Positions 1-64,000 of a DNA stretch of 64,000 nt are shown here, one piece after another. Within the stretch, counting starts at the first letter, position 1, and every line of letters begins with the position of its first letter. Under the pieces are notes generated by a model. The model worked only from the letters and a program-made list of their open reading frames with translations, made no database searches and had not been told where the DNA came from. Position numbers and translations under genes: made by a program. This DNA comes from Planctomycetota bacterium. Lineage in GTDB: Bacteria > Planctomycetota > PLA2 > JAEUHO01. The DNA is taken from contig CBDCTJ010000007.1 of the NCBI GenBank assembly GCA_965222115.1, positions 1,504,001-1,568,000 on the forward strand. The letters run 5' to 3'.

Positions 1-71
1 CGGATCGGTTTTATGGTCCCTGCCACGGGACAGCGCATGGGCTCGCCATGCATGCGCAGGAGGACACGATA

Positions 72-803
72 ATGCACGCAGAGATGATCAATGCAGCGAT
101 GACGAACGTAACGAAGACGAACCGTCGTTTTAGAGTTCTGGCCCTCGCGGTAGCACTGATCGCGGGCATCGGTGCCAGTGCAGACGTGGCACTCGCTGCG
201 CCCGATCTCGCCGTCGTAGACATGATGCGCCTGATTGAGTCGCACCCGGATACGCAGACGCTCGACGCCAAGCTCAAGCAGGCCACCTTGCGCGCCAAAA
301 AATCGGCCGACGATGAGCGCAAACGTCTCGACAAAATGCGCAAAGAGATCGAGCTGCTCAGTCGCGGGAGTCCCGAGCGACTTGCCAAGGAGAAGCAGTT
401 TCAGCAACGCATGACCAACGCCGACTTTGCCTACAAGTGGGAGTTGAAAGTCGCGCGCGATCGTTACGTTGCCGCCCTGGAAGAAACCTATCAGAGCTTA
501 CGCGCCGTGGTCGCTCGTTATGCACGCATGAACAACATCAAACTTGTCATCCAGCACGTCGATCCGTCGCGACCCATCAATGCCTCTGAACCCCAGGACT
601 TTTTTCTCAAGCTTCGCTTGCGGCAAGTGGTTCATTTCGACAAGACCGTAGACATTACCGATGCGATTCTTGCTGAGGTGAAAAAAGACGCGGCCAGTCG
701 TGTTCCCGCCCCCAATCGCGGTGGCGCAGCAAACAATGGACGCGGTGCCGGTCGTTCACCCAACCGCCCGTCGGAGATTGGCGCACCACCGAGCGGACGG
801 TAG
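72..803 (+). CDS. skp: OmpH/Skp-family periplasmic outer-membrane-protein chaperone
   Basis: Signal peptide, 'LAVVDM' strand, long coiled coil and C-terminal 'VDITDAIL'; sits upstream of lpx genes; AGGAGG RBS at 58-63 before ATG 72. Confidence 0.8.
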   Translation: MHAEMINAAMTNVTKTNRRFRVLALAVALIAGIGASADVALAAPDLAVVDMMRLIESHPDTQTLDAKLKQATLRAKKSADDERKRLDKMRKEIELLSRGSPERLAKEKQFQQRMTNADFAYKWELKVARDRYVAALEETYQSLRAVVARYARMNNIKLVIQHVDPSRPINASEPQDFFLKLRLRQVVHFDKTVDITDAILAEVKKDAASRVPAPNRGGAANNGRGAGRSPNRPSEIGAPPSGR

Positions 804-830
804 TTGCGCGGCGTAAGGCAAGGGACGCCC

Positions 831-2141
831 ATGGCCCGTAATCAACGCACCGTACGCGGCGAAGCCAGCGTTACCGGCGTGGGGCTTCACACCGGTGCGT
901 CCACCACGCTCACCGTTACGCCCGCCGAGGCGAATCAGGGCGTCGTATTTGTTCGTAGTGATATGGACGGGGAGCCGCGCGTTCCCGTACACGTCGCCAG
1001 TTTGCGTCAACAGCAACGACGCACAACGCTGGTGGGGGATGCGGAAGCCGAAGTCCACACGGTAGAGCACTTCCTTAGTTGCATGCATGCGCTGGGTATC
1101 GACAACGCCACGGTACGCATTTCGGGTCCTGAGTGCCCCGGCATGGATGGCAGCGCGAGGCCCTTTCTCGACATGTTGGATGCCGCGGGCATCAAGGAGC
1201 AAGACGAGCCGCGTCAAGTGATTCGTTTAGATTCGCCGGTATCGGTTCAGACCGGTCCGCGTTGTTCGCTTTCGGCGCTTCCCACCGACGGCGAGTTTTC
1301 CGTGGCGTATACCCTTGAGTACGGCCACGTATACCTAGACACACAACACTTCTCGGCACGCGTGAATCCCGAGTCGTTTCGCAAACAAATTGCGGGCGCG
1401 CGCACGTTTTGTTTGGAAGAAGAGGCCCAAGCGCTACGCGACAACAACTTGGGTCTCGGTGCCACCTATGAGAACACGTTGGTTGTGGGCGACGAAGGCG
1501 TCATCAACAATGAGTTGCGTTGGCCGGATGAGTTTGCACGCCACAAAGCGCTCGACCTGATCGGTGATCTCTATTTGCTGGGTGCCGACCTTGAAGCCCA
1601 TGTGGTTGCACTACGCAGCGGTCACGCGGCCAACCTCGAACTGGTGCAGGCGATTTTGCGTCATGTGGAAGATCGTGAACGAACCGCCAAGGGCGATGAG
1701 CCCGCGCTGCGCCACGACCAAATCGTGCGCATCCTTCCCCATCGCTATCCCTTCCTCCTGGTGGATCGCGTTACCGAACTCGAGGGCTACACGCGTGCGG
1801 TGGGCATCAAGAACGTCAGTCTCAACGAGCCGTTTTTCCAAGGGCACTATCCCGGTGAGCCCATTATGCCTGGCGTACTCATTCTGGAGGCCATGGCCCA
1901 ACTTGCCGGCCTGCTGTTGCTACGAAAACTCGAACTTACGGGGAAGGTGCCCGTATTGCTCTCCATCGACCGCGTGAAGTTTCGCCGCGCAGTCGTGCCA
2001 GGCGACCAGATTCGACTGGAGGCGTTTACGATTCGTTTGTCGGGCGGGCGCGGACGCGTACGGTGTCGTTCCACGGTAGGGGGTGTTCGTGTTGCGGAGG
2101 CCCGCTTGAACTTTGCACTCACGGAGTCGTCGTCGGCATGA
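831..2141 (+). CDS. lpxC/fabZ: Bifunctional UDP-3-O-acyl-GlcNAc deacetylase / 3-hydroxyacyl-ACP dehydratase (LpxC-FabZ fusion)
   Basis: LpxC motifs QRT, GVGLHTG, TVEH, HKALDLIGDL; FabZ motifs LPHRYPFLLVD, FFQGHYP, MPGVLILEAMAQ. Confidence 0.95.
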   Translation: MARNQRTVRGEASVTGVGLHTGASTTLTVTPAEANQGVVFVRSDMDGEPRVPVHVASLRQQQRRTTLVGDAEAEVHTVEHFLSCMHALGIDNATVRISGPECPGMDGSARPFLDMLDAAGIKEQDEPRQVIRLDSPVSVQTGPRCSLSALPTDGEFSVAYTLEYGHVYLDTQHFSARVNPESFRKQIAGARTFCLEEEAQALRDNNLGLGATYENTLVVGDEGVINNELRWPDEFARHKALDLIGDLYLLGADLEAHVVALRSGHAANLELVQAILRHVEDRERTAKGDEPALRHDQIVRILPHRYPFLLVDRVTELEGYTRAVGIKNVSLNEPFFQGHYPGEPIMPGVLILEAMAQLAGLLLLRKLELTGKVPVLLSIDRVKFRRAVVPGDQIRLEAFTIRLSGGRGRVRCRSTVGGVRVAEARLNFALTESSSA

Positions 2142-2965
2142 GCGCTGCGCCATCCAGTCCATCCGTTCACGCCACCGCCGTTGTGGATGATCGCGCCACA
2201 CTGGGCGAAGGTGTTGAAATCGGACCCTACGCGGTCATTGAGGGACCCGTTGTCTTGGGTGATGGCACGCGAGTGCGCGCGCATGGCATGGTGTGTGGCC
2301 ACACCGAACTGGGGCGGGAAAACGAAATCTTTCCCGGTGCGGTCATCGGGATCGCCCCGCAAGACTTGAAGCACCGCGGTGAGGCCACGCGTCTTGTCGT
2401 GGGCGACCGTAACCAGTTTCGCGAACACGTTACGGTACACGCCGGGACCATTAAGGGCGGTGGCATCACGCGCATCGGATCCGATAATCTTTTTATGGTG
2501 GGATCCCATGTTGCACACGACTGCGCGATTGGCAATCGCGTTGTTCTCTCCAACCATGTCCTCTTGGCCGGTCACATTCGCGTGGGCGACCGCGCCATAC
2601 TCAACGGCGCGTGTGCGTGCCACCACTTCACGACCATCGGGCGGCTTGCGTACGTGGGCGGACTTACCCGTATCACACAAGACGTGCACCCGTTCACGAT
2701 TGTCGAAGGTCATCCGGCGCGAATTCGTGCGTGCAATGTTATTGGCATGCGCCGCGCCGGGATTGAAGAGGACGACGTGCAGCTTATCAAGAATGCGGTT
2801 CGCGACATTTTGGTGTCGGATCGCATGTCGGCCGCCGACGGTATTGCGAGATACAACGAGTCCCATCCCGGGCATCCCTTGATCACGGAACTTGTTGCCT
2901 CCATCGAGGCGTCACGTGACGGCCGCCAGGGCCGGGCGGGTGAACTCCCCGCGAAGAAGACCTAG
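2138..2965 (+). CDS. lpxA: Acyl-ACP--UDP-N-acetylglucosamine O-acyltransferase
   Basis: Hexapeptide repeats, PQDLK, HVAHDC, LAGH, DVHPF; ATGA overlap with the lpxC-fabZ stop. Confidence 0.95.
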   Translation: MSAAPSSPSVHATAVVDDRATLGEGVEIGPYAVIEGPVVLGDGTRVRAHGMVCGHTELGRENEIFPGAVIGIAPQDLKHRGEATRLVVGDRNQFREHVTVHAGTIKGGGITRIGSDNLFMVGSHVAHDCAIGNRVVLSNHVLLAGHIRVGDRAILNGACACHHFTTIGRLAYVGGLTRITQDVHPFTIVEGHPARIRACNVIGMRRAGIEEDDVQLIKNAVRDILVSDRMSAADGIARYNESHPGHPLITELVASIEASRDGRQGRAGELPAKKT

Positions 2966-2979
2966 GAACGGCAACGCGG

Positions 2980-4119
2980 ATGAGTCACAGATCAAGCGCC
3001 CAGACGCCGAGTTCCTCGCCTTCGCGTGAACCGCTTTCCGCTGCCGTGATTGGCGTGGGAAGTTTCGGGCGTCATCACGCACGCATCTATAGCGAGCTTG
3101 CCGATCAAGGCGTTCAACTCACCGGACTTGTCGATGTCGATCTTGATCGCATTCGTTCCCTTGCCGATGACCTTGGTGTTCCAGCAGTAGCTTCGATGGA
3201 TCAGCTTCCGAACCGCGTGGACTTGGCATCGATTGCGGTGCCGACGTCTGCGCATCGTCAGGTCGCCGAGCCTCTGTTGCGTCGTGGCATCCATTGCTTG
3301 GTGGAGAAGCCCATTGCGGGATCCACGCGCGACGCGTCGGCACTGGTCGATGCCGCACGCGACGGACGTGCGTGTCTGCAAGTGGGCATGGTCGAACGAT
3401 TCAATCCCGTCACGGAAGCGCTCGATCAACTTGGCGAGCCGCCTGTGTATGTGGAAGTGCATCGCCTCAGCACGCCCACGCCCCGCGTAACCGACATCGG
3501 CGTCGTCATGGATCTAATGATTCACGACCTCGATATTTTGAATCACGTCATGGGCGCGGTCACCATCGACGACGTGCAAGCTGTGGGCGTGAGCATGATG
3601 GGTAAACATGAAGACATGGTGAATGCGCGTTTGACCTATGCGAACGGCTGCGTGGCCAACGTCACGGCAAGTCGCGTGTCGAGTCAGCGCATGCGGCGCA
3701 TTCGTGTGTTTACTGCCAGCGGCTATATGTGTTTGGATTACGACCAACGCGAAGCGCGCATCGTTCGCTCGCGCACGCAATCTACCGCTTCCAAGGCGCC
3801 AATCGACGCTGCTCCCGCCGACGCGCGCGCGCGTCTTGATCGCCCTGTCGATGATCACGATTGGGAACTGCTGATTGCGGCCATGGCGGCGCAAGCGGCG
3901 GGACTGGATGACCAGCGCGTGAGCGGCCACCGTCCCGAGTTTGAAGAGCTCCTGAGCACCCAGTGCCTGCCGGTGGTGGACGGGGAGCCGCTGCGGCGAG
4001 AAATTGAATCGCTCGTGGCAGCCATTCGGGCTGGGTCGAGGCCCGTCGTGGAGGGCCAGGCGGGGCTCCGCGCGCTCCATTTGGCGGAGCGAATCCTGGC
4101 TTCGTTGGCGGTTGGGTAG
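2980..4119 (+). CDS. Gfo/Idh/MocA-family oxidoreductase (GnnA-like, in lipid A cluster)
   Basis: GVGSFG Rossmann motif, LVEKP, ERFNP, DLMIHDLD; directly after lpxA. Confidence 0.85.
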   Translation: MSHRSSAQTPSSSPSREPLSAAVIGVGSFGRHHARIYSELADQGVQLTGLVDVDLDRIRSLADDLGVPAVASMDQLPNRVDLASIAVPTSAHRQVAEPLLRRGIHCLVEKPIAGSTRDASALVDAARDGRACLQVGMVERFNPVTEALDQLGEPPVYVEVHRLSTPTPRVTDIGVVMDLMIHDLDILNHVMGAVTIDDVQAVGVSMMGKHEDMVNARLTYANGCVANVTASRVSSQRMRRIRVFTASGYMCLDYDQREARIVRSRTQSTASKAPIDAAPADARARLDRPVDDHDWELLIAAMAAQAAGLDDQRVSGHRPEFEELLSTQCLPVVDGEPLRREIESLVAAIRAGSRPVVEGQAGLRALHLAERILASLAVG

Positions 4120-4184
4120 CCGGTACAAGCCCGCAATCCGCACGATTCGCGCCTCCGAAGCGGCTCCCCGCGCTTGATGCGCTT

Positions 4185-4212
4185 TTGACCCAATGACCGG
4201 GGGCGCTACACT
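4185..4212 (+). promoter_or_regulatory. Candidate sigma70 promoter of the rpsB-tsf operon
   Basis: TTGACC (4185-4190), 16-nt spacer, TACACT (4207-4212), about 270 nt upstream of the rpsB start. Confidence 0.5.
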
Positions 4213-4485
4213 CGCGCGCTTGTCCCCGCATTTTTGACCTATTTCGGTCAGTGGGAGGGACGATTTCGGGCCCGCGTCGCTGCGTGCGATGGCGGTCGTT
4301 TGAATTTGGTGGCCGCATCCGGCCGCCCGCACATCGGTGGTGGTCGCTTCGCAGGTTGTGACGCGTCCCGGTGGGTTGTACGTCTGCGTCATCATGTTGA
4401 TGAGTGCGTCGTGTGTTGCGGGCCCGGTCGATGCGCGTCGATGGAGAGTTGCGATGCAACGTATGCGACGTTCAAGGAGTCGGAC

Positions 4486-5538
4486 TTGTCTCAGATAACG
4501 CTCGACCAATTGCTGGAAAATGGCGTGCACTTTGGACACCGCGTGAGCCGGTGGAACCCGAAGATGAAACCCTTCATTCACGGCAAGCGCAATTCGATCC
4601 ACATTATTGATCTCAAGCAAACCGTACGCGGCCTCGTTCGTGCGCGGCATTACCTCCAGGGCATTGCGGCCGATGGTGGCCACATCCTTTGGGTGGGTAC
4701 CAAGCGCAGCGCCAAGGAATCGGTACGCAACATCGCCGTGCGCACGCGCCAGCCCTACGTTACCGAGCGTTGGCTGGGTGGCTGTTTGACCAACTACCGC
4801 ACCATTCGCAGTCGCCTCGGTCGTCTTGCCGAACTCGAAAAGCTCGCTGCCGACGGCACCATGGAGTTGCTCAAGAAGAAGGAGCAGGCGCGTCTTCGGA
4901 TTGAAGAAAAGAAGCTGCTCAAGAATCTCGGCGGCATTCGCGACCTCGAGCGTTTGCCCGCGTGTTTGGTCGTGGTCGATCCCAAGAATGAGCACATCGC
5001 CGTCGCCGAAGCCAACAAGATGCAGATTCCTGTCATCGCGTTGCTCGATACCGACTGCGATCCCGATTACGTCGACATTCCGATTCCCGCCAATGACGAC
5101 GCCATGCGCTCCGTCAATCTCCTGTTGTCGCTCCTCGCCGAAGCGGTTGAAGAGGGCAATAAGGTGTGGGCGGTCGTTGTTGCCGAGCAGGAGAAGATTG
5201 AAGCGGCCAAGCGTCGCGAAGAGGAAGGTCGACGCGAAGCCGAACGTCAGCGTCGCAAGGTCACCGAAGACTGGCAGGCACGTTTGCGTGCCGAGCGCAG
5301 CGGTGGCGGTGATGCGGCAACCGCAACGGCAACCGCAACCGCAACGGCAACAGGGCCCGGCGACGGAGAAACACCCGTCGCCGATGGCAGTTCGCCTGAA
5401 AGCAAAGCACCGGAAGGCGATGACGCTAAGCCGTCGGACGCGCCGGAAAGCAAGTCCGAAGCATCGGATAGCCAGTCGGATAGCAAGCCCGATGCGACCG
5501 AGAGCAAGCCCGACGCACCGGAAGGCGCCGCCGAGTAA
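4486..5538 (+). CDS. rpsB: 30S ribosomal protein S2 with long low-complexity C-terminal extension
   Basis: LLENGVHFGH, WNPKMKPFI, VGTK, RWLGG, DTDCDP, PANDDA; TTG start after AAGGAG RBS. The ORF-track start at 4234 is too far upstream. Confidence 0.97.
   Translation: MSQITLDQLLENGVHFGHRVSRWNPKMKPFIHGKRNSIHIIDLKQTVRGLVRARHYLQGIAADGGHILWVGTKRSAKESVRNIAVRTRQPYVTERWLGGCLTNYRTIRSRLGRLAELEKLAADGTMELLKKKEQARLRIEEKKLLKNLGGIRDLERLPACLVVVDPKNEHIAVAEANKMQIPVIALLDTDCDPDYVDIPIPANDDAMRSVNLLLSLLAEAVEEGNKVWAVVVAEQEKIEAAKRREEEGRREAERQRRKVTEDWQARLRAERSGGGDAATATATATATATGPGDGETPVADGSSPESKAPEGDDAKPSDAPESKSEASDSQSDSKPDATESKPDAPEGAAE
5317..5352 (+). repeat. 6 x 6-bp GCAACN microsatellite encoding (Ala-Thr)6 in the S2 tail
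   Basis: gcaacc gcaacg gcaacc gcaacc gcaacg gcaaca read directly. Confidence 0.85.
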
Positions 5539-5680
5539 GTTCGGTTCAAGCAAATTTCGACGAGGCGGCGCATGTTGCGAGGCCATGCCGCGGGCGCAGC
5601 ACGCCCCGATATGTAGGACGTGATCGTGCCGATCGGGGCATGAGCCGCACCCCTAGCCGCGACATGGAACAGGACCACCG

Positions 5681-6553
5681 ATGAAGAAGGACAGCACGAT
5701 GGAAATCTCAGCCAAACTCGTGATGCAGCTGCGCGCCCAGACGGGCCTACCCATGATGAAGTGCAAGAAGGCGCTCATCGAAGCCGAGGGCGACATCGAG
5801 AAAGCGTTCGATCTTCTGCGTAAGGACGGCGCGAAGACCGCCGAACAGAAGCGCGGTCGCAAGACGGCTCATGGCCTCGTTGGTACGTTTCTAAATGACG
5901 ATGGCTCCGCCGGTGGGTTGGTACAGGTGCAATGCGAGACGGAGTCCGTTGCCGTGACGCCCATGTTCCTTGAGTTCGTTGAGGGCGTCACCGAATGCCT
6001 GCGAACGAGCGATGCTGCCGACGCCGACGCACTGAAGAAGCTACCCTGGAAGGGTGACGCGGGCGATACCGTTGAAGAAGCCCTGCTTTCGCTGGTCTCA
6101 AAGATCCGCGAGAACATTCAAATCGGTGGTGTTGCGAAGTACAACGCCGAGGGCAAGGGCTGCGTGGGCATCTACCGCCACCACGACAAGAAGACCGCTG
6201 CCATGGTGGCGCTCGATGGCGAGGGCGACCTCAACAATTTCGCCCGCGAACTCTGCATGCACATTGTGTTTAGCCGCCCAGAAGTGCTTTCTCGCGATGA
6301 GCTCAATGCGGCCGACATCGAGAAGGAAACCGCGTTCTTGCGTGAGCAGATTGCCGAAGATCCAAAGATGAAGGGCAAGCCCGAGGCGGCCATCGAAGGC
6401 ATCCTTAAAGGGCGGCTCGAAAAGAACTATTTCGGTACCCGCGTGCTCAATGAACAGCCGTGGTACCGCGACAACTCGTCAAAGGTCACGCAACACTTGG
6501 ACGAGCACAAAGCCGAGATCCGCGAGTTCATTCTCGTTCAACCCGGGGGATAA
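5681..6553 (+). CDS. tsf: Translation elongation factor Ts
   Basis: ISAKLVMQLRAQTGLPMMKCKKAL N-terminal motif, CET, MHI, GKPE; follows rpsB; alternative start at 5699. Confidence 0.95.
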   Translation: MKKDSTMEISAKLVMQLRAQTGLPMMKCKKALIEAEGDIEKAFDLLRKDGAKTAEQKRGRKTAHGLVGTFLNDDGSAGGLVQVQCETESVAVTPMFLEFVEGVTECLRTSDAADADALKKLPWKGDAGDTVEEALLSLVSKIRENIQIGGVAKYNAEGKGCVGIYRHHDKKTAAMVALDGEGDLNNFARELCMHIVFSRPEVLSRDELNAADIEKETAFLREQIAEDPKMKGKPEAAIEGILKGRLEKNYFGTRVLNEQPWYRDNSSKVTQHLDEHKAEIREFILVQPGG

Positions 6554-6592
6554 GTCGGCCTTCGCCGAATCCTCAGTGAGAGTCCATCCTTC

Positions 6593-7321
6593 GTGAACGC
6601 AACTCTTCGATGGCAACGCGTCTTGCTGAAAGTCTCGGGAGAGGCGTTTGCCGGTGCGTCGGGCCGACCGGTGGATGCCGACGGCATCACGTCGCTCGCC
6701 AAAGACATCGCTGAAGCTCATGCGATGGGCGTGCAGATCGCCGTCGTCAATGGCGGCGGCAACATCCTTCGTGGCGCGCAGACGCAAATCGACGGATTGT
6801 TGCGCACCACGGCCGACACCATGGGCATGCTGGCGACCATTATCAATGCCCTTTCGCTAGCCGACTTGCTCGAACACAACGGCGTGCCCACGCGTGTGCA
6901 AACGTCGATTGCCATGAAGGAAGTGGCCGAGCCCTATATTCGTAGTCGCGCCATTCGTCATTTGGAAAAGGGTCGCGTAGTCATCCTCGCGGGCGGCACT
7001 GGGCATCCGTTCTTTAGCACCGATACCACGGCCGCCTTGCGCGGGAGCGAAGTCGGCGCAGACGTCGTCCTGAAAGGCACCAAAGTTGATGGGGTCTACG
7101 ACCGCGATCCCAAGATTCACAAAGACGCCACGCGATTCGAATCGCTTTCCTTTGAAGATGTGCTCGAAAAGCGCCTGCACGTCATGGATCGCACCGCCAT
7201 CACGCTCTGCGAAGAAAACAAGCTGCCCATCGTGGTATTTGAAATGGGCGCTGGCAACTTGGCCAAGCTGCTTGGTGGCGCAGATATGGGAACGTTGGTG
7301 GACGTCGCCCCCGCGTCTTGA
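6593..7321 (+). CDS. pyrH: UMP kinase
   Basis: RVLLKVSGEA, GGGNI, GMLATIIN, GTGHPFFSTDT, KVDGVYD. Confidence 0.97.
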   Translation: MNATLRWQRVLLKVSGEAFAGASGRPVDADGITSLAKDIAEAHAMGVQIAVVNGGGNILRGAQTQIDGLLRTTADTMGMLATIINALSLADLLEHNGVPTRVQTSIAMKEVAEPYIRSRAIRHLEKGRVVILAGGTGHPFFSTDTTAALRGSEVGADVVLKGTKVDGVYDRDPKIHKDATRFESLSFEDVLEKRLHVMDRTAITLCEENKLPIVVFEMGAGNLAKLLGGADMGTLVDVAPAS

Positions 7322-7394
7322 TACCACTTATGCTCCCGGCGGTTGTTCTTAAACCTCGTTTGAGACCGATCGCCAGCCCGAACCGAGGAACGCC

Positions 7395-7955
7395 ATGAGC
7401 CCCGATGACATCATGAAGGACGCAGAGAGCCGTATGGACGGCGCCGTCCAACACCTAACGAGCGAGCTCGCCGGATTGCGATCCGGTCGTGCCAGCCCGT
7501 CACTTGTGGACAAGCTCATGGTCTCGGCCTACGGCTCGGATACGCCGCTTAGCCAGCTGGCGCAAATCGGTTGCCCCGAGCCACGCCAGATCGTGATCAA
7601 GCCGTATGACCCGAGCATCTCCTCCGACATCGAAAAGGCCATCATGGCCTCCGACCTCGGCCTCAATCCGAGTTCCGACGGCAAGGTATTGCGCATCAAC
7701 ATTCCTCCGCTTAGCGAAGAACGCCGCAAGCAACTTGCCAAGGTCGTCAAGACCCAAGGCGAGGCCGCCAACGTATCCATCCGCAACGTCCGCCGCGACG
7801 CCAACAAAGCCGGCGACGCCGCCAAGGCCGACAAATCCCTCAGCGAAGACGACCTCGAGCGCCTCAAAAAGAGCATTCAGGAGCTGACCAAGCAATACGA
7901 GGGCAAGGTCTCGGCGCTCGTTGAGAAGAAGTCGAAGGCGTTGATGGAGGTGTAG
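7395..7955 (+). CDS. frr: Ribosome recycling factor
   Basis: LRSGRASP, LGLNP, IPPLSEERR, VSIRNVRRDAN. Confidence 0.97.
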   Translation: MSPDDIMKDAESRMDGAVQHLTSELAGLRSGRASPSLVDKLMVSAYGSDTPLSQLAQIGCPEPRQIVIKPYDPSISSDIEKAIMASDLGLNPSSDGKVLRINIPPLSEERRKQLAKVVKTQGEAANVSIRNVRRDANKAGDAAKADKSLSEDDLERLKKSIQELTKQYEGKVSALVEKKSKALMEV

Positions 7956-8003
7956 GACGCGCACATGGTCAGATGCGATACAGCAAGACGATTCGAAGGC
8001 CCG

Positions 8004-11000
8004 CTAGAATTCTAGGCCGTCGTTTTCAAACTGACCGCCGGAACCAAAATACTTCTCTATGAAATTGCGCACGACATCGAATCGCTTGTCGTCAGCGTGT
8101 GCTTTGCAGATTGAAAGAGCACTCTGAGCAGAGTCTATTCGGCTTTTAGCTTCCGAATTCGACACGTAGCGCACGCTGGCGTTCGCTAGCGCCTGGGCGT
8201 GCTCAAGTGCCATCTCGCGATCCTTGCCAAAATCGTGCTCCCCTCGAATGGCGGCGATGCGCCCGGCCATCTCGAGGCGCTCGGCCCCCGTTTCGTAGCG
8301 CGCGCTGGCGTTATACAGCGCCTTGGCGTGCTCAAGTGCCATCTCGCGATCCTTGCCAAAGTCGTGTTCCCCTCGAATGGCGGCGATGCGCCCGGCCATC
8401 TTGAGGCACTCGGCCCCGGTTTCGTAGCGCGCGCTGGCGTTATACAGCGCCTGGACGTGCTCAAGTGCCATCTCGCGATCCTTGCCAAAGTCATGTTCCC
8501 CTCGAATGGCGGCGATGCGCCCGGCCATCTCGAGGCACTCGGCCCCGGTTTCGTAGCTCACGCTGGCGTTATACAGCGCCTGGACGTGCTCAAGTGCCAA
8601 CTCGCGATCCTTGCCAAAGTCATGTTCCCCTCGAATGGCGGCGATGCGCCCGGCCATCTCGAGGCACTCGGCCCCGGTTTCGTAGCGCGCGCTGGCGTTC
8701 ATGAGCGCCCCGACGTGCCGAAGTGCCAACTCAGGATCCTTGCCAAAGTCGTGTTCCCCTCGAATGGCGGCGATGCGCCCGGCCATCTCGAGGCGCTCGG
8801 CCCCGGTTTCGTAGCTCACGCTGGCGTTCATGAGCGCCTTGGCGTGCACAAGTGCCAACTCAGGATCCTTGCCAAAGTCGTGTTCCCCTCGAATGGCGGC
8901 GATGCGCCCGGCCATCTCGAGGCACTCGGCCCCGGTTTCGTAGCTCACGCTGGCGTTCATGAGCCCGTTGGCGACTGCTCGAGCCTCTACTTTAGCGTTT
9001 TCATTGTCACGAGATTGCTCAAATGCCGCGTGCCCCGAAATTGCGGCGATGCGGATGGACCTAAGCTCGACTGAGGAGACTTCATCTGCCGTCTCGACAT
9101 GTTCACTGGGATACGCGCATGCAGTTAGCGCCAGCAACCATGCCGAGTCTCTGGCAGCCCCCAGCCTAGCAGCGTCCGCCAACTTTGAGATGGCCAACAA
9201 TTCGTCGTCTTCGTCTTCCGTGGCCGTTGCCTCAAGCGTGTGCTGCCAAGCCTCGCGGAACGCGCTCGGTCCGAAACCAATAACGAGTTCTGCCCAACGT
9301 TTGGCCGGCGTTGGAGCCATGCGGAGCCCATGGTGTACAACACCCTTGTCTTCGCCGCCAGCCATGCCAAGTGAAGCTGCGATGATGTAGTGACGAAATG
9401 AGTCGGGTGCCAAGGCGTAAGATTTGTCGTTGCCATGCTCGTCGCGCTCACAGGAAATGATGTCACGATCTGACAGCCGCCCAAGTAGTGCTACGTGGTC
9501 GGCAAGTGAGTCGGGGAGAGAGGCAACCTCAACACTCCCAAGCACGGCCAAGCTTCGTAGTACGAACCGCGTATGTTCGGCTGATTGATCTTCCTTAACG
9601 AACAAGGGGGCCAGCATTTTACGGTACGAGGCAGCGAAAATACTGTGAGGTCCGCTGAGGCCATCAAGGGCGGATATCCCGGATCCAACTACCAAGTTCG
9701 CTGCGTGAATAGATGCCAGGATGTTTCCCTTAGTCTTGTCAACGAGCACTACGACTTGATGGGTAGTGAGGGAAGGAACTAGATTGCCAACAAACTGCTC
9801 AAGGGCGTTTCGAGTCTTGCTGCCAACGTTGGATAACTCGTGGAACGACCATTCCTTAACGTTGTTTAGACCATTCCGAGTTGCTCGCGCTTGAATCGGC
9901 CATGAGTTCACAAGTAATTTGATGCGCGGCAGATCGCTTACTGAATCCGTCGTCACGTCGGAGACGTAGCTAGCTAGCTTCTGTGCAAACTCGTACTCCG
10001 TGTTGAGGTTGTCCCATACCAAGAGCAACTGCCCGCAAGCCGACACCCTTCGCCACGGATCCAAAACGGATGCTGGATCTCGCGAGGATGAAAGACCGCT
10101 TTCTCGAAGAAACGCCACTTCCCAACCCATCGCTTGTGCCCAGTCGGCGACTCGGAGGCAGAGTCGCGACTTGCCGACACCAACTGGTGCGTGCATATAC
10201 ATGCCCACGAGGTCGGGGTCATTTAGAAACGCGTGAACACGTTCGCGCCATTCGGTCCGGCCCAGCACGGTATCCCGAACCAATCTCGCCCGAGTTGGGT
10301 CTGCAAGCAGTTTCTTGATGGATACTTCGTCGGGTCTGCGGTGCTTCCAGTACCGTTCCTCGAATTTCGAACGTGGTAAAACGAAGTCGGTAAGAACGCG
10401 GTGTATGCGATCGGTGCGTTCGGAGATGGCCGTAATTGACCGTGTGAGACCATCGATTCGGGCCTCGGTGCGTTGAACTCTCTGCAACAATTCAATATGG
10501 CGATTTCTCGCCTCGTAGCTCATTGCCGAGAACGCATCGTTCATCGCCGAGAAGATCTGTTCTGAACGAGATTCCAGTTGCGTGAACAACTGATTCAGTC
10601 GCCTTCGATGGTCTTCATGCTCTATCGACAAGCCCTTGAAGCCCTCTTCTTGCGCCTTTCCCAGCGCGAGGACTTCCGTGTCGAGCTGTGCCAAGTACAT
10701 GAGCAATGCGCCAGCAAATGCTCGCCCTCCGCCATCGCCTGCGTCCCACTTCAGAACTTCTCGAAGTGCACCAGCGAAACGCGCGTCTGCGTTTTTGGCG
10801 AAGACCTTGGAGAGCGTGGAAACGCCCGCACCCTTACGTCCTAGAGCGGAGGACCAGAGTTCGCCGAAGAAATCGCTCCAACCAGCTTCGTCGCGGACCA
10901 CGTTCTGTGGCTGCGTGGTGGAAGCGGTTGGAGCTTGTTCAATCTCAGTAAACCGTGTGAGCATCCGCGGAACATGCGCTTCCAGAAGCTCGGGCGTCAC

Positions 11001-11393
11001 GCCCGCGGACAGTTGTTGTTCAACGAAGGTGGAGAAGGCATCCGGCAGTTCCTTCTCAAGTTTGTGTGAAGCATCCTCAGCAGAACCGTCTATGAGTTCG
11101 TCTGATCGAAGTGACTCCAAGACGGCGCGCAACGCCAACCCGATGGCTTGCGTCAGGTCGTGATTACGAAAGAGTTCATCGGCCTTTGGGACGTGGTCGA
11201 GCTTCTCGATCCGCTTTCCAAACCACCCCGCGAGTGGCCCTGCTAATCCCCCAACCGCAGCCGCTGCAGCGGCGCCCAGCGGATTGCTGGCCCCGAGGAC
11301 GACCGAGAGGCCAGCCAGTGCGGCCGAAGCGCCAATCGCAATTCCCTTGGCAGAGGCCAAGAGGCCGGCGGGCAACGAAGGGCGGACCATCAA
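8004..11393 (-). CDS. STAND/NLR-like P-loop NTPase with N-terminal helical/hydrophobic domain and C-terminal 43-aa tandem helical repeats
   Basis: Walker A-like APVGVGKS, Walker B-like LLLVWDN; Gly/Ala-rich hydrophobic N-terminus; coiled coil; six near-identical C-terminal repeats. Confidence 0.75.
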   Translation of the reverse strand: MMVRPSLPAGLLASAKGIAIGASAALAGLSVVLGASNPLGAAAAAAVGGLAGPLAGWFGKRIEKLDHVPKADELFRNHDLTQAIGLALRAVLESLRSDELIDGSAEDASHKLEKELPDAFSTFVEQQLSAGVTPELLEAHVPRMLTRFTEIEQAPTASTTQPQNVVRDEAGWSDFFGELWSSALGRKGAGVSTLSKVFAKNADARFAGALREVLKWDAGDGGGRAFAGALLMYLAQLDTEVLALGKAQEEGFKGLSIEHEDHRRRLNQLFTQLESRSEQIFSAMNDAFSAMSYEARNRHIELLQRVQRTEARIDGLTRSITAISERTDRIHRVLTDFVLPRSKFEERYWKHRRPDEVSIKKLLADPTRARLVRDTVLGRTEWRERVHAFLNDPDLVGMYMHAPVGVGKSRLCLRVADWAQAMGWEVAFLRESGLSSSRDPASVLDPWRRVSACGQLLLVWDNLNTEYEFAQKLASYVSDVTTDSVSDLPRIKLLVNSWPIQARATRNGLNNVKEWSFHELSNVGSKTRNALEQFVGNLVPSLTTHQVVVLVDKTKGNILASIHAANLVVGSGISALDGLSGPHSIFAASYRKMLAPLFVKEDQSAEHTRFVLRSLAVLGSVEVASLPDSLADHVALLGRLSDRDIISCERDEHGNDKSYALAPDSFRHYIIAASLGMAGGEDKGVVHHGLRMAPTPAKRWAELVIGFGPSAFREAWQHTLEATATEDEDDELLAISKLADAARLGAARDSAWLLALTACAYPSEHVETADEVSSVELRSIRIAAISGHAAFEQSRDNENAKVEARAVANGLMNASVSYETGAECLEMAGRIAAIRGEHDFGKDPELALVHAKALMNASVSYETGAERLEMAGRIAAIRGEHDFGKDPELALRHVGALMNASARYETGAECLEMAGRIAAIRGEHDFGKDRELALEHVQALYNASVSYETGAECLEMAGRIAAIRGEHDFGKDREMALEHVQALYNASARYETGAECLKMAGRIAAIRGEHDFGKDREMALEHAKALYNASARYETGAERLEMAGRIAAIRGEHDFGKDREMALEHAQALANASVRYVSNSEAKSRIDSAQSALSICKAHADDKRFDVVRNFIEKYFGSGGQFENDGLEF
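8166..8957 (-). repeat. Six near-identical 129-bp (43-aa) tandem repeats plus a partial seventh
   Basis: Anchor g(ctc/ccg/cac)aagtgc recurs at 8201, 8330, 8459, 8588, 8717, 8846 (period 129); unit NAS[VA][SR]YETGAE[CR]L[EK]MAGRIAAIRGEHDFGKD[PR]E[LM]ALxHxxAL[MYA]. Confidence 0.97.
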
Positions 11394-11540
11394 TCAGTTT
11401 CCTCATTCATGTGGGGGGCATTCTATTTCATGGCCGAGCGTCCGGCAATCTGAGCACCACTACGAGAAGCAGGATAAATGTTCGCTCTATCTTCCCTGTA
11501 CGCTTGTCAAATGGCAGGCAATCACGCAGGCGATTCGCGA

Positions 11541-12047
11541 ATGCTTGAGGACACGCGCCTCAATTCGAAACGCCTCCACCTTCGCCCATGGCTCCCTGAA
11601 GACGTCGCGTCCTTTCACGAAATCTGGGGTGACCCCGAAGTCATTTGGTGGGGCGCAAGCGAGTCGTTGGCGAAGACGCGAGAAGGATTCACGGCGCTGC
11701 TAGAGCGGCATGCGGATTGGCCGGACGGAGTGGGTTGGTTTGCAGTGACTCGCAAAGCGGACGTTACGAATGAAATCCTTGGGGACGTGTTGCTTCAACC
11801 CGCACGATTTGTGGACGGCATTGAGGTTGGATGGCACTTCAAGCGCAGTGCGTGGGGAAAGGGATACGCAACGGAGGCAGCGTCGTGTGTGCTCAACTAT
11901 GCGAAGGACACACTCAAGATCGATCCTGTATACGCCATCGTTGCTACGCAAAACGACCGCTCATTGCGTGTCGTGAAGAAGCTCGGCATGGAGCGTGTGC
12001 GTGAGATGGTGTATGCAGACTTGCCGCACATTTTGTTTGCAAGCTAG
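11541..12047 (+). CDS. GNAT-family N-acetyltransferase (RimJ/RimL-like)
   Basis: RLHLRPW, EVGW, WGKGYATEAA, NDRSLRVVKKLGM. Confidence 0.9.
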   Translation: MLEDTRLNSKRLHLRPWLPEDVASFHEIWGDPEVIWWGASESLAKTREGFTALLERHADWPDGVGWFAVTRKADVTNEILGDVLLQPARFVDGIEVGWHFKRSAWGKGYATEAASCVLNYAKDTLKIDPVYAIVATQNDRSLRVVKKLGMERVREMVYADLPHILFAS

Positions 12048-12070
12048 CGCTCGATCATGCTGTTCGCACG

Positions 12071-12757
12071 CTAACGTTCGAGCACGTCGACCGACCAGTC
12101 AACGAGTGCGGAGGACACGGCGTTGAGATTCTCCTGCGTTCGATTGGAATCGCCATGAGTGTCCTCAAACCCATGATCGCCCTCCGTGACGATGATTTGA
12201 GGTGGTGCCGCGCGTGAGCCAATGAGTGACTCGATTGAGTCAACGTGGCAGGAGGGGTCGGAACGTCCGAAACCAATGAACAGCGGTGTTTGAATCGCAC
12301 CAAAGTCTTCCTTGCTCATAAGTAGTTGTCCCGGTTCATGAGGCACGTGAATCGGTGGTGTTAACAGCGCGGTGCCAACAAGGGGAGGCTCCATGGAGCG
12401 GGCATGAGCCAGCACCACGCGGCTTCCCAACGACTTTCCGGCCACAAACCACGTGGCGTTGCCCGTGATCGACTTGGCATAGTTGACAGCAGCTTGCAAA
12501 TCGCCGACTTCTGGTACGAGGTCAGTTGATGGGTTATTCCCAGCCGTAAAGTAGGCCCAGTCAAATCGCAGAACGTGGAATCCGGCCTCTACAAGCAAGC
12601 GGCTCATCGTTTCAAACAATGGCAAACGCATGTGATAGCCGCGCCCCGGTGCCAGGATGAAACCGGCGCCACGCGGGCGTGATGGCGTACTAAAACATCC
12701 CACCAATTCATGCCCGTGCTCGGTAGGAATGCGCACGTCGTGGGCGTCGGTAGCCAT
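12071..12757 (-). CDS. Alpha/beta-fold hydrolase
   Basis: GKSLG nucleophile elbow, GRSD and GDH catalytic Asp/His candidates, LRFDW. Confidence 0.8.
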   Translation of the reverse strand: MATDAHDVRIPTEHGHELVGCFSTPSRPRGAGFILAPGRGYHMRLPLFETMSRLLVEAGFHVLRFDWAYFTAGNNPSTDLVPEVGDLQAAVNYAKSITGNATWFVAGKSLGSRVVLAHARSMEPPLVGTALLTPPIHVPHEPGQLLMSKEDFGAIQTPLFIGFGRSDPSCHVDSIESLIGSRAAPPQIIVTEGDHGFEDTHGDSNRTQENLNAVSSALVDWSVDVLER

Positions 12758-12852
12758 CTACGCATCGTACGAGCATTGCTTCGGCGCTGCCACGACCTTG
12801 CCATCGTGGGCGTTTCCACCGAGGATTGCGGCGATACGCATGGAGACGATTG

Positions 12853-15399
12853 GTGGCAACACGTGCCCATTTCACGCCGGGACAACTCTTAGAGGGCGAC
12901 TTCGGCAAGTACGAAGTGCTTGGCAAGCTTGGGGAAGGCGGAATGGGGTCGGTCTACCGGGCGCGCAATCTCAACTTGGGCGACGACGTTGTGATCAAGG
13001 TACCCGACGTTGCGGGTCTGGACTTGGACACCGCCAACGCATTTCGCACGCGCTTTGCGCGCGAAATCGATCGACTGATTGGCTTTCGCCATCTCCACAT
13101 CGTGCGCATTCACGGACGCGGTGAAGTGGACGGATTGCCGTTTTGTATCCTCGATTACCTCGCGGGCGGTTCCCTAAAGGACAAGCTGTCTGCGTTGGGT
13201 CGCTCGCAGACCGTGAGCGAAGTCCTCGCATGGGCTGTACCGATTGCGAAGGCGCTCGACTTTCTGCATGAACGCGACATCATTCATCGCGATGTCAAGC
13301 CCGGGAACATTTTGCTCGACGAGCATGATCACGCATTTCTTGGGGACTTCGGTATCTCCAAGTCAACGTCGAAGGGTGTAACGGCAGAAACCGACCTCAC
13401 GCGCACAGGCGGCGCCATTGGGTCGGCGGGCTACATGGCGCCGGAGCAAACCAAAGCGGAGGGCGTGACCGGCGCCGCGGATCAGTATGCGCTGGCCGCA
13501 ACGGTCTACAGCGCACTTGCGGGCTATCCGCCGTTCCTTGAGAAGACGCGCAGTGAGTATGAGTTGATCGTGCTCAAGGCGATGGAGAAGCCGGCGTTGC
13601 TTTCCACGCAAACACGCGCGGTGTCTGAACCCGTGGCGTCGGTGGTCGCCAAAGGACTTGCTACACAACCGAGTCAACGCTTCTCCTCGTGTCGTGATTT
13701 TGTGAAGGCGCTCATCAAGGCCCAGCAACAGCGAGGCGCGACGGGTGCACCGGCGCGCGTAACAACGTCGTCGCACTCGCGATCACGACCGTCGCCGAGA
13801 GCTACAACACGACCGAAGCGTAAGTCTCAAGCATTTGATCCGCGCGATCGAGCGAGGCCAACCCGCGCGCCGGTTTGGCCATGGATTGCCGCGTTGTTGT
13901 TGGTGGGTGCCGGTGCGGCGGTGTACTTCGGCGGTGTGTTTGACTCGTCGAAGAACAAGAGCGAGGATTCGGCGAAGGTTGAGTCGTCCATTGCGCCAGG
14001 CGACGAAACGACAACGCCTGAGAAGCGTCGCGATAACACGTCGCCACCAACGAACGCGTCGAGTTCGGATTCCGCCGCGAATCCAATGTCGAACGAGGGG
14101 AAGCCTACGGTTCCCCCCGATTCCTCTTCGCCACCCAAATGGGCGGCATCGCTTGCCTCCGCAGTAAAGCACCTTGAGCAAGGCGATTTACGCCGCGCGT
14201 CGAGTCTTCTCGGCCAAGCCGTGACGGCAGGCATCCCTGTCAACGAAATTCCAACGAATCTTCGCGAGGCTGTGGACGCGTGGCGCGCGCCGCCGCAGAT
14301 CCACATTGTATCCCCGGATCATGGTCTCGAAGTCGATGCGACGTTCGTTGCTGTGGAGGGTGAGCTTCGGGCTGCGCGTGCAACTGATGCGTTGTTCGTC
14401 AACGGCTTTGAAGTGCGAAAGGGGCCGGGCCCATTTCGTTATCGTGCGCGCCTCCCTGGGCCGGGCGGTCACAATGTCGTGTTTGAAGTGCGCGATGACG
14501 GTGAACAACGTGGCGCTTCAATAACACGTCGCGTCGTCGTTCCGGAGCCCATCCCCGATCCGTCTACGTGGGCTTATGTATCGAGTCTGCAGAAAGCGCT
14601 GGCGAAGAAGATGGGCGTCCCCGTCGCGTTCGAGAACTCGCACGGCATGCGCTTTGTGTTCATTCCCAAGGGTGCGTTCAAGATGGGGTCGCCGTCGTCT
14701 GAGAAGCATCGGCACAAACACGAAGGGCCGCAACACGATGTCCTCATGCCGCACGGCTTCTATATGCAGATTACGGAGATGACCAACGAGCAGTGGCACC
14801 GATTTTCGTCTACGCATCAAGGGGGATTTGAGGGCAAGCGCAAACCCGTTGAACACATCAGCCATGAGGAGATCGCGGGTAAGAGAGGCAACGGGCGCGG
14901 CGGGTATCTGAAATGGCTCAACGGGCTTGACCGTTCACGGAGCGAACCCAGGGGCATTGTGTATGCGCTGCCGACCGAGGCGGAGTGGGAATATGCCTGC
15001 CGCGCTCGAACGACGTCCGCCTACGCATTCGGTAAAGGGATCTCAACCAAACTGGCGAACTATGACGGGCGCCCCGGTCCGTTTCGTAAAGAGAACACCG
15101 GCATCTATCGGGGCAAGACGGTAGACGTTGGGACGCTGGGTCGCAATGCGTGGGGGCTTTACGACATGCATGGCAATGTGGCGGAGTGGTGCGCGGACTG
15201 GCACGCCATGAAGACCTATACAGCGCGTGCGCGTAGCAACCCGACCGGGCCTGAGTCTGGCACGCAGCGTGTAATTCGTGGCGGTTCGTTCGTCAGCCCA
15301 CCCGATCAATTGCGTTCTGCGTCGCGAAAGAGCCACGCGCCCGAGGCGCGCTTCACAAGTGTTGGCTTCCGGCTCGTAGGCCGCATTCCTACCAAGTAA
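12853..15399 (+). CDS. Ser/Thr protein kinase with transmembrane segment and C-terminal FGE-sulfatase (SUMF1/CLec) domain
   Basis: LGEGGMG, VVIK, HRDVKPGN, DFG, YMAPEQ; TM WIAALLLVGAGAAVYF; FKMGSP, LPTEAEWEYACRA, NAWGLYDMHGNVAEW, RGGSF, GFRL. Start uncertain. Confidence 0.92.
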   Translation: MATRAHFTPGQLLEGDFGKYEVLGKLGEGGMGSVYRARNLNLGDDVVIKVPDVAGLDLDTANAFRTRFAREIDRLIGFRHLHIVRIHGRGEVDGLPFCILDYLAGGSLKDKLSALGRSQTVSEVLAWAVPIAKALDFLHERDIIHRDVKPGNILLDEHDHAFLGDFGISKSTSKGVTAETDLTRTGGAIGSAGYMAPEQTKAEGVTGAADQYALAATVYSALAGYPPFLEKTRSEYELIVLKAMEKPALLSTQTRAVSEPVASVVAKGLATQPSQRFSSCRDFVKALIKAQQQRGATGAPARVTTSSHSRSRPSPRATTRPKRKSQAFDPRDRARPTRAPVWPWIAALLLVGAGAAVYFGGVFDSSKNKSEDSAKVESSIAPGDETTTPEKRRDNTSPPTNASSSDSAANPMSNEGKPTVPPDSSSPPKWAASLASAVKHLEQGDLRRASSLLGQAVTAGIPVNEIPTNLREAVDAWRAPPQIHIVSPDHGLEVDATFVAVEGELRAARATDALFVNGFEVRKGPGPFRYRARLPGPGGHNVVFEVRDDGEQRGASITRRVVVPEPIPDPSTWAYVSSLQKALAKKMGVPVAFENSHGMRFVFIPKGAFKMGSPSSEKHRHKHEGPQHDVLMPHGFYMQITEMTNEQWHRFSSTHQGGFEGKRKPVEHISHEEIAGKRGNGRGGYLKWLNGLDRSRSEPRGIVYALPTEAEWEYACRARTTSAYAFGKGISTKLANYDGRPGPFRKENTGIYRGKTVDVGTLGRNAWGLYDMHGNVAEWCADWHAMKTYTARARSNPTGPESGTQRVIRGGSFVSPPDQLRSASRKSHAPEARFTSVGFRLVGRIPTK

Positions 15400-15418
15400 C
15401 GCCCCGGTCAGGCACGGT

Positions 15419-16540
15419 CTACTTCTCCGTATTCCACGCCGACAGCCATCGCGTTCCGGCGCGCTTGTAGCCTAGTTTCTCGATTAGATCCTTCTCAATG
15501 CCAGGAAGGTGTGCAGCACCGTAGAAGATGGCGATGCTGTCCTTGGCACCAAGCTTGGCCATCTGCTCTTTGACGCGCCTCGTAACGATGTCATTGCGCT
15601 TGGTGAGCAACAGTTCTGCGGTGTCGGGCATGGTGACGTTCATCATCTTGAGCATGTCTACCGAGCCCATGACCTCGGCGAACTTATTCTTCATCATGCG
15701 CCGCATCGGACCCCCTTGATCGCCCTTGCCAATGAGCATGTCGAGCAGGGGGCCGGCCACTTTGAGCAACCCTTGCAACGTGGCCGCCTGTCCGGTGATT
15801 TTGGCTGCCGCACCCTTCGGCTTCGTTGGCGCTGCCTTGCCGTTTTTTCCAGGTGGCGTCGTTGGTGTGTCCGACTTGGAAGATGGCGTAGTGGGTTTCG
15901 TATCGACCGGTGCCTTGCCACCACCCATGAACTCTTCTGCTGTCATGTCGGCATGCACAAAGTGGGGGCGGTTGTAGTTAATGGCTTCCAACTGAAACGC
16001 CATCCCGAACCATTTCGCCATCTTGGTTTGTAGCTCGCGAATCGGGTTCATCTCGGTGGGTGCCGACTCGAGCGCCTCATGCATCTTTGCGTTCTTTGGC
16101 TTGATGCCCTCGTACAAGACAACGGTGGCATCTTCCAAGATGCGTTGAACATCTCGGTAAAACTCTTTCTCGGCAATGTGAACGGCCCCGATCAAATCGA
16201 CACGTGCCTTTCCATCGGGATGCACATACGTCGTAACACCCACATGCAATCCAGCGGGAAGTTTGCCCGGCTTACTCGTGGTGACATGGCGCATGTGTCG
16301 TGAGTTGTCGGCGGTTGGCTTTGCGCGCGAAATGGTGCGGACGTCATCACGTTTGAATGTGAGCGTGTCGCCTGCCGGCAAGAGGATCTCCACCTCGGTC
16401 TCGCGTTCTTCAAGCACAACGCCGCGAACCGCCGTTCCGCCGTTGAGAACAATCTCGTCGGCGTAGGACGACGAGAGTGAAAAGAGTGACAACAGGAGTG
16501 AGGCGCCAAGCGCACGCGAAATGGGTCGATTCATAGCCAT
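15419..16540 (-). CDS. Secreted TraB/GumN-like protein
   Basis: Signal peptide; LIGAVHIA, VLYEG, KRND, IAIFYGAAHL motifs typical of the TraB/PrgY/GumN fold. Confidence 0.6.
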   Translation of the reverse strand: MAMNRPISRALGASLLLSLFSLSSSYADEIVLNGGTAVRGVVLEERETEVEILLPAGDTLTFKRDDVRTISRAKPTADNSRHMRHVTTSKPGKLPAGLHVGVTTYVHPDGKARVDLIGAVHIAEKEFYRDVQRILEDATVVLYEGIKPKNAKMHEALESAPTEMNPIRELQTKMAKWFGMAFQLEAINYNRPHFVHADMTAEEFMGGGKAPVDTKPTTPSSKSDTPTTPPGKNGKAAPTKPKGAAAKITGQAATLQGLLKVAGPLLDMLIGKGDQGGPMRRMMKNKFAEVMGSVDMLKMMNVTMPDTAELLLTKRNDIVTRRVKEQMAKLGAKDSIAIFYGAAHLPGIEKDLIEKLGYKRAGTRWLSAWNTEK

Positions 16541-16642
16541 AGTCTCACCCGACACGCGGGGTTGTGAGCGATCGCGCCCTGCAGGGCTCGCCCAACCGCA
16601 AACCTTTGCAAGTTGGCTATTGTTGTTGTTTGATTCAGACCT

Positions 16643-17212
16643 ATGCCTAGGAAATCGGATCGAGCGCGCTGGAACGCCAAGTACTTGGCGCGGGGGCCCA
16701 GCGTCGGTGAGCCCCATCCGTTTGTCGTACAAACCGTTCCATCCATGCCCGGACGTGCGCTTGATCTCGCCGGCGGCGCGGGGCGGCATGCTCTTTACGT
16801 CGCGTCGCAAGGATGGGAGACGACGCTGCTAGACGTCTCGGATGTGGGTCTTGCCCATGCCCGGCAACATGCCTCCGAAATGGGGATATCGCTCACGACC
16901 GTTCAGCGAGACCTGGAACGCTACGGCGTGCCGGAAGGCGCATGGAATTTGGTCGTATGCGTTCACTATTCATTCGGTACCAGGCTGTCGCACCTGCCTT
17001 CGTTGGTCGCGCCGGGGGGGCATCTCGTCTTTGTCCAAGCCACAACGACCAATCTTGAGCGACACGAACGACCTTCACGAAAGTACCTGGTGGCGCCGGG
17101 AACAGCCCGCCGCGTTTTGGGCTCAGGGCTACGAGTCCTGATCGACGACGAGGGATGGGACGCGACCGATCGCCACGAGTCGCGACTCCTGCTTCATCGC
17201 GACAACCAGTAA
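16643..17212 (+). CDS. Class I SAM-dependent methyltransferase (TehB-like)
   Basis: RWNAKY, ALDLAGGAGRHA, LDVS, PGG. Confidence 0.85.
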   Translation: MPRKSDRARWNAKYLARGPSVGEPHPFVVQTVPSMPGRALDLAGGAGRHALYVASQGWETTLLDVSDVGLAHARQHASEMGISLTTVQRDLERYGVPEGAWNLVVCVHYSFGTRLSHLPSLVAPGGHLVFVQATTTNLERHERPSRKYLVAPGTARRVLGSGLRVLIDDEGWDATDRHESRLLLHRDNQ

Positions 17213-17295
17213 GTGCCGTCTTTGACCGGCCCGCCGACTAAGTCTCAGTTGGTTCTGGCCCGTCGCGGCGTACTATCGACCGGTCGTGCCTCCGC

Positions 17296-18816
17296 GTGGC
17301 ACGCGAAGCTGGAACTATTGCGAGGCGAGTCGTGAGTCCACCCCATTCAACGCCCCGCGCGTCATCGCGATTGCTCGACCACTGGGAAGAAGCTCCTTCG
17401 GATGTGCGCGAACGCATTCGTGTGTACTGGCTGACCGACGCCGGTGGCGGCGACAAGTCGTCCGTTTCCGTGGAGCAGTTCGGAAACGACGTACTCATGT
17501 TGTGGAAGCGCGGTCGCGCGCGCCGCGGTCTGGAGCCGTCACTCACGTGGTTTCAATCGGGGGCGCACGCGCTCGCGTGGCGCGATCTTCATTTGGCGCG
17601 CCGCTGTGAACACGGCAGCGAGGCGGCTTGGCGTGAGTTTTCGCGACGCTATTCACCGGATGTTGAGGCTGCGATTCATCGTGGTTATCCGAACGTCGAT
17701 GCACAGGCGGTCGCGGCATCCGTGATGGCCGATATGTGGAAACGTCCGAAAGGGGGTACGCCGGATCGTACGCAGTTGGGACGCTATGAGGGCATGGGCC
17801 CATTGTGGGCGTGGCTTGCCGCGATCGGGCTTCGACGTGCTCATGAAGAACGTGTACATGAAGACGGGCAGCATGAAGCGACTAGCAATCCGCTGGATCC
17901 CAATGATGCTTCGTTGGCGCTCAATCAAGACGTAGACAGCGAGGAACGCGACCTAGTTGAAGTACGTGGCCAGTCCGACCCCGTGGTCGTGCGGTTGATC
18001 GAAGAGGCGAAACACCCTCGTCTAGCCGATGCAATCAAGCCACGCGGTCGTTCGCTTTCCATTCCGTTGTGGGCCGTGGGCGCCGCACTTGCGGCGCTTG
18101 CGCTTGTGGCATTCCTGTTGTTCCACGGCGATTCAAACGACGCCAATCAACGAAGCGAGTCCGCAAGTTCGAATCCCGCGATCACCGAAGGCACGTGGAA
18201 CGATCGATCGCTGGCCAGTACCTTCAAAGCACTCGCCGCTAAAGAAGCGCAAGCGTTTCAGGGCTTCACGTTTCCCGACGCGGCTTCAAGAAAGGGCGTT
18301 GAAGAACGCCAACTGCGAAGCAATGAGCTGTTTGTCAAACCTGCAGCTGCGGTCCTCGAAGCTACGCCCACCATTCGATGGCTCGATGGAGACGGAAACT
18401 CGATTCGTGCACGACAAGTGTTTGTACAGGTTATGAAGGAACATGGCGGCGTGCGCCTTGAGTTGAATACCGACGACGAAGAGTTGGAGTGGCCGATCGA
18501 CGTCAAGGAGCTTGAGCCGGGCGTTTCCTACACCGCGAATGTGTCGCTCACGCACAACGGCGTGCGCCACCGAGGGTCCACCACCTTTCGGGTGATTTCC
18601 GATCGACAAGCGGATCGCTACGAACGTGCCTGCCAGCGCATCGAGCGCGAAGTTGAGGGTCCGGTGGGACGCGCACTTTTGCTGGGCTATACGGCGGTGC
18701 ACTTTGGTTTGCTAGAAGAAGCGTGGGTCCACCTCAACGATGTGGAGGCGTCTGGGCCGTCCGCGGACGCCCTCGACGAACTCATCGCGTATCTGCAGCG
18801 CTTGGATCCGCCGTAG
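17296..18816 (+). CDS. Membrane protein with ECF sigma region-2-like N-terminal segment and extracytoplasmic C-terminal domain
   Basis: DLHLARRC..EAAWREFSRRY and RYEGMGPLWAWL resemble ECF sigma2; single TM near 18061-18123; no sigma4 HTH apparent. Start uncertain. Confidence 0.55.
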   Translation: MAREAGTIARRVVSPPHSTPRASSRLLDHWEEAPSDVRERIRVYWLTDAGGGDKSSVSVEQFGNDVLMLWKRGRARRGLEPSLTWFQSGAHALAWRDLHLARRCEHGSEAAWREFSRRYSPDVEAAIHRGYPNVDAQAVAASVMADMWKRPKGGTPDRTQLGRYEGMGPLWAWLAAIGLRRAHEERVHEDGQHEATSNPLDPNDASLALNQDVDSEERDLVEVRGQSDPVVVRLIEEAKHPRLADAIKPRGRSLSIPLWAVGAALAALALVAFLLFHGDSNDANQRSESASSNPAITEGTWNDRSLASTFKALAAKEAQAFQGFTFPDAASRKGVEERQLRSNELFVKPAAAVLEATPTIRWLDGDGNSIRARQVFVQVMKEHGGVRLELNTDDEELEWPIDVKELEPGVSYTANVSLTHNGVRHRGSTTFRVISDRQADRYERACQRIEREVEGPVGRALLLGYTAVHFGLLEEAWVHLNDVEASGPSADALDELIAYLQRLDPP

Positions 18817-18910
18817 CCCGGGCAATGGTCAACGCGGGCGCGTCCAAACGAGACGGCCCCGGCTCCAGGTGCGATACTCACCTCCTGCGCGATTGCGTAC
18901 GGAGGACAAC

Positions 18911-20986
18911 ATGACGAACCATCTCGCCGTGAGGCGCGTAACGTTTGCGTTTTTGCTACTGGCCACGTTCGGGCTCCTGGCGCCGGCCTCAAGCACAAGG
19001 CTTGCAAACGGGCAGGAAGAGTCCCCGGACAAGCTTGCCGAGGCCATTCAGTTTGCGCGTGACCGGGTGTATCCCGCCCTCGTCAACATCTCCGTGGTCG
19101 ATCGCATGTTTTCGCAGGGCCGCGAAGAACGCGTGCTCGCAGCGGGTAGCGGCGTCATTGTGAGTCCTGCAGGACATGTGCTCACCAACTACCACGTGGC
19201 GGGTGAGGCCACACGCATTACATGTCGCTTGCCCAGTGGCGAACGTGTGGATGCTGATCGCATCTGCCCCGATCCATTGACCGACCTTTGTGTACTCAAG
19301 CTGCGCATGGGGGAACGACGCGACCCCACCAAGCCCTTGCCGTTTGCAAGCATTGGCGCCAGCGACAAGCTGCAGGTTGGCGATCACGTGATGGCGATTG
19401 GCAACCCGCAAGGGTTGAGCAGTTCCATCACGCTTGGGATTGTCTCGAACACGTCGCGCGTGTTTACGAGCTTTGCTGGCGACCGTTTGGAAGAGTTCTC
19501 GTTTCGCGGCGGCCAGAGCACCGGCATTTTGAACCAGTGGATTCAGCACGACGCTCTCATCCTTGGCGGCAACAGCGGCGGTCCGCTTGTCAATATGCAG
19601 GGTGAAGTCATTGGCATCAACACGCGCGGTGGCGGCGGTGTGGGTTTTGCCATTCCTTCGTCGATTTGCAGCAAGGTGCTCAACCAGGCACTTACGTTTG
19701 GCGAAGTGCGTCGCGGATGGCTCGGTTTGGCCGTGCAGCCCATTTCTCTGCTTGAGCGCGACGAAGGCGCGTTGGTTGCTTCGGCGCTCGATGTAGGGCC
19801 CGCGCATAAGGCCGGCATACGTCCAGGGGACGTCTTGATGTCCATCAATGATGTGCCCATCAATGTGAGCAATTGGGCAGCGGTGCCACGCTTCTATGCC
19901 GACATCGCCGATTTGAAGGTCGGTAGCAAGGTCAAGTTGAGTGTCGAGCGTGATGGCGAGTCGCACACTTTTACCGCGAAGGTATTGCCGCTTAGCAAGT
20001 ACACCGGCAAAGAAAAGGTCTATCGGCGTTGGTCGGTTGTGGCTACCACGATCACTGAACCCATGGCGCGCGATCGCAACTACCCAAACACCAAGGGCAT
20101 CTTGATTACCAGCGTGCGTCCCGGAAGCCCCTGCGACAACGCCAAGCCTCCGATTGGTTCGGGTGACGTGATCCTCAAAGTCGCCGACATCGAAATTGTC
20201 GGCGCGGATGAGTTTGCAGAAGCCATCAAGAAGCACAAGCGCAACAAGAAGTTGCCCGTTGTGTTTCGCCGTGGCAAGCGCCACATGGTGACGGTGCTCG
20301 ATATGACCAAGAAGGCGCGCCGGCGAGGCAGTGCCGAACTTCAAAAGGCGTGGTTGGGCGTGAGTACGCAGGTTGTGACCCGAAAAGTGGCCGAGGCGAT
20401 TGGTGCCAAGGGCACCAAGGGTTTTCGCATCACACGCGTGTTGCCGCGCACCGAAGCGGAGAAAGCGGGCCTAAAGGTTGGCGACGTGATCACCACGCTC
20501 GACGGCGACAAGCTCAAGGCGTCAACTATGCAGGATCAGCAACTGCTGCGCCGCAAGATTGAAGACAAGGACATTGGCGCCGAGTCCACATTGGGCGTTT
20601 TGCGCGATGGCAAGACCATCGAAGTGAAAGTCACGCTCGAAGAGTCACCCGAACCTCCCGCGGATGCGCGCACGGCCGAAGACACGGTACTTGAGTACAA
20701 GGTGCGCGAGCTAACCTATACCGATCTCGTCGGTCGTGACCTCGATCTCGACACCAAGGGTGTCATCGTTGCGAACGTCACGTCGGGCGGGTGGGCCCAC
20801 GTCGCGGGTTTGAGCGGCGGCGACATTCCCCTTGAGATTCAAGGCAAGCCCATTGAGTCGCTCAAGGCGTTCAAGGCCATTGTCAAAGAACTTGGCGAGT
20901 CCAAGCCGCGTTTGGTGACCATCTTTGTGCGCCGGGGTCGCTCGACGACGTTCGTGATTACGCGACCTGAATGGCCCACGGATTAG
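18911..20986 (+). CDS. HtrA/DegP-like trypsin serine protease with multiple PDZ domains
   Basis: GSGVI, LTNYHV (His), TDL (Asp), GNSGGPL (Ser); repeated RGWLG/AWLG and GDV PDZ motifs; GGAGG RBS. Confidence 0.92.
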   Translation: MTNHLAVRRVTFAFLLLATFGLLAPASSTRLANGQEESPDKLAEAIQFARDRVYPALVNISVVDRMFSQGREERVLAAGSGVIVSPAGHVLTNYHVAGEATRITCRLPSGERVDADRICPDPLTDLCVLKLRMGERRDPTKPLPFASIGASDKLQVGDHVMAIGNPQGLSSSITLGIVSNTSRVFTSFAGDRLEEFSFRGGQSTGILNQWIQHDALILGGNSGGPLVNMQGEVIGINTRGGGGVGFAIPSSICSKVLNQALTFGEVRRGWLGLAVQPISLLERDEGALVASALDVGPAHKAGIRPGDVLMSINDVPINVSNWAAVPRFYADIADLKVGSKVKLSVERDGESHTFTAKVLPLSKYTGKEKVYRRWSVVATTITEPMARDRNYPNTKGILITSVRPGSPCDNAKPPIGSGDVILKVADIEIVGADEFAEAIKKHKRNKKLPVVFRRGKRHMVTVLDMTKKARRRGSAELQKAWLGVSTQVVTRKVAEAIGAKGTKGFRITRVLPRTEAEKAGLKVGDVITTLDGDKLKASTMQDQQLLRRKIEDKDIGAESTLGVLRDGKTIEVKVTLEESPEPPADARTAEDTVLEYKVRELTYTDLVGRDLDLDTKGVIVANVTSGGWAHVAGLSGGDIPLEIQGKPIESLKAFKAIVKELGESKPRLVTIFVRRGRSTTFVITRPEWPTD

Positions 20987-21055
20987 TTCGATCTCACGAA
21001 TCAGATCAAAGCAACTCGAATCAACCATCAAGCGCCGCGACGGCGTCTGGAGTCC

Positions 21056-22045
21056 ATGATGAAGCAACTAGCGATACACTTGGGCGTAGTGGCGCTCGCG
21101 GTGAGCCTTGTAGGTACAACCGTCCATGCCAAAGAAGGCGAGAGTTCCACTGCGGGCACAAAGCAACAGCAATTGATCAACAAGTTTGCTGGCCGCGTAT
21201 GCATGGTCAAAGCGGTGCTTCAAATCAAGATGAGCAATGCAGGCAGGTCTCGTGATCAAGAAGCGCCGGTTAAGGTCACGGGAGTGATCGCGGACGCGTC
21301 CGGCTTGATCATGGTGAATCAGGCCGCACTTGAAGGTCCCGGTGGCGGTGCTGGAAACATGCAGTTGATGCTGATGAAGCAAATGGGCTTCAGCTTCAAA
21401 GTGACGCCCACAAATTTGAGCGTTGTGTTCCCGGGCGACGACAAAGAATATCCCGCCATCTTGGGTGCCAAAGACACCAAGCTGGGGTTGGCGTTTATCG
21501 CCATTCGAGACTTGGGTGACAAGAAGCTTGAACCCGTTACCTGGGACAACGTGGCAACGCCTGCGGTGGGCTCAAAGCTCTATGGTGTGTCGCGCATGGG
21601 TGAAGATTTCGATCACGCGCCCGTCTGCGGCGGTGTCAAGGTGCTCGCGAAAATCGAGAAGCCTCGCAAGATGTGGCTTGTCAATAGTGAGCGCTTTGTG
21701 GGCGAACCGCTCTATGCCGAAGATGGCGCCGTGGCCGGTGTTGTGAGTCTCCAAACCGGTGCGTCCGGAAGCGGTACCGCACAACGTTGCTTGTTGCCCG
21801 TGAACATTGTCACCGCTGTCATTCGTCGTTCGCTCAAGACCGCCGCCCAGGCGCTCGAAGATGCCAAGGAAGACGAGGGTAAGGACGAAGAGGGCAACGA
21901 AGACGGTGACAAGCCCGCGGATGCCGAAGGCGAGAAGGCCGGCGAAGACAAGAAGGACGCCGACGCGGAAGACAAGCCCGCGGAGAAACCAGCGGATAAG
22001 CCCGCCGACGAACCCAAGCCAGAGGAGCCGTCGAAGGACCCGTAG
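21056..22045 (+). CDS. Secreted trypsin-like-fold protein, probably catalytically inactive, with acidic tail
   Basis: Signal peptide; TGVIADASGLI, D..LGLAFI, GEPLY..DGAVAGVV match a trypsin-like topology but His and GNSGG are missing. Confidence 0.55.
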   Translation: MMKQLAIHLGVVALAVSLVGTTVHAKEGESSTAGTKQQQLINKFAGRVCMVKAVLQIKMSNAGRSRDQEAPVKVTGVIADASGLIMVNQAALEGPGGGAGNMQLMLMKQMGFSFKVTPTNLSVVFPGDDKEYPAILGAKDTKLGLAFIAIRDLGDKKLEPVTWDNVATPAVGSKLYGVSRMGEDFDHAPVCGGVKVLAKIEKPRKMWLVNSERFVGEPLYAEDGAVAGVVSLQTGASGSGTAQRCLLPVNIVTAVIRRSLKTAAQALEDAKEDEGKDEEGNEDGDKPADAEGEKAGEDKKDADAEDKPAEKPADKPADEPKPEEPSKDP

Positions 22046-22065
22046 GCTCGAATCACGTGGCTGGG

Positions 22066-22175
22066 TTGCAGTCGCGCGCAACTCACCTCACGCAGAGGCG
22101 CCACGTTGCAGAGGCGCAGTGGGCTGTGTATAGGTGAGCGCGGATCGCCAAGGTGGAGGCGAGTAGAGAAAGAGA
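22066..22175 (+). repeat. Structured dispersed repeat, copy 1 (REP-like)
   Basis: ttgcagtcgcgcgcaactcacc..acgcagaggcgccacgttgcag..ggctgtgt.taggtgagcgcgga is nearly identical to 23035-23145; internal ctcacc/ggtgag pairing. Confidence 0.8.
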
Positions 22176-22275
22176 GTTCACGCTTTACGACTTCTGCTCA
22201 ACGGCACTCCAGCTTGTGTATGAACTGGCATTAAATGCAGGTTCATGCTTGGGATCCATGCGAAATGACCGCGCG

Positions 22276-22617
22276 TCATGCATTGCTCGTTGGATCTATC
22301 GGTAAGGCATCGGGGCGTGGCAATCGCCGACCATGGCGCAACGCCAGGACGTATACCGTACGCGCTTCTTCATCGACGGAATACAGGAGAAGATGAGCTC
22401 CAATCACTAGTTTGCGGATCTCGTAGTCTCGGTATCTGCCTTCTTCAGCCAAGGAGCCACGTCGAGGATAGTTTTCAAGTGAGTCGACTTCGTCCCAGAT
22501 CCGTTCCAACCAACGCTTGGCATTCAGGGGTGCATCTGCAGTATCAGCGATGTAACGTGCTTGACTTGAGATTGCTGCGAGCGCTGTATCGGTGACGCGA
22601 ATCACATCGCAGTTCAT
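22276..22617 (-). CDS. Type II toxin, RelE/ParE family
   Basis: 113 aa; A..I....YIA, SLENYPRRG, IRKLVIGAHLLLYSV, VYVLALRHGRR; overlaps the antitoxin stop. Confidence 0.85.
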   Translation of the reverse strand: MNCDVIRVTDTALAAISSQARYIADTADAPLNAKRWLERIWDEVDSLENYPRRGSLAEEGRYRDYEIRKLVIGAHLLLYSVDEEARTVYVLALRHGRRLPRPDALPIDPTSNA

Positions 22618-22904
22618 CGATCGATTTCGATACCAAGGTCTCTCGCCAACTTCTTAAGCGCGTCTTTCGCGTCAGAAGTATTTCCATTGCGAATGTCTTG
22701 AGCACTCTGATCTATCTGCAAGAGGCTTCCCGCGAGCTCCGCGCGATCGGCGAGTTTGTCGTAGGCCTCGGGGCTCATGACAACGGCGTCGGTCTTGCCG
22801 TTGCTCGTGACGTACAGGGGTCGACCGGTCTCGCGTACCCGATCGATGTGGTCTCGAAGCAAACGGCGGTGCTCGGTGAAGCTGGTGATGTCGTCGCTAC
22901 GCAT
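22614..22904 (-). CDS. Type II antitoxin, Phd/YefM family
   Basis: DITSFTEHR, RVRETGRPLYVTSNGKTDAVVMSPEAYD. Confidence 0.88.
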   Translation of the reverse strand: MRSDDITSFTEHRRLLRDHIDRVRETGRPLYVTSNGKTDAVVMSPEAYDKLADRAELAGSLLQIDQSAQDIRNGNTSDAKDALKKLARDLGIEIDR

Positions 22905-22927
22905 AGTGGAGACCTATAGAGGGGTTA

Positions 22928-22966
22928 TGTACATTATTGTGTACACGGCGCCGAGGCGTGAGTCAA
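22928..22966 (-). promoter_or_regulatory. TA promoter/operator with paired TGTACA palindromes
   Basis: TGTACA at 22928-22933 and 22940-22945 (12 bp apart); TTGACT -35 candidate on the minus strand at 22966-22961. Confidence 0.7.
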
Positions 22967-23034
22967 CTCACGAATCCCTGTAATTTCTGCGTCAGGGCAA
23001 AGATCACACCCCACGGGAACTGTGACCGGTTGCC

Positions 23035-23145
23035 TTGCAGTCGCGCGCAACTCACCACACGCAGAGGCGCCACGTTGCAGGCGCGCAGACGGCTGTGTGT
23101 AGGTGAGCGCGGAATGGGTGTGCGGAGGCGGGTAGAGAAGAGGAG
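23035..23145 (+). repeat. Structured dispersed repeat, copy 2 (REP-like)
   Basis: Direct repeat of 22066-22175. Confidence 0.8.
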
Positions 23146-23240
23146 CCCACACGAAGGGCATAAGGCCACGAAACCGTAGCGCGACACTACGAGGCGGGGC
23201 TCCTCATTAGTGGCCTAGCAGTTAACGAACCTAGATCACC

Positions 23241-23274
23241 CTGCGCCTCTACTTCTCTGGGTCCCTGCGTGAGG
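23241..23274 (-). repeat. Inverted partial copy of the repeat core
   Basis: Reverse complement reads cctcacgcag-N14-agaggcgcag, the same arms and spacing as 22086-22119. Confidence 0.6.
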
Positions 23275-23316
23275 CTACCCACTTATGGCGAACACATGCG
23301 TGCTATGCAGGCCACA

Positions 23317-24129
23317 CTACGCCAAATCAAACACCAAGAATTCCGCGTTGCTCACGCCAACAATGTTCAGGGTTCCGGCATCGCTCGTTCGTACGGCGTC
23401 ACCTGCCGTCAACTGCACACCGTTCACTCTAATGGCGCCGCGGGCGACTTGGATCCACGCGTGTCGCTTGGGCTTGACAACATGGGCAACGCGCTTCTTC
23501 GCATCGAGTAGCGACGCATACACAACAATGTTCTGATTGATGCGAACGCTCGTCCCCGCACCATTTGGCGTGGCGATGGGCCGCAGTTGATTTTTGCGCG
23601 TTGCCGTGGGAAACGCTCGTTGCGCGTACCCAGGACGGTAGTTCTTGCGATCGGGCGTGATCCAAATCTGCAACAGGTGCAAGCGTTTCTTGCTTGACGC
23701 GTTGAACTCGCTGTGACGGATGCCGGTACCCGCGGTCATGCGTTGGATTTCGCCGGGCTTAATGACGCCGCCGTTGCCCAAGCTGTCGCGGTGGCGGATT
23801 GAACCTTCCAAGACATAGGTAAGAATCTCCATGTCATTGTGAGGGTGCATGGGAAAGCCGCGGCTGGGTTGAATGACGTCCTCATTAATCACACGCAACG
23901 AGCGAAAACTCATGTTGCGCGGGTCGTGATAGTTGCCGAACGAGAAGCTATGTTTCGCTTTGAGCCAACCATGATTGACTTGGCCGCGCTCGTGACTTCG
24001 ACGAACGACAAGTCGGGGTCCCTTCGCTTTGCCCGCAGCTGCCAGAGCTGGCGTGAGGGCAATACCCGCGGCGGCCAGAGACACCTTCTTGGTGAGGTCT
24101 CGGCGATTCATAAGCTTCCTGCGCTTCAT
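23317..24129 (-). CDS. Pirin-family protein (YhhW-like) with twin-arginine signal peptide
   Basis: GWLKAKHSFSF, LRVINED, GFPMHPHNDMEI, HRDSLGN, MTAGTGIRHSEFN; N-terminal NRRDL plus hydrophobic stretch; AAGGAG RBS. Confidence 0.9.
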   Translation of the reverse strand: MKRRKLMNRRDLTKKVSLAAAGIALTPALAAAGKAKGPRLVVRRSHERGQVNHGWLKAKHSFSFGNYHDPRNMSFRSLRVINEDVIQPSRGFPMHPHNDMEILTYVLEGSIRHRDSLGNGGVIKPGEIQRMTAGTGIRHSEFNASSKKRLHLLQIWITPDRKNYRPGYAQRAFPTATRKNQLRPIATPNGAGTSVRINQNIVVYASLLDAKKRVAHVVKPKRHAWIQVARGAIRVNGVQLTAGDAVRTSDAGTLNIVGVSNAEFLVFDLA

Positions 24130-24366
24130 GGGTGTCTCCTTGGTCCGGGGGTGCATCATTGCACGGCCAGTTGATACCTAGTGACGCTCGATTCGGTGTA
24201 CTTGTTTCAACAAGCAAATTGATGGTGGGCCGATCGTCCCTGGAAGAGCCGGTGTGGCCCCATTTGTTGAGGTCGGGGCGAGGCGCGTCCACAGTCCCCC
24301 TACAATCTTTCCCGGTCCGAATCGTCTACACTATCGATCGGCCCCATTCAGGGCACCGGAGGTCTC

Positions 24367-25557
24367 ATGGTCCAGCGCACTGTTCTTTTTGCGGCGGCGG
24401 CAATATTGCTCGCCTCGATTCCGGTGGCCCACGCCAAGGATGAAGCACCGTCCGATAAGCAGGTCGTGTCGCTCAAGTATCGAACGCTGCCAAACATGTT
24501 CGAGACGCATATGCCGGCGCTCCGCGTGGTGCCCATCAAGGACTCGATACCGATTCCGCATCAGGGCGGCGACGGATTCGCGGTGAAGCTCGACGGTACC
24601 GACTTGTTGATCGACAACAATGGCGATGGCAAGACCAACTTGATCGTGCGGCGGAAAGACAAAGAATCGGGATTGATCCGGTTAAACGCCAAACGCAAAG
24701 ACGGCACGCCCTTTACCTATGCACTGCGTCTTCGCAAGAGCGGCACCTGGGTCTTTCACACGTCGGGCGCCATGGAAGGTACGGTGGGCGATACACGCAT
24801 TCGCCTCATCGATCAGAATCACAACGGAACCTACAATGATCTCGGCGAGGACGCCGTGGTGATTGGCGCATCCAAGTATGCGAGTTTCCTCAGTCCTGTT
24901 TGGTCGCTCGATGGAAAGCTCTACATTGGAAAAGTGACCAAGGACGGCGAGAAAATCACTCTTACCCCCTACACGGGCAAGACCGGCACGCTCGATATGA
25001 CCTCGTCGTTTAAGAGCGGCGGACGCTTGGCCTCAGCCATTGTGAAGACCACCAAAGGCACGTTTTCATTTGATGTTGCCCAATTAGCGGAAGACACCGG
25101 CGGCAAAGTCACACTACCGATCGGCGCCTATGAACTCGTCCGCGGGACGCTTCAAAAGGGTACCTATCAAGTCACCATTGAACCCGGCGACATGAAGCCC
25201 TTCCGCGTGCGCACAAACAAGCACACGACTCTCGCCTGGGGTGGACCGATCCGAGCCGAGTTTGCCTACAATCGCAAGGGTGACAAAGTTCAGTTTTCGC
25301 CCAATCTGGTGTGGTATTTCGGAAGCGCTGGCGAAAAGTACTCGGGCTGGACACCGGAAGCGAAGTCACCGGAATTCATCGTGTACCGCGCCGACGACGG
25401 CAAGGAGGTGGCACGCGGCAAGTTCGTGGCGTGTACCTGAGGCCCAGCCTGGATCCCGGCCGCCGTGAGCGTGCCCGCCGACATCGACATTCGCGTTGAA
25501 ATGAACGACAGTCGTTCCATTTTGGGCGGAAAAATCGAGAGCAAACTGCGCGAGTAA
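24367..25557 (+). CDS. Secreted hypothetical protein, probable selenoprotein (in-frame UGA at 25438-25440; 24367-25440 if UGA is a stop)
   Basis: Signal peptide; DxNxxG loops; ends ...GKFVACT-TGA, and the frame stays open for 38 more codons (GPAWIPAAVSVPADIDIRVEMNDSRSILGGKIESKLRE) to TAA 25555-25557. Confidence 0.7.
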
Positions 25558-25694
25558 TTGTCGTCTGAAGCGCTGTCTGCAAAGCCTTTGTGGTTGACCC
25601 CTGTGTCGTGCCTGCGCGCGCGTTCTATTTTGGCGTAAAGTACGCGTTCAGCCCGATTCGGCGCACGCGGAGCAATTGGAGCGCGACAATACTC

Positions 25695-28172
25695 ATGGTG
25701 TCACACCGCCAAGCGCCTCGGTTCCAATTCAACAGCATGGGTGCCATGCGTGCGTATGCACTGCTGGCGTTGATCACTTTGTTGTTGGCCCCATTGGGTG
25801 CACGGGGGTGGGCAAGCGAGACGACTGCCGTTGATGCCGTTCCGGATTCGTTTCAAGGAGGTCGCGTACCGCTGCGCATTGTCGGTGGGCACCTCGTCGT
25901 TCGCTGCGACATGAGCACGCCGCAGTCGCGCATCGCCGCGCACCTGCTGGTTGATTTCGAGAATCCGTGTGGCCTCGCCCTGCACAACGCTGTGCCGCAA
26001 AAGGAAGGGCTCGCGATTGATAAGTACGGTCACCCGATCACGCTCCACTTCCCCGGATTTCGAATCGTGCATCGTGACGGGTATTCCCTCGGCACGCGCC
26101 TTTACGATCAACTCACCAAAGACTACGCAGTTGAGCTTGGCGAGACGGCCATCGTAGGCACGCTCGGTGCCGAGTTCTTGAGTCGCTATCACATCGTCTT
26201 GGACGTTGGCAATGGGTACATGGAACTCTCGGCTCCCAAGGCTGTACCGACCACGACCAGCAAAGACGACGCGAAAGAGACCCATGAAAACGAAGGAGCG
26301 AGGCCCGTGGGGGAGCCGCTTGCCGATGATGAGGTCGAGTTCTCGCTTATGGGCCATACGGCATGGTTGCCTGCCCGCTTGGACGGACGCAAGATCGGCG
26401 CACTGCTCGTGGGCACGGCCCACACCGATTCCCGTCTCGCACCATTCGTAACTCGCATGCGCCGCAAGAACAAAGACGCCGCATTGGCCGTGGGAGCCTT
26501 GTCGCTCGACGAGCTCGGCGAGTTTCTCGTGGGGGAACCGGTCGATTACCACCCCGATCGCGCGGTAGGTGTGATGGGTCTTAATCACCTGCGACACATA
26601 CGCCTCGAACTCGACTATGCGCGGCGCCGCGCGCGTCTGGGTGTCTCGCGCCCGCCCAAGAATCGTGACGCCGAGCGCGACTACTTCCGTGCAATTCGCG
26701 CAGAGACTCCGGATGCGTGGTTGGCGTTTCTCGCTGCACATCCCAAGTCGCCGCGTCGTGCACGTGCCGCCGAGTATTTGGTGGAAGCACTCAAGTCGTG
26801 GGGCACCGACGATCCGAAGCAGCTCACCGCAGCCGTGAAGCACTACGCCGAGACGCGCGATGTCAAGCGTCGCACGTCGCGGCTCTACGATCTCATGCGT
26901 GAGTTTCGAGAGCTGGGTTGGAACGACGCCGCGATCAAGGCAGGCGAAGCCGGACTCAAAAAGGGCGCCAAAGACTTAGATCCAAATGCGATTCATAAGA
27001 TCCACGCTGTGCTCGGTGAGATGCAGCTCGCTAAGGACGATGGCAAGAAGGCGTGGAAGCATTTGCTTTCCGCTGCGTTTGGTATGCCCGAAGACGGACT
27101 GGTAAATCTTCTTCTCGGTCGCTTTTACGAATCCAAGGGCCTCCATCGCCGCGCGTTTAGTCGCTACATTCAGGCCACAACCGATGCGGCCAGTGGGCCG
27201 CAAGCGTTGGTTGCGCTTGAGGCATTGCAAAGACGAACCGGCAAGACCATGCGACTGTCGGCCGACACCATCGAGCGCGCAACAGCAGGCAAAGTGAAAG
27301 GGTTCGGTGCGCCCGACGAGTTTGAAGCCGATGAAAAGACCGACACCAATCGCTGTGTGTTGCTTGAAAACTTTACATGTGCCCACGGGCGGCCCACCGG
27401 CGACTGGGTCATCGACGGTGTATTGACGCACTATCCTCGTAAGCGCGTAGCGGTCGTATCGCATCACCTTCCCAACCCCGCGATGGAACCGCTCATCACA
27501 AAGCTTGGCGAAGCGCGCGCCGCGTTTTACGAAAACGATGCTAGCGGGATTGCCATCCTCAATGGAGAGCGACCGTTACGCATTGGGGGGCGTCCTCGCG
27601 AAGTTGCCAAGATTTACGCCGCGCTCAAGCCCATCGTGAGCGAGCCGCTTGCCGACGCTTCGAAGTACACGTTCGAAGTCAAAGCAACGGTAGACACGGA
27701 ACGCGAAGGCGGGCCCGCGGTTGTGGGCAGCGTTACGCTGAAGGGGCCAAAAGCCAACAACTTGCGTGTTCACATTCTGTTGGTTGAACAGGGCGTAGTC
27801 TTTCCGGGTCGCAGCAAGGTCATTGTCCATCGCATGGTGGCGCGGACACACCTCACGGAGCAGATTCACGGTGATGCCTATAAGCCCGAGGGGAAGGCAA
27901 ACGAGCAGTCGTTTTCCTTCGACAAGGCGCTGGCGCCTGTGGGCGAGGCGTGCGAAGCGTATGTCGCGTCACAAAAAGAGCGTGGCGCGGTGGTGTCGTG
28001 GCGCCATGAGCTCGACCCCGAGCAGCTTCAGATCGTTGCCTTTGTGCAGGACGCGCAAAGTCGCGCCGTGTTGCAGGCCGTTCACTACGAAATGAATGTG
28101 GAGACGAAGAAAGCACGTACCAAAGTCGATGCCAATGACGACGAGAAGAGCGGGGACGCGAACGACCAGTGA
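25695..28172 (+). CDS. Secreted multidomain protein: two retropepsin-like modules, TPR region, thioredoxin/Omp28-like C-terminal domain
   Basis: GTLGAEFLSRYHIVLD and GVMGLNHL..LELDY aspartyl-protease-like motifs; helical repeats; VLLENFTC and HRMVAR..LQIVAFVQD resemble Omp28/Trx. Start uncertain. Confidence 0.55.
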   Translation: MVSHRQAPRFQFNSMGAMRAYALLALITLLLAPLGARGWASETTAVDAVPDSFQGGRVPLRIVGGHLVVRCDMSTPQSRIAAHLLVDFENPCGLALHNAVPQKEGLAIDKYGHPITLHFPGFRIVHRDGYSLGTRLYDQLTKDYAVELGETAIVGTLGAEFLSRYHIVLDVGNGYMELSAPKAVPTTTSKDDAKETHENEGARPVGEPLADDEVEFSLMGHTAWLPARLDGRKIGALLVGTAHTDSRLAPFVTRMRRKNKDAALAVGALSLDELGEFLVGEPVDYHPDRAVGVMGLNHLRHIRLELDYARRRARLGVSRPPKNRDAERDYFRAIRAETPDAWLAFLAAHPKSPRRARAAEYLVEALKSWGTDDPKQLTAAVKHYAETRDVKRRTSRLYDLMREFRELGWNDAAIKAGEAGLKKGAKDLDPNAIHKIHAVLGEMQLAKDDGKKAWKHLLSAAFGMPEDGLVNLLLGRFYESKGLHRRAFSRYIQATTDAASGPQALVALEALQRRTGKTMRLSADTIERATAGKVKGFGAPDEFEADEKTDTNRCVLLENFTCAHGRPTGDWVIDGVLTHYPRKRVAVVSHHLPNPAMEPLITKLGEARAAFYENDASGIAILNGERPLRIGGRPREVAKIYAALKPIVSEPLADASKYTFEVKATVDTEREGGPAVVGSVTLKGPKANNLRVHILLVEQGVVFPGRSKVIVHRMVARTHLTEQIHGDAYKPEGKANEQSFSFDKALAPVGEACEAYVASQKERGAVVSWRHELDPEQLQIVAFVQDAQSRAVLQAVHYEMNVETKKARTKVDANDDEKSGDANDQ

Positions 28173-29737
28173 CAGAGCGACCAACCTCCACGGCCACCGT
28201 CCATCCGGATGACATTCGCAGCGACCTCAATGGGCTTGTGTCGCGCGTGCGCACGGTTCGTACGCAGCGGCGCCTGGGCAATGCGCTGCGCCAATCGTGG
28301 AAGATGTCGGCATGGTGGTTGCTGGTTGGGCCTGTGTTGTTGGCTCTCGGAACATGGTTATCGCTTTGGGATCCGCCAACGTGGCCGTGGATTGCCGCGT
28401 CGGCCCTTGGGCCATTCGTACTCGATGTCATTCAGGGCCTAGTGATTGCGTCGCGCGTCCGCGAATCGCGTGAGACATGCCTGAGTATCGTGGACTTGCA
28501 GTGTGGGCTTAAAGATCGACTCGTGAGTGCCGACGAGTTCCTTCATGAATCCCAGGCGCGCGATGAATCGACGCCTTCGACCGAATCTCTGCGACACGCA
28601 TTTGCGACTGCTGCCTTGCACGACGCCGTTCCTTATCTCGACGTGGCCAAGCGCCATGAGATTGAGCCGCAGGCCCGCGTGAAGGGTGGTTCCCGTTGGT
28701 TGCTCGCGCTTCCCTTACTAGGAGCCCTCGCAGCCCTGTGGACCTTGCAGCAGGAGTCGAGCACGCCCACGCCGTCTAAGGATGTGGCTGTCGTGAGTCC
28801 ACCACCGAATCAGGTGTCGAACGACGAGCCGCGCAAATCGCCGAGTGACACCCACGCCACACCGCCGAAAGACCCCAAGCGCGAGGATCCATCCAAGTCG
28901 CCGAGTCTCAAAGAACGCGATGCGTCCGCGGCGGAAAAGAACTCCGTCGAAGACAAGAAACAACCTGCGAGCAAAGAAGAGCTTCGCGCCATGGAGTCCG
29001 AAGCACGAGCCGGTGCATCGGCCGACGCATTGACGCGTGCTCGACCCAGCACGTCGCTTGGCAACCCCAGCGAGCATGCAGAGAAGGCCAAGCGTGTTCC
29101 GCAAAAGCCGAAGAAGAGCAAGGTCAAGTCCAAACCAGTCGCGGAAGTGAAGAAGCCTCCTTCCAAGCGTCCCGAGAAGCCTGAGCAAGCGGGTGCCACG
29201 GCCGGTCGCGGCTCGTCGAAGGGAAGCAAGAGCAACCCAATCGCCAATCCGTGGTCGAGTAAAGATCAGGCGCCGGATGAAAAGTCGGACGACCTTGAGT
29301 TTGATGAAGACGTGGACGACGAGTTTGACGACTCCGATAGCCGCGGGGGGATGCAACCCAACTTACGCGATCGGCGACCGCCTGTGAATCGTGATCTTGG
29401 CATTGGCTTTGGCAACAAGCCCAACCCCGATGCCAATGGACGCGGCGGTCCCGGGCAACGCAAAAAGTCGCGCGGCACGGCGTCGCTTATTCTTGGCGTG
29501 CCCATTCCAGATCACGTGAAGGGTTTGTCCGGTCCCGGCACAACGAAGGTTACGCACGAACGCACCCGGCCCATGCCCGAGCGCGTGGGACCCCTCGACG
29601 CGCGGGCCGGCACACGCCGCTCTGCGCCCACAGGCTTTGCCTGGCAACCTGCGCTCGCACCGTGGTCGCGCGCATTGATTCGACAGTTTTTTGCTCGTTC
29701 CGATACGCCGAACGCGGCGTCCCCGAGTGAGGAGTAA
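28169..29737 (+). CDS. Membrane-anchored hypothetical protein with long charged low-complexity region (MoxR-operon accessory)
   Basis: TM segments, D...GLKDRLVSA.EF motif, Lys/Pro/Asp-rich region; GTGA overlap with the upstream gene. Confidence 0.65.
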   Translation: MTERPTSTATVHPDDIRSDLNGLVSRVRTVRTQRRLGNALRQSWKMSAWWLLVGPVLLALGTWLSLWDPPTWPWIAASALGPFVLDVIQGLVIASRVRESRETCLSIVDLQCGLKDRLVSADEFLHESQARDESTPSTESLRHAFATAALHDAVPYLDVAKRHEIEPQARVKGGSRWLLALPLLGALAALWTLQQESSTPTPSKDVAVVSPPPNQVSNDEPRKSPSDTHATPPKDPKREDPSKSPSLKERDASAAEKNSVEDKKQPASKEELRAMESEARAGASADALTRARPSTSLGNPSEHAEKAKRVPQKPKKSKVKSKPVAEVKKPPSKRPEKPEQAGATAGRGSSKGSKSNPIANPWSSKDQAPDEKSDDLEFDEDVDDEFDDSDSRGGMQPNLRDRRPPVNRDLGIGFGNKPNPDANGRGGPGQRKKSRGTASLILGVPIPDHVKGLSGPGTTKVTHERTRPMPERVGPLDARAGTRRSAPTGFAWQPALAPWSRALIRQFFARSDTPNAASPSEE

Positions 29738-29739
29738 GC

Positions 29740-30741
29740 ATGAGCACCGCCGTAGACCAGGCTCACACAGCCGCGTCCGAATTCAAATCCGTCCACGCGG
29801 CCATACGCGAACAGGTGTGTCGCGTCATGGTGGGCCAAGACGATGTGATTGACGGCGTGCTCACCGCATTGTTTGCCGGCGGCCATGTGTTGCTCGAAGG
29901 TGTACCGGGACTTGGAAAGACGATGCTCGTACGCGCACTGGGTCGCGCGCTCAATCTCAAGTTCTCGCGCATTCAGTTCACACCCGACATGATGCCCGCT
30001 GATATTCAGGGGACGCATGTGTTGTCGGATCGTGGCGATGGCACCCAGGAGCTCACCTTTCAAGAAGGTCCGCTGGTTGCGAACTTGATCCTGGCCGATG
30101 AAATCAATCGCGCCACACCCAAGACGCAGAGCGCGCTGCTCGAGGCCATGCAAGAGGGGCAGATCAGCGTCGGCAAGCGCACGATTACCCTTGAGCAGCC
30201 CTTTGTCGTAATGGCCACGCAGAACCCGGTTGAGCAAGAGGGCACCTATCCACTGCCCGAAGCACAGCTCGACCGCTTCCTGTTCAAGCTCATTGTGGGC
30301 TATCCCAAGGAAGAGGAGTACCGCGAGATCCTAAAGCGCACCACCGGTGCGAGCGAACCCGAAGTAAACGCGGTCTGCGACGGCGAGACTATTATGAACA
30401 TGCGCAAGGTCGTGCGGGAAGTGCCTGTGGCCGATGCCGTGCAGGCCTATGCTGTGCGTCTGGTACTGGCAACCCAACCCAGTCACGGCACGGCCCACGA
30501 GCAAGTGCGCAAGAACGTGTCGCTGGGCAGTAGTCCACGCGGTGCACAGGGTCTCTTGTTGGCAGCCAAAGTCGCCGCGCTACTCGACGGTCGCTTTGCG
30601 GTGAGCACCGACGACATTAGGGCGGTTGCACGTCCTGTGTTGCGCCATCGCGTACTGCTCAACTTTGGTGGCCAGTCCGAGGGCCTTACGTCGGACGCGA
30701 TTCTTGAGCACGTTATCGCGGGTGTTCGCGCCGAGTCGTAG
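29740..30741 (+). CDS. moxR: MoxR-family AAA+ ATPase
   Basis: GHVLLEGVPGLGKT, RIQFTPD, LADEINRATPKTQSALLEAMQE, ATQNPVEQEGTYPLPEAQLDRF, SPRG. Confidence 0.96.
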   Translation: MSTAVDQAHTAASEFKSVHAAIREQVCRVMVGQDDVIDGVLTALFAGGHVLLEGVPGLGKTMLVRALGRALNLKFSRIQFTPDMMPADIQGTHVLSDRGDGTQELTFQEGPLVANLILADEINRATPKTQSALLEAMQEGQISVGKRTITLEQPFVVMATQNPVEQEGTYPLPEAQLDRFLFKLIVGYPKEEEYREILKRTTGASEPEVNAVCDGETIMNMRKVVREVPVADAVQAYAVRLVLATQPSHGTAHEQVRKNVSLGSSPRGAQGLLLAAKVAALLDGRFAVSTDDIRAVARPVLRHRVLLNFGGQSEGLTSDAILEHVIAGVRAES

Positions 30742-30788
30742 CGCGCGTCTTCGCAATGTGAAATCGCGATGCCATTGGAGAGTAGGTA

Positions 30789-31673
30789 GTGCAGGCTAAC
30801 GAGCTGTTCGATGCCGAATTCATGGCCGCCGTGTCGCGGTTGCGCATCATTGCACGCCGCGTTCCGCGAGGAGGTCGTCCCGCGGAGCAGCGTTCGCAAA
30901 AGCTCGGTAGCGGCATGGAGTTTCGCGACTTTCGCCCATATGTAGCGGGCGACGACATTCGTTCCATTGATTGGAATATCTATCGACGTCTCGGCAAGGT
31001 GGTGTTGCGGCTGTTCGAAGAGCAAGAAGACTTGCCGCTCTACCTGCTTCCCGATACGTCGGGCAGCATGGCGTTGGAGTCACCGCCGCGGGCCCACGCA
31101 GCATTGCGCGCCACGCTCGCGCTTGCCGCCGTTGGCCTAGGCCAGCACGATTCCGTTGGCGTCTATCCCTTTGCCGATCGCCCCATTACGCCGTTGCGAC
31201 TCGGCGCGGGCGGTCGTCGCATCTACCGCGTAGCCGACTACCTTGCGGGACTAACGCACGAAGGCGGAACCGAATTGGTCGACGCGGTTAGGCGCTTTGC
31301 GAGTTTCCGTATGCGGCGTGGGCTCCTTGTTTTGGTGTCGGACTTTTTCGATGACCGCGGCATTGAGGCCATCACAGAAGCTCTTGGCGTCGTTCGACAC
31401 AAGCTCGTATTGATTCAGTTGGTTCGGGAAGGAGATCGCGAACCCGCCATGCGCGGCGACGTACGTCTCGTCGACTGCGAAGCGGGCGATGCGCAAGATG
31501 TGGCAATCACATCCGATGTCTTGAAGCGCTACCGCGAGGCCTACGATCACTTTTCGCGCGGCCTTACGGAGTTCGCAACACGACGAAACGCGGGCCTGCT
31601 CCGCCTCAACGCCGACGACGACGTTGTCGAGCAGCTAGCCGAACTCTTCGCGGGCGGGAGGATTCACGCATGA
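30789..31673 (+). CDS. DUF58 domain protein
   Basis: GSGMEFRDFRPYVAGDDIRSIDWN, DTSGSM, LVSDF. Confidence 0.93.
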   Translation: MQANELFDAEFMAAVSRLRIIARRVPRGGRPAEQRSQKLGSGMEFRDFRPYVAGDDIRSIDWNIYRRLGKVVLRLFEEQEDLPLYLLPDTSGSMALESPPRAHAALRATLALAAVGLGQHDSVGVYPFADRPITPLRLGAGGRRIYRVADYLAGLTHEGGTELVDAVRRFASFRMRRGLLVLVSDFFDDRGIEAITEALGVVRHKLVLIQLVREGDREPAMRGDVRLVDCEAGDAQDVAITSDVLKRYREAYDHFSRGLTEFATRRNAGLLRLNADDDVVEQLAELFAGGRIHA

Positions 31674-33349
31674 CGTCCGTGACCCCCGTAGCGTTGCAGT
31701 TTCTAACGTTTCCCTGGTGGGGGGTGCTGCTGGGCCTTGCGGGCATAGCCGCGCTGTTGTTCGTGTTGCACCGTCTTCGCATTCGTTTTCGCGAAGAGGT
31801 CGTACCCACCACTATGTTTTGGAAGCGCGCCCTGGATGAACGCCAGGCGCGTGTGCTCATGCAGCGCTTCCGCCACCCGTGGACGTATGTCTTGGCGACA
31901 TGCATCGCGTCTTTGTTGTGGTTGGCGGCGTCGCGGCCAGCGAGTGACAACACGATCACACATGCGGACGCAGTCGTTCTTTGGGATACTTCGGCGAATG
32001 CGGAGCCCGTTTCCAGCACGCGCAGGGCGGTGTTGACAGTTGTAGATCGATTGGCGGGACGCAAGCCCAGCGTCCTCGTCTGCGACCACGATCCACGTTC
32101 GATTCTCACGCCGGCCGAATCTTCGGCGCTGCTCCCCGAACGTGCGAAGCGCGTCGAGCAACGTATGTGTCACTCTTCCGTATCGCGCATCCTTGATGAC
32201 CTCGATTCGGCGCGCGAATCTTCAGCAAAGCTCGATGTGTATGTCGTCGGATCCATGGAATCACTTCTGGCGTCGCGATGGGAGGGTCTGCAAGTACATC
32301 ATGTGGGGCCAGTCACCTCCGTTGCTAAGGGCACCAAGGATGAGATTCAAACCCTCGGTATAACGGCCGCCGCGTCGGGCGCCTGGGACCGCGTGGATAT
32401 CTTTGTTGGCACATCGGGCGACGGCATGCCCACGCTTTCCGAGGGAGCAACGTCACTATCGTTGCAGCCGATTGATGACGGCAAGTGGGTCTCACGCGAT
32501 GTAGCGGCCCGTGGTCAGATGGTCTCCGCGAAACTCGGCAAATCGCAAGCCATGCGTGTCTTGCCGAACCGACGTGTGGTCGCCATCGCCGACAACGGTG
32601 GTGATGCCAGGCATTCTGGATTCGAGTTGCTACGCCGCATTGTGACCTTGGATTCTGGTCTGTCTTTTGGCGAGGGTGAATCGGCGCGCGTGTCACTTGG
32701 CGCGGACGAAACAGGCGTGCCAACGCTGTCTGTGGACGCAGGCGAGCACGCGAGCGGTATTGTGCTCGTTGTGCCGCCTTCATACGAAGCGAGGGCCCGC
32801 GCATTCGCCTCGTCGTGGTCGTTCCCAATGATTGATCGCGTCATAGGCCGTGACGAGCCCCTTGGCGAACTGCGAGTTGATGTGACCGTGGACGATTCGG
32901 TGACAGCGCCGCGCTTGCTGATTGGAGGCGACCTCCTCGGGTCACGAAGTAACTTCACTGCCAGCGCACAGTTTCCCGCATTCGTATCGTCGGGCATTCG
33001 TTTCCTAGCAGGCGAGGGAGAAGCGCTGCAAGTGGATGTTGCTGTTGGCGATGCGATCTCCCTTCCAGTGGGACCGGTCACCACGCCTGTGAATACAAAG
33101 ACACAGAATGTTGACGGTGTGTTTACACCCACGGTTGCGGGCGCCTACCGATTGGGTGATGGTTCGAGCATGGCAGCAACGCTGATGCCTTGCTCGCACA
33201 ACGGGTTGTCGAATTCCGTAACGCGCGTGACACCGGAATCGGTCGCGGCGTCAAGCCGTCCGTTTACGTGGGCCTGGGTTCTCGGTCTGCTCGCGCTCAT
33301 TACGCTGTTGGTTGAGTGGGTCCTTGTCCGTCGCGAGAGGATCCCCTAG
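31670..33349 (+). CDS. BatA-like N-terminal double-transmembrane protein
   Basis: LHRLR..VPTTMFW N-terminal motif, two TMs, degenerate DTSA MIDAS, C-terminal TM ending LLVEW. Confidence 0.8.
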   Translation: MTSVTPVALQFLTFPWWGVLLGLAGIAALLFVLHRLRIRFREEVVPTTMFWKRALDERQARVLMQRFRHPWTYVLATCIASLLWLAASRPASDNTITHADAVVLWDTSANAEPVSSTRRAVLTVVDRLAGRKPSVLVCDHDPRSILTPAESSALLPERAKRVEQRMCHSSVSRILDDLDSARESSAKLDVYVVGSMESLLASRWEGLQVHHVGPVTSVAKGTKDEIQTLGITAAASGAWDRVDIFVGTSGDGMPTLSEGATSLSLQPIDDGKWVSRDVAARGQMVSAKLGKSQAMRVLPNRRVVAIADNGGDARHSGFELLRRIVTLDSGLSFGEGESARVSLGADETGVPTLSVDAGEHASGIVLVVPPSYEARARAFASSWSFPMIDRVIGRDEPLGELRVDVTVDDSVTAPRLLIGGDLLGSRSNFTASAQFPAFVSSGIRFLAGEGEALQVDVAVGDAISLPVGPVTTPVNTKTQNVDGVFTPTVAGAYRLGDGSSMAATLMPCSHNGLSNSVTRVTPESVAASSRPFTWAWVLGLLALITLLVEWVLVRRERIP

Positions 33350-33351
33350 TC

Positions 33352-35883
33352 GTGACGTTTGAACTCGCCATCACCTTCATGCGTCCCTCGGTGCTTGTGC
33401 TTTTGGCACTCGTACCGCTGCTGTGGTTTCTACCGCGTCGATTCCCGAACGCCATTCACGGACTACTTCGTTCGCTGGCGGTTGCTGCGTTGGTGTTGGC
33501 ACTCGCCGAACCCGCCATGATTCGCCTCGACGAGAAGCGCACGGTTCAGGTTGCGATTGTTGATCACTCGGTGAGTGTTGCGCCCGGACAGCCCTCGCTC
33601 TCAACAGACGCGTTGTTTGGGCCCATGCCTACATCGGCCGAGCGTATCGCGATTCACGTGGGAGCGTCGCCCGATCGCGCAGCCGCCGATGCGTCGATCA
33701 CCGGCGATAACGGAATTGAGTCAATCGTCATCGACGCCAATGCGTCGGCAACGCGAGGACGTGATTCCCTTGGGGTTGCACTGGACGAAGCGCTTCTTCG
33801 GATTCCTGAAGGTGTTCACGCCAGCATGACGCTTGCTACCGATGGCGCCGCCACGCATCCCTCGTGGCGAGCATCTGTCCAGCGCATCGCAGCGCGAGGC
33901 ATTCCTGTATTTGTGATTCCACGACGTCGCAAGGGCCCCGACGCCTATCCGCGGCGCATCCAATTGGTTGAGGCGGCCGTGGCGGGCCAAACCGCACGTG
34001 TACATATTGATGTTGTCGGGGTCGTGCCCCGCGGCGAGGTCGTCCTGTTCGCCGACGAGGTCGAAGTTGCGCGTGAGAAGGTTACGCAGACGTCGCGTTC
34101 ACCGATGGTCCTTGAGTTTGAACCTGAGCGACCCGGATGGGCGCAGCTTCGCGCTGAGCTTCGCAGTGACGCCGCGAGCGATGTTGTCCAGGACAACAAC
34201 GCGGTGAGCACGTGGATTCCGGTCGATGATCCGATTCGTATTCACTACGCAGGCTCTCGCATGGTGGGGGCTCAACAGGCGCTCGAGAAAGCACTCGGAC
34301 GCGGATTTTCATTGGTGCCGTTTCAAGTAGATACGTCGTCGCAAGGCGACTTGCAGAGGTCGCTAGCGAGCAGCGAACTCCTTTGGCTCGACGACATTCC
34401 CGCCAGTCAATTGTCCCCTGCTGCACACGAATCCATATCCAACGCCGTCCGTGACGACGGACTGGGCTTGCTCTATTCCGGTGGTCAGCAGGCGTTTGGA
34501 CCTGGCGGCTATGTCGACACGCCCATCGCCAAGTTGCTTCCGCTCGAGCCCAACCAGAAGGAAGAAAAGCGCGATCCCAGCACAACGTTGGTCGTGATTA
34601 TCGATACGTCGGGATCCATGGGGGGCGAGCGGGTCCAACTCGCGAAGGAGGTCGCACGCCTAGGCATGCGGCGCCTTTTGCCCCATGACAAGGTTGGCAT
34701 TGTCGAGTTTTATGGTGCCAAGCGTTGGGCCGCGCCGATTCAACCGGCATCCAACGCCATTGAACTACAACGCGCACTTAATCGACTGGATGCGGGCGGC
34801 GGCACCGTCATTATGCCCGCTATCGAAGAGGCCTACTACGGCTTGCGAAATGTCCAAACACGCTACAAGCACGTGCTTATGCTGACCGATGGGGGAGTGG
34901 AGTCGGGTGCGTTTGAACCGCTGATTCGCAAGATGGCCGAAAAGGGAATCACTACGTCCACCGTGCTTGTGGGCCCCGATGCGCATAGTGAGTTTCTCGT
35001 CAACATTGCCACGTGGGGGCGCGGACGTTACTACAGCGTTCCCAACCGATTCAACCTGCCCGAGATATTGCTGAAGCAACCGACCAACGCGCGGCTCCCG
35101 TCGTATCGACAGGGACGGGTCGAAGTTTCGATCACGGGTGGACCCAGTTGGTTTGGCGGTCGCCTGCCCAAGTCGGTGCCTGCACTCGATGGCTATGCGG
35201 AATGCAACTTGCGCGCGGGTGCCGAGCTCGTGCTTGAAACAAAGACGCGTCGTCACCCCGTGCTCGCATCGTGGATGATGGAGGCGGGACGTGTGACCGC
35301 ATTGGCTACAGAACCCACCGGTCCTGGCATGGCGCCCTGGCGTGACCTCGACGCCTACGGCGACTGGCTCGCGCGCTGGGTGCGTCGCACTGCACGCGTA
35401 CGCACGGGTCCGTATCGCTATTCAATTGAGCAGTCCGGTGGCGCCACAGTAGTCGTCGCGCGGTCGCGAACGACCACCAGCACGACGCCTGTTGTTCACC
35501 TCGTGGACGATACCGGATCACCAACCCAGTCACTCCCGTTTCGTGCCGTGGCGGATGGCGTGTATCGCGCCGACGTTCCAACTTCAGAACGACCCACGCG
35601 ACTGATTGCCGGTGAGGCGAGCGGGCGAAGGCAGCGTTTGGTTGCAACACCATTCCCTTTACTCTCCCCCGAGCTTCAAGAGAATCCGTCCAACCGTATG
35701 CCGCTTGCGCAGATCGCCCGCGCAACGGGTGGTCAAGTGATTACTGAACCTGGCGCGAGCAAGGTCGACGTCGCGCGTGTGCGCGGTGACGTGCCGAACC
35801 ACATTGTTCCTCTATGGCCCTGGTTCTTCATTGCTGCGCTACTTGGCTACTTGGCCGACGTGGCCTGGAGGCGTCGCCCCTAA
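33352..35883 (+). CDS. VWA-domain / class-I glutamine-amidotransferase-like membrane protein
   Basis: DHSVS, TDG, GG..AFGPGGY.TP..LLP, VIIDTSGSM (MIDAS), AGGGT, LTDG, ARATGG, C-terminal TM. Confidence 0.88.
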   Translation: MTFELAITFMRPSVLVLLALVPLLWFLPRRFPNAIHGLLRSLAVAALVLALAEPAMIRLDEKRTVQVAIVDHSVSVAPGQPSLSTDALFGPMPTSAERIAIHVGASPDRAAADASITGDNGIESIVIDANASATRGRDSLGVALDEALLRIPEGVHASMTLATDGAATHPSWRASVQRIAARGIPVFVIPRRRKGPDAYPRRIQLVEAAVAGQTARVHIDVVGVVPRGEVVLFADEVEVAREKVTQTSRSPMVLEFEPERPGWAQLRAELRSDAASDVVQDNNAVSTWIPVDDPIRIHYAGSRMVGAQQALEKALGRGFSLVPFQVDTSSQGDLQRSLASSELLWLDDIPASQLSPAAHESISNAVRDDGLGLLYSGGQQAFGPGGYVDTPIAKLLPLEPNQKEEKRDPSTTLVVIIDTSGSMGGERVQLAKEVARLGMRRLLPHDKVGIVEFYGAKRWAAPIQPASNAIELQRALNRLDAGGGTVIMPAIEEAYYGLRNVQTRYKHVLMLTDGGVESGAFEPLIRKMAEKGITTSTVLVGPDAHSEFLVNIATWGRGRYYSVPNRFNLPEILLKQPTNARLPSYRQGRVEVSITGGPSWFGGRLPKSVPALDGYAECNLRAGAELVLETKTRRHPVLASWMMEAGRVTALATEPTGPGMAPWRDLDAYGDWLARWVRRTARVRTGPYRYSIEQSGGATVVVARSRTTTSTTPVVHLVDDTGSPTQSLPFRAVADGVYRADVPTSERPTRLIAGEASGRRQRLVATPFPLLSPELQENPSNRMPLAQIARATGGQVITEPGASKVDVARVRGDVPNHIVPLWPWFFIAALLGYLADVAWRRRP

Positions 35884-38800
35884 ATGACTATGCTTCGAGA
35901 TCAATCTCGCACTTGGATCGTTGTCCTAGGCCTCTTCGCCGTTGCCGCGAGCAGTCCGTTGAACGTGGTGTTTGCGAAGAAGGACAAACCCACGCTCGAT
36001 GATGCGGCCAAGCAGGTTGTGGCCGAGGCTCTTGCAGACAAGGAGGATGCCGAGAACGCGGCCCACAATCTCGATCGTACATTCGCACTCAAAGCCTATT
36101 CGTCGGCCGCGCTCTTGGAGCATCTTCAGGCGGTAGACAAAGAAGATGCGAAACGCGCGCGCGCCGAGAGCCTTTTGTTGCATCTCTACTTGCGCGCCGG
36201 CAAGTTGCGCGATGCGTTGACGATTGCCGAGACGCAATGGAAGGATGGCGAGGCCGGTCGAAAGCTAAAGCTCGGCGAACTTCAAGAGGCCGCTGGTCGA
36301 AACGCGAAGGCACTGGATACCTATCTTTCGCTGATAGGCGAGGCCGGGGACGTCGGCTGGACCGCATCGCTGCGTGCGGCGCTCTTGCGACTTGATGGTG
36401 TCGCGAGCGCTGGGAAGACTGCCGACAAGAAGCCGACCGCCAACTCAAAGAAGCCCGAAGACAACAAAGGCGCAGACGATGGGGACAATGACAACGATCC
36501 GCTCAACCCGGTGAACATCCTCACTGAGGCGGTGAATCGTTCGCCCAAGTCCGTGCGCGAGGCGCGCGGCAACCGCGCAGCGATGGTGTTAGCGCTCACG
36601 GGCAAGGCGGACAAGGCGCGCGCGCTCTACCACGTTCCCAAGAACGCCGAGAAACCCGTGCGCGCGATGTTGCGCATGGCGCAGTGGTGCTTGCATGACC
36701 GTGCGTGGGACGAAGCGCGCACGTGGGCCGATAAAGCGATCGATGTGGCCACGCTCAAGCGGGATCGACGCTACGCCTATGCGCTGTTGACTGAGGCCTA
36801 TCGCGGGACGAATGATCTACCAAAGTTGATCGAACGATTGCTAGCGAGCGAGTCGTTATCTGATGAGGCACAGGATCTCTTAATCGAACTCCTGCGCGAG
36901 ACCGGGCAGCCCGAGAAGGCGTTGGCATTCTTCAATGAGGAAAAGCGCGCATCGTTGACACCTGAGATTCAGCGCCAGTTTCTTGAGATGTTGCGAGACG
37001 CCGGTCGTACCAAGGACATGGTGGCGCGCTACAAAGACGCCATTCACCGCGAGCCCGAACGACTGCTTTGGCGTTCGGGGCTGTCGCGCTACTACCTCGA
37101 AGAAGGCACGCCGGCGCAAGCGAAAGCAGTTTGGCGTGATCTCTTGGACGTGAGTAAGACATTTACCCCCGAGCGAGGACCGTGGATTCAGTTGGGTGCT
37201 GCCGAGGAGATTGCGTCGCAGGGGCTCCACAAACTTGCTCTTGAGCTTGGGGAGCGAGCGGCCAAGCACGAAGCGACCCAGTTTCCCGCCCTGCTTTTTC
37301 TCGCTGATGTGCATGTGCGCACCGGAAAGACAAAGTTGGCTGAAGCCGTACTCGATCGCTTTGACAAAGCGGCCGCGCCCAAAGCCAAAGAACGCCTTCA
37401 ACTGGCTGAGGTCTATGAGCGCCTGGGACGTAAGGATCGCGCGGCCACGGTCTTGGAGGACTTGCGCCGCGCCCGCGGCGAGGACAAGAGCGAAGAAGAT
37501 CTCGACATGCGCCTCGCCGTGTTGCTCAGCGAGGTCGATCGTGACGCCGACGCATTGAACCTCTGGCGCCACGTGTGGAAGCGCGTCAAAGCCCCTGCTC
37601 GCCGACAGTATGTGGAGGATCGCATACTCACCGTCGCAGCACGCGAAGGCGAACTGGCCGACATTGCAGTCGATCTCGAAGAGCGATTGGTGGCCGGAAA
37701 AGCCAATGAACGCGAGAGTGGGTTGCTGATTCGTCTGTATACGCGCGTGGGTGATCCCGTGTCGGCCGCCGAGGTGTTGGAAGAGCGCGTTAAGCGTCAG
37801 AAGTCCGATCAGGTCAAGGCGCTTCAAGAACAGGCGCGCATCTATCTCACCTGTACCGACTACTTCAACTACGAAGAGGTCGTTCGAAAACTGATTGATC
37901 TCGATCCCGAGGGTGAGCGCGATTATCTGCGTCAACTGGCCATGAGCGCATTGGAACGCGGACGTCCGCTTGAAGCGCGCGGTTCCCTTCGTCGCCTGAA
38001 GCAACTCGAAGGCGGCGTGGATGGCGCCGAGTTTGAAGCCGGCATCCTCGCGCTTGGTGGACTAAATGACGATGCCATGGCCGCCTATCGCAAGGGTCTG
38101 GCTGCGCATCCGGAACGCATTGAAGTGTATCTCCTGCTTGCCAAGACCATGGCCGCGGCGAAACAGAAGGACGAGGCGATTGGCATGTTCCAGTCGCTAC
38201 TTACAAGCGCAGAGAAGGACGATCTGTTCACCGTGGCGGTGGATGGGCTGCTCAATATGGAAGCGCCCAATCCTGTACTGCAATGGGCCCGCCGCCGCAT
38301 TGTGGAGCGCGTATCGAATCGCGTCCATCGCGTTTTCTTCTATCAGCTTTACGGCGATCTATCCGAGCAGTTGAAAGAAAACCATCGCATGGTCGTGGCC
38401 CTTTCCGAGTCACTTCCTGTGGCGGGCGAGCGCCGTGGTTCGATCCTGCGCGAGATTATGGACATCTCGTCGCAATCGGGCTTTTCGCCGTTCTACTACG
38501 GGAATCGGCGTGAAGAGGGCGGTGGAACCAAGCTTCGGTACGGTCGCCGACTACTTTTGTTGGGCGATGTGGTACCGCCTCAGGTGTATTTGGACCTTGG
38601 CCGCGCGTTTTTAGAGAATGATGAAGTGAGCGTGGCGTTGCGTACGTTTTCATTGGCTCGCGACCTGCCCGACTTCGATGCGTTTCGCAAACAAGTGGCT
38701 GAAACTTTTGAGACGGCGGGTTATTTGCCTGAAGCGCTCCGATTGTATCAACGCGCATTGATTGGCCGAGCGGAGAGCATTTCCTTGCTCAAGAAAATCG

Positions 38801-41800
38801 GCACGCTTCACGAGTTAGAAGGTCGGTATAAGGAGGCCTTTGCCCGCTATCGCCGCGCGATGAATTTGATTCTCTTGCAGCGTCCCTTTGCCGATCGTGC
38901 AGCGCTTGAGAGCTTTGATGATCGCCCCTGGATGCGGTATTGGGGTGGCAAGAACCTCGACGCCTACGACGAACACTACAGCGACACGTTGCGCGCCTAT
39001 CTAGCGACCATGCCGGAGGGCGTCGAGTTACAACCGGTTATCAAGGAGCATCTCGATTGGTTGGAAAAGGACTTTGCGGAGGTCGAGGAAGCGCTTGCGA
39101 AGCGCGCGAAGGCAAAGAAGCCCTCTGATGACGACTCAAAGATCCGCGCAGCGTCGTTTCCTCGCCTCAACAGCCGTATCAAGTTGGTGAGGCGACTCGC
39201 GCTAGCAACCGGCGACCGGGCGCTGGCCGACCGCCTTGACAAACGATTGATTTCGCTTTTTCCGAAAGACCTTTCGCTGGTGAAGACGCTGGTGCGCGGT
39301 CGGCTTGGTTGGGGACTTGTGGCGAGTGCGCTGACCATGATTGAAACTGCGTCGCTTGAGGAAGATGCCGCAAGTGAGTTATTCCTATTGGCCGGCAAAC
39401 AACCAGAAAAACCCTCCGTAGCTGCACTCGCACCTAGTGAAGCCGCGCGTGTGTTGCTGGCGCCGCTCATGCGCGGCGATGAAGACACCGTGCGATCGTT
39501 GTTGCGTCGAGTCGATGCATCGGATGCAAAGAAGGACGACATTCCTCATATCAAACTGCTGGCCAAGGCCGCGGTACACATGAGTGAGCATGAGGTGCTC
39601 CTGTCGCTCGGTCGCCGCTGGCTTCACTTGTCGGCCACATCGGGATCGGGATGGTCGCGCGGCAACGAGATTCGCGACGCGCTCGACTTCTGTTGGCCTC
39701 ACTTTGACGACGTATCACGGAAGAGCCTTGTGCATCCGCTAGGACGCGTTGTCGTGAAGGAGCCGAAAGAGGCGCAGTACGTTTTACCGATCATCGAGGA
39801 CGTGCAGTCCGCGCTCGATCTTTCGTTGTTGACCGAAGAGGAGGCTAAGAAGGTCATCGATGAGTTGGTAGGGGGAAAGCGCCGCACGTCGATGTACTCA
39901 GCCGCCAAGTTCTTTGCCCTGCTGCCCAAGGACGCTCACACGGAGTTTCTGCGCAAGATTTTTGAAAAGGAGCCCATAGAACGACGTGCCCGATCCGTGA
40001 TTTGGGCGCTGGGTCAGCTAGCGGGCAAGTTGTCCGACGACGCCCTGGATTACCTCGAAGCCACCATGCGCGGCAGCATCAAGAAGATGAAGCAACCCAT
40101 GCGTTGGTGGTCCTACGGCCAGACGCTCACATCCAATGAGGCCCAGGCAGAACTCAACTTCCGTTTTCTGAAGGTCATTACCGGTGACGATCCTGAAGAG
40201 CCGCCCCACTTGGCCGCGCTCGCCCTCGCCTATCGAACGATGGGGAAGAAGGAAAAGGCGTGGACGTATGCCGAGAAAGCGTTTTCGACGTTTATGGAGC
40301 GCGGCGCCGATGACTGGACGCTCCGTGCGCCGCTGAGTCGCGTCATCGATGTGTTTGGTGAAGACCACGCAGACGCGTTTCTCAAGGTGATCGACGAACT
40401 CGAGAAGAAGAACGGGCCCAACGAGACCACCACCACGTGGAAGCTCAATCTCCTTTCGCGCGACAAGAAGCCCGAGGAGGTGCTCGCGTTGTTGGAGAAG
40501 GCGCGGAAGAAGGACCCCAAGAACAAGTCGATTCTCAATCGCTTGCAGAATCAGTATCGAGCCATGGGCAGCCCCATGGACGCTATCAAGCTTATTCAGA
40601 AGCGCCTTGAGGATGCGCCTGACGACCAGGCACTCAAGAACCAGCTCTCGACCGCGTGGAGTCGTCTCAAACATCCGATCAATGCCGAAAAGGCCAAACG
40701 TGGTAAGGACAAGAAGAAGGGGCCCTCGAAAGAGGATAAGGAGCGCGCAAAGAAGAAGTTCAAACCCGCCACTGTCAAGCGCATTAAGGAAGCGATTGAG
40801 GGCAAGCAGCTCGACAAGGCGCGGGTGCTCATGCATCAAATGTGGCGCGGCATTTCGCCTGGCACGTCACGCAATCGCTATGGCCCGGTGATTTACTACG
40901 TCAATGGTGTTCCTCAGTTGCATGGGGGCGGCTCGCTCGCGAACGCGCTGTGGCCCGAAGAGAAGAAGAAGGATCGTCGCGTTCGGCGTGGCGGACTTCC
41001 CGATTTCGAGGCCATGCGGAAGGCCGAGGTCGAACGACGCGAAAACAAGAAGGCTGACCGGCGCCTTAGTGCCTATGAAGTGCTCGTTGATCATGAGTTT
41101 GGTCGTAAGGAGATCGAGCGCGAGCTGCGCACGATGTCAGGGTCGGGATTGGAAGGCGCCAGCAATCTGTTGCGCGCCCTCAATCGCAAACGTGAAAAGG
41201 AGATCGGCAAAGAGAAGCTGATCGAAGAACTTCTTGAGCGCGTTACAAGTGGTCACGCGCGCAGCGATACGTTCTATCGGTTGCTCTTGCTTGCCGAGGA
41301 TCAGGCCGAGGCACTCAGCGACAGCGGCGAACGAATCGCCACGAGCCTCATGACCAATGTCGCGCCCGACGATTCGCGCCTCATCCTTCGGTTGGCCAGC
41401 TGTTTGGCGGCGGCAGGCAAGACCGACGCCGTGGAGCGACTGTTGCGTTGGTGCGCCAGACTGGCCACGTCCGGCGGTGGCTTTGATCCCTTCGGCGGTT
41501 ACAGCCCGCGAGCGAGCACCCACGGTGTGATTCATGCGATACGAAAGCACCTAGAGGGTGAGCAGCGCAATCGATCGATCGAGGCGGTACTCGCCATGAG
41601 TGATCCGCGCAAGCCGAAGCTCAAGCGCAGCACCGATCGCAATCCGTGGAGCAACTTCGGTGCCGACGAGTCGTATTCGACGCTGTTGCTCAATACGTGG
41701 AGCGAGGTCATAGGTGCCGAGGCCACGCTCGAGCGATTTGAGTCCATTGTGAAGCGAGCGCTAGATACCGAACGATCGGTGCAGCGAAATGCGGCAGCTA

Positions 41801-42636
41801 CCGTTGCGCGTCTCGCGGCCGCGTCGGGCAACTATGAACTCGCACTGCGTGCATTGGAAGTCGCTGTGTGCGCCTTCCCCGACTGGTCGTTCCCCGATGA
41901 CGTCAAGCGAGACCCTAGCAATCGTTACTTCTATGAGCACCGGGAGCGTATCGCGCACAACTCAAGGGGAATCGGCTCCGATATGCTGTATGCCTTGTTT
42001 GTTCGTCAACCGGATGATGGTGAGGATGCGGTTGACAATGAGGCATCGAAGACCGATGCGGACGAAGAAGACGAAGAGGATCGCAAACCCGAATCAGACG
42101 AGGACGCAGACGACGATGAGGCGATCGACGCTGCTAATGCAAAGATCGTTTGGCTCGTGCATGCGTCAGAGACCATCGATGGGTGGGTAGAAGACAAGCG
42201 GCTGAAGGCGGCGGGTGCGTTTGGCGCTCATTGCGTCATCGCCGTCGAGCTCTTTCGTGCAGGGGCCGAAGAAGAAGCCGCGGCCCTACTTACGAAGGCC
42301 CAGCAACAAGCTCATGAGAATCCGCGTTGGGCGCTGTGGATTGCCGACGCGTATCGCGAAATGGCGCAAGAGGATGAGGCCATCGCGATTGAGCGCCAAC
42401 TGCTAAAGAGTCGAACAATCTACTTGGAGCGCGTGCCCCGAGTCGTGCGTGCCGTCTTGGAACAAGACGGTCCCCAAGCGGCCCTCAAGCTCGGCAACGA
42501 CGTGTCCAGGTTTACGCTGCACCCCGATCTTTTGCGCGTGCTCATCGAGTCTGCGTCTGCGGCAAAGGACGAGAAGGCCGAAGCCACGTGGCGGGCCATG
42601 GCGAAGGAAGCCTGGCCGAAAGACGTCTTCAAATGA
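35884..42636 (+). CDS. Giant (2250 aa) secreted TPR-repeat protein
   Basis: Signal peptide and all-helical TPR-like repeats (e.g. AMAAYRKGLAAHPE, ALRLYQRAL); abuts the VWA gene (TAAATG). Confidence 0.85.
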   Translation: MTMLRDQSRTWIVVLGLFAVAASSPLNVVFAKKDKPTLDDAAKQVVAEALADKEDAENAAHNLDRTFALKAYSSAALLEHLQAVDKEDAKRARAESLLLHLYLRAGKLRDALTIAETQWKDGEAGRKLKLGELQEAAGRNAKALDTYLSLIGEAGDVGWTASLRAALLRLDGVASAGKTADKKPTANSKKPEDNKGADDGDNDNDPLNPVNILTEAVNRSPKSVREARGNRAAMVLALTGKADKARALYHVPKNAEKPVRAMLRMAQWCLHDRAWDEARTWADKAIDVATLKRDRRYAYALLTEAYRGTNDLPKLIERLLASESLSDEAQDLLIELLRETGQPEKALAFFNEEKRASLTPEIQRQFLEMLRDAGRTKDMVARYKDAIHREPERLLWRSGLSRYYLEEGTPAQAKAVWRDLLDVSKTFTPERGPWIQLGAAEEIASQGLHKLALELGERAAKHEATQFPALLFLADVHVRTGKTKLAEAVLDRFDKAAAPKAKERLQLAEVYERLGRKDRAATVLEDLRRARGEDKSEEDLDMRLAVLLSEVDRDADALNLWRHVWKRVKAPARRQYVEDRILTVAAREGELADIAVDLEERLVAGKANERESGLLIRLYTRVGDPVSAAEVLEERVKRQKSDQVKALQEQARIYLTCTDYFNYEEVVRKLIDLDPEGERDYLRQLAMSALERGRPLEARGSLRRLKQLEGGVDGAEFEAGILALGGLNDDAMAAYRKGLAAHPERIEVYLLLAKTMAAAKQKDEAIGMFQSLLTSAEKDDLFTVAVDGLLNMEAPNPVLQWARRRIVERVSNRVHRVFFYQLYGDLSEQLKENHRMVVALSESLPVAGERRGSILREIMDISSQSGFSPFYYGNRREEGGGTKLRYGRRLLLLGDVVPPQVYLDLGRAFLENDEVSVALRTFSLARDLPDFDAFRKQVAETFETAGYLPEALRLYQRALIGRAESISLLKKIGTLHELEGRYKEAFARYRRAMNLILLQRPFADRAALESFDDRPWMRYWGGKNLDAYDEHYSDTLRAYLATMPEGVELQPVIKEHLDWLEKDFAEVEEALAKRAKAKKPSDDDSKIRAASFPRLNSRIKLVRRLALATGDRALADRLDKRLISLFPKDLSLVKTLVRGRLGWGLVASALTMIETASLEEDAASELFLLAGKQPEKPSVAALAPSEAARVLLAPLMRGDEDTVRSLLRRVDASDAKKDDIPHIKLLAKAAVHMSEHEVLLSLGRRWLHLSATSGSGWSRGNEIRDALDFCWPHFDDVSRKSLVHPLGRVVVKEPKEAQYVLPIIEDVQSALDLSLLTEEEAKKVIDELVGGKRRTSMYSAAKFFALLPKDAHTEFLRKIFEKEPIERRARSVIWALGQLAGKLSDDALDYLEATMRGSIKKMKQPMRWWSYGQTLTSNEAQAELNFRFLKVITGDDPEEPPHLAALALAYRTMGKKEKAWTYAEKAFSTFMERGADDWTLRAPLSRVIDVFGEDHADAFLKVIDELEKKNGPNETTTTWKLNLLSRDKKPEEVLALLEKARKKDPKNKSILNRLQNQYRAMGSPMDAIKLIQKRLEDAPDDQALKNQLSTAWSRLKHPINAEKAKRGKDKKKGPSKEDKERAKKKFKPATVKRIKEAIEGKQLDKARVLMHQMWRGISPGTSRNRYGPVIYYVNGVPQLHGGGSLANALWPEEKKKDRRVRRGGLPDFEAMRKAEVERRENKKADRRLSAYEVLVDHEFGRKEIERELRTMSGSGLEGASNLLRALNRKREKEIGKEKLIEELLERVTSGHARSDTFYRLLLLAEDQAEALSDSGERIATSLMTNVAPDDSRLILRLASCLAAAGKTDAVERLLRWCARLATSGGGFDPFGGYSPRASTHGVIHAIRKHLEGEQRNRSIEAVLAMSDPRKPKLKRSTDRNPWSNFGADESYSTLLLNTWSEVIGAEATLERFESIVKRALDTERSVQRNAAATVARLAAASGNYELALRALEVAVCAFPDWSFPDDVKRDPSNRYFYEHRERIAHNSRGIGSDMLYALFVRQPDDGEDAVDNEASKTDADEEDEEDRKPESDEDADDDEAIDAANAKIVWLVHASETIDGWVEDKRLKAAGAFGAHCVIAVELFRAGAEEEAAALLTKAQQQAHENPRWALWIADAYREMAQEDEAIAIERQLLKSRTIYLERVPRVVRAVLEQDGPQAALKLGNDVSRFTLHPDLLRVLIESASAAKDEKAEATWRAMAKEAWPKDVFK

Positions 42637-42712
42637 TGGTTGTCGTCGGATCGTTGCGAGTAGGTTGATCGCTGCGCGGCACGGACTACGCCGCCGCATC
42701 CGGAGGACGTGC

Positions 42713-44137
42713 ATGACTCAGATTCAGCTTCAAAGTTACGGGGCTTCACGCACGGTCACCGGAAGCCGTCATTTGCTTCACTACGGGAAGAAGCGCATAC
42801 TCCTGGACTGCGGGCTGTTTCAAGGGCGTCGCGACGAATCCAACGAACGCAATCGACACATTCCCTTTGCAACCGACGCAGTGGTACTCAGTCACGCACA
42901 TATCGATCACTCGGGCGCCCTGCCGAGTCTTGTCCGCAGTGGTTTTCGCGGAAAGATTCACGCCACGCCGGCCACGCGCGACCTCTGCTACTCCATGTTG
43001 GCTGATTGCGCCAAAATTGCGGCGTCCGAAGCCCGCTATCTCAACAAGCGCCGCAAGAAGAAGCGAGGGGATCCCAAGATTCGGCCCATTTACTCAATGG
43101 CCGACGTGAAACGTACGCTCTCCCAGTTTGTTTCGCACCACTATGAAGAGGAGTTCACGGTGTTGCCCGGCATTCGCGCGCGCTTCCGTGATGCCGGCCA
43201 CATTATTGGTTCTGCAGGTGTTCTTCTCACGGCAAAGGACGCTCCCTCGATCTATTTCACCGGCGACGTTGGGCGTCGCATGTATCCGATTCTGAAAGAC
43301 CCCGAGCCGCTGCCCACGGCCGATGTTGTGATATCAGAGTGCACGTACGGCACCCGAGACCATGCCAATGCGCGCATTTCGTCCGACGAGTTGATCGAAG
43401 AAGTTCGCCGCGTCTTCGCACGGAAGGGCAAACTCCTTATCCCCGCATTTTCCGTAGGTCGCACGCAGAACATTATCTACGCCATTGCGCAGGCCTGGCA
43501 CGAAGCCAAAGCGCCGCGCGTGCCCGTGTACGTCGATTCGCCTTTGGCCGAGAAGGCCACACACGTCTTTGTGGGCCATCCGGATTGTTACGACGAAGAG
43601 ACGGAGTCGTTTCTTTCAGAAGGCGGCAAGCCGTTCTATCCCAAAGGCGTGCGCTACGTTGAATCGCGTGACGAGAGTAAGAGCCTCAACAAGAAGAAGG
43701 GGCCCATGATCATCATTGCGGGCTCGGGCATGTGCGAAGCGGGTCGCATCGTCCATCACTTGAAGCATGGACTTGACGATCCTCGCAATACCGTGTTGCT
43801 CGTAGGCTGGTGCGCGCCGCATACGTTGGGACGGCGCCTCATTGACGGACGCAATCCCGTGCGTGTGTTGGGTCGCATGGTGGATGTGCGGGCTCGTGTC
43901 AACAAGCTCAATGCCTATTCCGCACATGCGGGCCGATCCGATCTGCTTAACTTCTTGGCACCCGCGCGTCGCAAACGCTCTTCGATCTATCTCGTGCATG
44001 GGGAGGAGTCCACATGCATGGCCTTCTCCAAGAATCTGATCGACGAGGGGTTTCGGCGTGTGGTCGTTCCGGAGACCTACGCGCGCTACGACCTTGCGCC
44101 CGCAGGTGCCACCTCGGCGGCGGCTGCAGCGTCTTGA
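42713..44137 (+). CDS. MBL-fold metallo-hydrolase, beta-CASP RNA-processing type
   Basis: GASRTVTGS, LDCGLFQG, SHAHIDHSG, AGHIIGS, FTGD, ECTYG, PAFSVGRTQ, GMCEAGRIVHH, SAHA, VHGE; GGAGG RBS. Confidence 0.93.
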   Translation: MTQIQLQSYGASRTVTGSRHLLHYGKKRILLDCGLFQGRRDESNERNRHIPFATDAVVLSHAHIDHSGALPSLVRSGFRGKIHATPATRDLCYSMLADCAKIAASEARYLNKRRKKKRGDPKIRPIYSMADVKRTLSQFVSHHYEEEFTVLPGIRARFRDAGHIIGSAGVLLTAKDAPSIYFTGDVGRRMYPILKDPEPLPTADVVISECTYGTRDHANARISSDELIEEVRRVFARKGKLLIPAFSVGRTQNIIYAIAQAWHEAKAPRVPVYVDSPLAEKATHVFVGHPDCYDEETESFLSEGGKPFYPKGVRYVESRDESKSLNKKKGPMIIIAGSGMCEAGRIVHHLKHGLDDPRNTVLLVGWCAPHTLGRRLIDGRNPVRVLGRMVDVRARVNKLNAYSAHAGRSDLLNFLAPARRKRSSIYLVHGEESTCMAFSKNLIDEGFRRVVVPETYARYDLAPAGATSAAAAAS

Positions 44138-44215
44138 GAATCGGTCGCATGAATCCACTCGCCGCTGAAGCAAGCGCAGTGGATTTGAAACGGCGGGATA
44201 TCCACAGCGTCTAAT

Positions 44216-44791
44216 ATGGGCCCGGCCGATCGGGTGACGGTCGCATGGAGCCCCGCGATTTCAGATCCATCCACCAAATATCGCGCACTGTCGAGTCGAT
44301 GGGCCGGCCTTATTGTGCGCGCCGTGTGGTGGACCATGCTGCTGCTTCATGTCGTGGTGCTCGCCTTCGTATCGGTTGCCGTCACGCGCGACGGCGTGTC
44401 GATGCAATCTGTCGGGGATGTCGTCGCGCTCCTAGGCGCGATCGCCTTCTTCTACTTCAAGGCGCGTGATGTCGCGTGGTTACGTATTGGCGGGCGAACG
44501 AAGGGGCTGGTCGTGTGGGCGTTGCTTGCGGCGCTTGTTCATCCCCCGGCATTTCCCGCCGACGGATCATGGGCGGAGGAGATCCCGCAGTCGTTGGTCG
44601 CCGTTTGTACGGTGGTCGCCGGCGTGGCTGTTGTGACCCGCGTCATGTCGAGTCGGTTACGCATGTCCGCGCCAAACAAGCCCTCGTGGCGACGGTTGTG
44701 GCAATCGGATCCCGCGCCCATCCTGGTGCGCACACACATGGCTTGGGATGCGCGCGGACCACCTCTGTACGCGTTACCGGTAATTTCCTGA
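44216..44791 (+). CDS. Small multi-pass membrane protein with C-terminal RGPP motif (candidate arrest/leader peptide)
   Basis: About four hydrophobic segments, two with His (LLLHVV, ALVHPP); RGPP at 44753-44764 near the C-terminus; upstream of the heme operon. Start uncertain. Confidence 0.65.
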   Translation: MGPADRVTVAWSPAISDPSTKYRALSSRWAGLIVRAVWWTMLLLHVVVLAFVSVAVTRDGVSMQSVGDVVALLGAIAFFYFKARDVAWLRIGGRTKGLVVWALLAALVHPPAFPADGSWAEEIPQSLVAVCTVVAGVAVVTRVMSSRLRMSAPNKPSWRRLWQSDPAPILVRTHMAWDARGPPLYALPVIS

Positions 44792-44903
44792 CGCGGATAT
44801 CGCTTCTTCGCGCGTTCCTCTTCTGCTGCCGGTAACCCGTGCGCCGCCCCTTCAACCGTGGGCGCCGTGTCTCGATCACGTGGTCCTCGAGAGCAACCAT
44901 CCC

Positions 44904-47180
44904 ATGTCTCATGAACAGTCTGGAGGTATAGCGCCCCCGCGCACGCGCGGCGTTTTGCTTCTCAATCTCGGCTCGCCCAGCGGATGCGACCCGCGTTCGG
45001 TGCGGCGCTACTTGGCCGAGTTTCTTGCCGATCCCGAAGTGATCAAATTGCCGCGCGGTATGCGGTGGTTTGGGAAACCTCTTGCACGCATGATCGCGCG
45101 CTCTCGCGCCAAGCAATCGGCCCACGCCTATGCATCCGTATGGACCGACGATGGTTCTCCCTTGCTCGTGATTTCTGACGCGCAGGGCAGGGCGCTTGCC
45201 CATGTGTTGGGACGTGCATTCGATGTGCGGGTGGCCATGCGTTACGGTCATCCTTCCATTGATGATGTTGTTGCGTCGTTCGTCGAGGATGACATTCACG
45301 ACGTCACAGCGGTTCCGATGTATCCTCAGTTTGCCGGCGCGACCACAGGCACCGCGTTGGCCGCGCTGTATCGCGCCTTTGAACGTCACGCGCGAGACAC
45401 GGAACTTGTCGTTCGCAATGCGTGGTACGACGATGCGGGCTACATTCAGGCCCAAGTCGCGGTACTTAACGAGGCAATCGCGAAGCACGGCCTCACGCCC
45501 GACAACACCACGCTTGTATTTAGCGCCCACTCTCTGCCCGTGGCCTACATCAAGGCCGGCGATCCGTACCAAAAGCACATCGTGGAAACCGTTCACCTTG
45601 TGTCAAAGGCTCTTGGGTGGCCAGAAGAGCGCATCACGCTCGCCTACCAATCCAAGCTTGGTCCGGTGGAGTGGCTCGCGCCGCAAACCGCTGAAGTCAT
45701 CGAATCACTTGCTAAGAATGGCACGCCCAACGTTTTCGTGTGCCCCATCAGTTTCACGGCGGACTGTTTGGAGTCGCTTGAAGAGCTCGATATCCGTGGG
45801 CGCGACGTAGTCGAGGCGCACGGCAGCAACTTCCATCTTTGTCCCGCGCTCAATGATCACCCTGCGTTCATTGAAGCGCTGGCAGGAATTGTCCGACGAG
45901 GGACGCGGCCTATCGCGTTGGAATCCAAATGTTCGGATGATGCTCCCGCTCAGCTCGATGCCGACTGGATGAGCCGGTTGGTGGTCACGGGCCTATCGCG
46001 CGAGCCTGGCGCACTCGACGCATTGCGTGATGCGGGCGTCCACATTACTAACCATGTTGATGATGCCACGTTTGCCGCGAGCAAGCGCACCCACCAAGAG
46101 GTGCGCGGACTCTGCTCGGCGCTAGGGGAGCGTGGTGTCGAGCAGAGTGTGGTTGTTTCTACGTGCGCGCGTGTGGAAGCCTATTCGCTCGCCCCGGCCG
46201 CGAGGGAAACCGAACAAAGGAGAACGATCACACGCTTACAATCAACATTGCTAACGGACGTCCATGACGCCTCCCACCCTCAAGTGCACGTTGGCCATGA
46301 GGCCTACCGACACGCGGTGTTGACCGCGGCGGGGCTATTGAGCTCTTTGCCCGGCGATAACGACGTCAGGCTTCAGCTTTGCAGTGCGGCGCGCACGGCG
46401 GAAGATGTTGCCCACGGCGCAACAGCTATCGGCATGGTCATGACACGGGCAACGGAAGCCGCCCAAGCCCTGTCGGAGGCAACCACGTGGCGTGATTTCC
46501 GCGTGGGGTTTGCCGATGTCGCCTTGGATGGAATTTCTCGATCGGCTTCCGTGGACTGGACGCAGATGCGATCCGTTGTTGTGTTGGGTGGGTCCACGAC
46601 GGCGCGAAGCACAATTCACACGTTGCGAAGGCGTCATGGCGTGCGTCCTTCTCAGCTAACGGGCATCTACCGCACGCGCAGCCGTGGAAAACAGCTCAAG
46701 GCGCTACGCCAAGCGCTGCGCGGCGCAACACCGTTGCGTGTCGATCGCTACGATGACGCGCGTGTACTCGATGCGCTGGCCCATGCCGACGTAATCGTGT
46801 TCGCGCACGATGCTCGTGAACCGATCTGGTCCGCCGAACAGGCCATGACACGCAGCGCTCAGACCAAAGTGATCATTGATTTCAACTCGTTCCCATCCAC
46901 ACGAGGGTTTGAAGACGACGAATCAACCGCATTGTGGCGACTCTGCGACATTGAGGCCGTTGTGCGTGACTATGCGGCTTCACTTGCGGGTTGTGAGCGA
47001 TTCCGCGTTGCCGTCCGCGAGGCGTTGGCGTGGCTTGAAGAACACATTGGTGCCACGCGCGAGGGTCGATCCATGGACGCCCGCCCGAGAAACGACCGCG
47101 TGACATGTACGCGGAGCGGTTGCGGTTGCAAGCGCGCCTTCGTGCCCGAAGTTCGCACGCGTGTGGAGACGGTGTCGTGA
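44904..47180 (+). CDS. hemH: Ferrochelatase fused to a C-terminal glutamyl-tRNA reductase (HemA)-like domain
   Basis: HemH motifs LLNLGSP, PMYPQF, FSAHSLP, YQSKLGPVEWL, FTADCLESLEE, PALND; HemA-like motifs STCARVE, EAYRH..AAGLLSSLPGDNDVRLQL, Rossmann VVVLGG, IIDF. Confidence 0.88.
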   Translation: MSHEQSGGIAPPRTRGVLLLNLGSPSGCDPRSVRRYLAEFLADPEVIKLPRGMRWFGKPLARMIARSRAKQSAHAYASVWTDDGSPLLVISDAQGRALAHVLGRAFDVRVAMRYGHPSIDDVVASFVEDDIHDVTAVPMYPQFAGATTGTALAALYRAFERHARDTELVVRNAWYDDAGYIQAQVAVLNEAIAKHGLTPDNTTLVFSAHSLPVAYIKAGDPYQKHIVETVHLVSKALGWPEERITLAYQSKLGPVEWLAPQTAEVIESLAKNGTPNVFVCPISFTADCLESLEELDIRGRDVVEAHGSNFHLCPALNDHPAFIEALAGIVRRGTRPIALESKCSDDAPAQLDADWMSRLVVTGLSREPGALDALRDAGVHITNHVDDATFAASKRTHQEVRGLCSALGERGVEQSVVVSTCARVEAYSLAPAARETEQRRTITRLQSTLLTDVHDASHPQVHVGHEAYRHAVLTAAGLLSSLPGDNDVRLQLCSAARTAEDVAHGATAIGMVMTRATEAAQALSEATTWRDFRVGFADVALDGISRSASVDWTQMRSVVVLGGSTTARSTIHTLRRRHGVRPSQLTGIYRTRSRGKQLKALRQALRGATPLRVDRYDDARVLDALAHADVIVFAHDAREPIWSAEQAMTRSAQTKVIIDFNSFPSTRGFEDDESTALWRLCDIEAVVRDYAASLAGCERFRVAVREALAWLEEHIGATREGRSMDARPRNDRVTCTRSGCGCKRAFVPEVRTRVETVS

Positions 47181-48598
47181 GCTCTCTAGAGGTTGCCGTT
47201 GATCGCGAGGTGTTTCAGCGATACGTCGGTCTTTCACTTCCGCGGCACGTCTCCTACCCCATGCCCACATGGTGGTCGGCCTTCGACTCACGTGACGCAA
47301 AGCGTCTGATTGACCGTCGCACGGAACGCACGACGTTCCACGATTTGTCTCTGTATATCCACATTCCTTACTGCCAAGCGCTCTGCAAGTTCTGTGCGTG
47401 CTCGCGCGTGATTCAACGCAAGGAGGGGCGCGGTGCGGCGGAGCGAACGCAGGCTTATGTGGATGCGTTGGTGCGGGAGATTCGATCCGCGGGCCGCAGC
47501 AACAACGCCGCGCAGGTTAGGCAGATTCACTACGGCGGCGGCACGCCAACCTATTTGTCGATCGAACAACTCCGTGCGATCCACGATGCCATCAACGATA
47601 CGTTCGACATCGCCTCCGATGCGGAAGTCGCGATGGAGATCGATCCCCGGGTGACGAGTGACGAGCAGCTGGATTTGCTTGCCGACCGTGGCTTCAATCG
47701 ACTGTCCCTGGGCGTGCAGGACTTTGACCGGACGGTGCAAGAGCATGTCCATCGCGTGCAGCCCTACGAGCAAGTGAAGCAGATCGTGGATGCCTGTCGT
47801 GTGCGTGGGATCGCGTCCATCAATTTCGACCTGATCTATGGACTGCCGTACCAAACGATGGACACCGTGTCCGATACGCTCGCGCGTGTGATTGAACTTT
47901 CGCCCGATCGCGTGGCCTACTATCACTACGCACAGATTCCCGACACAATTGCTACCCAAGTTGCCATCCATCATCACGCCATGCCCGATTCCGACGTGAA
48001 GTTGGACATGTTCACGAAGGGCGTGCGTGTGTTCACGGAAGCCGGGTATCGATTCATTGGACTCGATCACTTTGCGCGAGACCACGAGGGGCTTGCCAAG
48101 GCTGAGGACGACGGCGGGTTGCATCGAAATTTTCAGGGCATGACCACCGGAGCGGCGCTCGATCTGGTGGCTTTCGGTGCCAGCGCAATCAGTGAGTGGC
48201 ACGACCTCGGCTATCTACAAAATGTCCGGGATCCCGTTGCCTACGTGAGCGCGATCAACGCAAACGGAACCGCCGTCCATCGTGGAATGGCGCTTTCGGA
48301 TGACGATCGCATCCGCAAGGCAGTGATTCACCAGATTTATTGCCATGCGCGAATAGTGCCCGCTCACATTGAATCCCAGTTTGACATTTCATTTGGAGCC
48401 TATTTCGAACGTGAACTCGACCAGTTGAATGACTTGGCATCAGACGGCATCGTGATTCCCGAGGCCGATGGCTCGTTCTCCATTCCGTATCCTCTGGGAC
48501 GGGTATTGATGCGCAATGTTGGTGCGATTTTCGACGCCTACTTGCCCGACGAGGCCTATCGCGTCGGATGTCGAAGCACCTACTCGACGAATGCGTGA
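47177..48598 (+). CDS. hemN: Oxygen-independent coproporphyrinogen III oxidase (radical SAM)
   Basis: PRHVSYP, LYIHIPYCQALCKFCAC, GGGTP, NRLSLGVQDF, DLIYGLP, GLDHFA, RNFQG. Confidence 0.95.
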   Translation: MSSLEVAVDREVFQRYVGLSLPRHVSYPMPTWWSAFDSRDAKRLIDRRTERTTFHDLSLYIHIPYCQALCKFCACSRVIQRKEGRGAAERTQAYVDALVREIRSAGRSNNAAQVRQIHYGGGTPTYLSIEQLRAIHDAINDTFDIASDAEVAMEIDPRVTSDEQLDLLADRGFNRLSLGVQDFDRTVQEHVHRVQPYEQVKQIVDACRVRGIASINFDLIYGLPYQTMDTVSDTLARVIELSPDRVAYYHYAQIPDTIATQVAIHHHAMPDSDVKLDMFTKGVRVFTEAGYRFIGLDHFARDHEGLAKAEDDGGLHRNFQGMTTGAALDLVAFGASAISEWHDLGYLQNVRDPVAYVSAINANGTAVHRGMALSDDDRIRKAVIHQIYCHARIVPAHIESQFDISFGAYFERELDQLNDLASDGIVIPEADGSFSIPYPLGRVLMRNVGAIFDAYLPDEAYRVGCRSTYSTNA

Positions 48599-49670
48599 AG
48601 CCATGCATCAACGCCTGCCCACAAACGATCTTGTGTTGCGTGCCGCGCGCGGCGAACCGACGCCGCGCACGCCTGTGTGGTTCATGCGTCAGGCGGGCCG
48701 CTTCGATCCTGCCTATCGCGCGCTCAAGGAACGCGAGCAGCGGCCGCTTGAGGCGATGTTCGCCGACCCCGACATAGCCACCGAGGTCACATTGCTTCCG
48801 CAACGCTATGGCGTAGATGCCCTAATTCTTTTTCAAGACATTCTCACAATCTGCGGGCCGATGGGGGCGCGCTTTGTGTTTCGGCCGGGTCCCGTTCTGG
48901 CGCATCCGATTCGAACCGCCCGTGATGTTCAGGGATTGCGTTCCATGAGCCCCGAAGACGACATGCCATATGTGTCGGCCTCGATTCGGCACGTTCTGAC
49001 TTCCGTGGATGGTGCGTTGCCGCTGCTTGGGTTTGCCGGTGCACCGCTCACCGTCGCCGCCTTCATGGTTGCGGGCGAGAGTCCAGGTGCGGACCTTGCC
49101 GACCTCCGGACGATGATGCGCGAGTCACCCGAGGCACTGCACGACCTTATGCGTCATCTCGCTGCGCACACAAGCCGCTATCTGGACATGAAAGTTCGCG
49201 CGGGCGTTCACGCCGTTCAACTCTTCGAATCCATGGCCGATCGTTTGTCTGTAGACGAATACAACACGTGGGCTCTTCCCTATCAGCAACAAGTGTTTAC
49301 GTCGATGCATGAAGCGGCCACGCGAATCATCTTCGCCAAGGGTTTTAGCGACGTTCGTGCGCTGCTTGCCAGTGGCGCCGAGTGTTTGAGTGTGTCCGGT
49401 GACGTAGACCTGCGCGTGGCTCGCGCGCGACCTGACTGTGAGACTGTGGGCATCCAAGGCAACCTTAGCAACGTCTTGCTTCGCGATGGAACGCCCGACG
49501 AAGTGGAGCGTGCCACGCGTGCGTGCATTGATGCGGGGAGGCACAGGGGCCATATCCTCAATCTCGATCACGGGCTCTTTCCTACCACGCCACCCGAGAA
49601 CGTGTCGCGCGCGATTCAAACAGCAAAAACATATGTTGTCTCTGCGCCGACAGGCCCACGCACAGCATGA
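48591..49670 (+). CDS. hemE: Uroporphyrinogen decarboxylase
   Basis: TPVWFMRQAGR, LFQDIL, GFAGAPLT, QLFES, QGNL, ILNLDHG. Confidence 0.95.
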   Translation: MREAMHQRLPTNDLVLRAARGEPTPRTPVWFMRQAGRFDPAYRALKEREQRPLEAMFADPDIATEVTLLPQRYGVDALILFQDILTICGPMGARFVFRPGPVLAHPIRTARDVQGLRSMSPEDDMPYVSASIRHVLTSVDGALPLLGFAGAPLTVAAFMVAGESPGADLADLRTMMRESPEALHDLMRHLAAHTSRYLDMKVRAGVHAVQLFESMADRLSVDEYNTWALPYQQQVFTSMHEAATRIIFAKGFSDVRALLASGAECLSVSGDVDLRVARARPDCETVGIQGNLSNVLLRDGTPDEVERATRACIDAGRHRGHILNLDHGLFPTTPPENVSRAIQTAKTYVVSAPTGPRTA

Positions 49671-51046
49671 GTGCCATTGAAACGAACGTGGCCATCGTAG
49701 GTGGTGGGATTTCAGGGCTTGTTTGCGCGTGGACGCTGGCGCGCGCGGGCACGTCGGTCGCGCTTCTTGAGGCGAGCAACGAGCTCGGTGGCTGCATGCG
49801 TACGTCCCATGGTGACGGCGTGTTGTTTGAACACGGTCCCTTCAACGTCTTGGCGAGAGCGCCTGCGTTTGTCAACTTACTACAAGCGTGTGAATCGGAC
49901 GTGGGTGTGGTGTCGCTGGCCGAGGCAAGTCGCAAACGCTATCTCGCTAAGCGTGGGGCGCTTCATGCGATTCCCATGTCGCCGTGGGGTTGGCTCAAGT
50001 CGCCGTTGCTATCACCCATGGGGCGGCTGCGCCTCTTGCGAGGTGCGCTTGTTAGTCGACGCGCGCCCAAGAGAGAAGAGACGATCCATGAGGCCGCTAC
50101 GCGACGGTTGGGACGCGATGCCGCGGAGGTACTGGTGTCATCGGCCGTGGCCGGTGTGTTTGGTGGCGACAGCAAGCAGACATCACTTGCTGCCGCGTTT
50201 CCTCACGTAAGCGACGTCGATCGGCAAACGCGGAGTCCATTGATGGCGATGGTGCGGCGCGCCAAACAGCGAAAGCGAAGCGATCAAACCCGCCCCGCAA
50301 TGATTAGCTTCAAGAACGGCTTGCAGTCACTGGCGGACTGGCTCGGCGCAAACCTCAGCGATGGCGTATACCGCGAACACTTGGTCTCCTCGATTGTGCC
50401 TCGCGACAACGGCTGGCACGTTCACGCCAAGCATCACGGTCGCGAAGTGACTGTCGAAGCAAACAAGGTCGTTCTCACCACGCCCGCACGTGCCACGGGG
50501 TTGCTCGTGCGTGAGTTGGCGCCGAACGCCTCCGAAGAGTTGATCTCGCTCCCCACGTCCACCATGGCTGTAGTCAACTTGCTCTACGCGCGAAACGACG
50601 TCGCTCATCCGTTGGATGGCTACGGATTTCTCGTCCCCAACACAGAGAGCCAGCCGAAGTGTTTGGGCGCGCTGTTCGCCGACGCGGCGTTTCCACACCA
50701 CGCGCCGGAACATCAGTGCATTGTGCGTGTGTTCTTGGGCGGTCATCGCGAACCCGACATCTTGGCGCGCACCGACAAGGAACTTCGTGCGCAGGCGCGC
50801 GAAAGTGTTGAACCGCTGCTGGGCATCTCGGCTCAGCCTCGTTTTGCGCCCGTCATGCGCTGGCCTCGCGCCATTCCGCAGTACGCGATTGGTCATGCCG
50901 AGCGCATGGCCACAGTCGAGCGCGACGTGGCTCGTTTACCGGGATTGCATCTCGTGGGCAACTACCTGCGTGGGGTGTCAATCAATGACTGCGTGCGTGA
51001 GGCCGACGCACTGGCGAGGCGCATCCTTGCGGGGGAAGCATCGTGA
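49667..51046 (+). CDS. hemG: FAD-dependent protoporphyrinogen oxidase (HemY type)
   Basis: IVGGGISGL, FEHGP, GVFGGD, SFKNGLQSL, GYGFLVP, RWPRAIPQY.IGH, GNYLRGVSINDC. Confidence 0.92.
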   Translation: MSAIETNVAIVGGGISGLVCAWTLARAGTSVALLEASNELGGCMRTSHGDGVLFEHGPFNVLARAPAFVNLLQACESDVGVVSLAEASRKRYLAKRGALHAIPMSPWGWLKSPLLSPMGRLRLLRGALVSRRAPKREETIHEAATRRLGRDAAEVLVSSAVAGVFGGDSKQTSLAAAFPHVSDVDRQTRSPLMAMVRRAKQRKRSDQTRPAMISFKNGLQSLADWLGANLSDGVYREHLVSSIVPRDNGWHVHAKHHGREVTVEANKVVLTTPARATGLLVRELAPNASEELISLPTSTMAVVNLLYARNDVAHPLDGYGFLVPNTESQPKCLGALFADAAFPHHAPEHQCIVRVFLGGHREPDILARTDKELRAQARESVEPLLGISAQPRFAPVMRWPRAIPQYAIGHAERMATVERDVARLPGLHLVGNYLRGVSINDCVREADALARRILAGEAS

Positions 51047-52077
51047 CAATCAGCGAATCCTTGGGCTCCCCGCGAGGGATACCGGAGCGTCCACGGCGCT
51101 TGCGTCGCACGCCCGTCATCGCCAATCTTGTTCGCGAGATACGTGTACACCCAAGTCAACTTGTGCTGCCCGTATTCGTTGTGGAAGGGCGCGAAATAGT
51201 TGATCCCATCGAGGCCATGCCGGGATGCGCGCGGCGTTCCATCGACGCACTGATGTCGCAATGCAAGGAAGCCTACGCATTAGGCATTCGTTCCTTTGCG
51301 CTGTTTCCCAAGATCGACGACGCATTGAAGAATCCCCAAGGATCGGAAGCGCTCAACGAAGACGGCCTTGTTTGTCGGGCCGTCCGGGCCCTGCACGACG
51401 CGCTCCCAGACGCCTGCGTATTTACCGATGTTGCACTTGACCCCTTCTCGTCCCACGGGCACGATGGACTCGTGGCCGACGATGGTCGCGTACTCAACGA
51501 TGAAACCGTTGACATCTTGGCTCGCATGGCCGTTGTACACGCGAAGGCGGGCGCCGACTTTGTGGCGCCGTCCGACATGATGGACGGACGCGTGGGGGCG
51601 ATTCGACGCGCATTGGATGGCGACGGGTATTACGACGTGGGCATTCTCTCGTATTGCGCCAAGTACGCGTCGGCGTTCTATGGACCGTTTCGCGAAGCGC
51701 TCGATTCCGCACCCGTCGATCTTGCGCACGTACCGAAAGACAAGACGACCTATCAGATGGATCCAGCCAATGCGCGTGAAGCGTTGCGCGAAGCAAGGCT
51801 CGACGAGCAAGAGGGCGCAGACCTATTGATGGTGAAACCTGCACTGCCCTACCTCGATATCGTGCATCGACTGTCCATCGCTTCATCGCTGCCTATTGCG
51901 GCGTACCACGTGAGTGGTGAGTACGCGATGGTGCGTGCCGCCGGGGAGCGCGGCTGGCTCGATGCCGACGCCTGCATGCGCGAGTCGTTGATTGCTATCG
52001 CGCGGGCGGGCGCGCGCGTGATCTTTACTTACGCGGCCGTGGACTACGCGCGCTGGTGGCGTTCCACAATGGCTTGA
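51043..52077 (+). CDS. hemB: Porphobilinogen synthase (Asp-type metal site, Zn-independent form)
   Basis: RPRRLR, DVALDPFSSHGHDG, APSDMMDGRV, KYASAFYGPFR, YQMD, MVKP, YHVSGEYAM. Confidence 0.97.
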   Translation: MTISESLGSPRGIPERPRRLRRTPVIANLVREIRVHPSQLVLPVFVVEGREIVDPIEAMPGCARRSIDALMSQCKEAYALGIRSFALFPKIDDALKNPQGSEALNEDGLVCRAVRALHDALPDACVFTDVALDPFSSHGHDGLVADDGRVLNDETVDILARMAVVHAKAGADFVAPSDMMDGRVGAIRRALDGDGYYDVGILSYCAKYASAFYGPFREALDSAPVDLAHVPKDKTTYQMDPANAREALREARLDEQEGADLLMVKPALPYLDIVHRLSIASSLPIAAYHVSGEYAMVRAAGERGWLDADACMRESLIAIARAGARVIFTYAAVDYARWWRSTMA

Positions 52078-52712
52078 GCGAGCGCCTCAAGCGACGGCGT
52101 GGGCGCCTCCACCCAGAGTTCATGACCCGCGGACTGGACAGCCCGACTTGTTGTGGGGCCAAGGCTGGCAAAGGGTCGTGTTTCGTTCTTCAGCGCGGAG
52201 ACGGCCGATGGACTCGTAACGGCAATCACCGTCGCAGATGATACGCGGTCGAAGTCAAACGCGCGCCGCGTTGTTTCATAGACGATGGGTGCCGAGAACG
52301 ATGAAAACCCGTGCGACGTAGGAACGTCTGCGAGATTCGAGCGCGCATACACGACGCGACCGGTGGGGGACTTCCTTCGTAGCGACGTAAAGAGTGCGTC
52401 AACGCCGGGACCCGGACCCATCAGCGCGCACCGTGCGCCGCGCGCTTCGAGAGCATTCTTTGTAGCTGGACCCACGGCGGCGAGTTTCGGTGTGTGCAAC
52501 ATGTGTTCCGGCAGTGCGTCAACCGCGAATGCACTCGTAAGGACGAGCCAGTCGTTTTCACAAAGCGATTCAAAATCAACGGGAAGCTCGTCCACCACGC
52601 GACGTTCGAGTACGGGTTCCAGGAGAACGTCTACGCCAGCATTGCGTAATGCACGTGAAAGGGGGCCACCCTCGGATTCATCTCGCGTGACCCATACGCG
52701 CAAGCCGTCCAC
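52044..52712 (-). CDS. hemD: Uroporphyrinogen-III synthase
   Basis: VWVTR, LTSAFAV, AVGPATKNAL, VYET, TSPSAV, LGPTT; downstream of hemC. Confidence 0.9.
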   Translation of the reverse strand: MDGLRVWVTRDESEGGPLSRALRNAGVDVLLEPVLERRVVDELPVDFESLCENDWLVLTSAFAVDALPEHMLHTPKLAAVGPATKNALEARGARCALMGPGPGVDALFTSLRRKSPTGRVVYARSNLADVPTSHGFSSFSAPIVYETTRRAFDFDRVSSATVIAVTSPSAVSALKNETRPFASLGPTTSRAVQSAGHELWVEAPTPSLEALAQAIVERHQRA

Positions 52713-52715
52713 TGA

Positions 52716-53612
52716 CTAGTCCTCACTCAGGGTATCGGCGTCGATCAGCATGCGCGCCAACTCGCGACCGACGCGTTCCGGGTCACGGCCAACGTGGGTG
52801 CCCGAGCCCACAAGCGTGCCCTCTGTCGTAAACAACTGTCCGTGCAACGAAATGACGTCACTGGCAATCGACGCCAACGCACCAATGGGCGTTTGGCATC
52901 CCGCTTCCGCCTCATGCATGAATGCGCGTTCCGCGGTGACGGCCTTGCGTACCGTTGCATCGTCCAGATCCGAGACGAGCACATGCGCGGCGCCATCGGC
53001 GCGTGTTTGCACCGCAAGCGCTCCTTGCGCGGGTGCGGGCACGAACTGAAATGCTGGTAGTACCAGTGAACATTCCGGTTCGATGCCGAGGCGGCGTACG
53101 CCGGCCGCGGCTAATACGATGGCGTCTAAGTTGCCTTCGTGAAGTCGTTTGATGCGGGTGGGCACGTTGCCACGAATAGGGACGACCGTATGCGCCGCTT
53201 CCAGCAAGAGCTGTGCGCGGCGACGGGCACTGCCGGTGCCAATCGTCATGGGTGACTTTAAGCCATCGAGCGTGACAGGTCGTTTGGCGATGAGCAGGTC
53301 TTCTACCGCCGCGCGCGAGGGTACTGCTGCGATTGCGAGTCCCTCGGGAGACGTAGTCGGAAGATCCTTCATGCTATGAACGGCGACGTCGATCGTTCCT
53401 TCGAGTAGCGCATGTTCCAATACGCTCACGAATGCGCCGCGTTCCCAGCCCGCTTCGGACGGTACGCTGCCTTGCGAGGCATCGCCCACCGTCTTGACGA
53501 CCACGGTTTCGATTTTGAGCGTCGGATGACTGCGCGCAATGGCGGCCGCAACCCAGGCGGTTTGCGTTCGTGCCAAAGCACTGCCTCGTGTTCCCAGTCG
53601 AAGCGTTGTCAC
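52716..53612 (-). CDS. hemC: Hydroxymethylbilane synthase (porphobilinogen deaminase)
   Basis: GTRGSALARTQ, AVHSMKDLP, GTGSARR, IRGNVPTR, PAPAQGAL, GCQTPIG. Confidence 0.96.
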   Translation of the reverse strand: MTTLRLGTRGSALARTQTAWVAAAIARSHPTLKIETVVVKTVGDASQGSVPSEAGWERGAFVSVLEHALLEGTIDVAVHSMKDLPTTSPEGLAIAAVPSRAAVEDLLIAKRPVTLDGLKSPMTIGTGSARRRAQLLLEAAHTVVPIRGNVPTRIKRLHEGNLDAIVLAAAGVRRLGIEPECSLVLPAFQFVPAPAQGALAVQTRADGAAHVLVSDLDDATVRKAVTAERAFMHEAEAGCQTPIGALASIASDVISLHGQLFTTEGTLVGSGTHVGRDPERVGRELARMLIDADTLSED

Positions 53613-54919
53613 TCGGCTATCTCTTGCAGCGACTCGCGGGCGGCACTCACGATTTGATCGATGTCGGTTTCGGTGTGGGCCGAGGAAACGAAGAATGCCT
53701 CGTAGCTACTTGGCGGAAGCCATACGCCACGCGCCAACATGGCGTGGAAGAATGCTGCGTAGCGCTTGTGATCACACGCGGTGGCATCGACATAGTCGCG
53801 CACCGGTTTCTTGGAGAACGACAGGCCGAGCATGCCGCCAAGCGCATGGGTATGGAGTGGAATCTGTAAGTCTGCGCCGGCATTCGCAATGCCATCGGCG
53901 AGACGTTGCGAAGTGGCGTGCAACTCGTCATAGAAGCGCGGGGCTTGACACAGTTTGAGCGTGGCAAGGCCACTCGCCATGCCAAGTGGATTGCCGCTCA
54001 ACGTTCCCGCTTGATACATAGGCCCGAGCGGGCTCACGAGTTCCATGATCTCGCGCCGTGCGCCATACGCTGCAACGGGCATGCCGCCGCCCATGACTTT
54101 ACCTAAGCACGTAATGTCGGGCTTGATGTTGGCGTGTACTTGGTAGCCGCCCCACGCGACGCGAAAGCCCGTCATCACCTCGTCGAACACAAGCATGGCG
54201 CCGTACTTGGTGCAGAGTTCGCGAAGTCCTTCCAGGTAGCCGACCACGGGCGCCACAAAGCCCATGTTGCCCGCTACGGGCTCAACCATAATGCCCGCGA
54301 TGTCGTCACCCTGTTCACGGAACAGTGCCTCCACCGCTTCGAGATCATTGAACGGCACAAGTAGCGTCCCCGATGCAACCGGCGCCGGAACGCCCGCGGA
54401 GTTTGGCACGCCTGTCGTTGCTGCACCCGATCCCGCCGCCACGAGCAAACCATCGGCATGACCGTGGTAACAACCGATCATCTTGACGATTTTGGTGCGC
54501 GCGGTGGCCGCTCGCGCAAGTCGCATAGCACTCATGGTTGCCTCGGTGCCGCTGTTTACGAACCGGAGCATGTCCATACTAGGCAGTGCATCGAGGATCA
54601 ACTCTGCGAGTTCGGTCTCAAGTGCGCAGCATGCGCCAAAGCTCAGGCCGTTCGCAGCCGCTTCCTGTACGGCATCGACGACTGCGGGATGGGCATGGCC
54701 CACGATGGCGGGTCCCCAACTCCCAACCAGATCGAGGTAGCGATTGCCATCCACATCGATGATCGTGGCGCCGCTTGCGGACTTTACGAAGGCTGGCGTA
54801 CCTCCCACGGAGCCGAAGGCGCGCACGGGACTGTTGACGCCACCAACCAGCACCCGCTGCGCGCGCTCAAACATGATGGTGGATCGGGATCGTGGTGTGG
54901 AACTGTCAGACGCTTGCAT
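53609..54919 (-). CDS. hemL: Glutamate-1-semialdehyde 2,1-aminomutase
   Basis: GGVNSPVRAF, SWGP, NSGTEATM, YHGH, FDEVMTGFR, GKVMGGG, YQAGTLSGNP. Confidence 0.97.
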   Translation of the reverse strand: MQASDSSTPRSRSTIMFERAQRVLVGGVNSPVRAFGSVGGTPAFVKSASGATIIDVDGNRYLDLVGSWGPAIVGHAHPAVVDAVQEAAANGLSFGACCALETELAELILDALPSMDMLRFVNSGTEATMSAMRLARAATARTKIVKMIGCYHGHADGLLVAAGSGAATTGVPNSAGVPAPVASGTLLVPFNDLEAVEALFREQGDDIAGIMVEPVAGNMGFVAPVVGYLEGLRELCTKYGAMLVFDEVMTGFRVAWGGYQVHANIKPDITCLGKVMGGGMPVAAYGARREIMELVSPLGPMYQAGTLSGNPLGMASGLATLKLCQAPRFYDELHATSQRLADGIANAGADLQIPLHTHALGGMLGLSFSKKPVRDYVDATACDHKRYAAFFHAMLARGVWLPPSSYEAFFVSSAHTETDIDQIVSAARESLQEIAE

Positions 54920-54940
54920 GGCAGTAAGGTACCCGCATGC

Positions 54941-55318
54941 TCAATCGTCGTCTTCATTCTGGTAAGCCGCCAATCCTCGAACGGCGCAGGCAGTCATCCA
55001 GCTGACGACGATGGCGGCGGTAGCCATGAGCGCGTAAAATATCCACTCAATGGCGATGAGCGAATGAGACGTATCGCGATCCAGTAATGAACATACAACG
55101 GGCAATGCGATGTGGCCAAGGGCATACCAGAAACCGAAGCTGTGGATTCGACGGGTGAAGAAAACGAACATGGCGGCCACTGCGACCGAGACGCCGAGTA
55201 CGACACCGAAACCGTACTCCATCATCAAACTAGGGACACGAAAGAAGTCCCATTCTCGTGGCCCAATGGCGAGCCACGCAAACCCCATCGGTAGCATGTA
55301 GGCAGCAATCGAACTCAT
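54941..55318 (-). CDS. Small hypothetical membrane protein
   Basis: 125-aa ORF with several hydrophobic segments, filling the gap upstream of hemL. Confidence 0.5.
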   Translation of the reverse strand: MSSIAAYMLPMGFAWLAIGPREWDFFRVPSLMMEYGFGVVLGVSVAVAAMFVFFTRRIHSFGFWYALGHIALPVVCSLLDRDTSHSLIAIEWIFYALMATAAIVVSWMTACAVRGLAAYQNEDDD

Positions 55319-55463
55319 GAGTCCGAGAAGTGCGTCGGTGGCGGCATTGCGCGGTGCCGATGATGGGTGGTGAGTGATCTCTGGCTCCCATAAATTCCTT
55401 GAGTGATTTCTGGCGCACGGGCGAACGAACTACGCGCAATTATCAACTAGGACGATCACGCGC

Positions 55464-56867
55464 CTATCGGCCGAGCATTTGCCAAACGGGCCCGCCAACG
55501 ACGACTTCCTTGAATCCATGAATGCCCTTGTGCCTTTTCGCTTCGAGGTCACTCTCGGGAATATGGAGCGTAACGCCAATGGCCTTATTCGGCATAAGCG
55601 TCTTTAGGTGTTGCTCATTGACGCGTCGAGCAAGAAACACTTTTGAAAACGGCGCTCGGTTCATCGTAGGAATTGGCTGAGATGAGCCGGCGAGAAACAC
55701 GGTTGCGTGGCTCTTGACGGTGATATCGCCCTCGACATCGCCATATAGAATGACAACCCCTTGCGAGCCGATCGTGACGGTGCCGTAGATATTGCCCTCC
55801 ACGACGAGTGTCGAGTGATGATTAATGTGTGCCGCTCCCAACAAATCCCCTGTGATGTACAATGTGCTGTGATTCCCCAGCTTGATCGTTGTTTCTTGTT
55901 CAACATCGGCGAGTACGGTGATGCCACTGTGCGAGTTGGCTTCCGTCGAAAATCGAGGCGGCTTGCGAAAAGCAATCGACTTCTGCGATGTGAGACGGAT
56001 GGGCACAGGTAGCTCGTCTGCCAACAACGCAGTTCGATTCATCGTAGTTGCTGCAAGAGTCGAAAATGCGCTCAATAGTTTCGATTTCGTCAAGGTGGTC
56101 ACATCCCTGAAATGCCCACCTACTTCAGTCGCCGGAGATATGTATTCCAACTTGGGAAAAATCGGCGTTGGAACAGCAGCCCCTTGCTTCGTCTCCATGG
56201 CCTCGACGTGTATCGTGCGATCGATGACTACAGGATGGGATGAAACGGCAATCGCTCGCAATCGGTAGACGCGCCCCGATGTAGACTGTGCGAAACCGAC
56301 TCCCGTGCCGTAATGATTGGACTTAAGATAGATGCGCACCTGTTGCTCGCGCAGATTCTGGGGGGCATCGCTTAGCTGATCGATGATGGGCGACACGTCC
56401 ATGATCTGGATTTGTGGCGCAATCGAGGGCAGCCTTTGATTCGCGCCGCCGTGGTGCGTTCCAAGCATGCCACCATGTCCGCTCCAAATCTCGTTCACTA
56501 CGACGTCGGCCATGTCCTGTTGATCACGCGTAACCACACGCATCCGATCGAGGTCGATGCCCTGACCCGCCCTGAGAATGAACTCGCCCGGAGGGAGATC
56601 TGCAGGCTGTGGGGCGATGTGATTGCTGCCTTGGTCTGGGGGGCGCTTCGAGGAGGCATTCGGTGCAGTCGTACCGCTCTTAAGGGCTTTCTGCTCGATG
56701 GCCGGGCCATGCAGTTGCGGTTGTTCTTCGATTGCGGGTTCCGAAGTCGAGGCCTTAGCTTTGGGAACGGATTGATCATGTGTATGGGCAGGAGAATCGT
56801 CGAGCAGCGCGGTGACACCCCATGCCGCCAGCACGCCGAAGAGGACGCCTAATAGAAATCTGCCCAT
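55464..56867 (-). CDS. Membrane-anchored hypothetical protein with C-terminal beta-helix-like repeats
   Basis: N-terminal TM (MGRFLLGVLFG...), Pro-rich linker, roughly 17-aa repeats (TLYITGDLLG / TLVVEGNIYG / VILYGDVEG). Confidence 0.6.
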   Translation of the reverse strand: MGRFLLGVLFGVLAAWGVTALLDDSPAHTHDQSVPKAKASTSEPAIEEQPQLHGPAIEQKALKSGTTAPNASSKRPPDQGSNHIAPQPADLPPGEFILRAGQGIDLDRMRVVTRDQQDMADVVVNEIWSGHGGMLGTHHGGANQRLPSIAPQIQIMDVSPIIDQLSDAPQNLREQQVRIYLKSNHYGTGVGFAQSTSGRVYRLRAIAVSSHPVVIDRTIHVEAMETKQGAAVPTPIFPKLEYISPATEVGGHFRDVTTLTKSKLLSAFSTLAATTMNRTALLADELPVPIRLTSQKSIAFRKPPRFSTEANSHSGITVLADVEQETTIKLGNHSTLYITGDLLGAAHINHHSTLVVEGNIYGTVTIGSQGVVILYGDVEGDITVKSHATVFLAGSSQPIPTMNRAPFSKVFLARRVNEQHLKTLMPNKAIGVTLHIPESDLEAKRHKGIHGFKEVVVGGPVWQMLGR

Positions 56868-56922
56868 CGCACTACTATAGACGACGGCTGTGCGCGCGCC
56901 ATTCCGGCCGTAAATTGAGGGC

Positions 56923-57615
56923 ATGTGCGGACGATTCACCAAACACCTGACCCATGAGGAGCGCGCGCTTCTTGATGACCTCGATTGGAGCGAGATCAAA
57001 CTCGTCTTCAAGGGCTTTGACGCCTTCGTAAAAAAGAATCCTCGCTACAACATCGCGCCCATGCAGCAAGCCTCGATGTTGCGCTTGCGTAACGGAGCGC
57101 CCGAGATTGTTTCCGCACGTTGGAGCCTCTTGCCGTCGTGGGCGAAGGAACCGAAACTCAAGTTCTCGACGTTCAACGCGCGATCAGAGACGGCTGCGGA
57201 GAAGCCTGTCTTTCGTTCGGCCTTCAAGCGCCGTCGCTGCGTGATTCCTATCGACGGGTTCTACGAATGGACGGGGCCCAAGGGTGATCGCACGCCGCAT
57301 CACATCTTTCGAACGGATGGCGACGAGTTGTACATGGCAGGGCTCTGGGAGCTGTGGGAACACGACGATCATGAGCCGATCCTCTCGTTCACCGTACTCA
57401 CCTGTCCCGCCAATACGTTCATGGCCAACCTGCATAAGCGTATGCCCGTTATCCTTGAGCCCCACGAGATTCAGTCGTGGCTCGACCCGGACAACACAAA
57501 CAAGGAGGCGCTCAAAGCGTTTCTGGATCCGTGCCCCGAAAGAACACTCAGTGCCCACATGGTCTCGCGCTATGTGAGCAACTCCCGCAATGAAGGCTCA
57601 AAGTGTTTGGAGTAG
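56923..57615 (+). CDS. SOS response-associated peptidase (SRAP/YedK/HMCES family)
   Basis: N-terminal MCGRF, RYNIAP, FNARSET, GFYEW, AGLW, HKRMPVIL. Confidence 0.95.
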   Translation: MCGRFTKHLTHEERALLDDLDWSEIKLVFKGFDAFVKKNPRYNIAPMQQASMLRLRNGAPEIVSARWSLLPSWAKEPKLKFSTFNARSETAAEKPVFRSAFKRRRCVIPIDGFYEWTGPKGDRTPHHIFRTDGDELYMAGLWELWEHDDHEPILSFTVLTCPANTFMANLHKRMPVILEPHEIQSWLDPDNTNKEALKAFLDPCPERTLSAHMVSRYVSNSRNEGSKCLE

Positions 57616-58097
57616 AACGCGTGGCTCCGAATGCGTGGAACCGCGTGCGCGCGGTTCGACTTCGCGCCCTCGCCGATTCTCCGAAGGCATTCGGCACATT
57701 GCTTTCGGAAGATGAAGCACGTCCACTGCCGGAGTGGCGAGCGCGGCTTGAGAATCCGAATGGCGCAACGTTCTTGGCGCACACGGAAGAAGACGACATT
57801 GGCATTGTGACGATCATCGTCCATCCCGAGGACCACGAGTGCGGCCTGTTGTGTTCCATGTGGGTGGCGCCGGCAGTGCGCCGGTCGGGGCTCGGTGCGG
57901 CTTTGATTGACGCTGCGGTGGATTGGGCTCGCGGCAAGAGACTCGCGCGCGTTGTTCTAGGCGTTGGGGACTACAACCGACCAGCCATTGCGCTCTACGA
58001 AAAAATGGGCTTTGTGCCCAACGGCGTCCTCAGTACGCTTCCATCGCCCCGCGAGCACATCACGGAGCATGAGCGTGAGTTGCGGCTGAAGGACTGA
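57603..58097 (+). CDS. GNAT-family N-acetyltransferase
   Basis: RLRALADSP.AF, SMWVAP..RRSGLG, N.PAIALYEKMGF. Confidence 0.9.
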   Translation: MFGVERVAPNAWNRVRAVRLRALADSPKAFGTLLSEDEARPLPEWRARLENPNGATFLAHTEEDDIGIVTIIVHPEDHECGLLCSMWVAPAVRRSGLGAALIDAAVDWARGKRLARVVLGVGDYNRPAIALYEKMGFVPNGVLSTLPSPREHITEHERELRLKD

Positions 58098-58296
58098 GGC
58101 ATTGGCGCGCATCCAAGAGTCCGCGTCTGCGTGCCTCTCGATAGATCGAGTGTGCAAGACTGTTAGACATGAGCGCTTTGTGGATTAGATGCGCCGCAAG
58201 CTTGGAGTATTCTCGACGTAAAATGGGATGCCCGGAACTGGCAAATTTGTAGTTATTCGATTGCTATCGCCGTTGGCGCTCAATGACACTGTCAAC

Positions 58297-58402
58297 GATC
58301 CCGGAGGGATCACGGGTCAATAGCCCAGGGTGTAGCGCAAGCGTAGCGGCGCGGAACCCTGGGTTCACGTTCCCTCCCAATCATCCCGCCCTGTATGGGC
58401 GG
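58297..58402. repeat. REP-like palindromic cluster
   Basis: gatccc-gga-gggatc (58297-58311), agcccagggt...aaccctgggtt (58322-58365), ccgccc-tgtat-gggcgg (58386-58402). Confidence 0.55.
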
Positions 58403-58539
58403 CGGAGACGTGCACGCATTCCCGGTACCTCACGTAGAACCAAAATCGTACGGCGCGAGCATTGTTGACTGTTCGTTCCACGCATCTTGGCACGGGACAT
58501 AGGTCACGAAGTTGGTGGGAACAAGCGCGGCACGGTATC

Positions 58540-58788
58540 ATGGGGACAGAGATGATGAGTGACGCCTGCCCCAATCTGAAATACAAGCATGTCTATGTAG
58601 TAGTCCGAGTAGACATGGAGATGCTCCTTGTTGCAGAGGGCGATCTAGAGCGACAGCGTATTGAAGATTCCGTCGTAGTAACTCGAGTATTCGAAGACTG
58701 GAACCTTGCGGTTGCGGAGGCCGATCGATTGAACGAACTCAATGGTGCCAAGGGCTGTGTGTACTTTGCGCGGGTCGGGCGCCTATGA
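58540..58788 (+). CDS. Small hypothetical protein
   Basis: Protein-like composition (HVYVVVRVD...AVAEADRLNELNG..YF); lies between repeat elements. Confidence 0.55.
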   Translation: MGTEMMSDACPNLKYKHVYVVVRVDMEMLLVAEGDLERQRIEDSVVVTRVFEDWNLAVAEADRLNELNGAKGCVYFARVGRL

Positions 58789-58803
58789 GAGATACGGAGT
58801 CAA

Positions 58804-59146
58804 GATGCGGAGTCGGGACCAAATTCACACCTTTCTTGTCTTTCAAACGGGCCATGTACGAATCGTTAACAACACGTAAGCAGTAGGTGGATTGTTCAGT
58901 CGAAAAGGTGGCGCTGGAGGGGCATCGTACATGAGAGATCGCGTGACGCTGCGTAGACTTGTCTAAATGAGTTGCCAACATGCCTCGTAACGGCGGCTTC
59001 GAGCCGACTGCGTCAGACCGCGCGCTCGCTCGATGGGCGTCGGCAAAGTGCTTGGCTTAAAGTCGGACGCGAGGGCATCAGCGCACGAATCTGAGCACAA
59101 CAAGTTGCAGCACCAAATAGTGTGAATTTGGTCCTGGCACCGTATC
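58804..59146. repeat. 27-bp imperfect inverted-repeat pair bounding a 343-bp non-coding segment
   Basis: 58804-58830 gatgcggagtcgggaccaaattcacac versus 59120-59146 gtgtgaatttggtcctggcaccgtatc (23/27 match to the reverse complement; inner 15 bp perfect). Confidence 0.75.
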
Positions 59147-59207
59147 CTCACTGAACTAGCGGTGAGGTTGGTCGTGAAAGCCCCAGCCGGGTGCGTCTAT
59201 GAAGACA

Positions 59208-60386
59208 CTACCGGTCAAGCGCATCCGTCTGTTCTCGAATCAAGCGACGAATAGCCTGCTGATCTTGGTAGTTCTGTAGTGCAGCGCCCGGGGCGGTGAA
59301 TGCCGGGAAAATCGGCGTGATAAGGGATGGCGAGCCCGAGAAACCGTGATCCGCGCCGAGAGATACTCCCCCGAGCTTTAGTTCCGCAGTTTTGTTCATT
59401 GCAGTCATGCTGAACTGTTCGCGAGACACGAGCTTCTCGAACGCGGCCGGATACAGCACTGTGAGTCTGTCGACCTTGGCGTTGATCGCTAGACCTTCTG
59501 TTTTGGCGACTGGGATCGTCAGCGGAAGATCGCCGACAACGATGTGCATGTGCCCATCCTGGTTCGGAATGCCCGCGTTGTTGGGCGTCACGAATGTAAC
59601 TGTTCCGTGATAATGATGTCCGTTGTGTGGTTGCTCGCCTAAGGGAAATGAGACACTGGCGACGCGGACCATGAGTTTGGGCTTTGGCTTCGGAGACTCC
59701 CGATATCCAACGGTTTGGAGAGCGAGTTTGCGGAACGCGGCTAAGACCGTCGCATTGCCAGCTGGCACGTAGAACCACCACGCGCCGTAGCGCTTGCATA
59801 CGATTGCAGCTCCTGGACCCGGATGCACGCTGGAACGAACCACTGAATTCGGGACCTTTAGGTAATCCAGATATGCTTTGTAAACGTCCTTCGCATAGGG
59901 GGTGTCATTGACGACTGGGTCCGCAAGGATTTTCAGCTTGCTCGAAGTTTCGCCTGCGAGGCCAGCGGATGGATTGAATTTTTCAACTAGCGTGCGGCCT
60001 GCTTGGTAAGCAGTTGCAGTCGTCAACGAGTTCTCTGTCACTGTTGAGTCGTCGGCGGTTCCATCTTTATCAGTCATCACCGTCTTGCTTACGCCGGTTT
60101 GTGTCGTGGAGGGGCCTGGCCCGGATGTCCGCTCCCGCGCCCACGTGCTTCCTGCAGTTCCGCCTACGGTGTCTGTTGTGTCTGCGGAGACTTCCGTGTA
60201 GTCCACATGCACGATCGGGAGCCCGTTGTAGAGCCGAACCACGTTGTCGAACACTTGATGGGAATGCAGTTGCGTTATGGTGTTCCTGGCACCTGCATGG
60301 TCGTAGTGAACTCGCTTGACGGTTTGGCAAGCAAACAAGAAAGGCAACATGAAGCAAGCAGTTACGGGAAGAAGTCCTCGTCTCAT
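59208..60386 (-). CDS. Hypothetical lipoprotein
   Basis: MRRGLL...FLFACQ lipobox-like signal; AGGAGG RBS; long ORF with Thr-rich segment. Confidence 0.7.
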   Translation of the reverse strand: MRRGLLPVTACFMLPFLFACQTVKRVHYDHAGARNTITQLHSHQVFDNVVRLYNGLPIVHVDYTEVSADTTDTVGGTAGSTWARERTSGPGPSTTQTGVSKTVMTDKDGTADDSTVTENSLTTATAYQAGRTLVEKFNPSAGLAGETSSKLKILADPVVNDTPYAKDVYKAYLDYLKVPNSVVRSSVHPGPGAAIVCKRYGAWWFYVPAGNATVLAAFRKLALQTVGYRESPKPKPKLMVRVASVSFPLGEQPHNGHHYHGTVTFVTPNNAGIPNQDGHMHIVVGDLPLTIPVAKTEGLAINAKVDRLTVLYPAAFEKLVSREQFSMTAMNKTAELKLGGVSLGADHGFSGSPSLITPIFPAFTAPGAALQNYQDQQAIRRLIREQTDALDR

Positions 60387-60435
60387 CTCCGTCCTCCTCA
60401 AGACACGCGAGAGGCTATGGGCCTCAGGTGCGCGG

Positions 60436-60678
60436 TCAAGTAATTGCACAGGTGGTAGAGATTTGGTACGGGTCTCGATCGCCTTTGAGACTCAAGAGGA
60501 AGGCGAGTAAATGCCTAAGCAGCCGGCGTCGAGGCGTAAGTCGCGTGGAGTTGACGTTGTTGTCGGGCACTGTGAACACCTTGACCAATTCACCGAGTAG
60601 CTCCTCGGGCGCAATTGTTTCGTCGCCGAGCCATTCACTCTCCGTGCGTACCGCGTCGCAGATGAAGAAGCCTGCCAT
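60436..60678 (-). CDS. Possible small hypothetical protein
   Basis: 80-aa ORF preceded by GAGGA; no recognisable motif. Confidence 0.3.
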   Translation of the reverse strand: MAGFFICDAVRTESEWLGDETIAPEELLGELVKVFTVPDNNVNSTRLTPRRRLLRHLLAFLLSLKGDRDPYQISTTCAIT

Positions 60679-61358
60679 GGCGTGTCCTCAAGACGACAGC
60701 CCATAGCTTCCCCCGCCAACACACGCCCCGGGACAGAACTAGGCGTCGTCGAAGGCAGCTCCTCAGCTGAAGATAGAAGAGTCATCGAGCCGGATAGTTG
60801 AGCGATTCCGAGAATTGTTGGCGGACGTCGCGCATGAATTACGAGATACTTAAAGGCATTTTTGATTTTCGAACACATTGTTGCAATAAGCGTCCGTGAT
60901 TACCGACAGAATAACCAAGATAAGAGAGAGCAAGGGTTCGCCTTCAATGCATTGAATTCGGCTAGTAGGCGCCTTGTTCAAGGAGCTATTGGCGACTCGC
61001 CAATCTCCGCTTGATTTGATTGGCTGTGTCACGCATGCGTATCTCCCACGTCACGATGTACGTGGCAAGAGTTGTGCACATCAAGATCGACTTTCGCAGG
61101 GAAACGCGGATAGCGTGCGGGTGCGCGGCCTACGGAGAGCTACGAAGAAGATCTCGAATCGCGTAAGAGCAACAATCTTTGCATAACTTTCGCCGTGGAA
61201 TTTCGCGCCACTCGAAACTCTCATCCTTACCGTCGATCTTGCGCAATCGAGAAGCACGCGCAAAGCGCCGTGTTCCTCCGGTAGCGCGAAACGCACACAT
61301 GCGGGGGGTGCATCCACGCCGATTGTGGACCGGATGGCTTCCTCGGATTGGGGGCAAC

Positions 61359-62582
61359 ATGGCCAGAATAGGGAACAGCGAGCCAAAACGGGGCCGCGAA
61401 GTCGGCGATAGCTCGCGGATTCGCTTAGATCGTGCGCAGAAGGTGAGACGCGCCGCACCTGTCGTCGGTGTGATGATCGTCGCATTCCTAGCTGCTGTGA
61501 TCACGGCAGCACCATCGAAATTTGAGAAGGACGTCTCGTTGCTGGCGAGCATCGATCCCGCCAAGCGACAAGCAGCAAGCGATCGACTCGGCAAGGGTGA
61601 CGCATCTCAAGTTACGAAGCTCTTAAACGAGCTGGATAAGAACCACTCTTCTGTTACTCGCGCCGGATTGGTTCGATCTGTATCGAAGCTGCCGGTCGAT
61701 GGTTCGCACGCGCGTCTAATCTCCGATTTGTTTGAACACGAAGATCCAAGCGCGCGAGCAAGCGCCGCCGAAGTGTTGCAGAGATCAACGGCTGCTCGTG
61801 ACAAGGTGCTGGAGAAGCTCTTGGGCGTAGCCACGAATTCGGAAGAACTGACTGGAGTAAGAACGACGGCGATTCGCGCACTTCGCGGCGCAGGCGGCAA
61901 AGCTGCGACAACTTTGGAGTCGTTGGCCGCTAGTGAATCATCCACATTGCGAAAGGCGGCGATCTCTTCTCTTGGTTTCGTTCCGACCACCGGACCATCC
62001 AAGTTGGCAGGTATTGCGACTGACGAAGGGCGTGAGCGCAAGGACAGAGAGCTTGCGATGCGTTCCCTCGGACTCGTTTCGGGATCGAATGCTTCATCGG
62101 CGTCTAGTCAGCTCAAGACCCTGGTGAAGAATTCGTCCGGATTTGTTCGTGAACACGCAACCGTTGCGTTGTCTGCCAGGGCGGAAAGTGGGAATACTAC
62201 GACGTTTGCCACTCTTATGAAGGACAAGGATGCACGTGTTCGCTTAGAGGCACTTCGCGCGATTATCGATGCCAAGGCCGTCTCAGCTCAGAAGGGGACG
62301 ATCAAGACGCTCTTGTCAGACTCAGATGTCCGCGTGCAAGTGCTTGCGTGTCGGTGTGCGGCATCGAGCAAGCCCTGGCCGCTGGTCGAAGTTCGCAGCA
62401 CATTGATCTCGCTTCTCTCTTCATCGACGTTTCAAGTTCGCCACAAGGCTGCCATGGCGCTCGCCGCCTATGGTGACAAGGGTGGTCTCTCCCAAATGAA
62501 TACAGACAAGTCCTCCAAGAACAAGATCGTCGCGGCTGAGGCCAAGGCGGCATACGACATCATCAATCAGCTTGGCAAGTAG
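61359..62582 (+). CDS. HEAT/PBS-lyase-like repeat protein, probably exported
   Basis: Repeated D..VR..A..AL units (VRTTAIRAL, LRKAAISSL, VREHATVAL, VRLEALRAI, VRHKAAMAL); hydrophobic N-terminal segment. Start uncertain. Confidence 0.8.
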   Translation: MARIGNSEPKRGREVGDSSRIRLDRAQKVRRAAPVVGVMIVAFLAAVITAAPSKFEKDVSLLASIDPAKRQAASDRLGKGDASQVTKLLNELDKNHSSVTRAGLVRSVSKLPVDGSHARLISDLFEHEDPSARASAAEVLQRSTAARDKVLEKLLGVATNSEELTGVRTTAIRALRGAGGKAATTLESLAASESSTLRKAAISSLGFVPTTGPSKLAGIATDEGRERKDRELAMRSLGLVSGSNASSASSQLKTLVKNSSGFVREHATVALSARAESGNTTTFATLMKDKDARVRLEALRAIIDAKAVSAQKGTIKTLLSDSDVRVQVLACRCAASSKPWPLVEVRSTLISLLSSSTFQVRHKAAMALAAYGDKGGLSQMNTDKSSKNKIVAAEAKAAYDIINQLGK

Positions 62583-62611
62583 CATCGGAATCGGCAACGG
62601 GGAGTATTGAT

Positions 62612-64000
62612 ATGGCTCGCAAGCAAGAAGCGAAGAACGCAAAGACTCTAGGTCGCCAAGATTACGCGCGACCGTTTGTTCAACGTCCGTTGGGGTTGCT
62701 CCTGGTCGGCGTTTGTACCTACCTGGCTTCGATCGCAATGCTCTCTGGAGTACTGCGTCCTGATGCTGACGCTGCTCCTCCGCCCATGATCCCTTTGGGG
62801 GCGAATCTAAAAGACACTGCGATCACGTCGGACACACAAAGCAGTCTCAAGATGGGGTATGCCGTTGACCCTGGTGCAGGAGGCGTGCACGAGTTTGACC
62901 TCAGCTCTTCCTTGCCAACAAAGTTCATCGACTTGGGGCCTCCCAACCAAAATACGATCTCAAAGGTCGATATGAACGACACCACCGGCGAGCTTGCCAT
63001 GGGCAATGCAAACGGCGACGTGATGCGGATTGACCCATCTTCGAGCACCGTTACCACAGTAGCCACAATCTCAGGCGACGCGAAGGTCCTCATGGCGGAT
63101 GAGAGTTCTCCTAGCACCGAGGCCTGGGCAACTGACGGCGCCACGAGTCAGTTGATGGAAATCAAGACTTCCGGAGCGACCTACGGTCAGGGCATGATGT
63201 CATTTCCCAATGGACCATTTGAGATGTCGGGAAAGCCTAGTCAGCCAGATTCAAACGTTTTCGCATTGGGGAAGGGGTCGGCAGAGATTGTTCGGTTTGA
63301 CAGCGCGACTCTGACGTTCTATGACGACTCTTACGGTACCGCAGTTGTGAAGCCGACTGGGCTTGCAGTGGGCGATGGAGACTATTGTTACGTGTCGGTT
63401 GAGAACGGAGCAGACAGCGAGCTGCTCCAAGTGGATACACGTGCCGCCACATTTGGATTCGTCACACCGATCTTGCACACGTTCACTGGAACCGCCGCAG
63501 TCGACGTTTCGATTGCCGGACCATGGGTGACTGTACTCCTGGAGGACTCGGGAACGAGCAGCACGGTTGCTCATGTCTTTGATGTTGGAAATCCAGGCAG
63601 CACGCTTGAAGTCGGAACGGTAATGCTTCACGGCGGCCAACTTCCCTATGGTGGACTGACGACCTGGCTCGAAGATGGTGAGAGTTACGACGACTTGAAT
63701 TTTCTCTACTCGGGCGCTACGCAAGATGTCGGGTATGTTCCGGGAACAGAGGTCATGGAGGATTGGAGCTATGGTCCTTCGACCGTAGTCACAACCGCAA
63801 CGAACAAGCCGATCATAACCAACGCGGCTTCCGGTGCGTTTGCGCAAGAGGCGCTGAACTGCACAGACTGCCCGTGCCCTCCCTTTGACGCCGAGGCACA
63901 GGGCATGATCCCCGGACCGACGCCAGATGCGCACGGGAGTACGGAGACTGGCGTATCCAACGCAGCCGCAAGCCCAGGAAGTGTCCAGTACAGCACCGGC
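62612..64000 (+). CDS. Large secreted protein, 3'-truncated by the window edge (beta-propeller-like N-terminus; possible RHS/YD protein)
   Basis: Absent from the ORF track because it has no stop; manual translation from ATG 62612 (GGAG RBS) is open for 463 codons to the end: signal-like segment, beta-rich repeats, CTDCPC, then SPGSVQYSTG. Confidence 0.75.
   Translation, partial: MARKQEAKNAKTLGRQDYARPFVQRPLGLLLVGVCTYLASIAMLSGVLRPDADAAPPPMIPLGANLKDTAITSDTQSSLKMGYAVDPGAGGVHEFDLSSSLPTKFIDLGPPNQNTISKVDMNDTTGELAMGNANGDVMRIDPSSSTVTTVATISGDAKVLMADESSPSTEAWATDGATSQLMEIKTSGATYGQGMMSFPNGPFEMSGKPSQPDSNVFALGKGSAEIVRFDSATLTFYDDSYGTAVVKPTGLAVGDGDYCYVSVENGADSELLQVDTRAATFGFVTPILHTFTGTAAVDVSIAGPWVTVLLEDSGTSSTVAHVFDVGNPGSTLEVGTVMLHGGQLPYGGLTTWLEDGESYDDLNFLYSGATQDVGYVPGTEVMEDWSYGPSTVVTTATNKPIITNAASGAFAQEALNCTDCPCPPFDAEAQGMIPGPTPDAHGSTETGVSNAAASPGSVQYSTG

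Follow-up and report, generated by a model that had tools for sequence, protein, structure and literature searches.

Bacterial STAND receptors sense phage proteins. How the specificity of these receptors evolves is, to our knowledge, mostly unknown, and we know of no Avs sensor composed of near-identical tandem repeats. Passages of one preprint describe fungal NLRs with highly internally conserved (HIC) repeats (HET-E, HET-D and the Podospora TPR/ANK/WD proteins), and report WD or TPR repeats of 80-90% identity in bacterial NB-ARC/NACHT proteins (Dyrka et al., bioRxiv 10.1101/2020.01.06.895854). Here, we describe a gene in a 64,000-nucleotide stretch of a Planctomycetota genome (hereafter the window) that is predicted to encode an NLR-like STAND ATPase ending in six near-identical repeats. 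Taken by itself, the combination of this architecture with a hypervariable repeat surface is highly probable.

The whole open reading frame lies at 8004..11393 on the minus strand and encodes 1129 amino acids from a TTG at 11393, the frame in which residues are numbered throughout. An ATG at 11390, giving 1128 aa, is probably the true start, because it is located 8 nt downstream of GAGGAA and because the database copy of the protein (P0001) is 1128 aa long. The gene is monocistronic, divergent from a GNAT gene and, as a preceding sequence-only reading had stated, convergent with frr (7395-7955); uppS is found on the same contig, but ~500 kb distant. With a GC content of 56.7% in its non-repeat part, against 58.7 ± 2.7% for the genome, the gene is ordinary in composition. 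The 7.4-kb segment that holds it is missing between frr and a TraB-like gene in two of five relatives.

Six highly similar 129-bp (43-aa) repeats occupy 8184..8957 on the minus strand, from R1 (8829-8957) to R6 (8184-8312), corresponding to aa 813-1070. Tandem Repeats Finder reports a single array at 8165-8957 with a period of 129, 6.1 copies, 94% matches and zero indels, and pairwise nucleotide identity between units is 87.6-97.7%, in agreement with the earlier description of six near-identical 43-aa units. In the AF2 model, each repeat forms an alpha-hairpin, with helix A at positions 9-23 and helix B starting at position 32 and extending into the following unit as far as its position 5. The array contains 20 variable nucleotide columns (15 non-synonymous, 5 synonymous). 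All the variant patterns that had been listed from the letters are right, namely VS/VS/AR/VS/AR/AR at positions 4-5, C/R/C/C/C/R at 12, P/P/R/R/R/R at 32, V/R/E/E/E/E at 37, AK/VG/VQ/VQ/AK/AQ at 39-40 and M/M/Y/Y/Y/A at 43; overlooked were two variable codons, at 14 (where unit 5 has K for E) and at 34 (L/L/L/M/M/M). The proposed mosaic assortment of these variants is borne out by a four-gamete test, in which all four gametes occur at 20 of the 105 biallelic site pairs. No further occurrence of the repeat unit was found elsewhere in the genome. The array was considered as the target of a diversity-generating retroelement and rejected, as there is no RT among the neighbours and the variable columns span all four bases. 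Upstream in the protein lies a helical arm of degenerate repeat-like units with helices in the model (8958..9353, minus strand; aa 681-812), where AF2 pLDDT falls below 50 for aa ~726-795; the unit preceding R1 has 50 of 129 nt in common with the repeat consensus. A C-terminal cap follows the array (8007..8183, minus strand; aa 1071-1129), made up of one degenerate unit, the seventh, with 40 of 129 nt in common with the consensus, and a tail.

A profile search with the repeat retrieved 28 proteins at E ≤ 1e-6 among 5.8 billion, all of them without a name. They define a 40-44-aa alpha-hairpin type with an AL-x-NAT signature. Repeats of 40-42 aa, with 74-100% identity between neighbours, are present in 9 of 13 NOD relatives (P0002-P0014), and two proteins pair these repeats with an N-terminal ParA/CbiA-like ATPase in place of the STAND NOD. 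Assignment to TPR (including TPR_10 and TPR_12) was rejected, with no Pfam TPR match at E ≤ 1 and an hhalign probability of 0.04 against the TPR arrays of NB-ARC relatives. A sequence search of the PDB gave no match, the best hit (E 0.94) being to an unrelated polymerase. An NCBIfam XopAD/skwp match covers aa 760-1084 (E 4e-10); membership of the XopAD/SKWP type III effector family (NF041399) was also rejected, as it requires 2000 bits and the window protein scores 37.6. Of ten relatives tested, one matches as well (E 1.2e-3). SKWP repeats are characterised, in part of the source cited, as HEAT/armadillo repeats of 40-42 aa (PMC4617103). The window repeats resemble these HEAT/ARM units, and those of TPR_10 and TPR_12, in being two-helix solenoid units of 40-44 aa. 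They belong to a rare hairpin type that, at the level of sequence, is distinct from TPR.

The positions that vary between units in the window gene are also those that vary in the family. Of 22 arrays other than that of the window gene, all vary at positions -7, -4 and -1, while 21 do so at position 4, 20 at position 5 and 19 at position 12. Mean entropy in these arrays is 0.96 bits at the ten positions variable in the window gene versus 0.41 bits elsewhere (permutation P = 1.7e-4), and reaches up to 1.7 bits at shared variable positions. Positions 4, 5, -7, -4 and -1 all lie at least 92 degrees off the hydrophobic moment of helix B, and the hypervariable positions are predicted to project from a face of the helix that points away from its hydrophobic side. 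The variable residues, which had been suggested to form a recognition surface, are not randomly placed, but match family-wide hypervariable sites that face away from the hydrophobic side of a single helix. pN exceeds pS at the five positions defined by the family in all three arrays measured, on a crude Nei-Gojobori count over five codons with few synonymous sites and with assumptions that gene conversion violates: pN and pS are 0.428 and 0.049 in the window gene (0.030 and 0.106 at the other 38 codons), 0.331 and 0.132 in the G214 array (0.046 and 0.261 at the 33 codons left when a broader group of eight hot positions is set aside), and 0.318 and 0.171 in the G226 array (0.042 and 0.037 at non-hot codons).

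For two relatives, near-identical records are set apart by whole units and their order. P0006, P0035 and P0036 show no difference over 690 aa, yet possess 8, 7 and 9 units, respectively, counting the first degenerate unit. P0061 and P0066 have an identical 750-aa prefix and 101-aa suffix, and 19 of 19 substitutions as well as a 41-aa unit indel are situated inside the array, in which the order of units also differs. Of the four 90% clusters of relatives that have more than one member, two (P0006 and P0061) show unit polymorphism and two (P0042 and P0044) have equal lengths. The idea of a recombination-variable array is thus sustained as far as records of two relatives differ by whole units and by unit order, differences that could be assembly errors.

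For the window gene itself, we regard it as highly improbable that assembly has produced a false number and order of units. Four public runs (one study, two samples) yielded short-read contigs that agree with the two flanks of the array throughout and split the array itself (8225-8935) into pieces of 54-81 nt. All of these pieces match exactly and therefore confirm the local variants, with unit number and order standing as assembled only. An artefact would fit with the contigs of all four runs breaking in the array and none spanning it, and with a frame-shifting 119-nt unit in the G226 array; it is opposed by a reading frame that is open across every unit and free of indels, by the identity of the short pieces to the assembled variants, by the position of the array on a contig of 3.07 Mb, and by the homologous arrays of 28 proteins. 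A genuine array might still be young and concertedly evolving, with differences that are tolerated at unconstrained surface sites and reflect neither adaptive diversification nor a special recognition role. The pN/pS ratio of 0.78 over the whole window array, its mere 20 variable sites, the similar pN and pS at the non-hot codons of G226 and the general lack of constraint on surface positions, the least constrained in any solenoid, would all be compatible with such tolerance. It does not readily account for exposed positions such as 33, 1, 11 and 18 of the same helices, which are invariant in the window array, whereas the same five to six positions vary, with high entropy, in 19-22 of 22 independent arrays and have an excess of pN in each array measured, and we consider it rather improbable.

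The region preceding the repeats and helical arm (9354..10373, minus strand; aa ~341-680) is predicted from AF2, Foldseek and alignment A1 to be a STAND-type NOD, in which a P-loop domain with five strands is joined to a helical domain and a winged helix. Mean pLDDT is 80 in the AF2 model of aa 331-1129, with values of mostly 70-96 in the NOD. With this model, Foldseek returned 110 matches at E ≤ 1e-3, in which STAND proteins (SAMD9, NLRP14/9/2/7, 6mfv, EfAvs5, MalT, Avs3, NOD2 and NLRC4) are on top and ORC/Cdc6 lower; E-values are 1.5e-7 for SAMD9, 1.7e-5 for EfAvs5 and 1.9e-4 for Avs3, at 8-12% sequence identity to these structures. Both NTPase motifs reported earlier are present: Walker A, APVGVGKS, which fits [AG]xxxxGK[ST], at aa 402-409 (10167..10190, minus strand), with G405, G407 and K408 invariant in A1, and Walker B, LLLVWDN, at aa 456-462 (10008..10028, minus strand), with D461 invariant. 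Among 14 aligned sequences, the residue after D461 is D in eight, N in three, T in two and S in one; the window protein is one of the three with N, and so lacks the second acidic residue of a Walker B motif (hhhhD plus an acidic residue). According to Leipe and colleagues in 2004, STAND proteins reportedly have a conserved Arg motif, hhGRxxE, ahead of the P-loop, and GxP in the helical domain. In the window protein, LGRTEW is present, its R379 being invariant in A1, and the GxP motif reads G-N-I; ten of the 14 aligned sequences retain the Pro.

With aa 1-790 as the query, an exhaustive HMMER search identified 33 distant relatives (best E 2.7e-19). The NOD relatives match AAA_16, ATPase_2, nSTAND_NTPase5 and nSTAND3, with P0012 (AAA_16, 35.2 bits), P0022 (nSTAND5, 38.4) and P0033 (nSTAND5, 37.4) above the Pfam cut-off. 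Among protein-language-model neighbours with scores of 0.94-0.95, nSTAND5 is found in 11-15% of members. Likeness to nSTAND_NTPase5 (PF25199; cut-off 34 bits) and AAA_16 (PF13191) is through these distant relatives, whereas the window protein itself matches neither model at E ≤ 1, and in Pfam as a whole has no match above cut-off; its best hits, both with E ~0.2, are to AAA_22 (12.5 bits) and NPHP3_N (12.3). Judged by the AAA_16/nSTAND5 signatures of its relatives and by a predicted fold like that of SAMD9, NLRPs, Avs5, MalT and NOD2, the NTPase belongs to the STAND type, as had been supposed.

The N-terminal module begins with a Gly/Ala-rich hydrophobic segment (11214..11372, minus strand; aa ~8-60), which has a Kyte-Doolittle 19-residue maximum of 1.92 and an equivalent of at least 1.6 in 17 of 22 N-domain proteins. 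AF2 pLDDT is below 50 for aa 1-69, and the segment is possibly a membrane hairpin or a latent membrane-inserting helix. It is followed by a helical bundle (10644..11186, minus strand; aa ~70-250) with a conserved RNHDL motif at aa 76-80 (11154-11168) and an 'ALRE.LK.D' motif; N77 and L80 are invariant in alignment A3 (23 sequences), and from aa 81 to 240 most blocks of the AF2 model have a pLDDT of 74-94, with 53-63 near aa 151-170. Long helices then form a coiled-coil-like linker (10374..10643, minus strand; aa ~251-340), modelled as helices over aa 224-337 at pLDDT 58-77. The module also heads other proteins: 13 relatives align solely to aa ~20-340, four of them with NB-ARC and three with NACHT above the Pfam cut-off, the named carriers being filamentous cyanobacteria, and it occurs as short stand-alone ORFs of 307-384 aa. 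The hydrophobic/helical N-terminus first noticed from the sequence alone is a module shared with cyanobacterial NB-ARC and NACHT proteins, a swappable unit carried by three kinds of STAND NTPase. Like HeLo, HELL, Bell, CC-type and NNH1-3 domains, it is helical and N-terminal on different NLR-type NTPases, and has a hydrophobic first segment. It differs from them in matching none of their Pfam models tested and in having no fold match: searches of Pfam (HeLo and NNH included) gave nothing at E ≤ 1 for the window protein or at E ≤ 0.01 for 32 relatives, and no informative PDB fold match was obtained. At ~250-340 aa, it is also longer than the Bell domain, given as ~100 aa in part of the preprint cited above (bioRxiv 10.1101/2020.01.06.895854). 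Separately, the Atlas neighbour of one homologue is an NNH2 cluster (score 0.85), recorded as a lead only.

The family is patchily distributed: of 400 other genomes from the phylum, 5 contain clear matches. Eleven loci among species genomes belong to Planctomycetota, Alphaproteobacteria, one record labelled Fimbriimonas ginsengisoli and two uncultured-bacterium MAGs. At the 13 loci covered by a Pfam scan of neighbours (the window, L028-L031, L037-L040 and L042-L045; L046 was left out), known defence genes are close by at one locus and mobile-element genes at three, and the rest of the neighbours are housekeeping genes. The G214 homologue adjoins type I restriction genes and an IS21 IstB gene. 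PADLOC-DB 2.0 gave no match to the window protein beyond LeoBC at E 0.52, PADLOC none to the G214 homologue, and none of 215 pattern matches on viral contigs encodes a relative. Of the proposal that the gene encodes a bacterial immune receptor, the STAND type and the variable, non-random repeat face have held up; PADLOC and the neighbourhoods, with defence genes at 1 of 13 loci, lend it no such backing.

In the mechanism that we propose, the sensor would be the C-terminal alpha-solenoid of six 43-aa hairpins. Unequal crossing-over and gene conversion would keep its units alike, and selection would diversify a fixed set of five to eight positions that face the solvent (4, 5, 12, -7, -4, -1), yielding a ligand-binding stripe that can be rapidly re-assorted. 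The central NOD (P-loop, helical domain and winged helix) would keep the protein off before the sensor binds ligand and would then drive nucleotide-dependent oligomerisation in the ligand-bound state. Output would be provided by the N-module (hydrophobic segment, 'NHDL' bundle and long helices), most likely as membrane damage by clustered modules that leads to abortive infection or cell death. We infer that the stripe binds ligand, that the protein oligomerises and acts on the membrane, and that its ligand stems from a phage or other invader, and, with these, an immune function and membrane killing. For this mechanism as a whole, with the repeats as sensor, the NOD as switch and the N-terminus as output of an NLR-like single-gene STAND ATPase, we estimate a probability of about 0.5.

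The protein could instead be a non-immune STAND switch for signalling or scaffolding, similar to MalT, AfsR or SAMD9, in which the N-terminus serves as a membrane anchor and the repeats bind an endogenous partner. The housekeeping or metabolic neighbours at most loci, the lack of PADLOC matches, the presence of MalT and ORC/Cdc6 among the fold matches and the two ParA/CbiA-like proteins with the same repeats point in this direction. However, domain searches of the window protein found no DNA-binding or enzymatic output domain, and an endogenous partner would leave unexplained the fixed hypervariable positions with pN above pS, the reshuffling of arrays between otherwise identical records and the very patchy distribution; we hold this alternative to be doubtful, if far from negligible. 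Conflict of another kind than phage infection, be it kin or allorecognition as in fungal HET-D/E NLRs or the control of resident mobile elements, seems improbable. Architecture and repeat behaviour are as described for fungal HIC-repeat NLRs in passages of the same preprint (bioRxiv 10.1101/2020.01.06.895854), the N-module is common to NLR-like proteins of filamentous cyanobacteria, and linkage to defence islands is weak, all in line with such a role; an adjacent partner gene is absent, because the gene is monocistronic, and the present evidence does not separate this role from phage sensing.

For the evolution of specificity, the family is a compact case that is open to testing, with a fixed scaffold, six hypervariable positions per unit, natural arrays that differ by whole units while the genes are otherwise identical, and an output module common to three STAND classes in two phyla. 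Should the stripe bind ligands, specificity could be readable and re-programmable one unit at a time, and the model from fungi, in which receptors diversify through recombination of their repeats, would reach bacteria. With the N-module, the repertoire of bacterial NLRs would gain a candidate death domain that acts on membranes. Tentatively, and short of an even chance, we suggest a rare, previously undescribed family of bacterial NLR-like receptors, mainly from Planctomycetota MAGs but also from Alphaproteobacteria, with a recognition surface made of a new AL-x-NAT hairpin repeat of 40-44 aa, whose specificity would be re-tuned within populations through the shuffling of near-identical units that differ at only about six selected positions: a bacterial counterpart of HET-D/E, with a new membrane-active death module shared with cyanobacterial NB-ARC/NACHT receptors.

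Compared with known systems, the window protein resembles Avs1-5, bNACHT and SAMD9 in being a single-gene STAND protein with a predicted NBD-helical-winged-helix NOD and a C-terminal helical sensor, and differs from them in lacking a PADLOC match and in its low identity to their structures. With the fungal HIC NLRs, as portrayed in the passages drawn on here, it shares the effector-NOD-repeats layout, and its family likewise has few variable positions; in records of two relatives, units also appear to be shuffled or changed in number. HIC-repeat NLRs are recognised by units ~85% or more identical, focused variation and a non-synonymous excess at variable positions; window units are 88-98% identical with focused variation, and the excess is seen on the crude Nei-Gojobori count over few codons. 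In contrast to both the fungal proteins and the bacterial ones of Dyrka et al., the window repeat is not WD, ANK or detectable TPR, the NOD is not NACHT or NB-ARC by HMM but nearest to AAA_16 and nSTAND5, and the host belongs to a lineage of non-filamentous type, the named relatives being mostly Planctomycetota MAGs.

The gene under study is a minus-strand open frame of 1129 aa (8004-11393), in which residues are numbered throughout. Translation likely starts at the ATG at 11390, because this codon sits 8 nt after a GAGGAA and the database copy of the protein is 1128 aa long. Tandem Repeats Finder detects a single array within the frame (8165-8957; period 129, 6.1 copies, 94% matches, no indels), corresponding in the protein register to six units on the minus strand (aa 813-1070; 8184-8957). 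The units are 87.6-97.7% identical to each other at the nucleotide level in pairwise comparison, and the 129-bp unit is present in no other gene of the source genome. Twenty nucleotide columns of the array vary, 15 non-synonymously and 5 synonymously, and the variable codons number ten (4, 5, 12, 14, 32, 34, 37, 39, 40 and 43). A sequence-only reading had listed these positions correctly apart from codons 14 and 34, which it missed. It had also described the variants as assorting in a mosaic; all four gametes occur in 20 of 105 biallelic site pairs, and the mosaic is therefore real. Its observation on the array is confirmed. In public short-read contigs (four runs from one study and two samples, possibly the assembly's own source), both array flanks agree exactly, and the array itself is split into pieces of 54-81 nt with zero differences. 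No contig in the four runs bridges the array, so that unit number and order rest on the assembly. Another array of the source genome, beyond the window at G000 C7:2359814-2360791, has 3.0 fully identical (100%) copies of a 323-bp unit and no long ORF across it; it may have arisen by very recent duplication or through an error of assembly.

Repeats of this type extend well beyond the one gene. When aa 1-790 were searched exhaustively with HMMER among 1.84 billion representative sequences, 33 relatives emerged (best E 2.7e-19, 32% identity); word-indexed searches, whether the query was the full-length protein or the 14-sequence alignment of the NTPase-containing module (NOD), gave only the self-match, the low-complexity N-terminus having probably swamped the word list. 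Nine of the 13 relatives that match the NOD (P0002-P0014) carry C-terminal repeats of 40-42 aa, detected by an offset-identity scan, with an identity of 74-100% between neighbouring units, and these repeats are homologous to those of the window. The common signature begins with N-A-T/S; position 12 is C or R, helix A contains A..RI, and E-I-A-L..A.A-L precedes the next N. A repeat profile built from three arrays, run against 5.8 billion proteins with only the longer ones considered, found 28 proteins at E<=1e-6 (808-1326 aa), none of which bears an informative name. By a simple pattern, 11 of these 28 have the N-terminal module described below (the NHDL N-module), and in two others (P0046 and P0054) the AL-x-NAT repeats are joined to an N-terminal ParA/CbiA-like P-loop ATPase and a TPR-like region, which replace the STAND NOD. 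Pfam searches of 23 further family members found no recognisable alternative effector domain, and the many sub-threshold matches on the repeats were spurious.

The family is scattered in its distribution. A scan covering one genome per species turned up 11 loci: five from Planctomycetota metagenome-assembled genomes (MAGs), one from a record labelled Fimbriimonas ginsengisoli, two from 'uncultured bacterium' MAGs and three from Alphaproteobacteria, the last at 28-30% identity. Of 400 other genomes from the phylum of the window, five contain a clear match to the family, and a further 84 matches are limited to the P-loop region. With the whole protein as query, the gene is absent from the genomes of 40 closer relatives, which yielded a single weak repeat match, and a scan of viral contigs found no relative.

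The interpretation of the repeats as a variable surface, put forward in the sequence-only reading, gains support and can be extended to the whole repeat family. In total, 23 arrays of at least four units each were placed in register, leaving out cap units less than 60% identical to the consensus of their own array. Positions -7, -4 and -1, counted back from the unit end, vary within all 22 arrays other than that of the window, as do position 4 in 21, position 5 in 20 and position 12 in 19 of them; the scaffold positions 15, 16, 19, -9, -5 and -3 vary in just 3-6 of the 22. The mean entropy in the other arrays is 0.96 bits at the window's ten variable positions versus 0.41 bits at the remaining 26 (permutation P=1.7e-4), and in a smaller test all five positions variable in at least five of six other arrays belong to the window's ten (hypergeometric P=5e-4). 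Crude Nei-Gojobori proportions were compared between the hot codons (4, 5, -7, -4 and -1) and the rest. In the window array, pN and pS are 0.428 and 0.049 at hot codons, and 0.030 and 0.106 at the others. The corresponding values are 0.331 and 0.132 versus 0.046 and 0.261 for the 11-unit array of a homologue in genome G214, where a broader choice of eight hot positions leaves 33 other codons, and 0.318 and 0.171 versus 0.042 and 0.037 for the 8-unit array of a homologue in genome G226. Thus pN exceeds pS at the hot codons in all three arrays, a comparison based on few sites and blurred by gene conversion.

In an AlphaFold2 model, the repeat unit is an alpha-hairpin, with helix A spanning positions 9-23 and helix B starting at position 32 and ending at position 5 of the following unit. 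When helix B is drawn as an ideal helix, its hydrophobic moment is 92-152 degrees away from the five hot positions and closer to the conservative variable sites 34 (L/M) and 39 (A/V). The variable residues are thereby placed in a stripe along helix B, predicted to face away from its hydrophobic side and to continue into the B-to-A turn; position 12 is modelled where helix A begins.

Near-identical database records of two relatives differ in their arrays. Three records of the 90%-identity cluster of P0006 are identical across the first 690 aa and have 8, 7 and 9 units (1018, 978 and 1058 aa), counts that include the first degenerate unit; one of the three carries a recombinant junction unit. 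The separate records P0061 and P0066 are identical in a 750-aa prefix and a 101-aa suffix; their 19 substitutions are confined to the array, as is an indel of 41 aa, and there unit order differs and a unit variant of one record is missing from the other. In the multi-member clusters P0042 and P0044, lengths are equal and records differ by 1-2 substitutions. The G214 array contains an exact duplication of a two-unit block. In the G226 array (L005 4586-4704), one unit of 119 nt instead of 120 breaks the frame, and a further break lies upstream of 3866, so that the gene is a pseudogene or else the array was sequenced wrongly. These findings fit unequal crossing-over together with gene conversion; mis-assembly of repeats could mimic part of them. 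Mutagenesis by a diversity-generating retroelement was rejected, as the neighbouring genes include no reverse transcriptase and the variable columns show no adenine bias.

As to the class of the repeats, no PDB sequence matched their region. Membership of the TPR family was rejected, since the repeats have no Pfam TPR match and hhalign gave a probability of 0.04 against the TPR arrays of NB-ARC relatives. An NCBIfam XopAD/skwp match on the repeats (E 4e-10) is far below threshold and recurs in one of ten relatives tested. SKWP repeats are described as HEAT/armadillo repeats of 40-42 aa (PMC4617103). Membership of the XopAD/SKWP family was rejected, and the similarity may serve as a lead to the repeat class. 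The source genome has a second coding tandem array outside the window (G000 C3:141052-142700; 126 bp x 12.6 copies, 72% identity), whose product, ~740 aa long, is a canonical TPR protein with 42-residue repeats; its N-terminus is hydrophobic and it lacks an NTPase.

The assignment of the NTPase to the STAND type is supported as well. The window protein itself reached no curated model, the best Pfam matches being AAA_22 and NPHP3_N at E~0.2, and PADLOC gave no match to it. The NOD-matching relatives show Pfam signals for AAA_16, ATPase_2, nSTAND_NTPase5 or nSTAND3, which exceed the cut-off in three of these proteins. In the 14-sequence NOD alignment, R379 is invariant inside a GR..E motif, as are G405, G407 and K408 in Walker A, D461 in Walker B and W498 in a TSWP strand, and G-x-P is a family motif. 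In the window protein, Walker B reads WDN and the GxP motif G-N-I; these two hallmark sites are therefore somewhat degenerate. An AlphaFold2 model of aa 331-1129 (21 aligned sequences, mean pLDDT 80) comprises a P-loop domain with five strands, a helical domain and a winged helix with a beta-hairpin, followed by a poorly modelled arm (aa ~726-795) and then by the repeats, mostly at pLDDT >90. Foldseek found 110 PDB matches to this model at E<=1e-3, the best being SAMD9 (1.5e-7), NLRP14, the archaeal STAND-TPR protein 6mfv, NLRP9, NLRP2, EfAvs5, MalT, Avs3, NOD2 and NLRC4, with ORC/Cdc6 further down the list. Protein-language-model neighbours fall in nSTAND5, nSTAND3 and NPHP3_N clusters (scores 0.89-0.95). 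From sequence and modelled fold, the NTPase is assigned to the STAND type, outside NACHT and NB-ARC, with the loosely defined AAA_16/nSTAND5 group as its nearest kin.

The N-terminal module has a wider range of partners. In the HMMER search, 13 relatives match aa ~20-340 only. Four of them exceed the Pfam cut-off for NB-ARC and three that for NACHT, and several of these also have TPRs. Those with names belong to Arthrospira/Limnospira, Kamptonema and Ancylothrix, and a planctomycete NB-ARC-TPR protein (L031) has the same module. In heading three kinds of STAND NTPase, the module looks like an NLR output domain. An alignment of 23 sequences shows a Gly/Ala-rich hydrophobic start, an invariant N..L in 'LRNHDL' and the motif 'ALRE.LK.D...G.AFA'; the Kyte-Doolittle 19-residue mean of the hydrophobic segment reaches at least 1.6 in 17 of 22 proteins. 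AlphaFold predicts a helical bundle at aa ~70-250 (block pLDDT mostly 74-94, with a dip to 53-63 near aa 151-170) and long helices up to aa 340, with low confidence for aa 1-69. No Pfam family covers the module in the window protein or its relatives, and fold searches with Foldseek and a wide VIA search returned generic helical hairpins only. One homologue has an NNH2 cluster as an Atlas neighbour (score 0.85), a lead and no more. Three short proteins (P0021, P0031 and P0032; 307-384 aa) consist of the NHDL N-module and a coiled coil alone; they may act as effectors on their own or may be gene calls cut short. Transmembrane effectors occur in other bacterial defence systems, and HeLo, CC and Bell are analogous N-terminal domains; by this analogy and from its hydropathy, we infer that the module could act at membranes.

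The gene is monocistronic, with frr convergent on one side and a GNAT gene divergent on the other; uppS, noted in the sequence-only reading as a common neighbour of frr, lies elsewhere in the genome. In two of five same-family genomes examined (L024 and L026), frr is followed directly by a TraB/PrgY-like gene, which in the window (15419-16810) lies 7.4 kb beyond frr. The 7.4 kb in between (7956-15418) thus vary among relatives; they contain the STAND, GNAT, alpha/beta-hydrolase and kinase-FGE genes, and no tRNA or integrase was seen in them. Recent horizontal transfer was rejected on composition, since the STAND gene has an ordinary GC content and positions 1-30000 of the window contain no tRNA. 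The kinase gene (12826-15399, plus strand) encodes a Ser/Thr kinase fused to an FGE-sulfatase-like domain (857 aa), and the match of its kinase part to PADLOC PD-T4-6 models (E 7e-65) may reflect generic kinase similarity only. The G214 homologue adjoins type I restriction R and S genes, an IS21 IstB gene and, between itself and IstB, a pair encoding a GHKL-type ATPase (HATPase_c_3, 771 aa) and a calcineurin-like phosphoesterase (metallophosphatase; 513 aa) at L028 4427-8280, which could be another defence pair. Among the 13 family loci scanned, one besides G214 has a phage-type integrase nearby and one a transposase, and the rest have housekeeping-like neighbours; linkage of the family to defence islands is therefore weak. 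Two other window genes were noted: a fused lipid A/fatty-acid gene (804-2141, plus strand, 445 aa) joins LpxC (aa 14-285) to a FabA/FabZ-like dehydratase domain (aa 311-433), and the rpsB ORF (4234-5538, plus strand, 434 aa) has its S2 domain confined to aa 93-308, owing either to an over-called TTG start or to long protein extensions.

On reasoned grounds, we infer an immune role for the STAND protein, with a putative membrane effector. A literature comparison, which included PMC8195603 and, in part, a 2026 STAND survey whose supplements may list the clade among its 589 (bioRxiv 10.64898/2026.01.04.697583), found no published description of the AL-x-NAT repeat type, the NHDL N-module or shared hypervariable positions in bacterial STAND repeats. 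As a phenomenon, bacterial NLR-like proteins with highly similar repeats are already known, since an earlier preprint reports that some bacterial NB-ARC/NACHT proteins carry WD or TPR repeats with 80-90% internal identity, and suggests for them a rapid diversification like that of fungi (Dyrka et al., bioRxiv 10.1101/2020.01.06.895854).

Follow-up and report, generated by a model that had tools for sequence, protein, structure and literature searches.

A conserved four-helix uORF with a C-terminal RGPP motif as a candidate arrest-peptide switch ahead of a planctomycete hem operon

Results

A conserved membrane uORF precedes the hem operon

In the window (the whole 64,000-nt stretch of Planctomycetota DNA analyzed here), an upstream open reading frame (uORF) of 191 aa at 44216..44791 on the plus strand, the strand of all features reported below, encodes a predicted four-helix membrane protein ending in ...AWDARGPPLYALPVIS* and stands ahead of a run of heme biosynthesis genes. 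On balance, we think it somewhat probable that this RGPP uORF, from a family of four-helix inner-membrane proteins, acts in cis as a switch for translation of the hem operon that follows. Next after the uORF comes hemH (44904..47180), which encodes a ferrochelatase with a C-terminal glutamyl-tRNA reductase (hemA)-like domain. It is followed by hemN (47105-48598), hemE (48516-49670), hemY (49667-51046; protoporphyrinogen oxidase), and hemB (51043-52077), with the hemN-hemE-hemY-hemB ORFs overlapping or abutting each other (47105..52077; ORF bounds). The uORF stop and the hemH ATG are separated by 112 nt (44792-44903) on the same strand. The sequence-only reading that drew attention to this locus would not hold if hemH were served by an independent promoter between the two genes; a scan of 44792-44903 for sigma-70-like promoters and terminator-like sites, the consensus types covered, returned none.

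The uORF was recognized from the ORF list and its translation, and the frame 44216-44791 has the best coding score. A profile search (E<=1e-3) among 1.84 billion sequences yielded 29 family representatives, and on this sequence evidence the uORF product is that of a real gene belonging to a conserved, unnamed family. The closest homologue, P0002, is 51% identical, ends in ...AWDARGPPA*, and begins as MWWT at a position corresponding to an alternative GTG start (44324..44326); the N-terminal extension aligns with a family R-x-x-W motif. AlphaFold2, with the family alignment as input, predicted four long helices (mean pLDDT 75) at residues 2-23, 27-47, 58-72, and 89-115 in the 155-aa numbering from GTG 44324. 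Helix 1 (44324..44389; alignment and AlphaFold2) carries His45 (codon 44348-44350), which is invariant, together with the near-invariant Trp38. Helix 2 (44402..44464; alignment, AlphaFold2, and charge) has a conserved FF-x-x-K at its end and, in the predicted topology, is followed by a cytoplasmic loop, D-V-x-W-L-R. The invariant His109 (codon 44540-44542) is placed at the outer end of helix 3 (44495..44554; alignment and AlphaFold2), and the hydrophobic core of helix 4 spans 44588..44638 (AlphaFold2, charge, and hydropathy). Hydropathy and the positive-inside charge pattern agree and fit an N-in/C-in four-helix membrane protein. AlphaFold2 and hydropathy thus bear out the layout first proposed, i.e., roughly four transmembrane (TM) segments with His in two of them. 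The hydrophilic spacer before RGPP was also found, as a basic cytoplasmic linker, but the stretch between the hydrophobic end of helix 4 and Arg180 measures ∼39 aa rather than the ∼35 aa initially given.

The TM His pair, whose retention in homologs was one prediction of the sequence-only reading, is invariant in 29/29 representatives; the invariant family positions are H9, F43, H73, and P146, with H9 and H73 being the two TM His. Between the end of helix 4 and the P-site Pro, the linker spans 42 to 55 residues (median, 51; counted in 27 rows, with P0008 and P0011 left out as devoid of the motif), and its sequence is not conserved. Family searches against Pfam and NCBIfam models gave no match. 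When the 29 members were compared with Pfam DUF2946 at E<=0.1, none matched, and across all Pfam families the strongest hit was that of a single member, at E 0.0067. The PDB sequence search returned nothing better than E 6.1, and Foldseek with the predicted structure gave no match at E<=0.001. Across Pfam, NCBIfam, PDB, and Foldseek, there was no recognizable sequence or fold similarity to known heme-binding membrane families (cytochrome b-like bis-His). This absence of similarity lowers the claim that the family belongs among bis-His heme proteins, while heme binding as such would still be possible.

The RGPP motif is conserved at the C terminus of the family

The R-G-P-P codons (CGC GGA CCA CCT) occupy 44753..44764 and constitute the predicted arrest site. 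They encode residues 180-183 of 191 and are followed by eight codons (LYALPVIS) and TGA, so the translation agrees with the position and the eight-codon distance from the stop reported earlier. Three of these codons account for 14% (GGA), 5% (CCA), and 18% (CCT) of their synonymous sets. Exactly one R[AG]PP, located 1 to 8 residues before the C terminus, occurs in 26/29 representatives, matching the expectation that homologs would conserve R-[AG]-P-P; the exact motif is missing in P0008 (RAPS), P0011 (none), and P0016 (RPPP). Among the 27 members with R[AGP]PP, a single residue follows PP in 17, and the stop lies 1 to 2 residues past PP in 22. The profile matches mostly cover the membrane domain only (e.g., query positions 2-95), so the motif did not recruit the members. 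The 8-codon tail after PP in the window is the longest among the 26 members with R[AG]PP; in most relatives, a stalled ribosome would come closer to the intergenic RNA. Nine R[AG]PP occurrences were counted in the 941 six-frame ORFs (>=40 aa) of the window, three of them within 15 aa of the ORF end. In DNA this GC-rich, chance could account for a single C-terminal R[AG]PP; the feature is significant because it is conserved across the family.

By analogy with characterized peptides, RGPP is probably a RAPP-class ribosome arrest motif here. Fujiwara et al. (EMBO J 2025; PMC12992588) described four-helix RAPP/RGPP arrest peptides upstream of varied, non-secretion genes, and RGPP arrested ribosomes more robustly than any other motif tested there. 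In that study, stalling both in vitro and in vivo was seen for each of the seven Streptomyces lividans proteins that carry RAPP/RGPP at the C terminus, several of which have four membrane helices. A toeprint of CruR quoted in the same source placed the arrest with Pro codons in the P and A sites. In the uORF, the P site would likewise hold the first Pro codon (44759-44761) and the A site the second (44762-44764).

The stall-site codons are predicted to pair with the hemH start

The region after the uORF stop contains the pyrimidine-rich tract that had been noted there, a C-over-G stretch at 44795..44860 (67% pyrimidine; C 26, T 18, G 16, and A 6 of 66). The putative hemH RBS, GAGAG (44889-44893), lies 10 nt before the ATG (44904-44906). 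The sequence-only reading had placed a local hairpin over this RBS (44870..44892). The complementary letters are indeed present (TCTCGA, 44870-44875; TCGAGA, 44887-44892), but the structure is not populated in the ensemble fold, where its pairing probability is ∼0.01, and it was rejected as the operative structure. The ensemble fold predicted a long-range helix with its 5′ arm at 44736..44762 (inverted repeat I5), within the codons for H-M-A-W-D-A-R-G-P-P, and its 3′ arm at 44880..44907, which includes GTG 44880, the GAGAG, and the hemH ATG. The two arms form 21 predicted pairs with probabilities of 0.89 to 1.0 that persist in a 321-nt context. The space between them is closed by an internal 15-pair hairpin (44767..44842; inverted repeat I2) that spans the uORF stop and contains the palindrome TTACCGGTAA at 44774-44783.

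Among 706 upstream 33-nt segments, none pairs more stably with the hemH start than the stall-site arm (−31.7 kcal/mol; next best, −28.5; mean, −16.0; standard deviation, 4.7). Only 5/3000 dinucleotide shuffles of the start region reached −31.7 kcal/mol, and 39/9138 segments across the 64 kb reached that pairing energy. In these models, which fold the DNA of a single locus, the complementarity between stall codons and hemH start is unusual. The fold of the whole region is no more stable than that of shuffled sequences (z = −1.07; 32/200 shuffles fold as well), and codon choice does not significantly favor the pairing, with 568/5000 usage-weighted synonymous variants pairing as well. With 44745-44776 blocked to mimic a stalled ribosome, the hemH start did not become more accessible (unpaired probability, 0.39 against 0.43). 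The block lowered the opening energy of the start from 14.4 to 9.1 kcal/mol in the shortest context, whereas the longer contexts gave 7.8 to 8.6 and 9.5 to 8.2 kcal/mol, with no consistent release. This GC-rich RNA offers the hemH start other pairing partners. The whole 64-kb window had no Rfam match at gathering thresholds.

Relatives precede ferrochelatase and DUF1559 genes

Searches of the PMC12992588 tables by peptide motifs and gene names returned at least two family relatives among the matches listed, and five rows with "ferrochelatase." One of the two, a distant relative in CP070827.1 (176 aa, ending in RLRAPPA, and recognized by eye), is encoded 160 nt upstream of a ferrochelatase gene and is an unremarked row in the source data of that study. 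The other, in JAEUIE010000054.1, is followed by a DUF1559 gene rather than a hem gene. The predicted adjacency to hem or iron genes hence held in two of three contexts, the hemH operon of the window and the ferrochelatase of CP070827.1, and failed in the third, from which it follows that the heme link is not a property of the whole family.

Discussion

The uORF among known arrest peptides and heme controls

The uORF is probably, by analogy, a further member of a recently recognized class of stalling peptides, with heme synthesis as a new target pathway. It shows the features by which RAPP-like peptides are described in PMC12992588: the protein is small (<300 aa) and is predicted to have four membrane helices, R-[AG]-P-P stands close to the stop, the core is conserved while the neighboring N-terminal sequence varies, and the next gene follows at short distance on the same strand. 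Conserved membrane-domain residues are likewise shared, namely, His or Cys proposed as a sensor in those peptides and the His pair here. The likeness is one of description, and the peptides of that study come from Actinomycetota, whereas the uORF is planctomycete and faces a heme synthesis operon. CruR, the copper-responsive DUF2946 uORF of Bordetella pertussis (Roy et al. 2022; PMC9426467), also has a C-terminal RAPP-type motif. According to PMC12992588, this RAPP is required for regulation of the downstream gene, and release is proposed to follow ligand binding by the N-terminal part. Unlike the uORF, CruR precedes a TonB-dependent receptor gene, and the uORF family is without a DUF2946 match; the DUF2946 rows inspected are shorter, Cys/His-rich, and devoid of the four-helix layout. 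ApdA, ApdP, ApcA, and SecM share an R-A-P-P or R-A-G-P core at the peptidyl-transferase center, in their case within a variable N-terminal context. They are set apart by description, as secretory or single-anchor proteins encoded upstream of secA, secDF, or yidC. The uORF has four helices, and the position upstream of secDF or yidC that marks ApdA, ApdP, and ApcA is taken here by hem genes. In SecM, MifM, and VemP, the stalled ribosome unmasks a downstream RBS, and the predicted helix 44736-62/44880-907 would allow RBS unmasking in the same manner.

Bacterial heme synthesis is controlled by turnover of HemA (GluTR), by Irr, by Fur/PerR-type repression, and by HemX. To our knowledge, none of the known bacterial heme controls uses nascent-peptide ribosome arrest; the uORF would share with them the target pathway and, possibly, the logic of end-product feedback. 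Our literature search turned up no paper that connects arrest peptides with the control of ferrochelatase, heme operons, or tetrapyrrole synthesis, and the main text of PMC12992588 makes no mention of heme or ferrochelatase. The sequence-only reading had presented the regulatory mode as undescribed for tetrapyrrole synthesis. That link is indeed absent from the literature searched, but the mode itself is less novel than was held, because PMC12992588 already describes four-helix RAPP/RGPP peptides before non-secretion genes.

Proposed mechanism

In the switch that we favor, the four helices would be inserted cotranslationally in the N-in/C-in orientation suggested by the charge distribution, and the ribosome would then stall with the two Pro codons of RGPP in its P and A sites, as known peptides do. 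On ribosome-free mRNA, the stall codons 44736-44762 would be paired with the hemH RBS and start (44880-44907), as the predicted structure has it. A stalled ribosome, covering approximately 44745-44776, would melt most of this helix and keep the hemH start exposed for longer. The hemH ORF with its hemA-like domain would be translated more, as would, by coupling, hemN-hemE-hemY-hemB. What ends the stall may lie in the membrane domain, 42 to 55 residues upstream, where helix 4 could insert or pack or a ligand could bind. In view of the two invariant membrane His, heme, feeding back as the end product, would be the most attractive candidate for such a ligand, although this is speculation. The wider proposal, that the family is a heme- (or protoporphyrin- or iron-) sensing nascent-chain switch exerting cotranslational end-product feedback on tetrapyrrole synthesis, strikes us as distinctly improbable as it stands. 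In such a switch, the inserted four-helix bundle would capture heme via His45 and His109 during the RGPP arrest. The force of folding would free the arrest, the stall-codon/start helix would re-form, and translation of ferrochelatase and the hem operon would drop. With heme scarce, the stall would persist and the operon would be translated.

If true, the translational switch would add heme biosynthesis to the pathways under RAPP-class arrest peptides and place a posttranscriptional control point on the ferrochelatase (hemA-like fusion) that heads hemH-hemN-hemE-hemY-hemB. The RAPP class would gain an unnamed family with a testable design, i.e., two invariant membrane His, a length-constrained linker, and stall codons predicted to pair with the start of the gene under control. 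It would also bear on a question left open in PMC12992588, namely, what brings about release from arrest in peptides that monitor neither Sec nor YidC.

Alternative explanations

The same peptide could stall to monitor membrane-protein insertion or the general state of the membrane, not heme, with hemH as one of several interchangeable downstream contexts. MifM is a membrane-anchored arrest peptide that monitors the YidC insertase and CliM is described as another, and the constrained linker of 42 to 55 residues fits ligand-free force sensing. The relative in JAEUIE010000054.1 points the same way with its DUF1559 neighbor; planctomycete genomes carry very many DUF1559 genes, however, and this adjacency could therefore be incidental. 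A table of PMC12992588 lists DUF1559 as one of the downstream classes with an enrichment of RAPP uORFs (112 RAPP versus 68 AAPP). Two observations argue against insertion monitoring: the proteins of the window and CP070827.1 are only ∼23 to 30% identical and yet both precede ferrochelatase, and a pure insertion monitor has no need of two invariant membrane His. We rate this explanation as unlikely, though of some weight. A little less likely is that the uORF encodes a functional membrane protein of heme metabolism, such as a small b-type heme or porphyrin binder or an anchor for a terminal enzyme, whose stall serves its own biogenesis and not hemH control. The stall could then be a pause for targeting or cofactor loading. 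The operon that the uORF shares with heme enzymes fits such a protein. The conserved set W38 (near-invariant), H45, F79, K82, L89, R90, and H109 exceeds the needs of a mere stalling platform, and the thermodynamic modeling shows no clear switch. What speaks against such a component is the stop 1 to 2 residues past PP in 22/27 members, a hallmark of regulatory arrest peptides, together with the unusual complementarity between stall site and hemH start and the lack of similarity to any solved structure or family in Pfam, NCBIfam, Foldseek, and PDB.

Control might instead be transcriptional, with the C-rich, G-poor tract 44795-44860 as a Rho loading site and the ribosome at the uORF end deciding termination. 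In tnaC, ribosome behavior at the uORF end decides Rho termination in this way. The composition of the tract (67% pyrimidine; C 26 versus G 16 of 66) and the 112-nt untranslated gap after the stop, in which no intrinsic terminator was found, would suit such a site. Given the size of the ribosome footprint, a stall at 44759-64 reaches only to ∼44776, so that the stalled ribosome would leave the tract uncovered, and most of the tract is base paired in the predicted fold; we consider Rho control quite improbable. Finally, the ORF or its motif could be a functionless chance feature of GC-rich DNA, as the nine R[AG]PP occurrences in 941 six-frame ORFs (three near an ORF end) and the missing Pfam match might suggest. 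The 29-member family, its invariant residues, and the motif in 26/29 members refute this reading, to which we attach next to no probability.

Distribution of the family

Word-index protein searches are insensitive for this family and gave 2, 5, and 4 matches. A scan of a genome collection (352 pattern matches) left a lone locus that was rejected as a 28-residue chance match in an unrelated 601-aa ORF of a Chitinispirillales MAG. In the ESM Atlas, the nearest unnamed clusters are commonest in Planctomycetota and Acidobacteriota, a lead only, as the recognition value of 2174 lies under the tool's mark of 2300. Three further relatives (P0030-32) have the C-terminal LRAPPA, and one of them is named in its source as Planctomycetota bacterium, so that the only source-given organism name among the family relatives is Planctomycetota.

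Sequence features of the uORF and the hemH leader

The upstream ORF at 44216-44791 (+; 191 aa), present as one copy in the window, heads a heme-synthesis cluster, and its product is most likely a RAPP-class arrest peptide whose sensor domain has four helices. Inspection of the leader bore out the sequence-only reading in that the R-G-P-P codons (CGC GGA CCA CCT; 44753-44764, +) precede the stop by eight codons (LYALPVIS, then TGA) and are followed by a pyrimidine-rich tract (67% pyrimidine over 44795-44860). Three of these codons, GGA, CCA, and CCT, are minor ones (14%, 5%, and 18%). The ATG of hemH (44904-44906, +; alternative GTG at 44880) is preceded by GAGAG (44889-44893, +). A consensus scan of 43900-45100 identified no sigma-70-like promoter, including in the 44792-44903 interval, where an independent hemH promoter had been considered. 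Neither of the two terminator-like sites found lies between the uORF and hemH, and Rfam returned no match anywhere in the 64-kb window.

An upstream translation start such as ATG 44216 is plausible, because a family-conserved Arg before a Trp motif aligns with Arg35 of the full-length form, whereas the annotated start of the homologous protein P0002 corresponds to GTG 44324. By eye, TTGAAA (44185-44190) and TAATAT (44212-44217) lie just ahead of or overlapping ATG 44216, with a spacing that exceeds what the consensus scan allows. If TAATAT were a -10 box, the transcript would start 3′ of ATG 44216 and translation would begin at GTG 44324.

A family of small membrane proteins with a C-terminal R[AG]PP motif

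Judging from its homologues, the uORF is a real gene and a member of an unnamed family. Its product matched no Pfam entry, and a word-index search yielded one homologue, P0002 (149 aa; 76/149 identities; C-terminus ...FAWDARGPPA*). A profile built from these two sequences retrieved 29 proteins of 149 to 217 aa at E≤1e-3 (2 at E≤1e-10) from 1.84 billion representatives, none with a convincing match in Pfam or NCBIfam; no relative turned up in the PDB, by sequence or by fold. Three more relatives (P0030 to P0032), one with the source name Planctomycetota bacterium, were obtained with family member P0029 as the query. Look-alike clusters in the ESM Atlas came most commonly from Planctomycetota and Acidobacteriota, a signal rated weak by the tool itself. 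The sole locus returned by the genome scan (L001, 5056-6861, +) was discarded as a chance 28-residue match, unrelated to the family, within a 601-aa ORF of a Chitinispirillales MAG, whose N-terminal half is soluble and whose C-terminal half is hydrophobic and multi-helix.

In the 29-protein alignment (numbered from GTG 44324), H9, F43, H73, and P146 are invariant, and conservation reaches at least 90% at W2, L36, K46, L53, R54, R144, and P147. H9 and H73 (His45 and His109 in the 191-aa protein) are the two membrane His residues noticed earlier, which are thus conserved throughout the representatives. AlphaFold2 modeling with this alignment also agreed with the proposed four-helix membrane protein, placing long helices at residues 2-23, 27-47, 58-72, and 89-115 (mean pLDDT, 75; pTM, 0.47). 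Five Lys/Arg residues cluster in the loop joining helices 2 and 3 and eight in the C-terminal tail, with acidic residues in the remaining loops. Because basic segments are cytoplasmic under the positive-inside rule, this distribution means an N-in/C-in topology for the modeled product, as needed for a C-terminal stall site.

A single R[AG]PP located 1 to 8 residues from the C-terminus occurs in 26 of the 29 representatives, so the anticipated conservation of this motif was upheld. P0008 (RAPS in the aligned column, then an extended tail), P0011 (no motif), and P0016 (RPPP) depart from this pattern. Of the 27 proteins with R[AGP]PP, 17 end one residue after PP and 5 end two residues after it; the eight-residue tail of the window uORF is the longest of the 26 with R[AG]PP. 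Since the profile match was restricted to the membrane domain in most of the 29 hits, we count the motif as an independent conserved feature of the aligned family. R[AG]PP alone would be unexceptional in this DNA; nine are found in 941 six-frame ORFs of the window, three of them near the ORF end. From the hydrophobic end of helix 4 to the P-site Pro, the linker measures 42 to 55 residues (median, 51; P0008 and P0011, which have no motif, left out), and its sequence is unconserved. This constrained length points to force-dependent release of the predicted arrest, driven from the membrane domain.

Predicted pairing of the stall codons with the hemH start

The TCTCGA (44870-44875, +) and TCGAGA (44887-44892, +) sequences proposed to form a hairpin ahead of hemH are both present, but their predicted local pairing probability is only ∼0.01. 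A different helix dominates the predicted fold at this one locus, pairing 44736-44762 (codons H-M-A-W-D-A-R-G-P-P) with 44880-44907 (GTG 44880, GAGAG, and ATG 44904-44906) through 21 base pairs with probabilities of 0.89 to 1.0, and it is retained in a 321-nt context. Of 706 upstream 33-nt windows, the stall-site arm pairs most stably with the hemH start (-31.7 kcal/mol; next best, -28.5; mean, -16.0; SD, 4.7), and this energy was reached by only 5 of 3,000 dinucleotide shuffles of the start region and by only 39 of 9,138 windows across the 64 kb. The 44700-44930 region overall was no stabler than its shuffles (z = -1.07; 32/200 as stable), and synonymous codons were not significantly tuned to the pairing, with 568 of 5,000 variants pairing equally well. 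Blocking 44745-44776, which we take to be the ribosome footprint, did not make the start region more likely to be unpaired (probability, 0.39 versus 0.43) and reduced the opening energy in the shortest context only.

Control of hemH translation via this predicted helix is the best-supported output: the helix would link the putative RGPP arrest to hemH, and the rest of the operon would follow by coupling. Such a design is that of SecM, MifM, and VemP, in which the stalled ribosome unmasks the ribosome-binding site of the downstream gene.

Within the uORF tail codons, 44774-44783 is a perfect palindrome of 10 bp, TTACCGGTAA, which recurs in part as CCGGTAAC 55 nt further 3′ (44829-44836); a 15-pair hairpin is built around the two copies. 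ACCGGTAA occurs three times in the window versus 0.79 expected, and at least three times in 6 of 100 shuffles. The palindrome could equally be a protein-binding site.

Relatives, published arrest peptides, and the input signal

RAPP and RGPP are described as the arrest cores of greatest versatility and robustness, depleted from proteomes and enriched near the C-termini of small secretory or membrane proteins (Fujiwara et al., EMBO J 2025, PMC12992588). The same article reports stalling in all seven Streptomyces lividans proteins of this type, several of which combine four membrane helices with conserved His or Cys, and arrest of CruR with its Pro codons occupying the P and A sites. Its main text does not contain the words heme, ferrochelatase, or porphyrin; its source data include at least five rows with ferrochelatase as the downstream gene. 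One of these ORFs (188 aa) carries a mid-sequence RAPP and is unrelated to the family. Another, JSU86_06420 (CP070827.1; 176 aa; C-terminus RLRAPPA; ferrochelatase 160 nt downstream), recognized by eye, shows all the hallmarks of the family: a W and an H in helix 1, FF-x-L-K...D-x-x-W-L-R, an H closing helix 3, and a single residue following PP. A third relative, also recognized by eye, is JNJ77_18815 (JAEUIE010000054.1; 175 aa; C-terminus PRAPPVR), with a DUF1559 gene 276 nt downstream. The expected adjacency to hem genes therefore holds for the window uORF and JSU86_06420 but not for JNJ77_18815. Because DUF1559 domain-containing proteins are among the downstream classes enriched for RAPP uORFs (112 RAPP versus 68 AAPP; PMC12992588), such uORFs may be common in planctomycetes, at least one belonging to this family.

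Heme feedback is an attractive candidate input, given the two invariant His residues and the fact that two distant relatives both precede ferrochelatase, and its logic would parallel the CruR/copper proposal quoted in PMC12992588; the DUF1559 context nevertheless keeps its probability low. The earlier observation of a membrane uORF ending in RGPP ahead of the heme operon is confirmed, and the interpretation placed on it is partly supported. As for the suggested novelty for tetrapyrrole synthesis, literature searches retrieved no paper pairing arrest peptides with ferrochelatase and nothing relevant on RAPP, heme, and translation arrest or on planctomycete heme regulation, but the RAPP/RGPP arrest class is already known (PMC12992588). 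What is new is the unnamed family and heme synthesis as the proposed target pathway.

The heme-synthesis cluster and its neighbors

The near-complete cluster spans 44904-54919 on both strands. Ferrochelatase (hemH; 44904-47180, +; TIGR00109, 287 bits) is followed on the same strand by hemN, hemE, protoporphyrinogen oxidase, and hemB; hemD, hemC, and a class-III aminotransferase consistent with hemL are convergent (-). The C-terminal half of the hemH product resembles glutamyl-tRNA reductase (PF05201 GlutR_N, E 2e-12; hemA models, 44 to 51 bits, far under their cut-offs), so that the last enzyme of the pathway bears a domain related to the first. Just 5′ of the uORF, 42713-44137 (+) encodes a beta-CASP metallo-beta-lactamase ribonuclease, whose best NCBIfam match is the type VII CRISPR-associated Cas14 model (379 bits versus an 800-bit cut-off) and whose second is the archaeal aCPSF1 model. 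The remainder of the window is an ordinary Gram-negative bacterial chromosome. It includes MoxR AAA ATPase, DUF58, BatA-like, and VWA genes and, after them, a repeat-rich protein of 2250 aa with low-complexity stretches, both acidic and basic (29740-42636, +). Two fusion proteins are also encoded: LpxC joined to a FabA/FabZ-like dehydratase (804-2138, +), and a Ser/Thr protein kinase joined to an FGE-sulfatase domain (12826-15396, +).

Follow-up and report, generated by a model that had tools for sequence, protein, structure and literature searches.

A single open reading frame (ORF) in the window, i.e. the whole 64-kb stretch of DNA that was analysed, joins an intact ferrochelatase to a divergent glutamyl-tRNA reductase (GluTR)-like region. 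The best reading of the data, to which we assign a probability of ca. 0.7, is that this ORF encodes a bifunctional protein that would serve both as the sole ferrochelatase and as the sole, non-canonical GluTR of the cell, and that would have been gained horizontally together with hemN. The features of the fusion are as follows.

44904..47180, + strand: fusion ORF, 758 aa from its ATG, comprising ferrochelatase, linker, divergent GluTR-like region and Cys-containing tail
44946..45899, + strand: ferrochelatase domain, residues 15-332, by Pfam and TIGR00109 (sole ferrochelatase match in the genome)
45519..45539, + strand: FSAHSLP, containing the conserved ferrochelatase His (residue 209), by motif and alignment
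45762..45791, + strand: DCLESLEELD, ferrochelatase acidic/Glu motif, preserved in this fusion but missing from pseudo-ferrochelatase relatives, by motif and alignment
45918..45950, + strand: inter-domain linker, residues 339-349, modelled at pLDDT below 50 in the full-length prediction
45975..47048, + strand: GluTR-like region, ca. residues 358-715, with catalytic domain, Rossmann-type domain and short helical hairpin, by Pfam, AF2, Foldseek and VIA-align
46158..46178, + strand: STCARVE, residues 419-425, Cys codon at 46164-46166, by alignment
46326..46379, + strand: AAGLLSSLPGDNDVRLQL, residues 475-492, substrate-pocket segment, by alignment
46584..46610, + strand: LGGSTTARS, clade-specific GGSTT(S/A) loop at the beta1-alphaA turn, by alignment and AF2
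46665..46688, + strand: IYRTRSRG, YR(T/G) motif, opposite NRT of the nucleotide-binding domain in the alignment to 1gpj (M. kandleri GluTR)
46872..46901, + strand: IIDFNSFPST, invariant clade motif D-F-N..(G)S(T), by alignment
47106..47132, + strand: CTRSGCGCK, Cys-containing tail, a low-confidence segment, by alignment and model

The frame is free of stops over all 758 codons from the ATG at 44904, with an in-frame GTG at 44880 as an alternative start that would add 8 aa, and a linker of ca. 25 residues joins the ferrochelatase in frame to a two-domain GluTR fold. The original prediction of an intact ferrochelatase running in frame into GluTR hallmarks is therefore borne out by Pfam, by the fold and by the single open frame. 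Such an arrangement could also be produced by an assembly or sequencing artefact, in which a stop was lost or a frameshift occurred between neighbouring hemH and hemA genes; this concern is generic to metagenome-derived assemblies and nothing specific was found in its favour. Against it, comparison with Logan contigs from four runs (two samples of one study, which may include the source data of the genome itself) revealed no substitution and no indel over 44800-47300, and the junction (ca. 45900-45980) is bridged by base-identical contigs in all four runs. Independent support for the junction comes from an identical two-domain fusion in 30 of the 50 family representatives scanned, which stem from many unrelated assemblies. 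GlutR_N and ferrochelatase matches also share one open frame in most of 16 related loci, and Pfam places both domains in one ORF at each of the four loci checked (L036, L038, L041 and L043). The chance of an artefact is thus negligible, and this explanation is already effectively refuted. Both checks proposed with the original prediction, that of the junction against reads and that of the same architecture in other genomes, hence came out in its favour. No RNA run containing the fusion stretch was present in the sequencing-run listing.

The N-terminal half matches PF00762 (Ferrochelatase) over positions 2-315 of the 317 of the profile (E 2e-98; 329.8 bits, cut-off 27) and passes the equivalog level of TIGR00109 hemH (286.6 bits vs a cut-off of 124.6). 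Both the active-site His motif FSxHSxP and the acidic motif DCLE(T/S)LEE, whose His and acidic residues we take to be catalytic in ferrochelatases, are present, and a search for a second ferrochelatase in the genome returned a single PF00762 match, the fusion itself. In its full-length domain, its score over the equivalog cut-off and its intact motifs, this half is like the protoporphyrin ferrochelatases (HemH/PpfC), from which the fusion differs by a C-terminal GluTR-like extension of ca. 420 residues. Its context, namely a sole ferrochelatase with HemN and HemY present and ChdC absent from this genome, supports the prediction that it inserts iron into protoporphyrin IX and would be a working protoporphyrin ferrochelatase, the only one of the cell.

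The C-terminal half is more divergent. Pfam recognises GlutR_N at residues 398-525 (E 2.1e-12; 47.5 bits vs a cut-off of 27), and all hemA equivalog models score below their cut-offs (TIGR01035, 44 bits vs 209.55; NF000750, 50.8 vs 289; NF000744, 48.3 vs 429). The motifs singled out originally (STCARVE, EAYRH at residues 466-470, the pocket segment and GGSTTA) all lie where they had been placed. Within STCARVE, the fusion alignment shows no variation at T420, C421, R423 and E425, while the Asn position of canonical TCNRxE is Ala in this fusion and variable across the clade described below; in the pocket segment, G477, S480 and Q491 are invariant and D485 stands in place of the canonical Glu. 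The altered NADPH motif that had been noted is seen in the 1gpj alignment, where GGSTTA (residues 562-567) aligns to G-A-G-E-M-G at the position of the canonical GxGxxG and lacks its second and third Gly. The dimerisation domain had been described as shortened: the departure from canonical GluTR is confirmed, but the domain is wholly absent rather than shortened since neither GlutR_dimer nor Shikimate_DH gave any match at E<=1 in the Pfam scan of the fusion protein. The residue roles used here, for both halves, are presumed, with the 1gpj alignment as a guide. In place of this Cys-containing tail, other clade members display Cys-rich tails of other kinds, or CxxC...CxC motifs at the N-terminus.

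Structure prediction, which together with a profile scan had been proposed as a further check, likewise yielded a GluTR fold. Residues 345-758 are modelled by AF2 with good confidence (pLDDT 85.6, pTM 0.84), which is low in the tail past residue ca. 715, and the best seven Foldseek matches of this model in the PDB are all GluTR (E 4.5e-14 to 1e-11). VIA-align superimposes 320 residues on 5yjl_A (Z 26.2, rmsd 4.4), with Z scores of 26.0 to 4n7r, 25.2 to 5che and 17.7 to 1gpj, the best non-GluTR match reaching 14.6; the structural alignment stops at chain residue 439 of 5yjl_A. In the model a Rossmann fold is predicted despite the altered GGSTT(S/A) loop.

Canonical GluTR is described as a three-domain enzyme that includes a dimerisation part and a GxGxxG nucleotide-binding part (PMC4726326). 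Compared with the canonical enzymes (HemA/GtrA; 1gpj of M. kandleri and 4n7r, 5yjl and 5che of Arabidopsis), the fusion has in common the catalytic-domain fold followed by a Rossmann-type second domain, TCxRxE, the His, Ser, G(D/E) and Gln pocket positions, the Arg of NRT/YRT and a C5-pathway context with hemL. It differs from them by GGSTT(S/A) in place of GxGxxG, by the lack of the spinal-helix/dimerisation domain, by the non-conserved Asn of TCNRxE, by hemA scores below cut-off, by its place in a separate clade and by its link to a ferrochelatase. In canonical GluTR, the dimerisation domain forms a V-shaped dimer.

Sequence comparisons indicate that the GluTR half belongs to a distinct conserved clade; as a rule, its members are fused to a ferrochelatase or to a ferrochelatase-like domain that is dead. 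The clade was defined here by GGSTT(S/A), YRG/T, DFNxxGS and TxWG, by the lack of a dimerisation domain and by a score above 250 bits with profile A1; the fusion displays all of these traits and scores 407.9 bits, within the 250-508 bits of clade members and well apart from the 70-118 bits of canonical GluTR. In a tree that kept 94 of 151 sequences, the clade splits from canonical GluTR with an SH-aLRT of 100 and the fusion falls inside it. TCxRxE and the His, Ser, G(D/E) and Gln positions are conserved family-wide, GGSTT(S/A), YRG, DFN and TxWG vary little or not at all within the clade and, in the YR(T/G) motif, the Y is invariant and the R nearly invariant. None of the clade members tested (the fusion and seven others) reaches the NCBI hemA cut-offs, which is why public records name these proteins only "ferrochelatase". 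The homologues were obtained by an exhaustive HMMER search, a word index queried with residues 345-758 having yielded the query alone; when 40 relatives were searched with a single protein, the matches to canonical hemA were all weak. Many of the short stand-alone clade members are probably truncated gene calls, several of them pairing with fused proteins at tiny distances (P0023/P0024) or keeping a ferrochelatase C-terminal end.

The genes flanking the fusion are as follows.

44216..44791, + strand: small predicted membrane ORF, 191 aa, with no family match
47177..48598, + strand: hemN, oxygen-independent coproporphyrinogen oxidase, by family match
48516-49670, + strand: hemE
49667-51046, + strand: HemY-type protoporphyrinogen oxidase
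51043-52077, + strand: hemB
52044-52712, - strand: hemD
52716-53612, - strand: hemC
53609-54919, - strand: hemL

The start of hemN (GTG at 47177) overlaps the TGA stop of the fusion as GTGA, with a same-frame ATG at 47105 as an alternative start. The related loci, at least 16 in number, were collected with one peptide pattern derived from the six-row alignment A2 and are biased toward that motif. Among them, two from Planctomycetota (L036 and L043) show the order of this locus, i.e. small ORF, fusion, hemN, hemE, hemY and hemB, and ORF sizes suggest that L042, L045 and L046 have the same order, followed by hemD on the - strand. Together with an Atlas hint, this common order suggests that the genome studied here is likewise from Planctomycetota. 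Several Planctomycetota loci have the small membrane ORF at the matching place upstream, and an Atlas search with it gave matches to unnamed clusters only.

All members of the gene list given originally (hemL, B, C, D, E, N, a HemY-type oxidase and H) are found in the window, and the claim that it holds no stand-alone hemA extends to the whole genome (4.55 Mb in 7 contigs, 90% complete by estimate), where the single GlutR_N match is the fusion. The search for an ALA synthase, also proposed at the outset, gave no match over cut-off in this genome. With ca. 10% of the genome estimated to be missing, an unassembled hemA is possible for this genome taken alone. Across the clade, however, a canonical-level GlutR_N match (96 bits or more) is absent from 28 of the 34 clade-bearing genomes; in one of 98% completeness (G307), the fusion is likewise the sole GlutR_N match. 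hemL was found in 16/16 and an ALA synthase over cut-off in 0/17 of the clade-bearing genomes tested. These counts come mostly from metagenome-assembled genomes of unknown completeness, many of them close kin, and are thus not independent. In the remaining six of the 34, a canonical-scoring GluTR occurs alongside, so that the clade member is not always the sole candidate.

This pathway-hole argument supports the prediction that the fusion reduces Glu-tRNA(Glu) to glutamate-1-semialdehyde. The C-terminal half would then be a working non-canonical GluTR, the only one of the cell, in which Cys421 would attack Glu-tRNA(Glu) to form a thioester whose reduction would yield glutamate-1-semialdehyde, the substrate for HemL. 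The hydride donor would be held in the Rossmann domain, with GGSTT(S/A) as phosphate loop in place of GxGxxG, and this half would do without a C-terminal dimerisation domain of canonical type.

Of the two readings offered originally, the one in which the fusion supplies the GluTR of the pathway is supported by the sole GlutR_N match and the lack of an ALA synthase over cut-off, and further by the presence of hemL and of the rest of the pathway, by catalytic positions kept clade-wide and by the 28 genomes devoid of canonical GluTR. That reading also had the fusion couple heme output to ALA input, a coupling that stays hypothetical, the two domains being placed relative to each other with no confidence in the full-length model. 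The other, a decayed pseudo-enzyme module, is disfavoured for the GluTR half, which the conservation of its motifs marks as being under selection and whose oddities, the GGSTT(S/A) loop and the lack of a dimerisation domain, are shared family-wide rather than signs of decay. A related alternative, which we regard as unlikely, holds that this half is not a reductase but serves regulation or sensing, for instance through binding of Glu-tRNA or of a tetrapyrrole, or solely as a Glu-tRNA esterase; it would tune the ferrochelatase or report precursor supply, and ALA would come from an unassembled gene or from one of a novel type. The loss of GxGxxG and of the dimerisation domain, the failure to reach any hemA equivalog cut-off, the canonical-scoring GluTR found alongside in 6/34 genomes and the 90% completeness all fit such a role, and the family does yield pseudo-enzyme domains, though on the ferrochelatase side. 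Yet neither the nucleophile Cys nor the pocket residues vary across a deep clade that has retained the Rossmann fold, the NRT-aligned Arg and a conserved phosphate-turn loop, and 28/34 genomes, one of them 98% complete, would otherwise have hemL and the downstream pathway without a source of its substrate. Nothing relevant to the thioester and esterase chemistry of GluTR turned up in a literature search.

The pseudo-enzyme domains just mentioned occur in fusions of Gemmatimonadota (for example P0008 and loci L038 and L041), whose N-terminal ferrochelatase domain lacks ca. 70 N-terminal residues together with the His and Glu motifs. Judged from these losses, it is the ferrochelatase half and not the GluTR half that appears to have become a pseudo-enzyme in this sister group, the domain being presumably catalytically dead. 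Such fusions have their GluTR clade, linker and general layout in common with the present one, where the ferrochelatase is intact, and the neighbours at L038 are SirC-like and CobB/CobQ-like genes, vs hemN-hemE-hemY here. One genome of this type (G044) encodes a separate intact ferrochelatase in addition to its pseudo-ferrochelatase fusion.

These fusions bear on whether the joining of the two halves has a meaning of its own. Both could be active and the fusion be without mechanistic significance, ensuring co-expression and stoichiometry only, as an accident kept by drift; this alternative, quite unlikely in our view, departs from the bifunctional reading solely in denying a coupling of the halves. 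Disorder is predicted for the linker, and the model of the whole protein has a pTM of 0.51, with no confidence in the domain-domain geometry. Translational coupling is in any case frequent between neighbouring hem genes, as the overlap of the hemN start with the fusion stop illustrates, and a ferrochelatase-GluTR-HemN triple fusion (P0003) suggests loose joining as "beads on a string". What speaks against an accident is that the ferrochelatase domain of Gemmatimonadota type, although dead, is still fused to the GluTR domain and that G044 retains it despite a separate intact enzyme; this retention argues for a structural or regulatory role toward the GluTR half. A complex prediction of the ferrochelatase half with the GluTR half (score 0.29, mark 0.32) was counted on neither side. 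GluTR being the usual heme-feedback control point, a more elaborate and doubtful proposal is that the ferrochelatase fold, active or dead, is an obligate partner of the GluTR, substituting for the dimerisation domain and acting as a tetrapyrrole sensor: protoporphyrin or heme in the chelatase pocket would gate ALA synthesis, a feedback from last to first step hard-wired in one polypeptide. Under the same proposal, the GGSTT(S/A) loop may bind the reductant in a manner new among GluTRs.

The history of the fusion differs from that of its host. Its ferrochelatase domain is 50% identical to that of the G307 fusion vs 36-39% to hemH of same-family relatives, and is thus nearer to other fusions than to the protoporphyrin ferrochelatases of its own relatives; hemN behaves alike (52% to G307 vs 38-41%). 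The opposite is found for hemB, with 49-51% identity to same-family relatives vs 44%. Canonical GlutR_N occurs in 22 of the 24 same-family relatives (E 1e-26 to 1e-43), the value in this genome being 3.6e-13. Under the bifunctional reading, horizontal transfer would have brought in the fusion and hemN, and the native hemA and hemH would have been replaced.

The original prediction knew of no characterised HemH-HemA fusion and our literature searches agree, having found no published description of one. In the part seen of a 2026 review, the sole ferrochelatase fusion mentioned is HemH-HemQ (CpfC-ChdC) of Cutibacterium acnes (PMC13564367). It is likewise a natural fusion of ferrochelatase to another heme-pathway enzyme, but joins two consecutive terminal steps, whereas the present one joins the last to the first committed step.

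The fusion is a design common to a group of little-studied bacteria and overlooked by routine annotation. The first committed tetrapyrrole enzyme of these Planctomycetota and Gemmatimonadota genomes would be invisible to curated models and, with the GluTR named only "ferrochelatase", pathway reconstructions would wrongly infer ALA or heme auxotrophy. For evolution, it would represent a clear case of a heme module of two or more genes ousting native genes via horizontal transfer. For enzymology, a natural GluTR that has neither the GxGxxG loop nor the dimerisation domain, both of them textbook features, would offer a useful test of their purpose. For regulation, the covalent link to a ferrochelatase, which appears to have survived the death of the chelatase in a sister lineage, makes control of the entry step by the end product testable in one protein.

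The fusion gene occupies a single open frame (44880/44904..47180, + strand) whose ATG-initiated translation gives 758 residues without a stop. The features first needed are the following:

window 44216-44791, + strand: short ORF (191 aa) for a predicted membrane protein, immediately upstream of the fusion, with no Pfam or NCBIfam match
fusion residues 15-332, + strand: full ferrochelatase domain, Pfam E 2e-98
fusion residues 398-525, + strand: GlutR_N, the GluTR catalytic domain, Pfam E 2.1e-12, 47.5 bits for a gathering score of 27

With one stop-free frame and two Pfam domains, a ferrochelatase does run in frame into a GluTR-like half as originally predicted, and a motif scan of the translation recovered the predicted motifs in place, including the Cys codon at 46164-46166. 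The N-terminal half scores above the NCBIfam hemH equivalog cut-off (286.6 versus 124.6 bits) and the C-terminal half below the NCBIfam hemA models (44-51 bits versus cut-offs of 209-429). Neither GlutR_dimer nor Shikimate_DH was found in the fusion protein by Pfam at E<=1, so that the dimerisation domain, first described as shortened, indeed departs from the canonical one but gives no match at all. Three defining features looked for are missing from the GluTR half, which thus falls outside the curated HemA equivalog family, yet it most likely functions like a member of it. Logan contigs of four runs (two samples, one study), with contigs of each run spanning the domain junction, agree with 44800-47300 without any substitution or indel; since these runs may include the assembly's own source, firmer support for the junction comes from the same fused architecture recurring in many unrelated assemblies.

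The GluTR fold expected for the C-terminal half was recovered. A phmmer search of PDB sequences with the C-terminal piece (414 residues) matched M. kandleri GluTR (1gpj) at E 3e-4, from residue 59 to residue 378 of the piece. The AF2 model of this piece is confident (pLDDT 85.6, pTM 0.84, 19-row alignment), and in a Foldseek comparison of the model with PDB the first seven places are taken by GluTR structures alone (E 4.5e-14 to 1e-11). VIA-align placed it on Arabidopsis GluTR with NADPH (5yjl_A) with Z 26.2 over 320 residues (rmsd 4.4), the next-best matches being unrelated Rossmann proteins (Z ~14.6) aligned to the second domain only. GluTR is described in the text seen of PMC4726326 as having catalytic, NADPH-binding and dimerisation domains; the alignment to 5yjl_A stops at chain residue 439, which leaves the dimerisation domain outside it. 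In the full-length AF2 model the domains are good (pLDDT 80.6), and the pTM of 0.51 together with a disordered linker means that no fixed interface between the halves is predicted.

When 1.84 billion representatives were searched exhaustively with the C-terminal piece, HMMER returned 211 matches at E<=1e-3 (75 at E<=1e-10, 28 at E<=1e-30), many of which are 600-800 aa long and aligned through their C-terminal halves. A Pfam scan of 50 of the 150 matches listed (211 in all) detected GlutR_N in 50/50, accompanied by a ferrochelatase domain in 30, so that the same architecture, sought in other genomes as proposed, does recur. The ferrochelatase is strong (E<=1e-40) in 12, including P0003, a family protein with an extra radical-SAM/HemN-like domain. 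One of the 50 has a SirC-like NAD_binding_7 domain beside GlutR_N, and 19 have GlutR_N alone; several of the latter hold the C-terminal end of a ferrochelatase or pair tightly with fused proteins in the tree, and these are probably partial gene calls.

Motif scans and alignments indicate that the clade retains T-C-x-R-x-E, the Cys of which is the GluTR nucleophile (the 1gpj crystal protein is reported to be a variant with Ser at that position), while the canonical Asn position varies (Ala in the window). Also retained is G(D/E)xx(V/I)xxQ, together with the His, the Ser and the final Gln. GxGxx(G/A) is missing; an invariant G-G-S-T-T-(S/A) is found instead, which AF2 secondary structure puts in the Rossmann domain between beta1 and alphaA, at the turn, and the altered NADPH motif of the original prediction (GGSTTA) is a clade-wide character. 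When aligned with 1gpj, this motif lies opposite G-A-G-E-M-G and the clade Y-R-(T/G) opposite the canonical N-R-T, the Arg of which touches the NADPH 2'-phosphate in GluTR; TxWG and DFNxxGS are additional invariant motifs. The GluTR half of the fusion is like canonical GluTR in T-C-x-R-x-E, His, Ser, G(D/E), Gln and overall fold, but differs by having GGSTTA and no GlutR_dimer match where canonical GluTR has the GxGxxG loop and a dimerisation domain.

A clade profile gave 250-508 bits for members, 150-187 for nested short proteins (351-378 aa) and 70-118 for canonical GluTR. The maximum-likelihood tree, built from 94 of 151 domain sequences (57 covering <270 profile positions or starting after position 70 were left out), splits the canonical sequences (31) from those of the clade (63) with SH-aLRT 100; when the canonical group is used as root, the window domain is the earliest branch within the clade. 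Judged from these sequence comparisons, the C-terminal half belongs to a distinct GluTR clade rather than being a decayed copy. None of seven further clade members tested reached the hemA cut-offs, and the NCBI records of four clade proteins carry only the name "ferrochelatase". Short proteins that stand alone (P0080-P0083, P0088, P0094, P0109, P0112, P0124 and P0131; 351-378 aa, with TCNRFE and GSGSTA and an unusual amino-acid make-up) form a long-branch group nested within the clade beside P0007, P0048 and P0053; some are called glutamyl-tRNA reductase by JGI.

The window genome (4.55 Mb, 7 contigs, estimated 90% complete) was checked for a second hemA or an ALA synthase: the fusion gene is its one GlutR_N match and no ALA synthase occurs above cut-off (three weaker matches, 242-295 bits versus 338.55). 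The fusion is also its one ferrochelatase match, and ChdC was not found in this genome. Since hemN, hemE, a HemY-type oxidase, hemB, hemD, hemC and hemL lie inside the window, the C5, protoporphyrin-dependent route is complete save for a recognisable GluTR. We consider it probable (about 0.7) that the gene encodes a bifunctional ferrochelatase/GluTR, whose GluTR half would represent a divergent clade that annotation has missed, and would be the only ALA route of the organism.

One peptide pattern located 16 clade loci in species-representative genomes, 12 in Planctomycetota including Phycisphaerae, 2 in Gemmatimonadota and 2 unclassified. The clade member is the sole GlutR_N match in 14/16 of these genomes, the exceptions having two weak GlutR_N matches (G049) or an additional 122-bit match (G053). 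hemL is present in 16/16 (above cut-off in 13), ALA synthase is above cut-off in 0/17 genomes searched, and the fused ferrochelatase is the sole ferrochelatase match in 12/16 (at full strength in 10; of the other two, one is truncated at a contig end and one is weak). Among 401 genomes sampled from the window's phylum, only two have true members, the window genome with a score of 410 bits and G307 with 319 bits, the next score being 108 bits; G307 is 98% complete and the fusion is its only GlutR_N match. The 41 genomes sampled from the taxonomic family of the genome carrying locus L036 were distributed as follows:

clade member without canonical-level GlutR_N: 13/41
clade member plus canonical-level match of 122-134 bits: 6/41
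canonical-level GlutR_N match alone: 19/41
ambiguous: 1/41
no match: 2/41

When distinct genomes are pooled, canonical-level GluTR is missing from 28/34 clade-bearing genomes, a count to be read as descriptive rather than as a statistical test because most are MAGs of unstated completeness and close kin are included. The six genomes with both types indicate that clade member and canonical GluTR are not strictly exclusive. Many canonical-scoring GlutR_N matches of the L036 family (G431-G468) lie in open frames of just 347-403 aa, and its ordinary hemA may be short at the C-terminus too.

Canonical GlutR_N occurs in 22/24 same-family relatives of the window organism (E 1e-26 to 1e-43, versus 3.6e-13 in the window genome), and none of the 24 has a clade member. 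Identities of the window products compare as follows:

ferrochelatase domain: 50% to the G307 fusion, 36-39% to stand-alone hemH of four same-family relatives
hemN: 52% to the gene adjoining the G307 fusion, 38-41% to same-family relatives
hemB: 44% to G307, 49-51% to same-family relatives

These contrasts indicate that the fusion and hemN, at least, have a history apart from that of the organism, a pattern that fits a putative horizontal acquisition with displacement of the native genes. One relative (G006) has its hemA, hemN and hemH clustered within 6 kb.

Two Planctomycetota loci (L036 and L043) share the order small ORF, fusion, hemN, hemE, hemY, hemB, Pfam-confirmed through hemB, the small ORF being 177-201 aa with no family match; ORF sizes suggest a like order in L042, L045 and L046, with hemD next on the opposite strand. 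The small window ORF weakly matches same-position ORFs of L040, L043, L047 and L049 (E 5e-5 to 2e-7); in the Atlas it falls in unnamed clusters only, Planctomycetota being the most frequent taxon of the top cluster. The hemN GTG at 47177 overlaps the TGA stop of the fusion (GTGA, window 47177-47180), consistent with possible translational coupling. P0003 (1269 aa) carries ferrochelatase, GluTR-like region and radical-SAM (HemN-like) domain within one protein. Further upstream, an 855-aa ORF with a von Willebrand/chelatase-D-like segment (33316-35883) precedes a very large ORF with TPR repeats (35884-42636, +, 2250 aa) and a beta-CASP/metallo-beta-lactamase ribonuclease-like protein (42449-44137, +, 562 aa), whose best NCBIfam matches, type VII CRISPR Cas14 at 377.8 bits and archaeal aCPSF1 at 275.6 bits, are far under their respective cut-offs of 800 and 580. 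The tail of the fusion contains a Cys-rich segment, CTRSGCGC (window 47106-47132), where predicted structure is of low confidence; CxxC...CxC(H) occurs in N-terminal extensions of P0015, P0043, P0054, P0058 and L043:4726-7206, and CxxC tails in P0013, P0027 and P0031. Such segments could be candidate metal or Fe-S sites.

The weak-ferrochelatase proteins, those labelled being from Gemmatimonadota (P0008, L038, L041), have a degenerate N-terminal domain. Alignment of 6 strong with 19 weak or unmatched sequences indicated that this domain is without ~70 N-terminal residues, the FSxHSxP His and the DCLETLEE acidic motif, and retains the structural motifs and the linker. On motif evidence, the Gemmatimonadota-type domain is catalytically dead. 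Fusions of this type include P0005, P0008, P0011-P0051 and others, with L038:5011-7020 and L041:4600-7020; P0032 has a strong Pfam ferrochelatase score, yet its His and acidic motifs are absent. Among genomes with the degenerate domain, G044 has a separate intact ferrochelatase and none was found by genome search in G047. The L038 gene is neighboured by a SirC-like gene and a CobB/CobQ-like amidotransferase. That a dead ferrochelatase fold is kept on GluTR suggests that the fold may serve the GluTR half, structurally or regulatorily.

No description of a HemH-HemA fusion or of the divergent clade was found in the literature searched, subscription journals being mostly outside it, which agrees with the original remark that no characterised fusion of this kind was known. 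The sole ferrochelatase fusion in the fusion-related text of a 2026 review is HemH-HemQ of C. acnes (PMC13564367), in which ferrochelatase is fused to HemQ, whereas in the window it is fused to a GluTR-like half. The putative functional coupling between the ferrochelatase and GluTR halves is the aspect of most interest.
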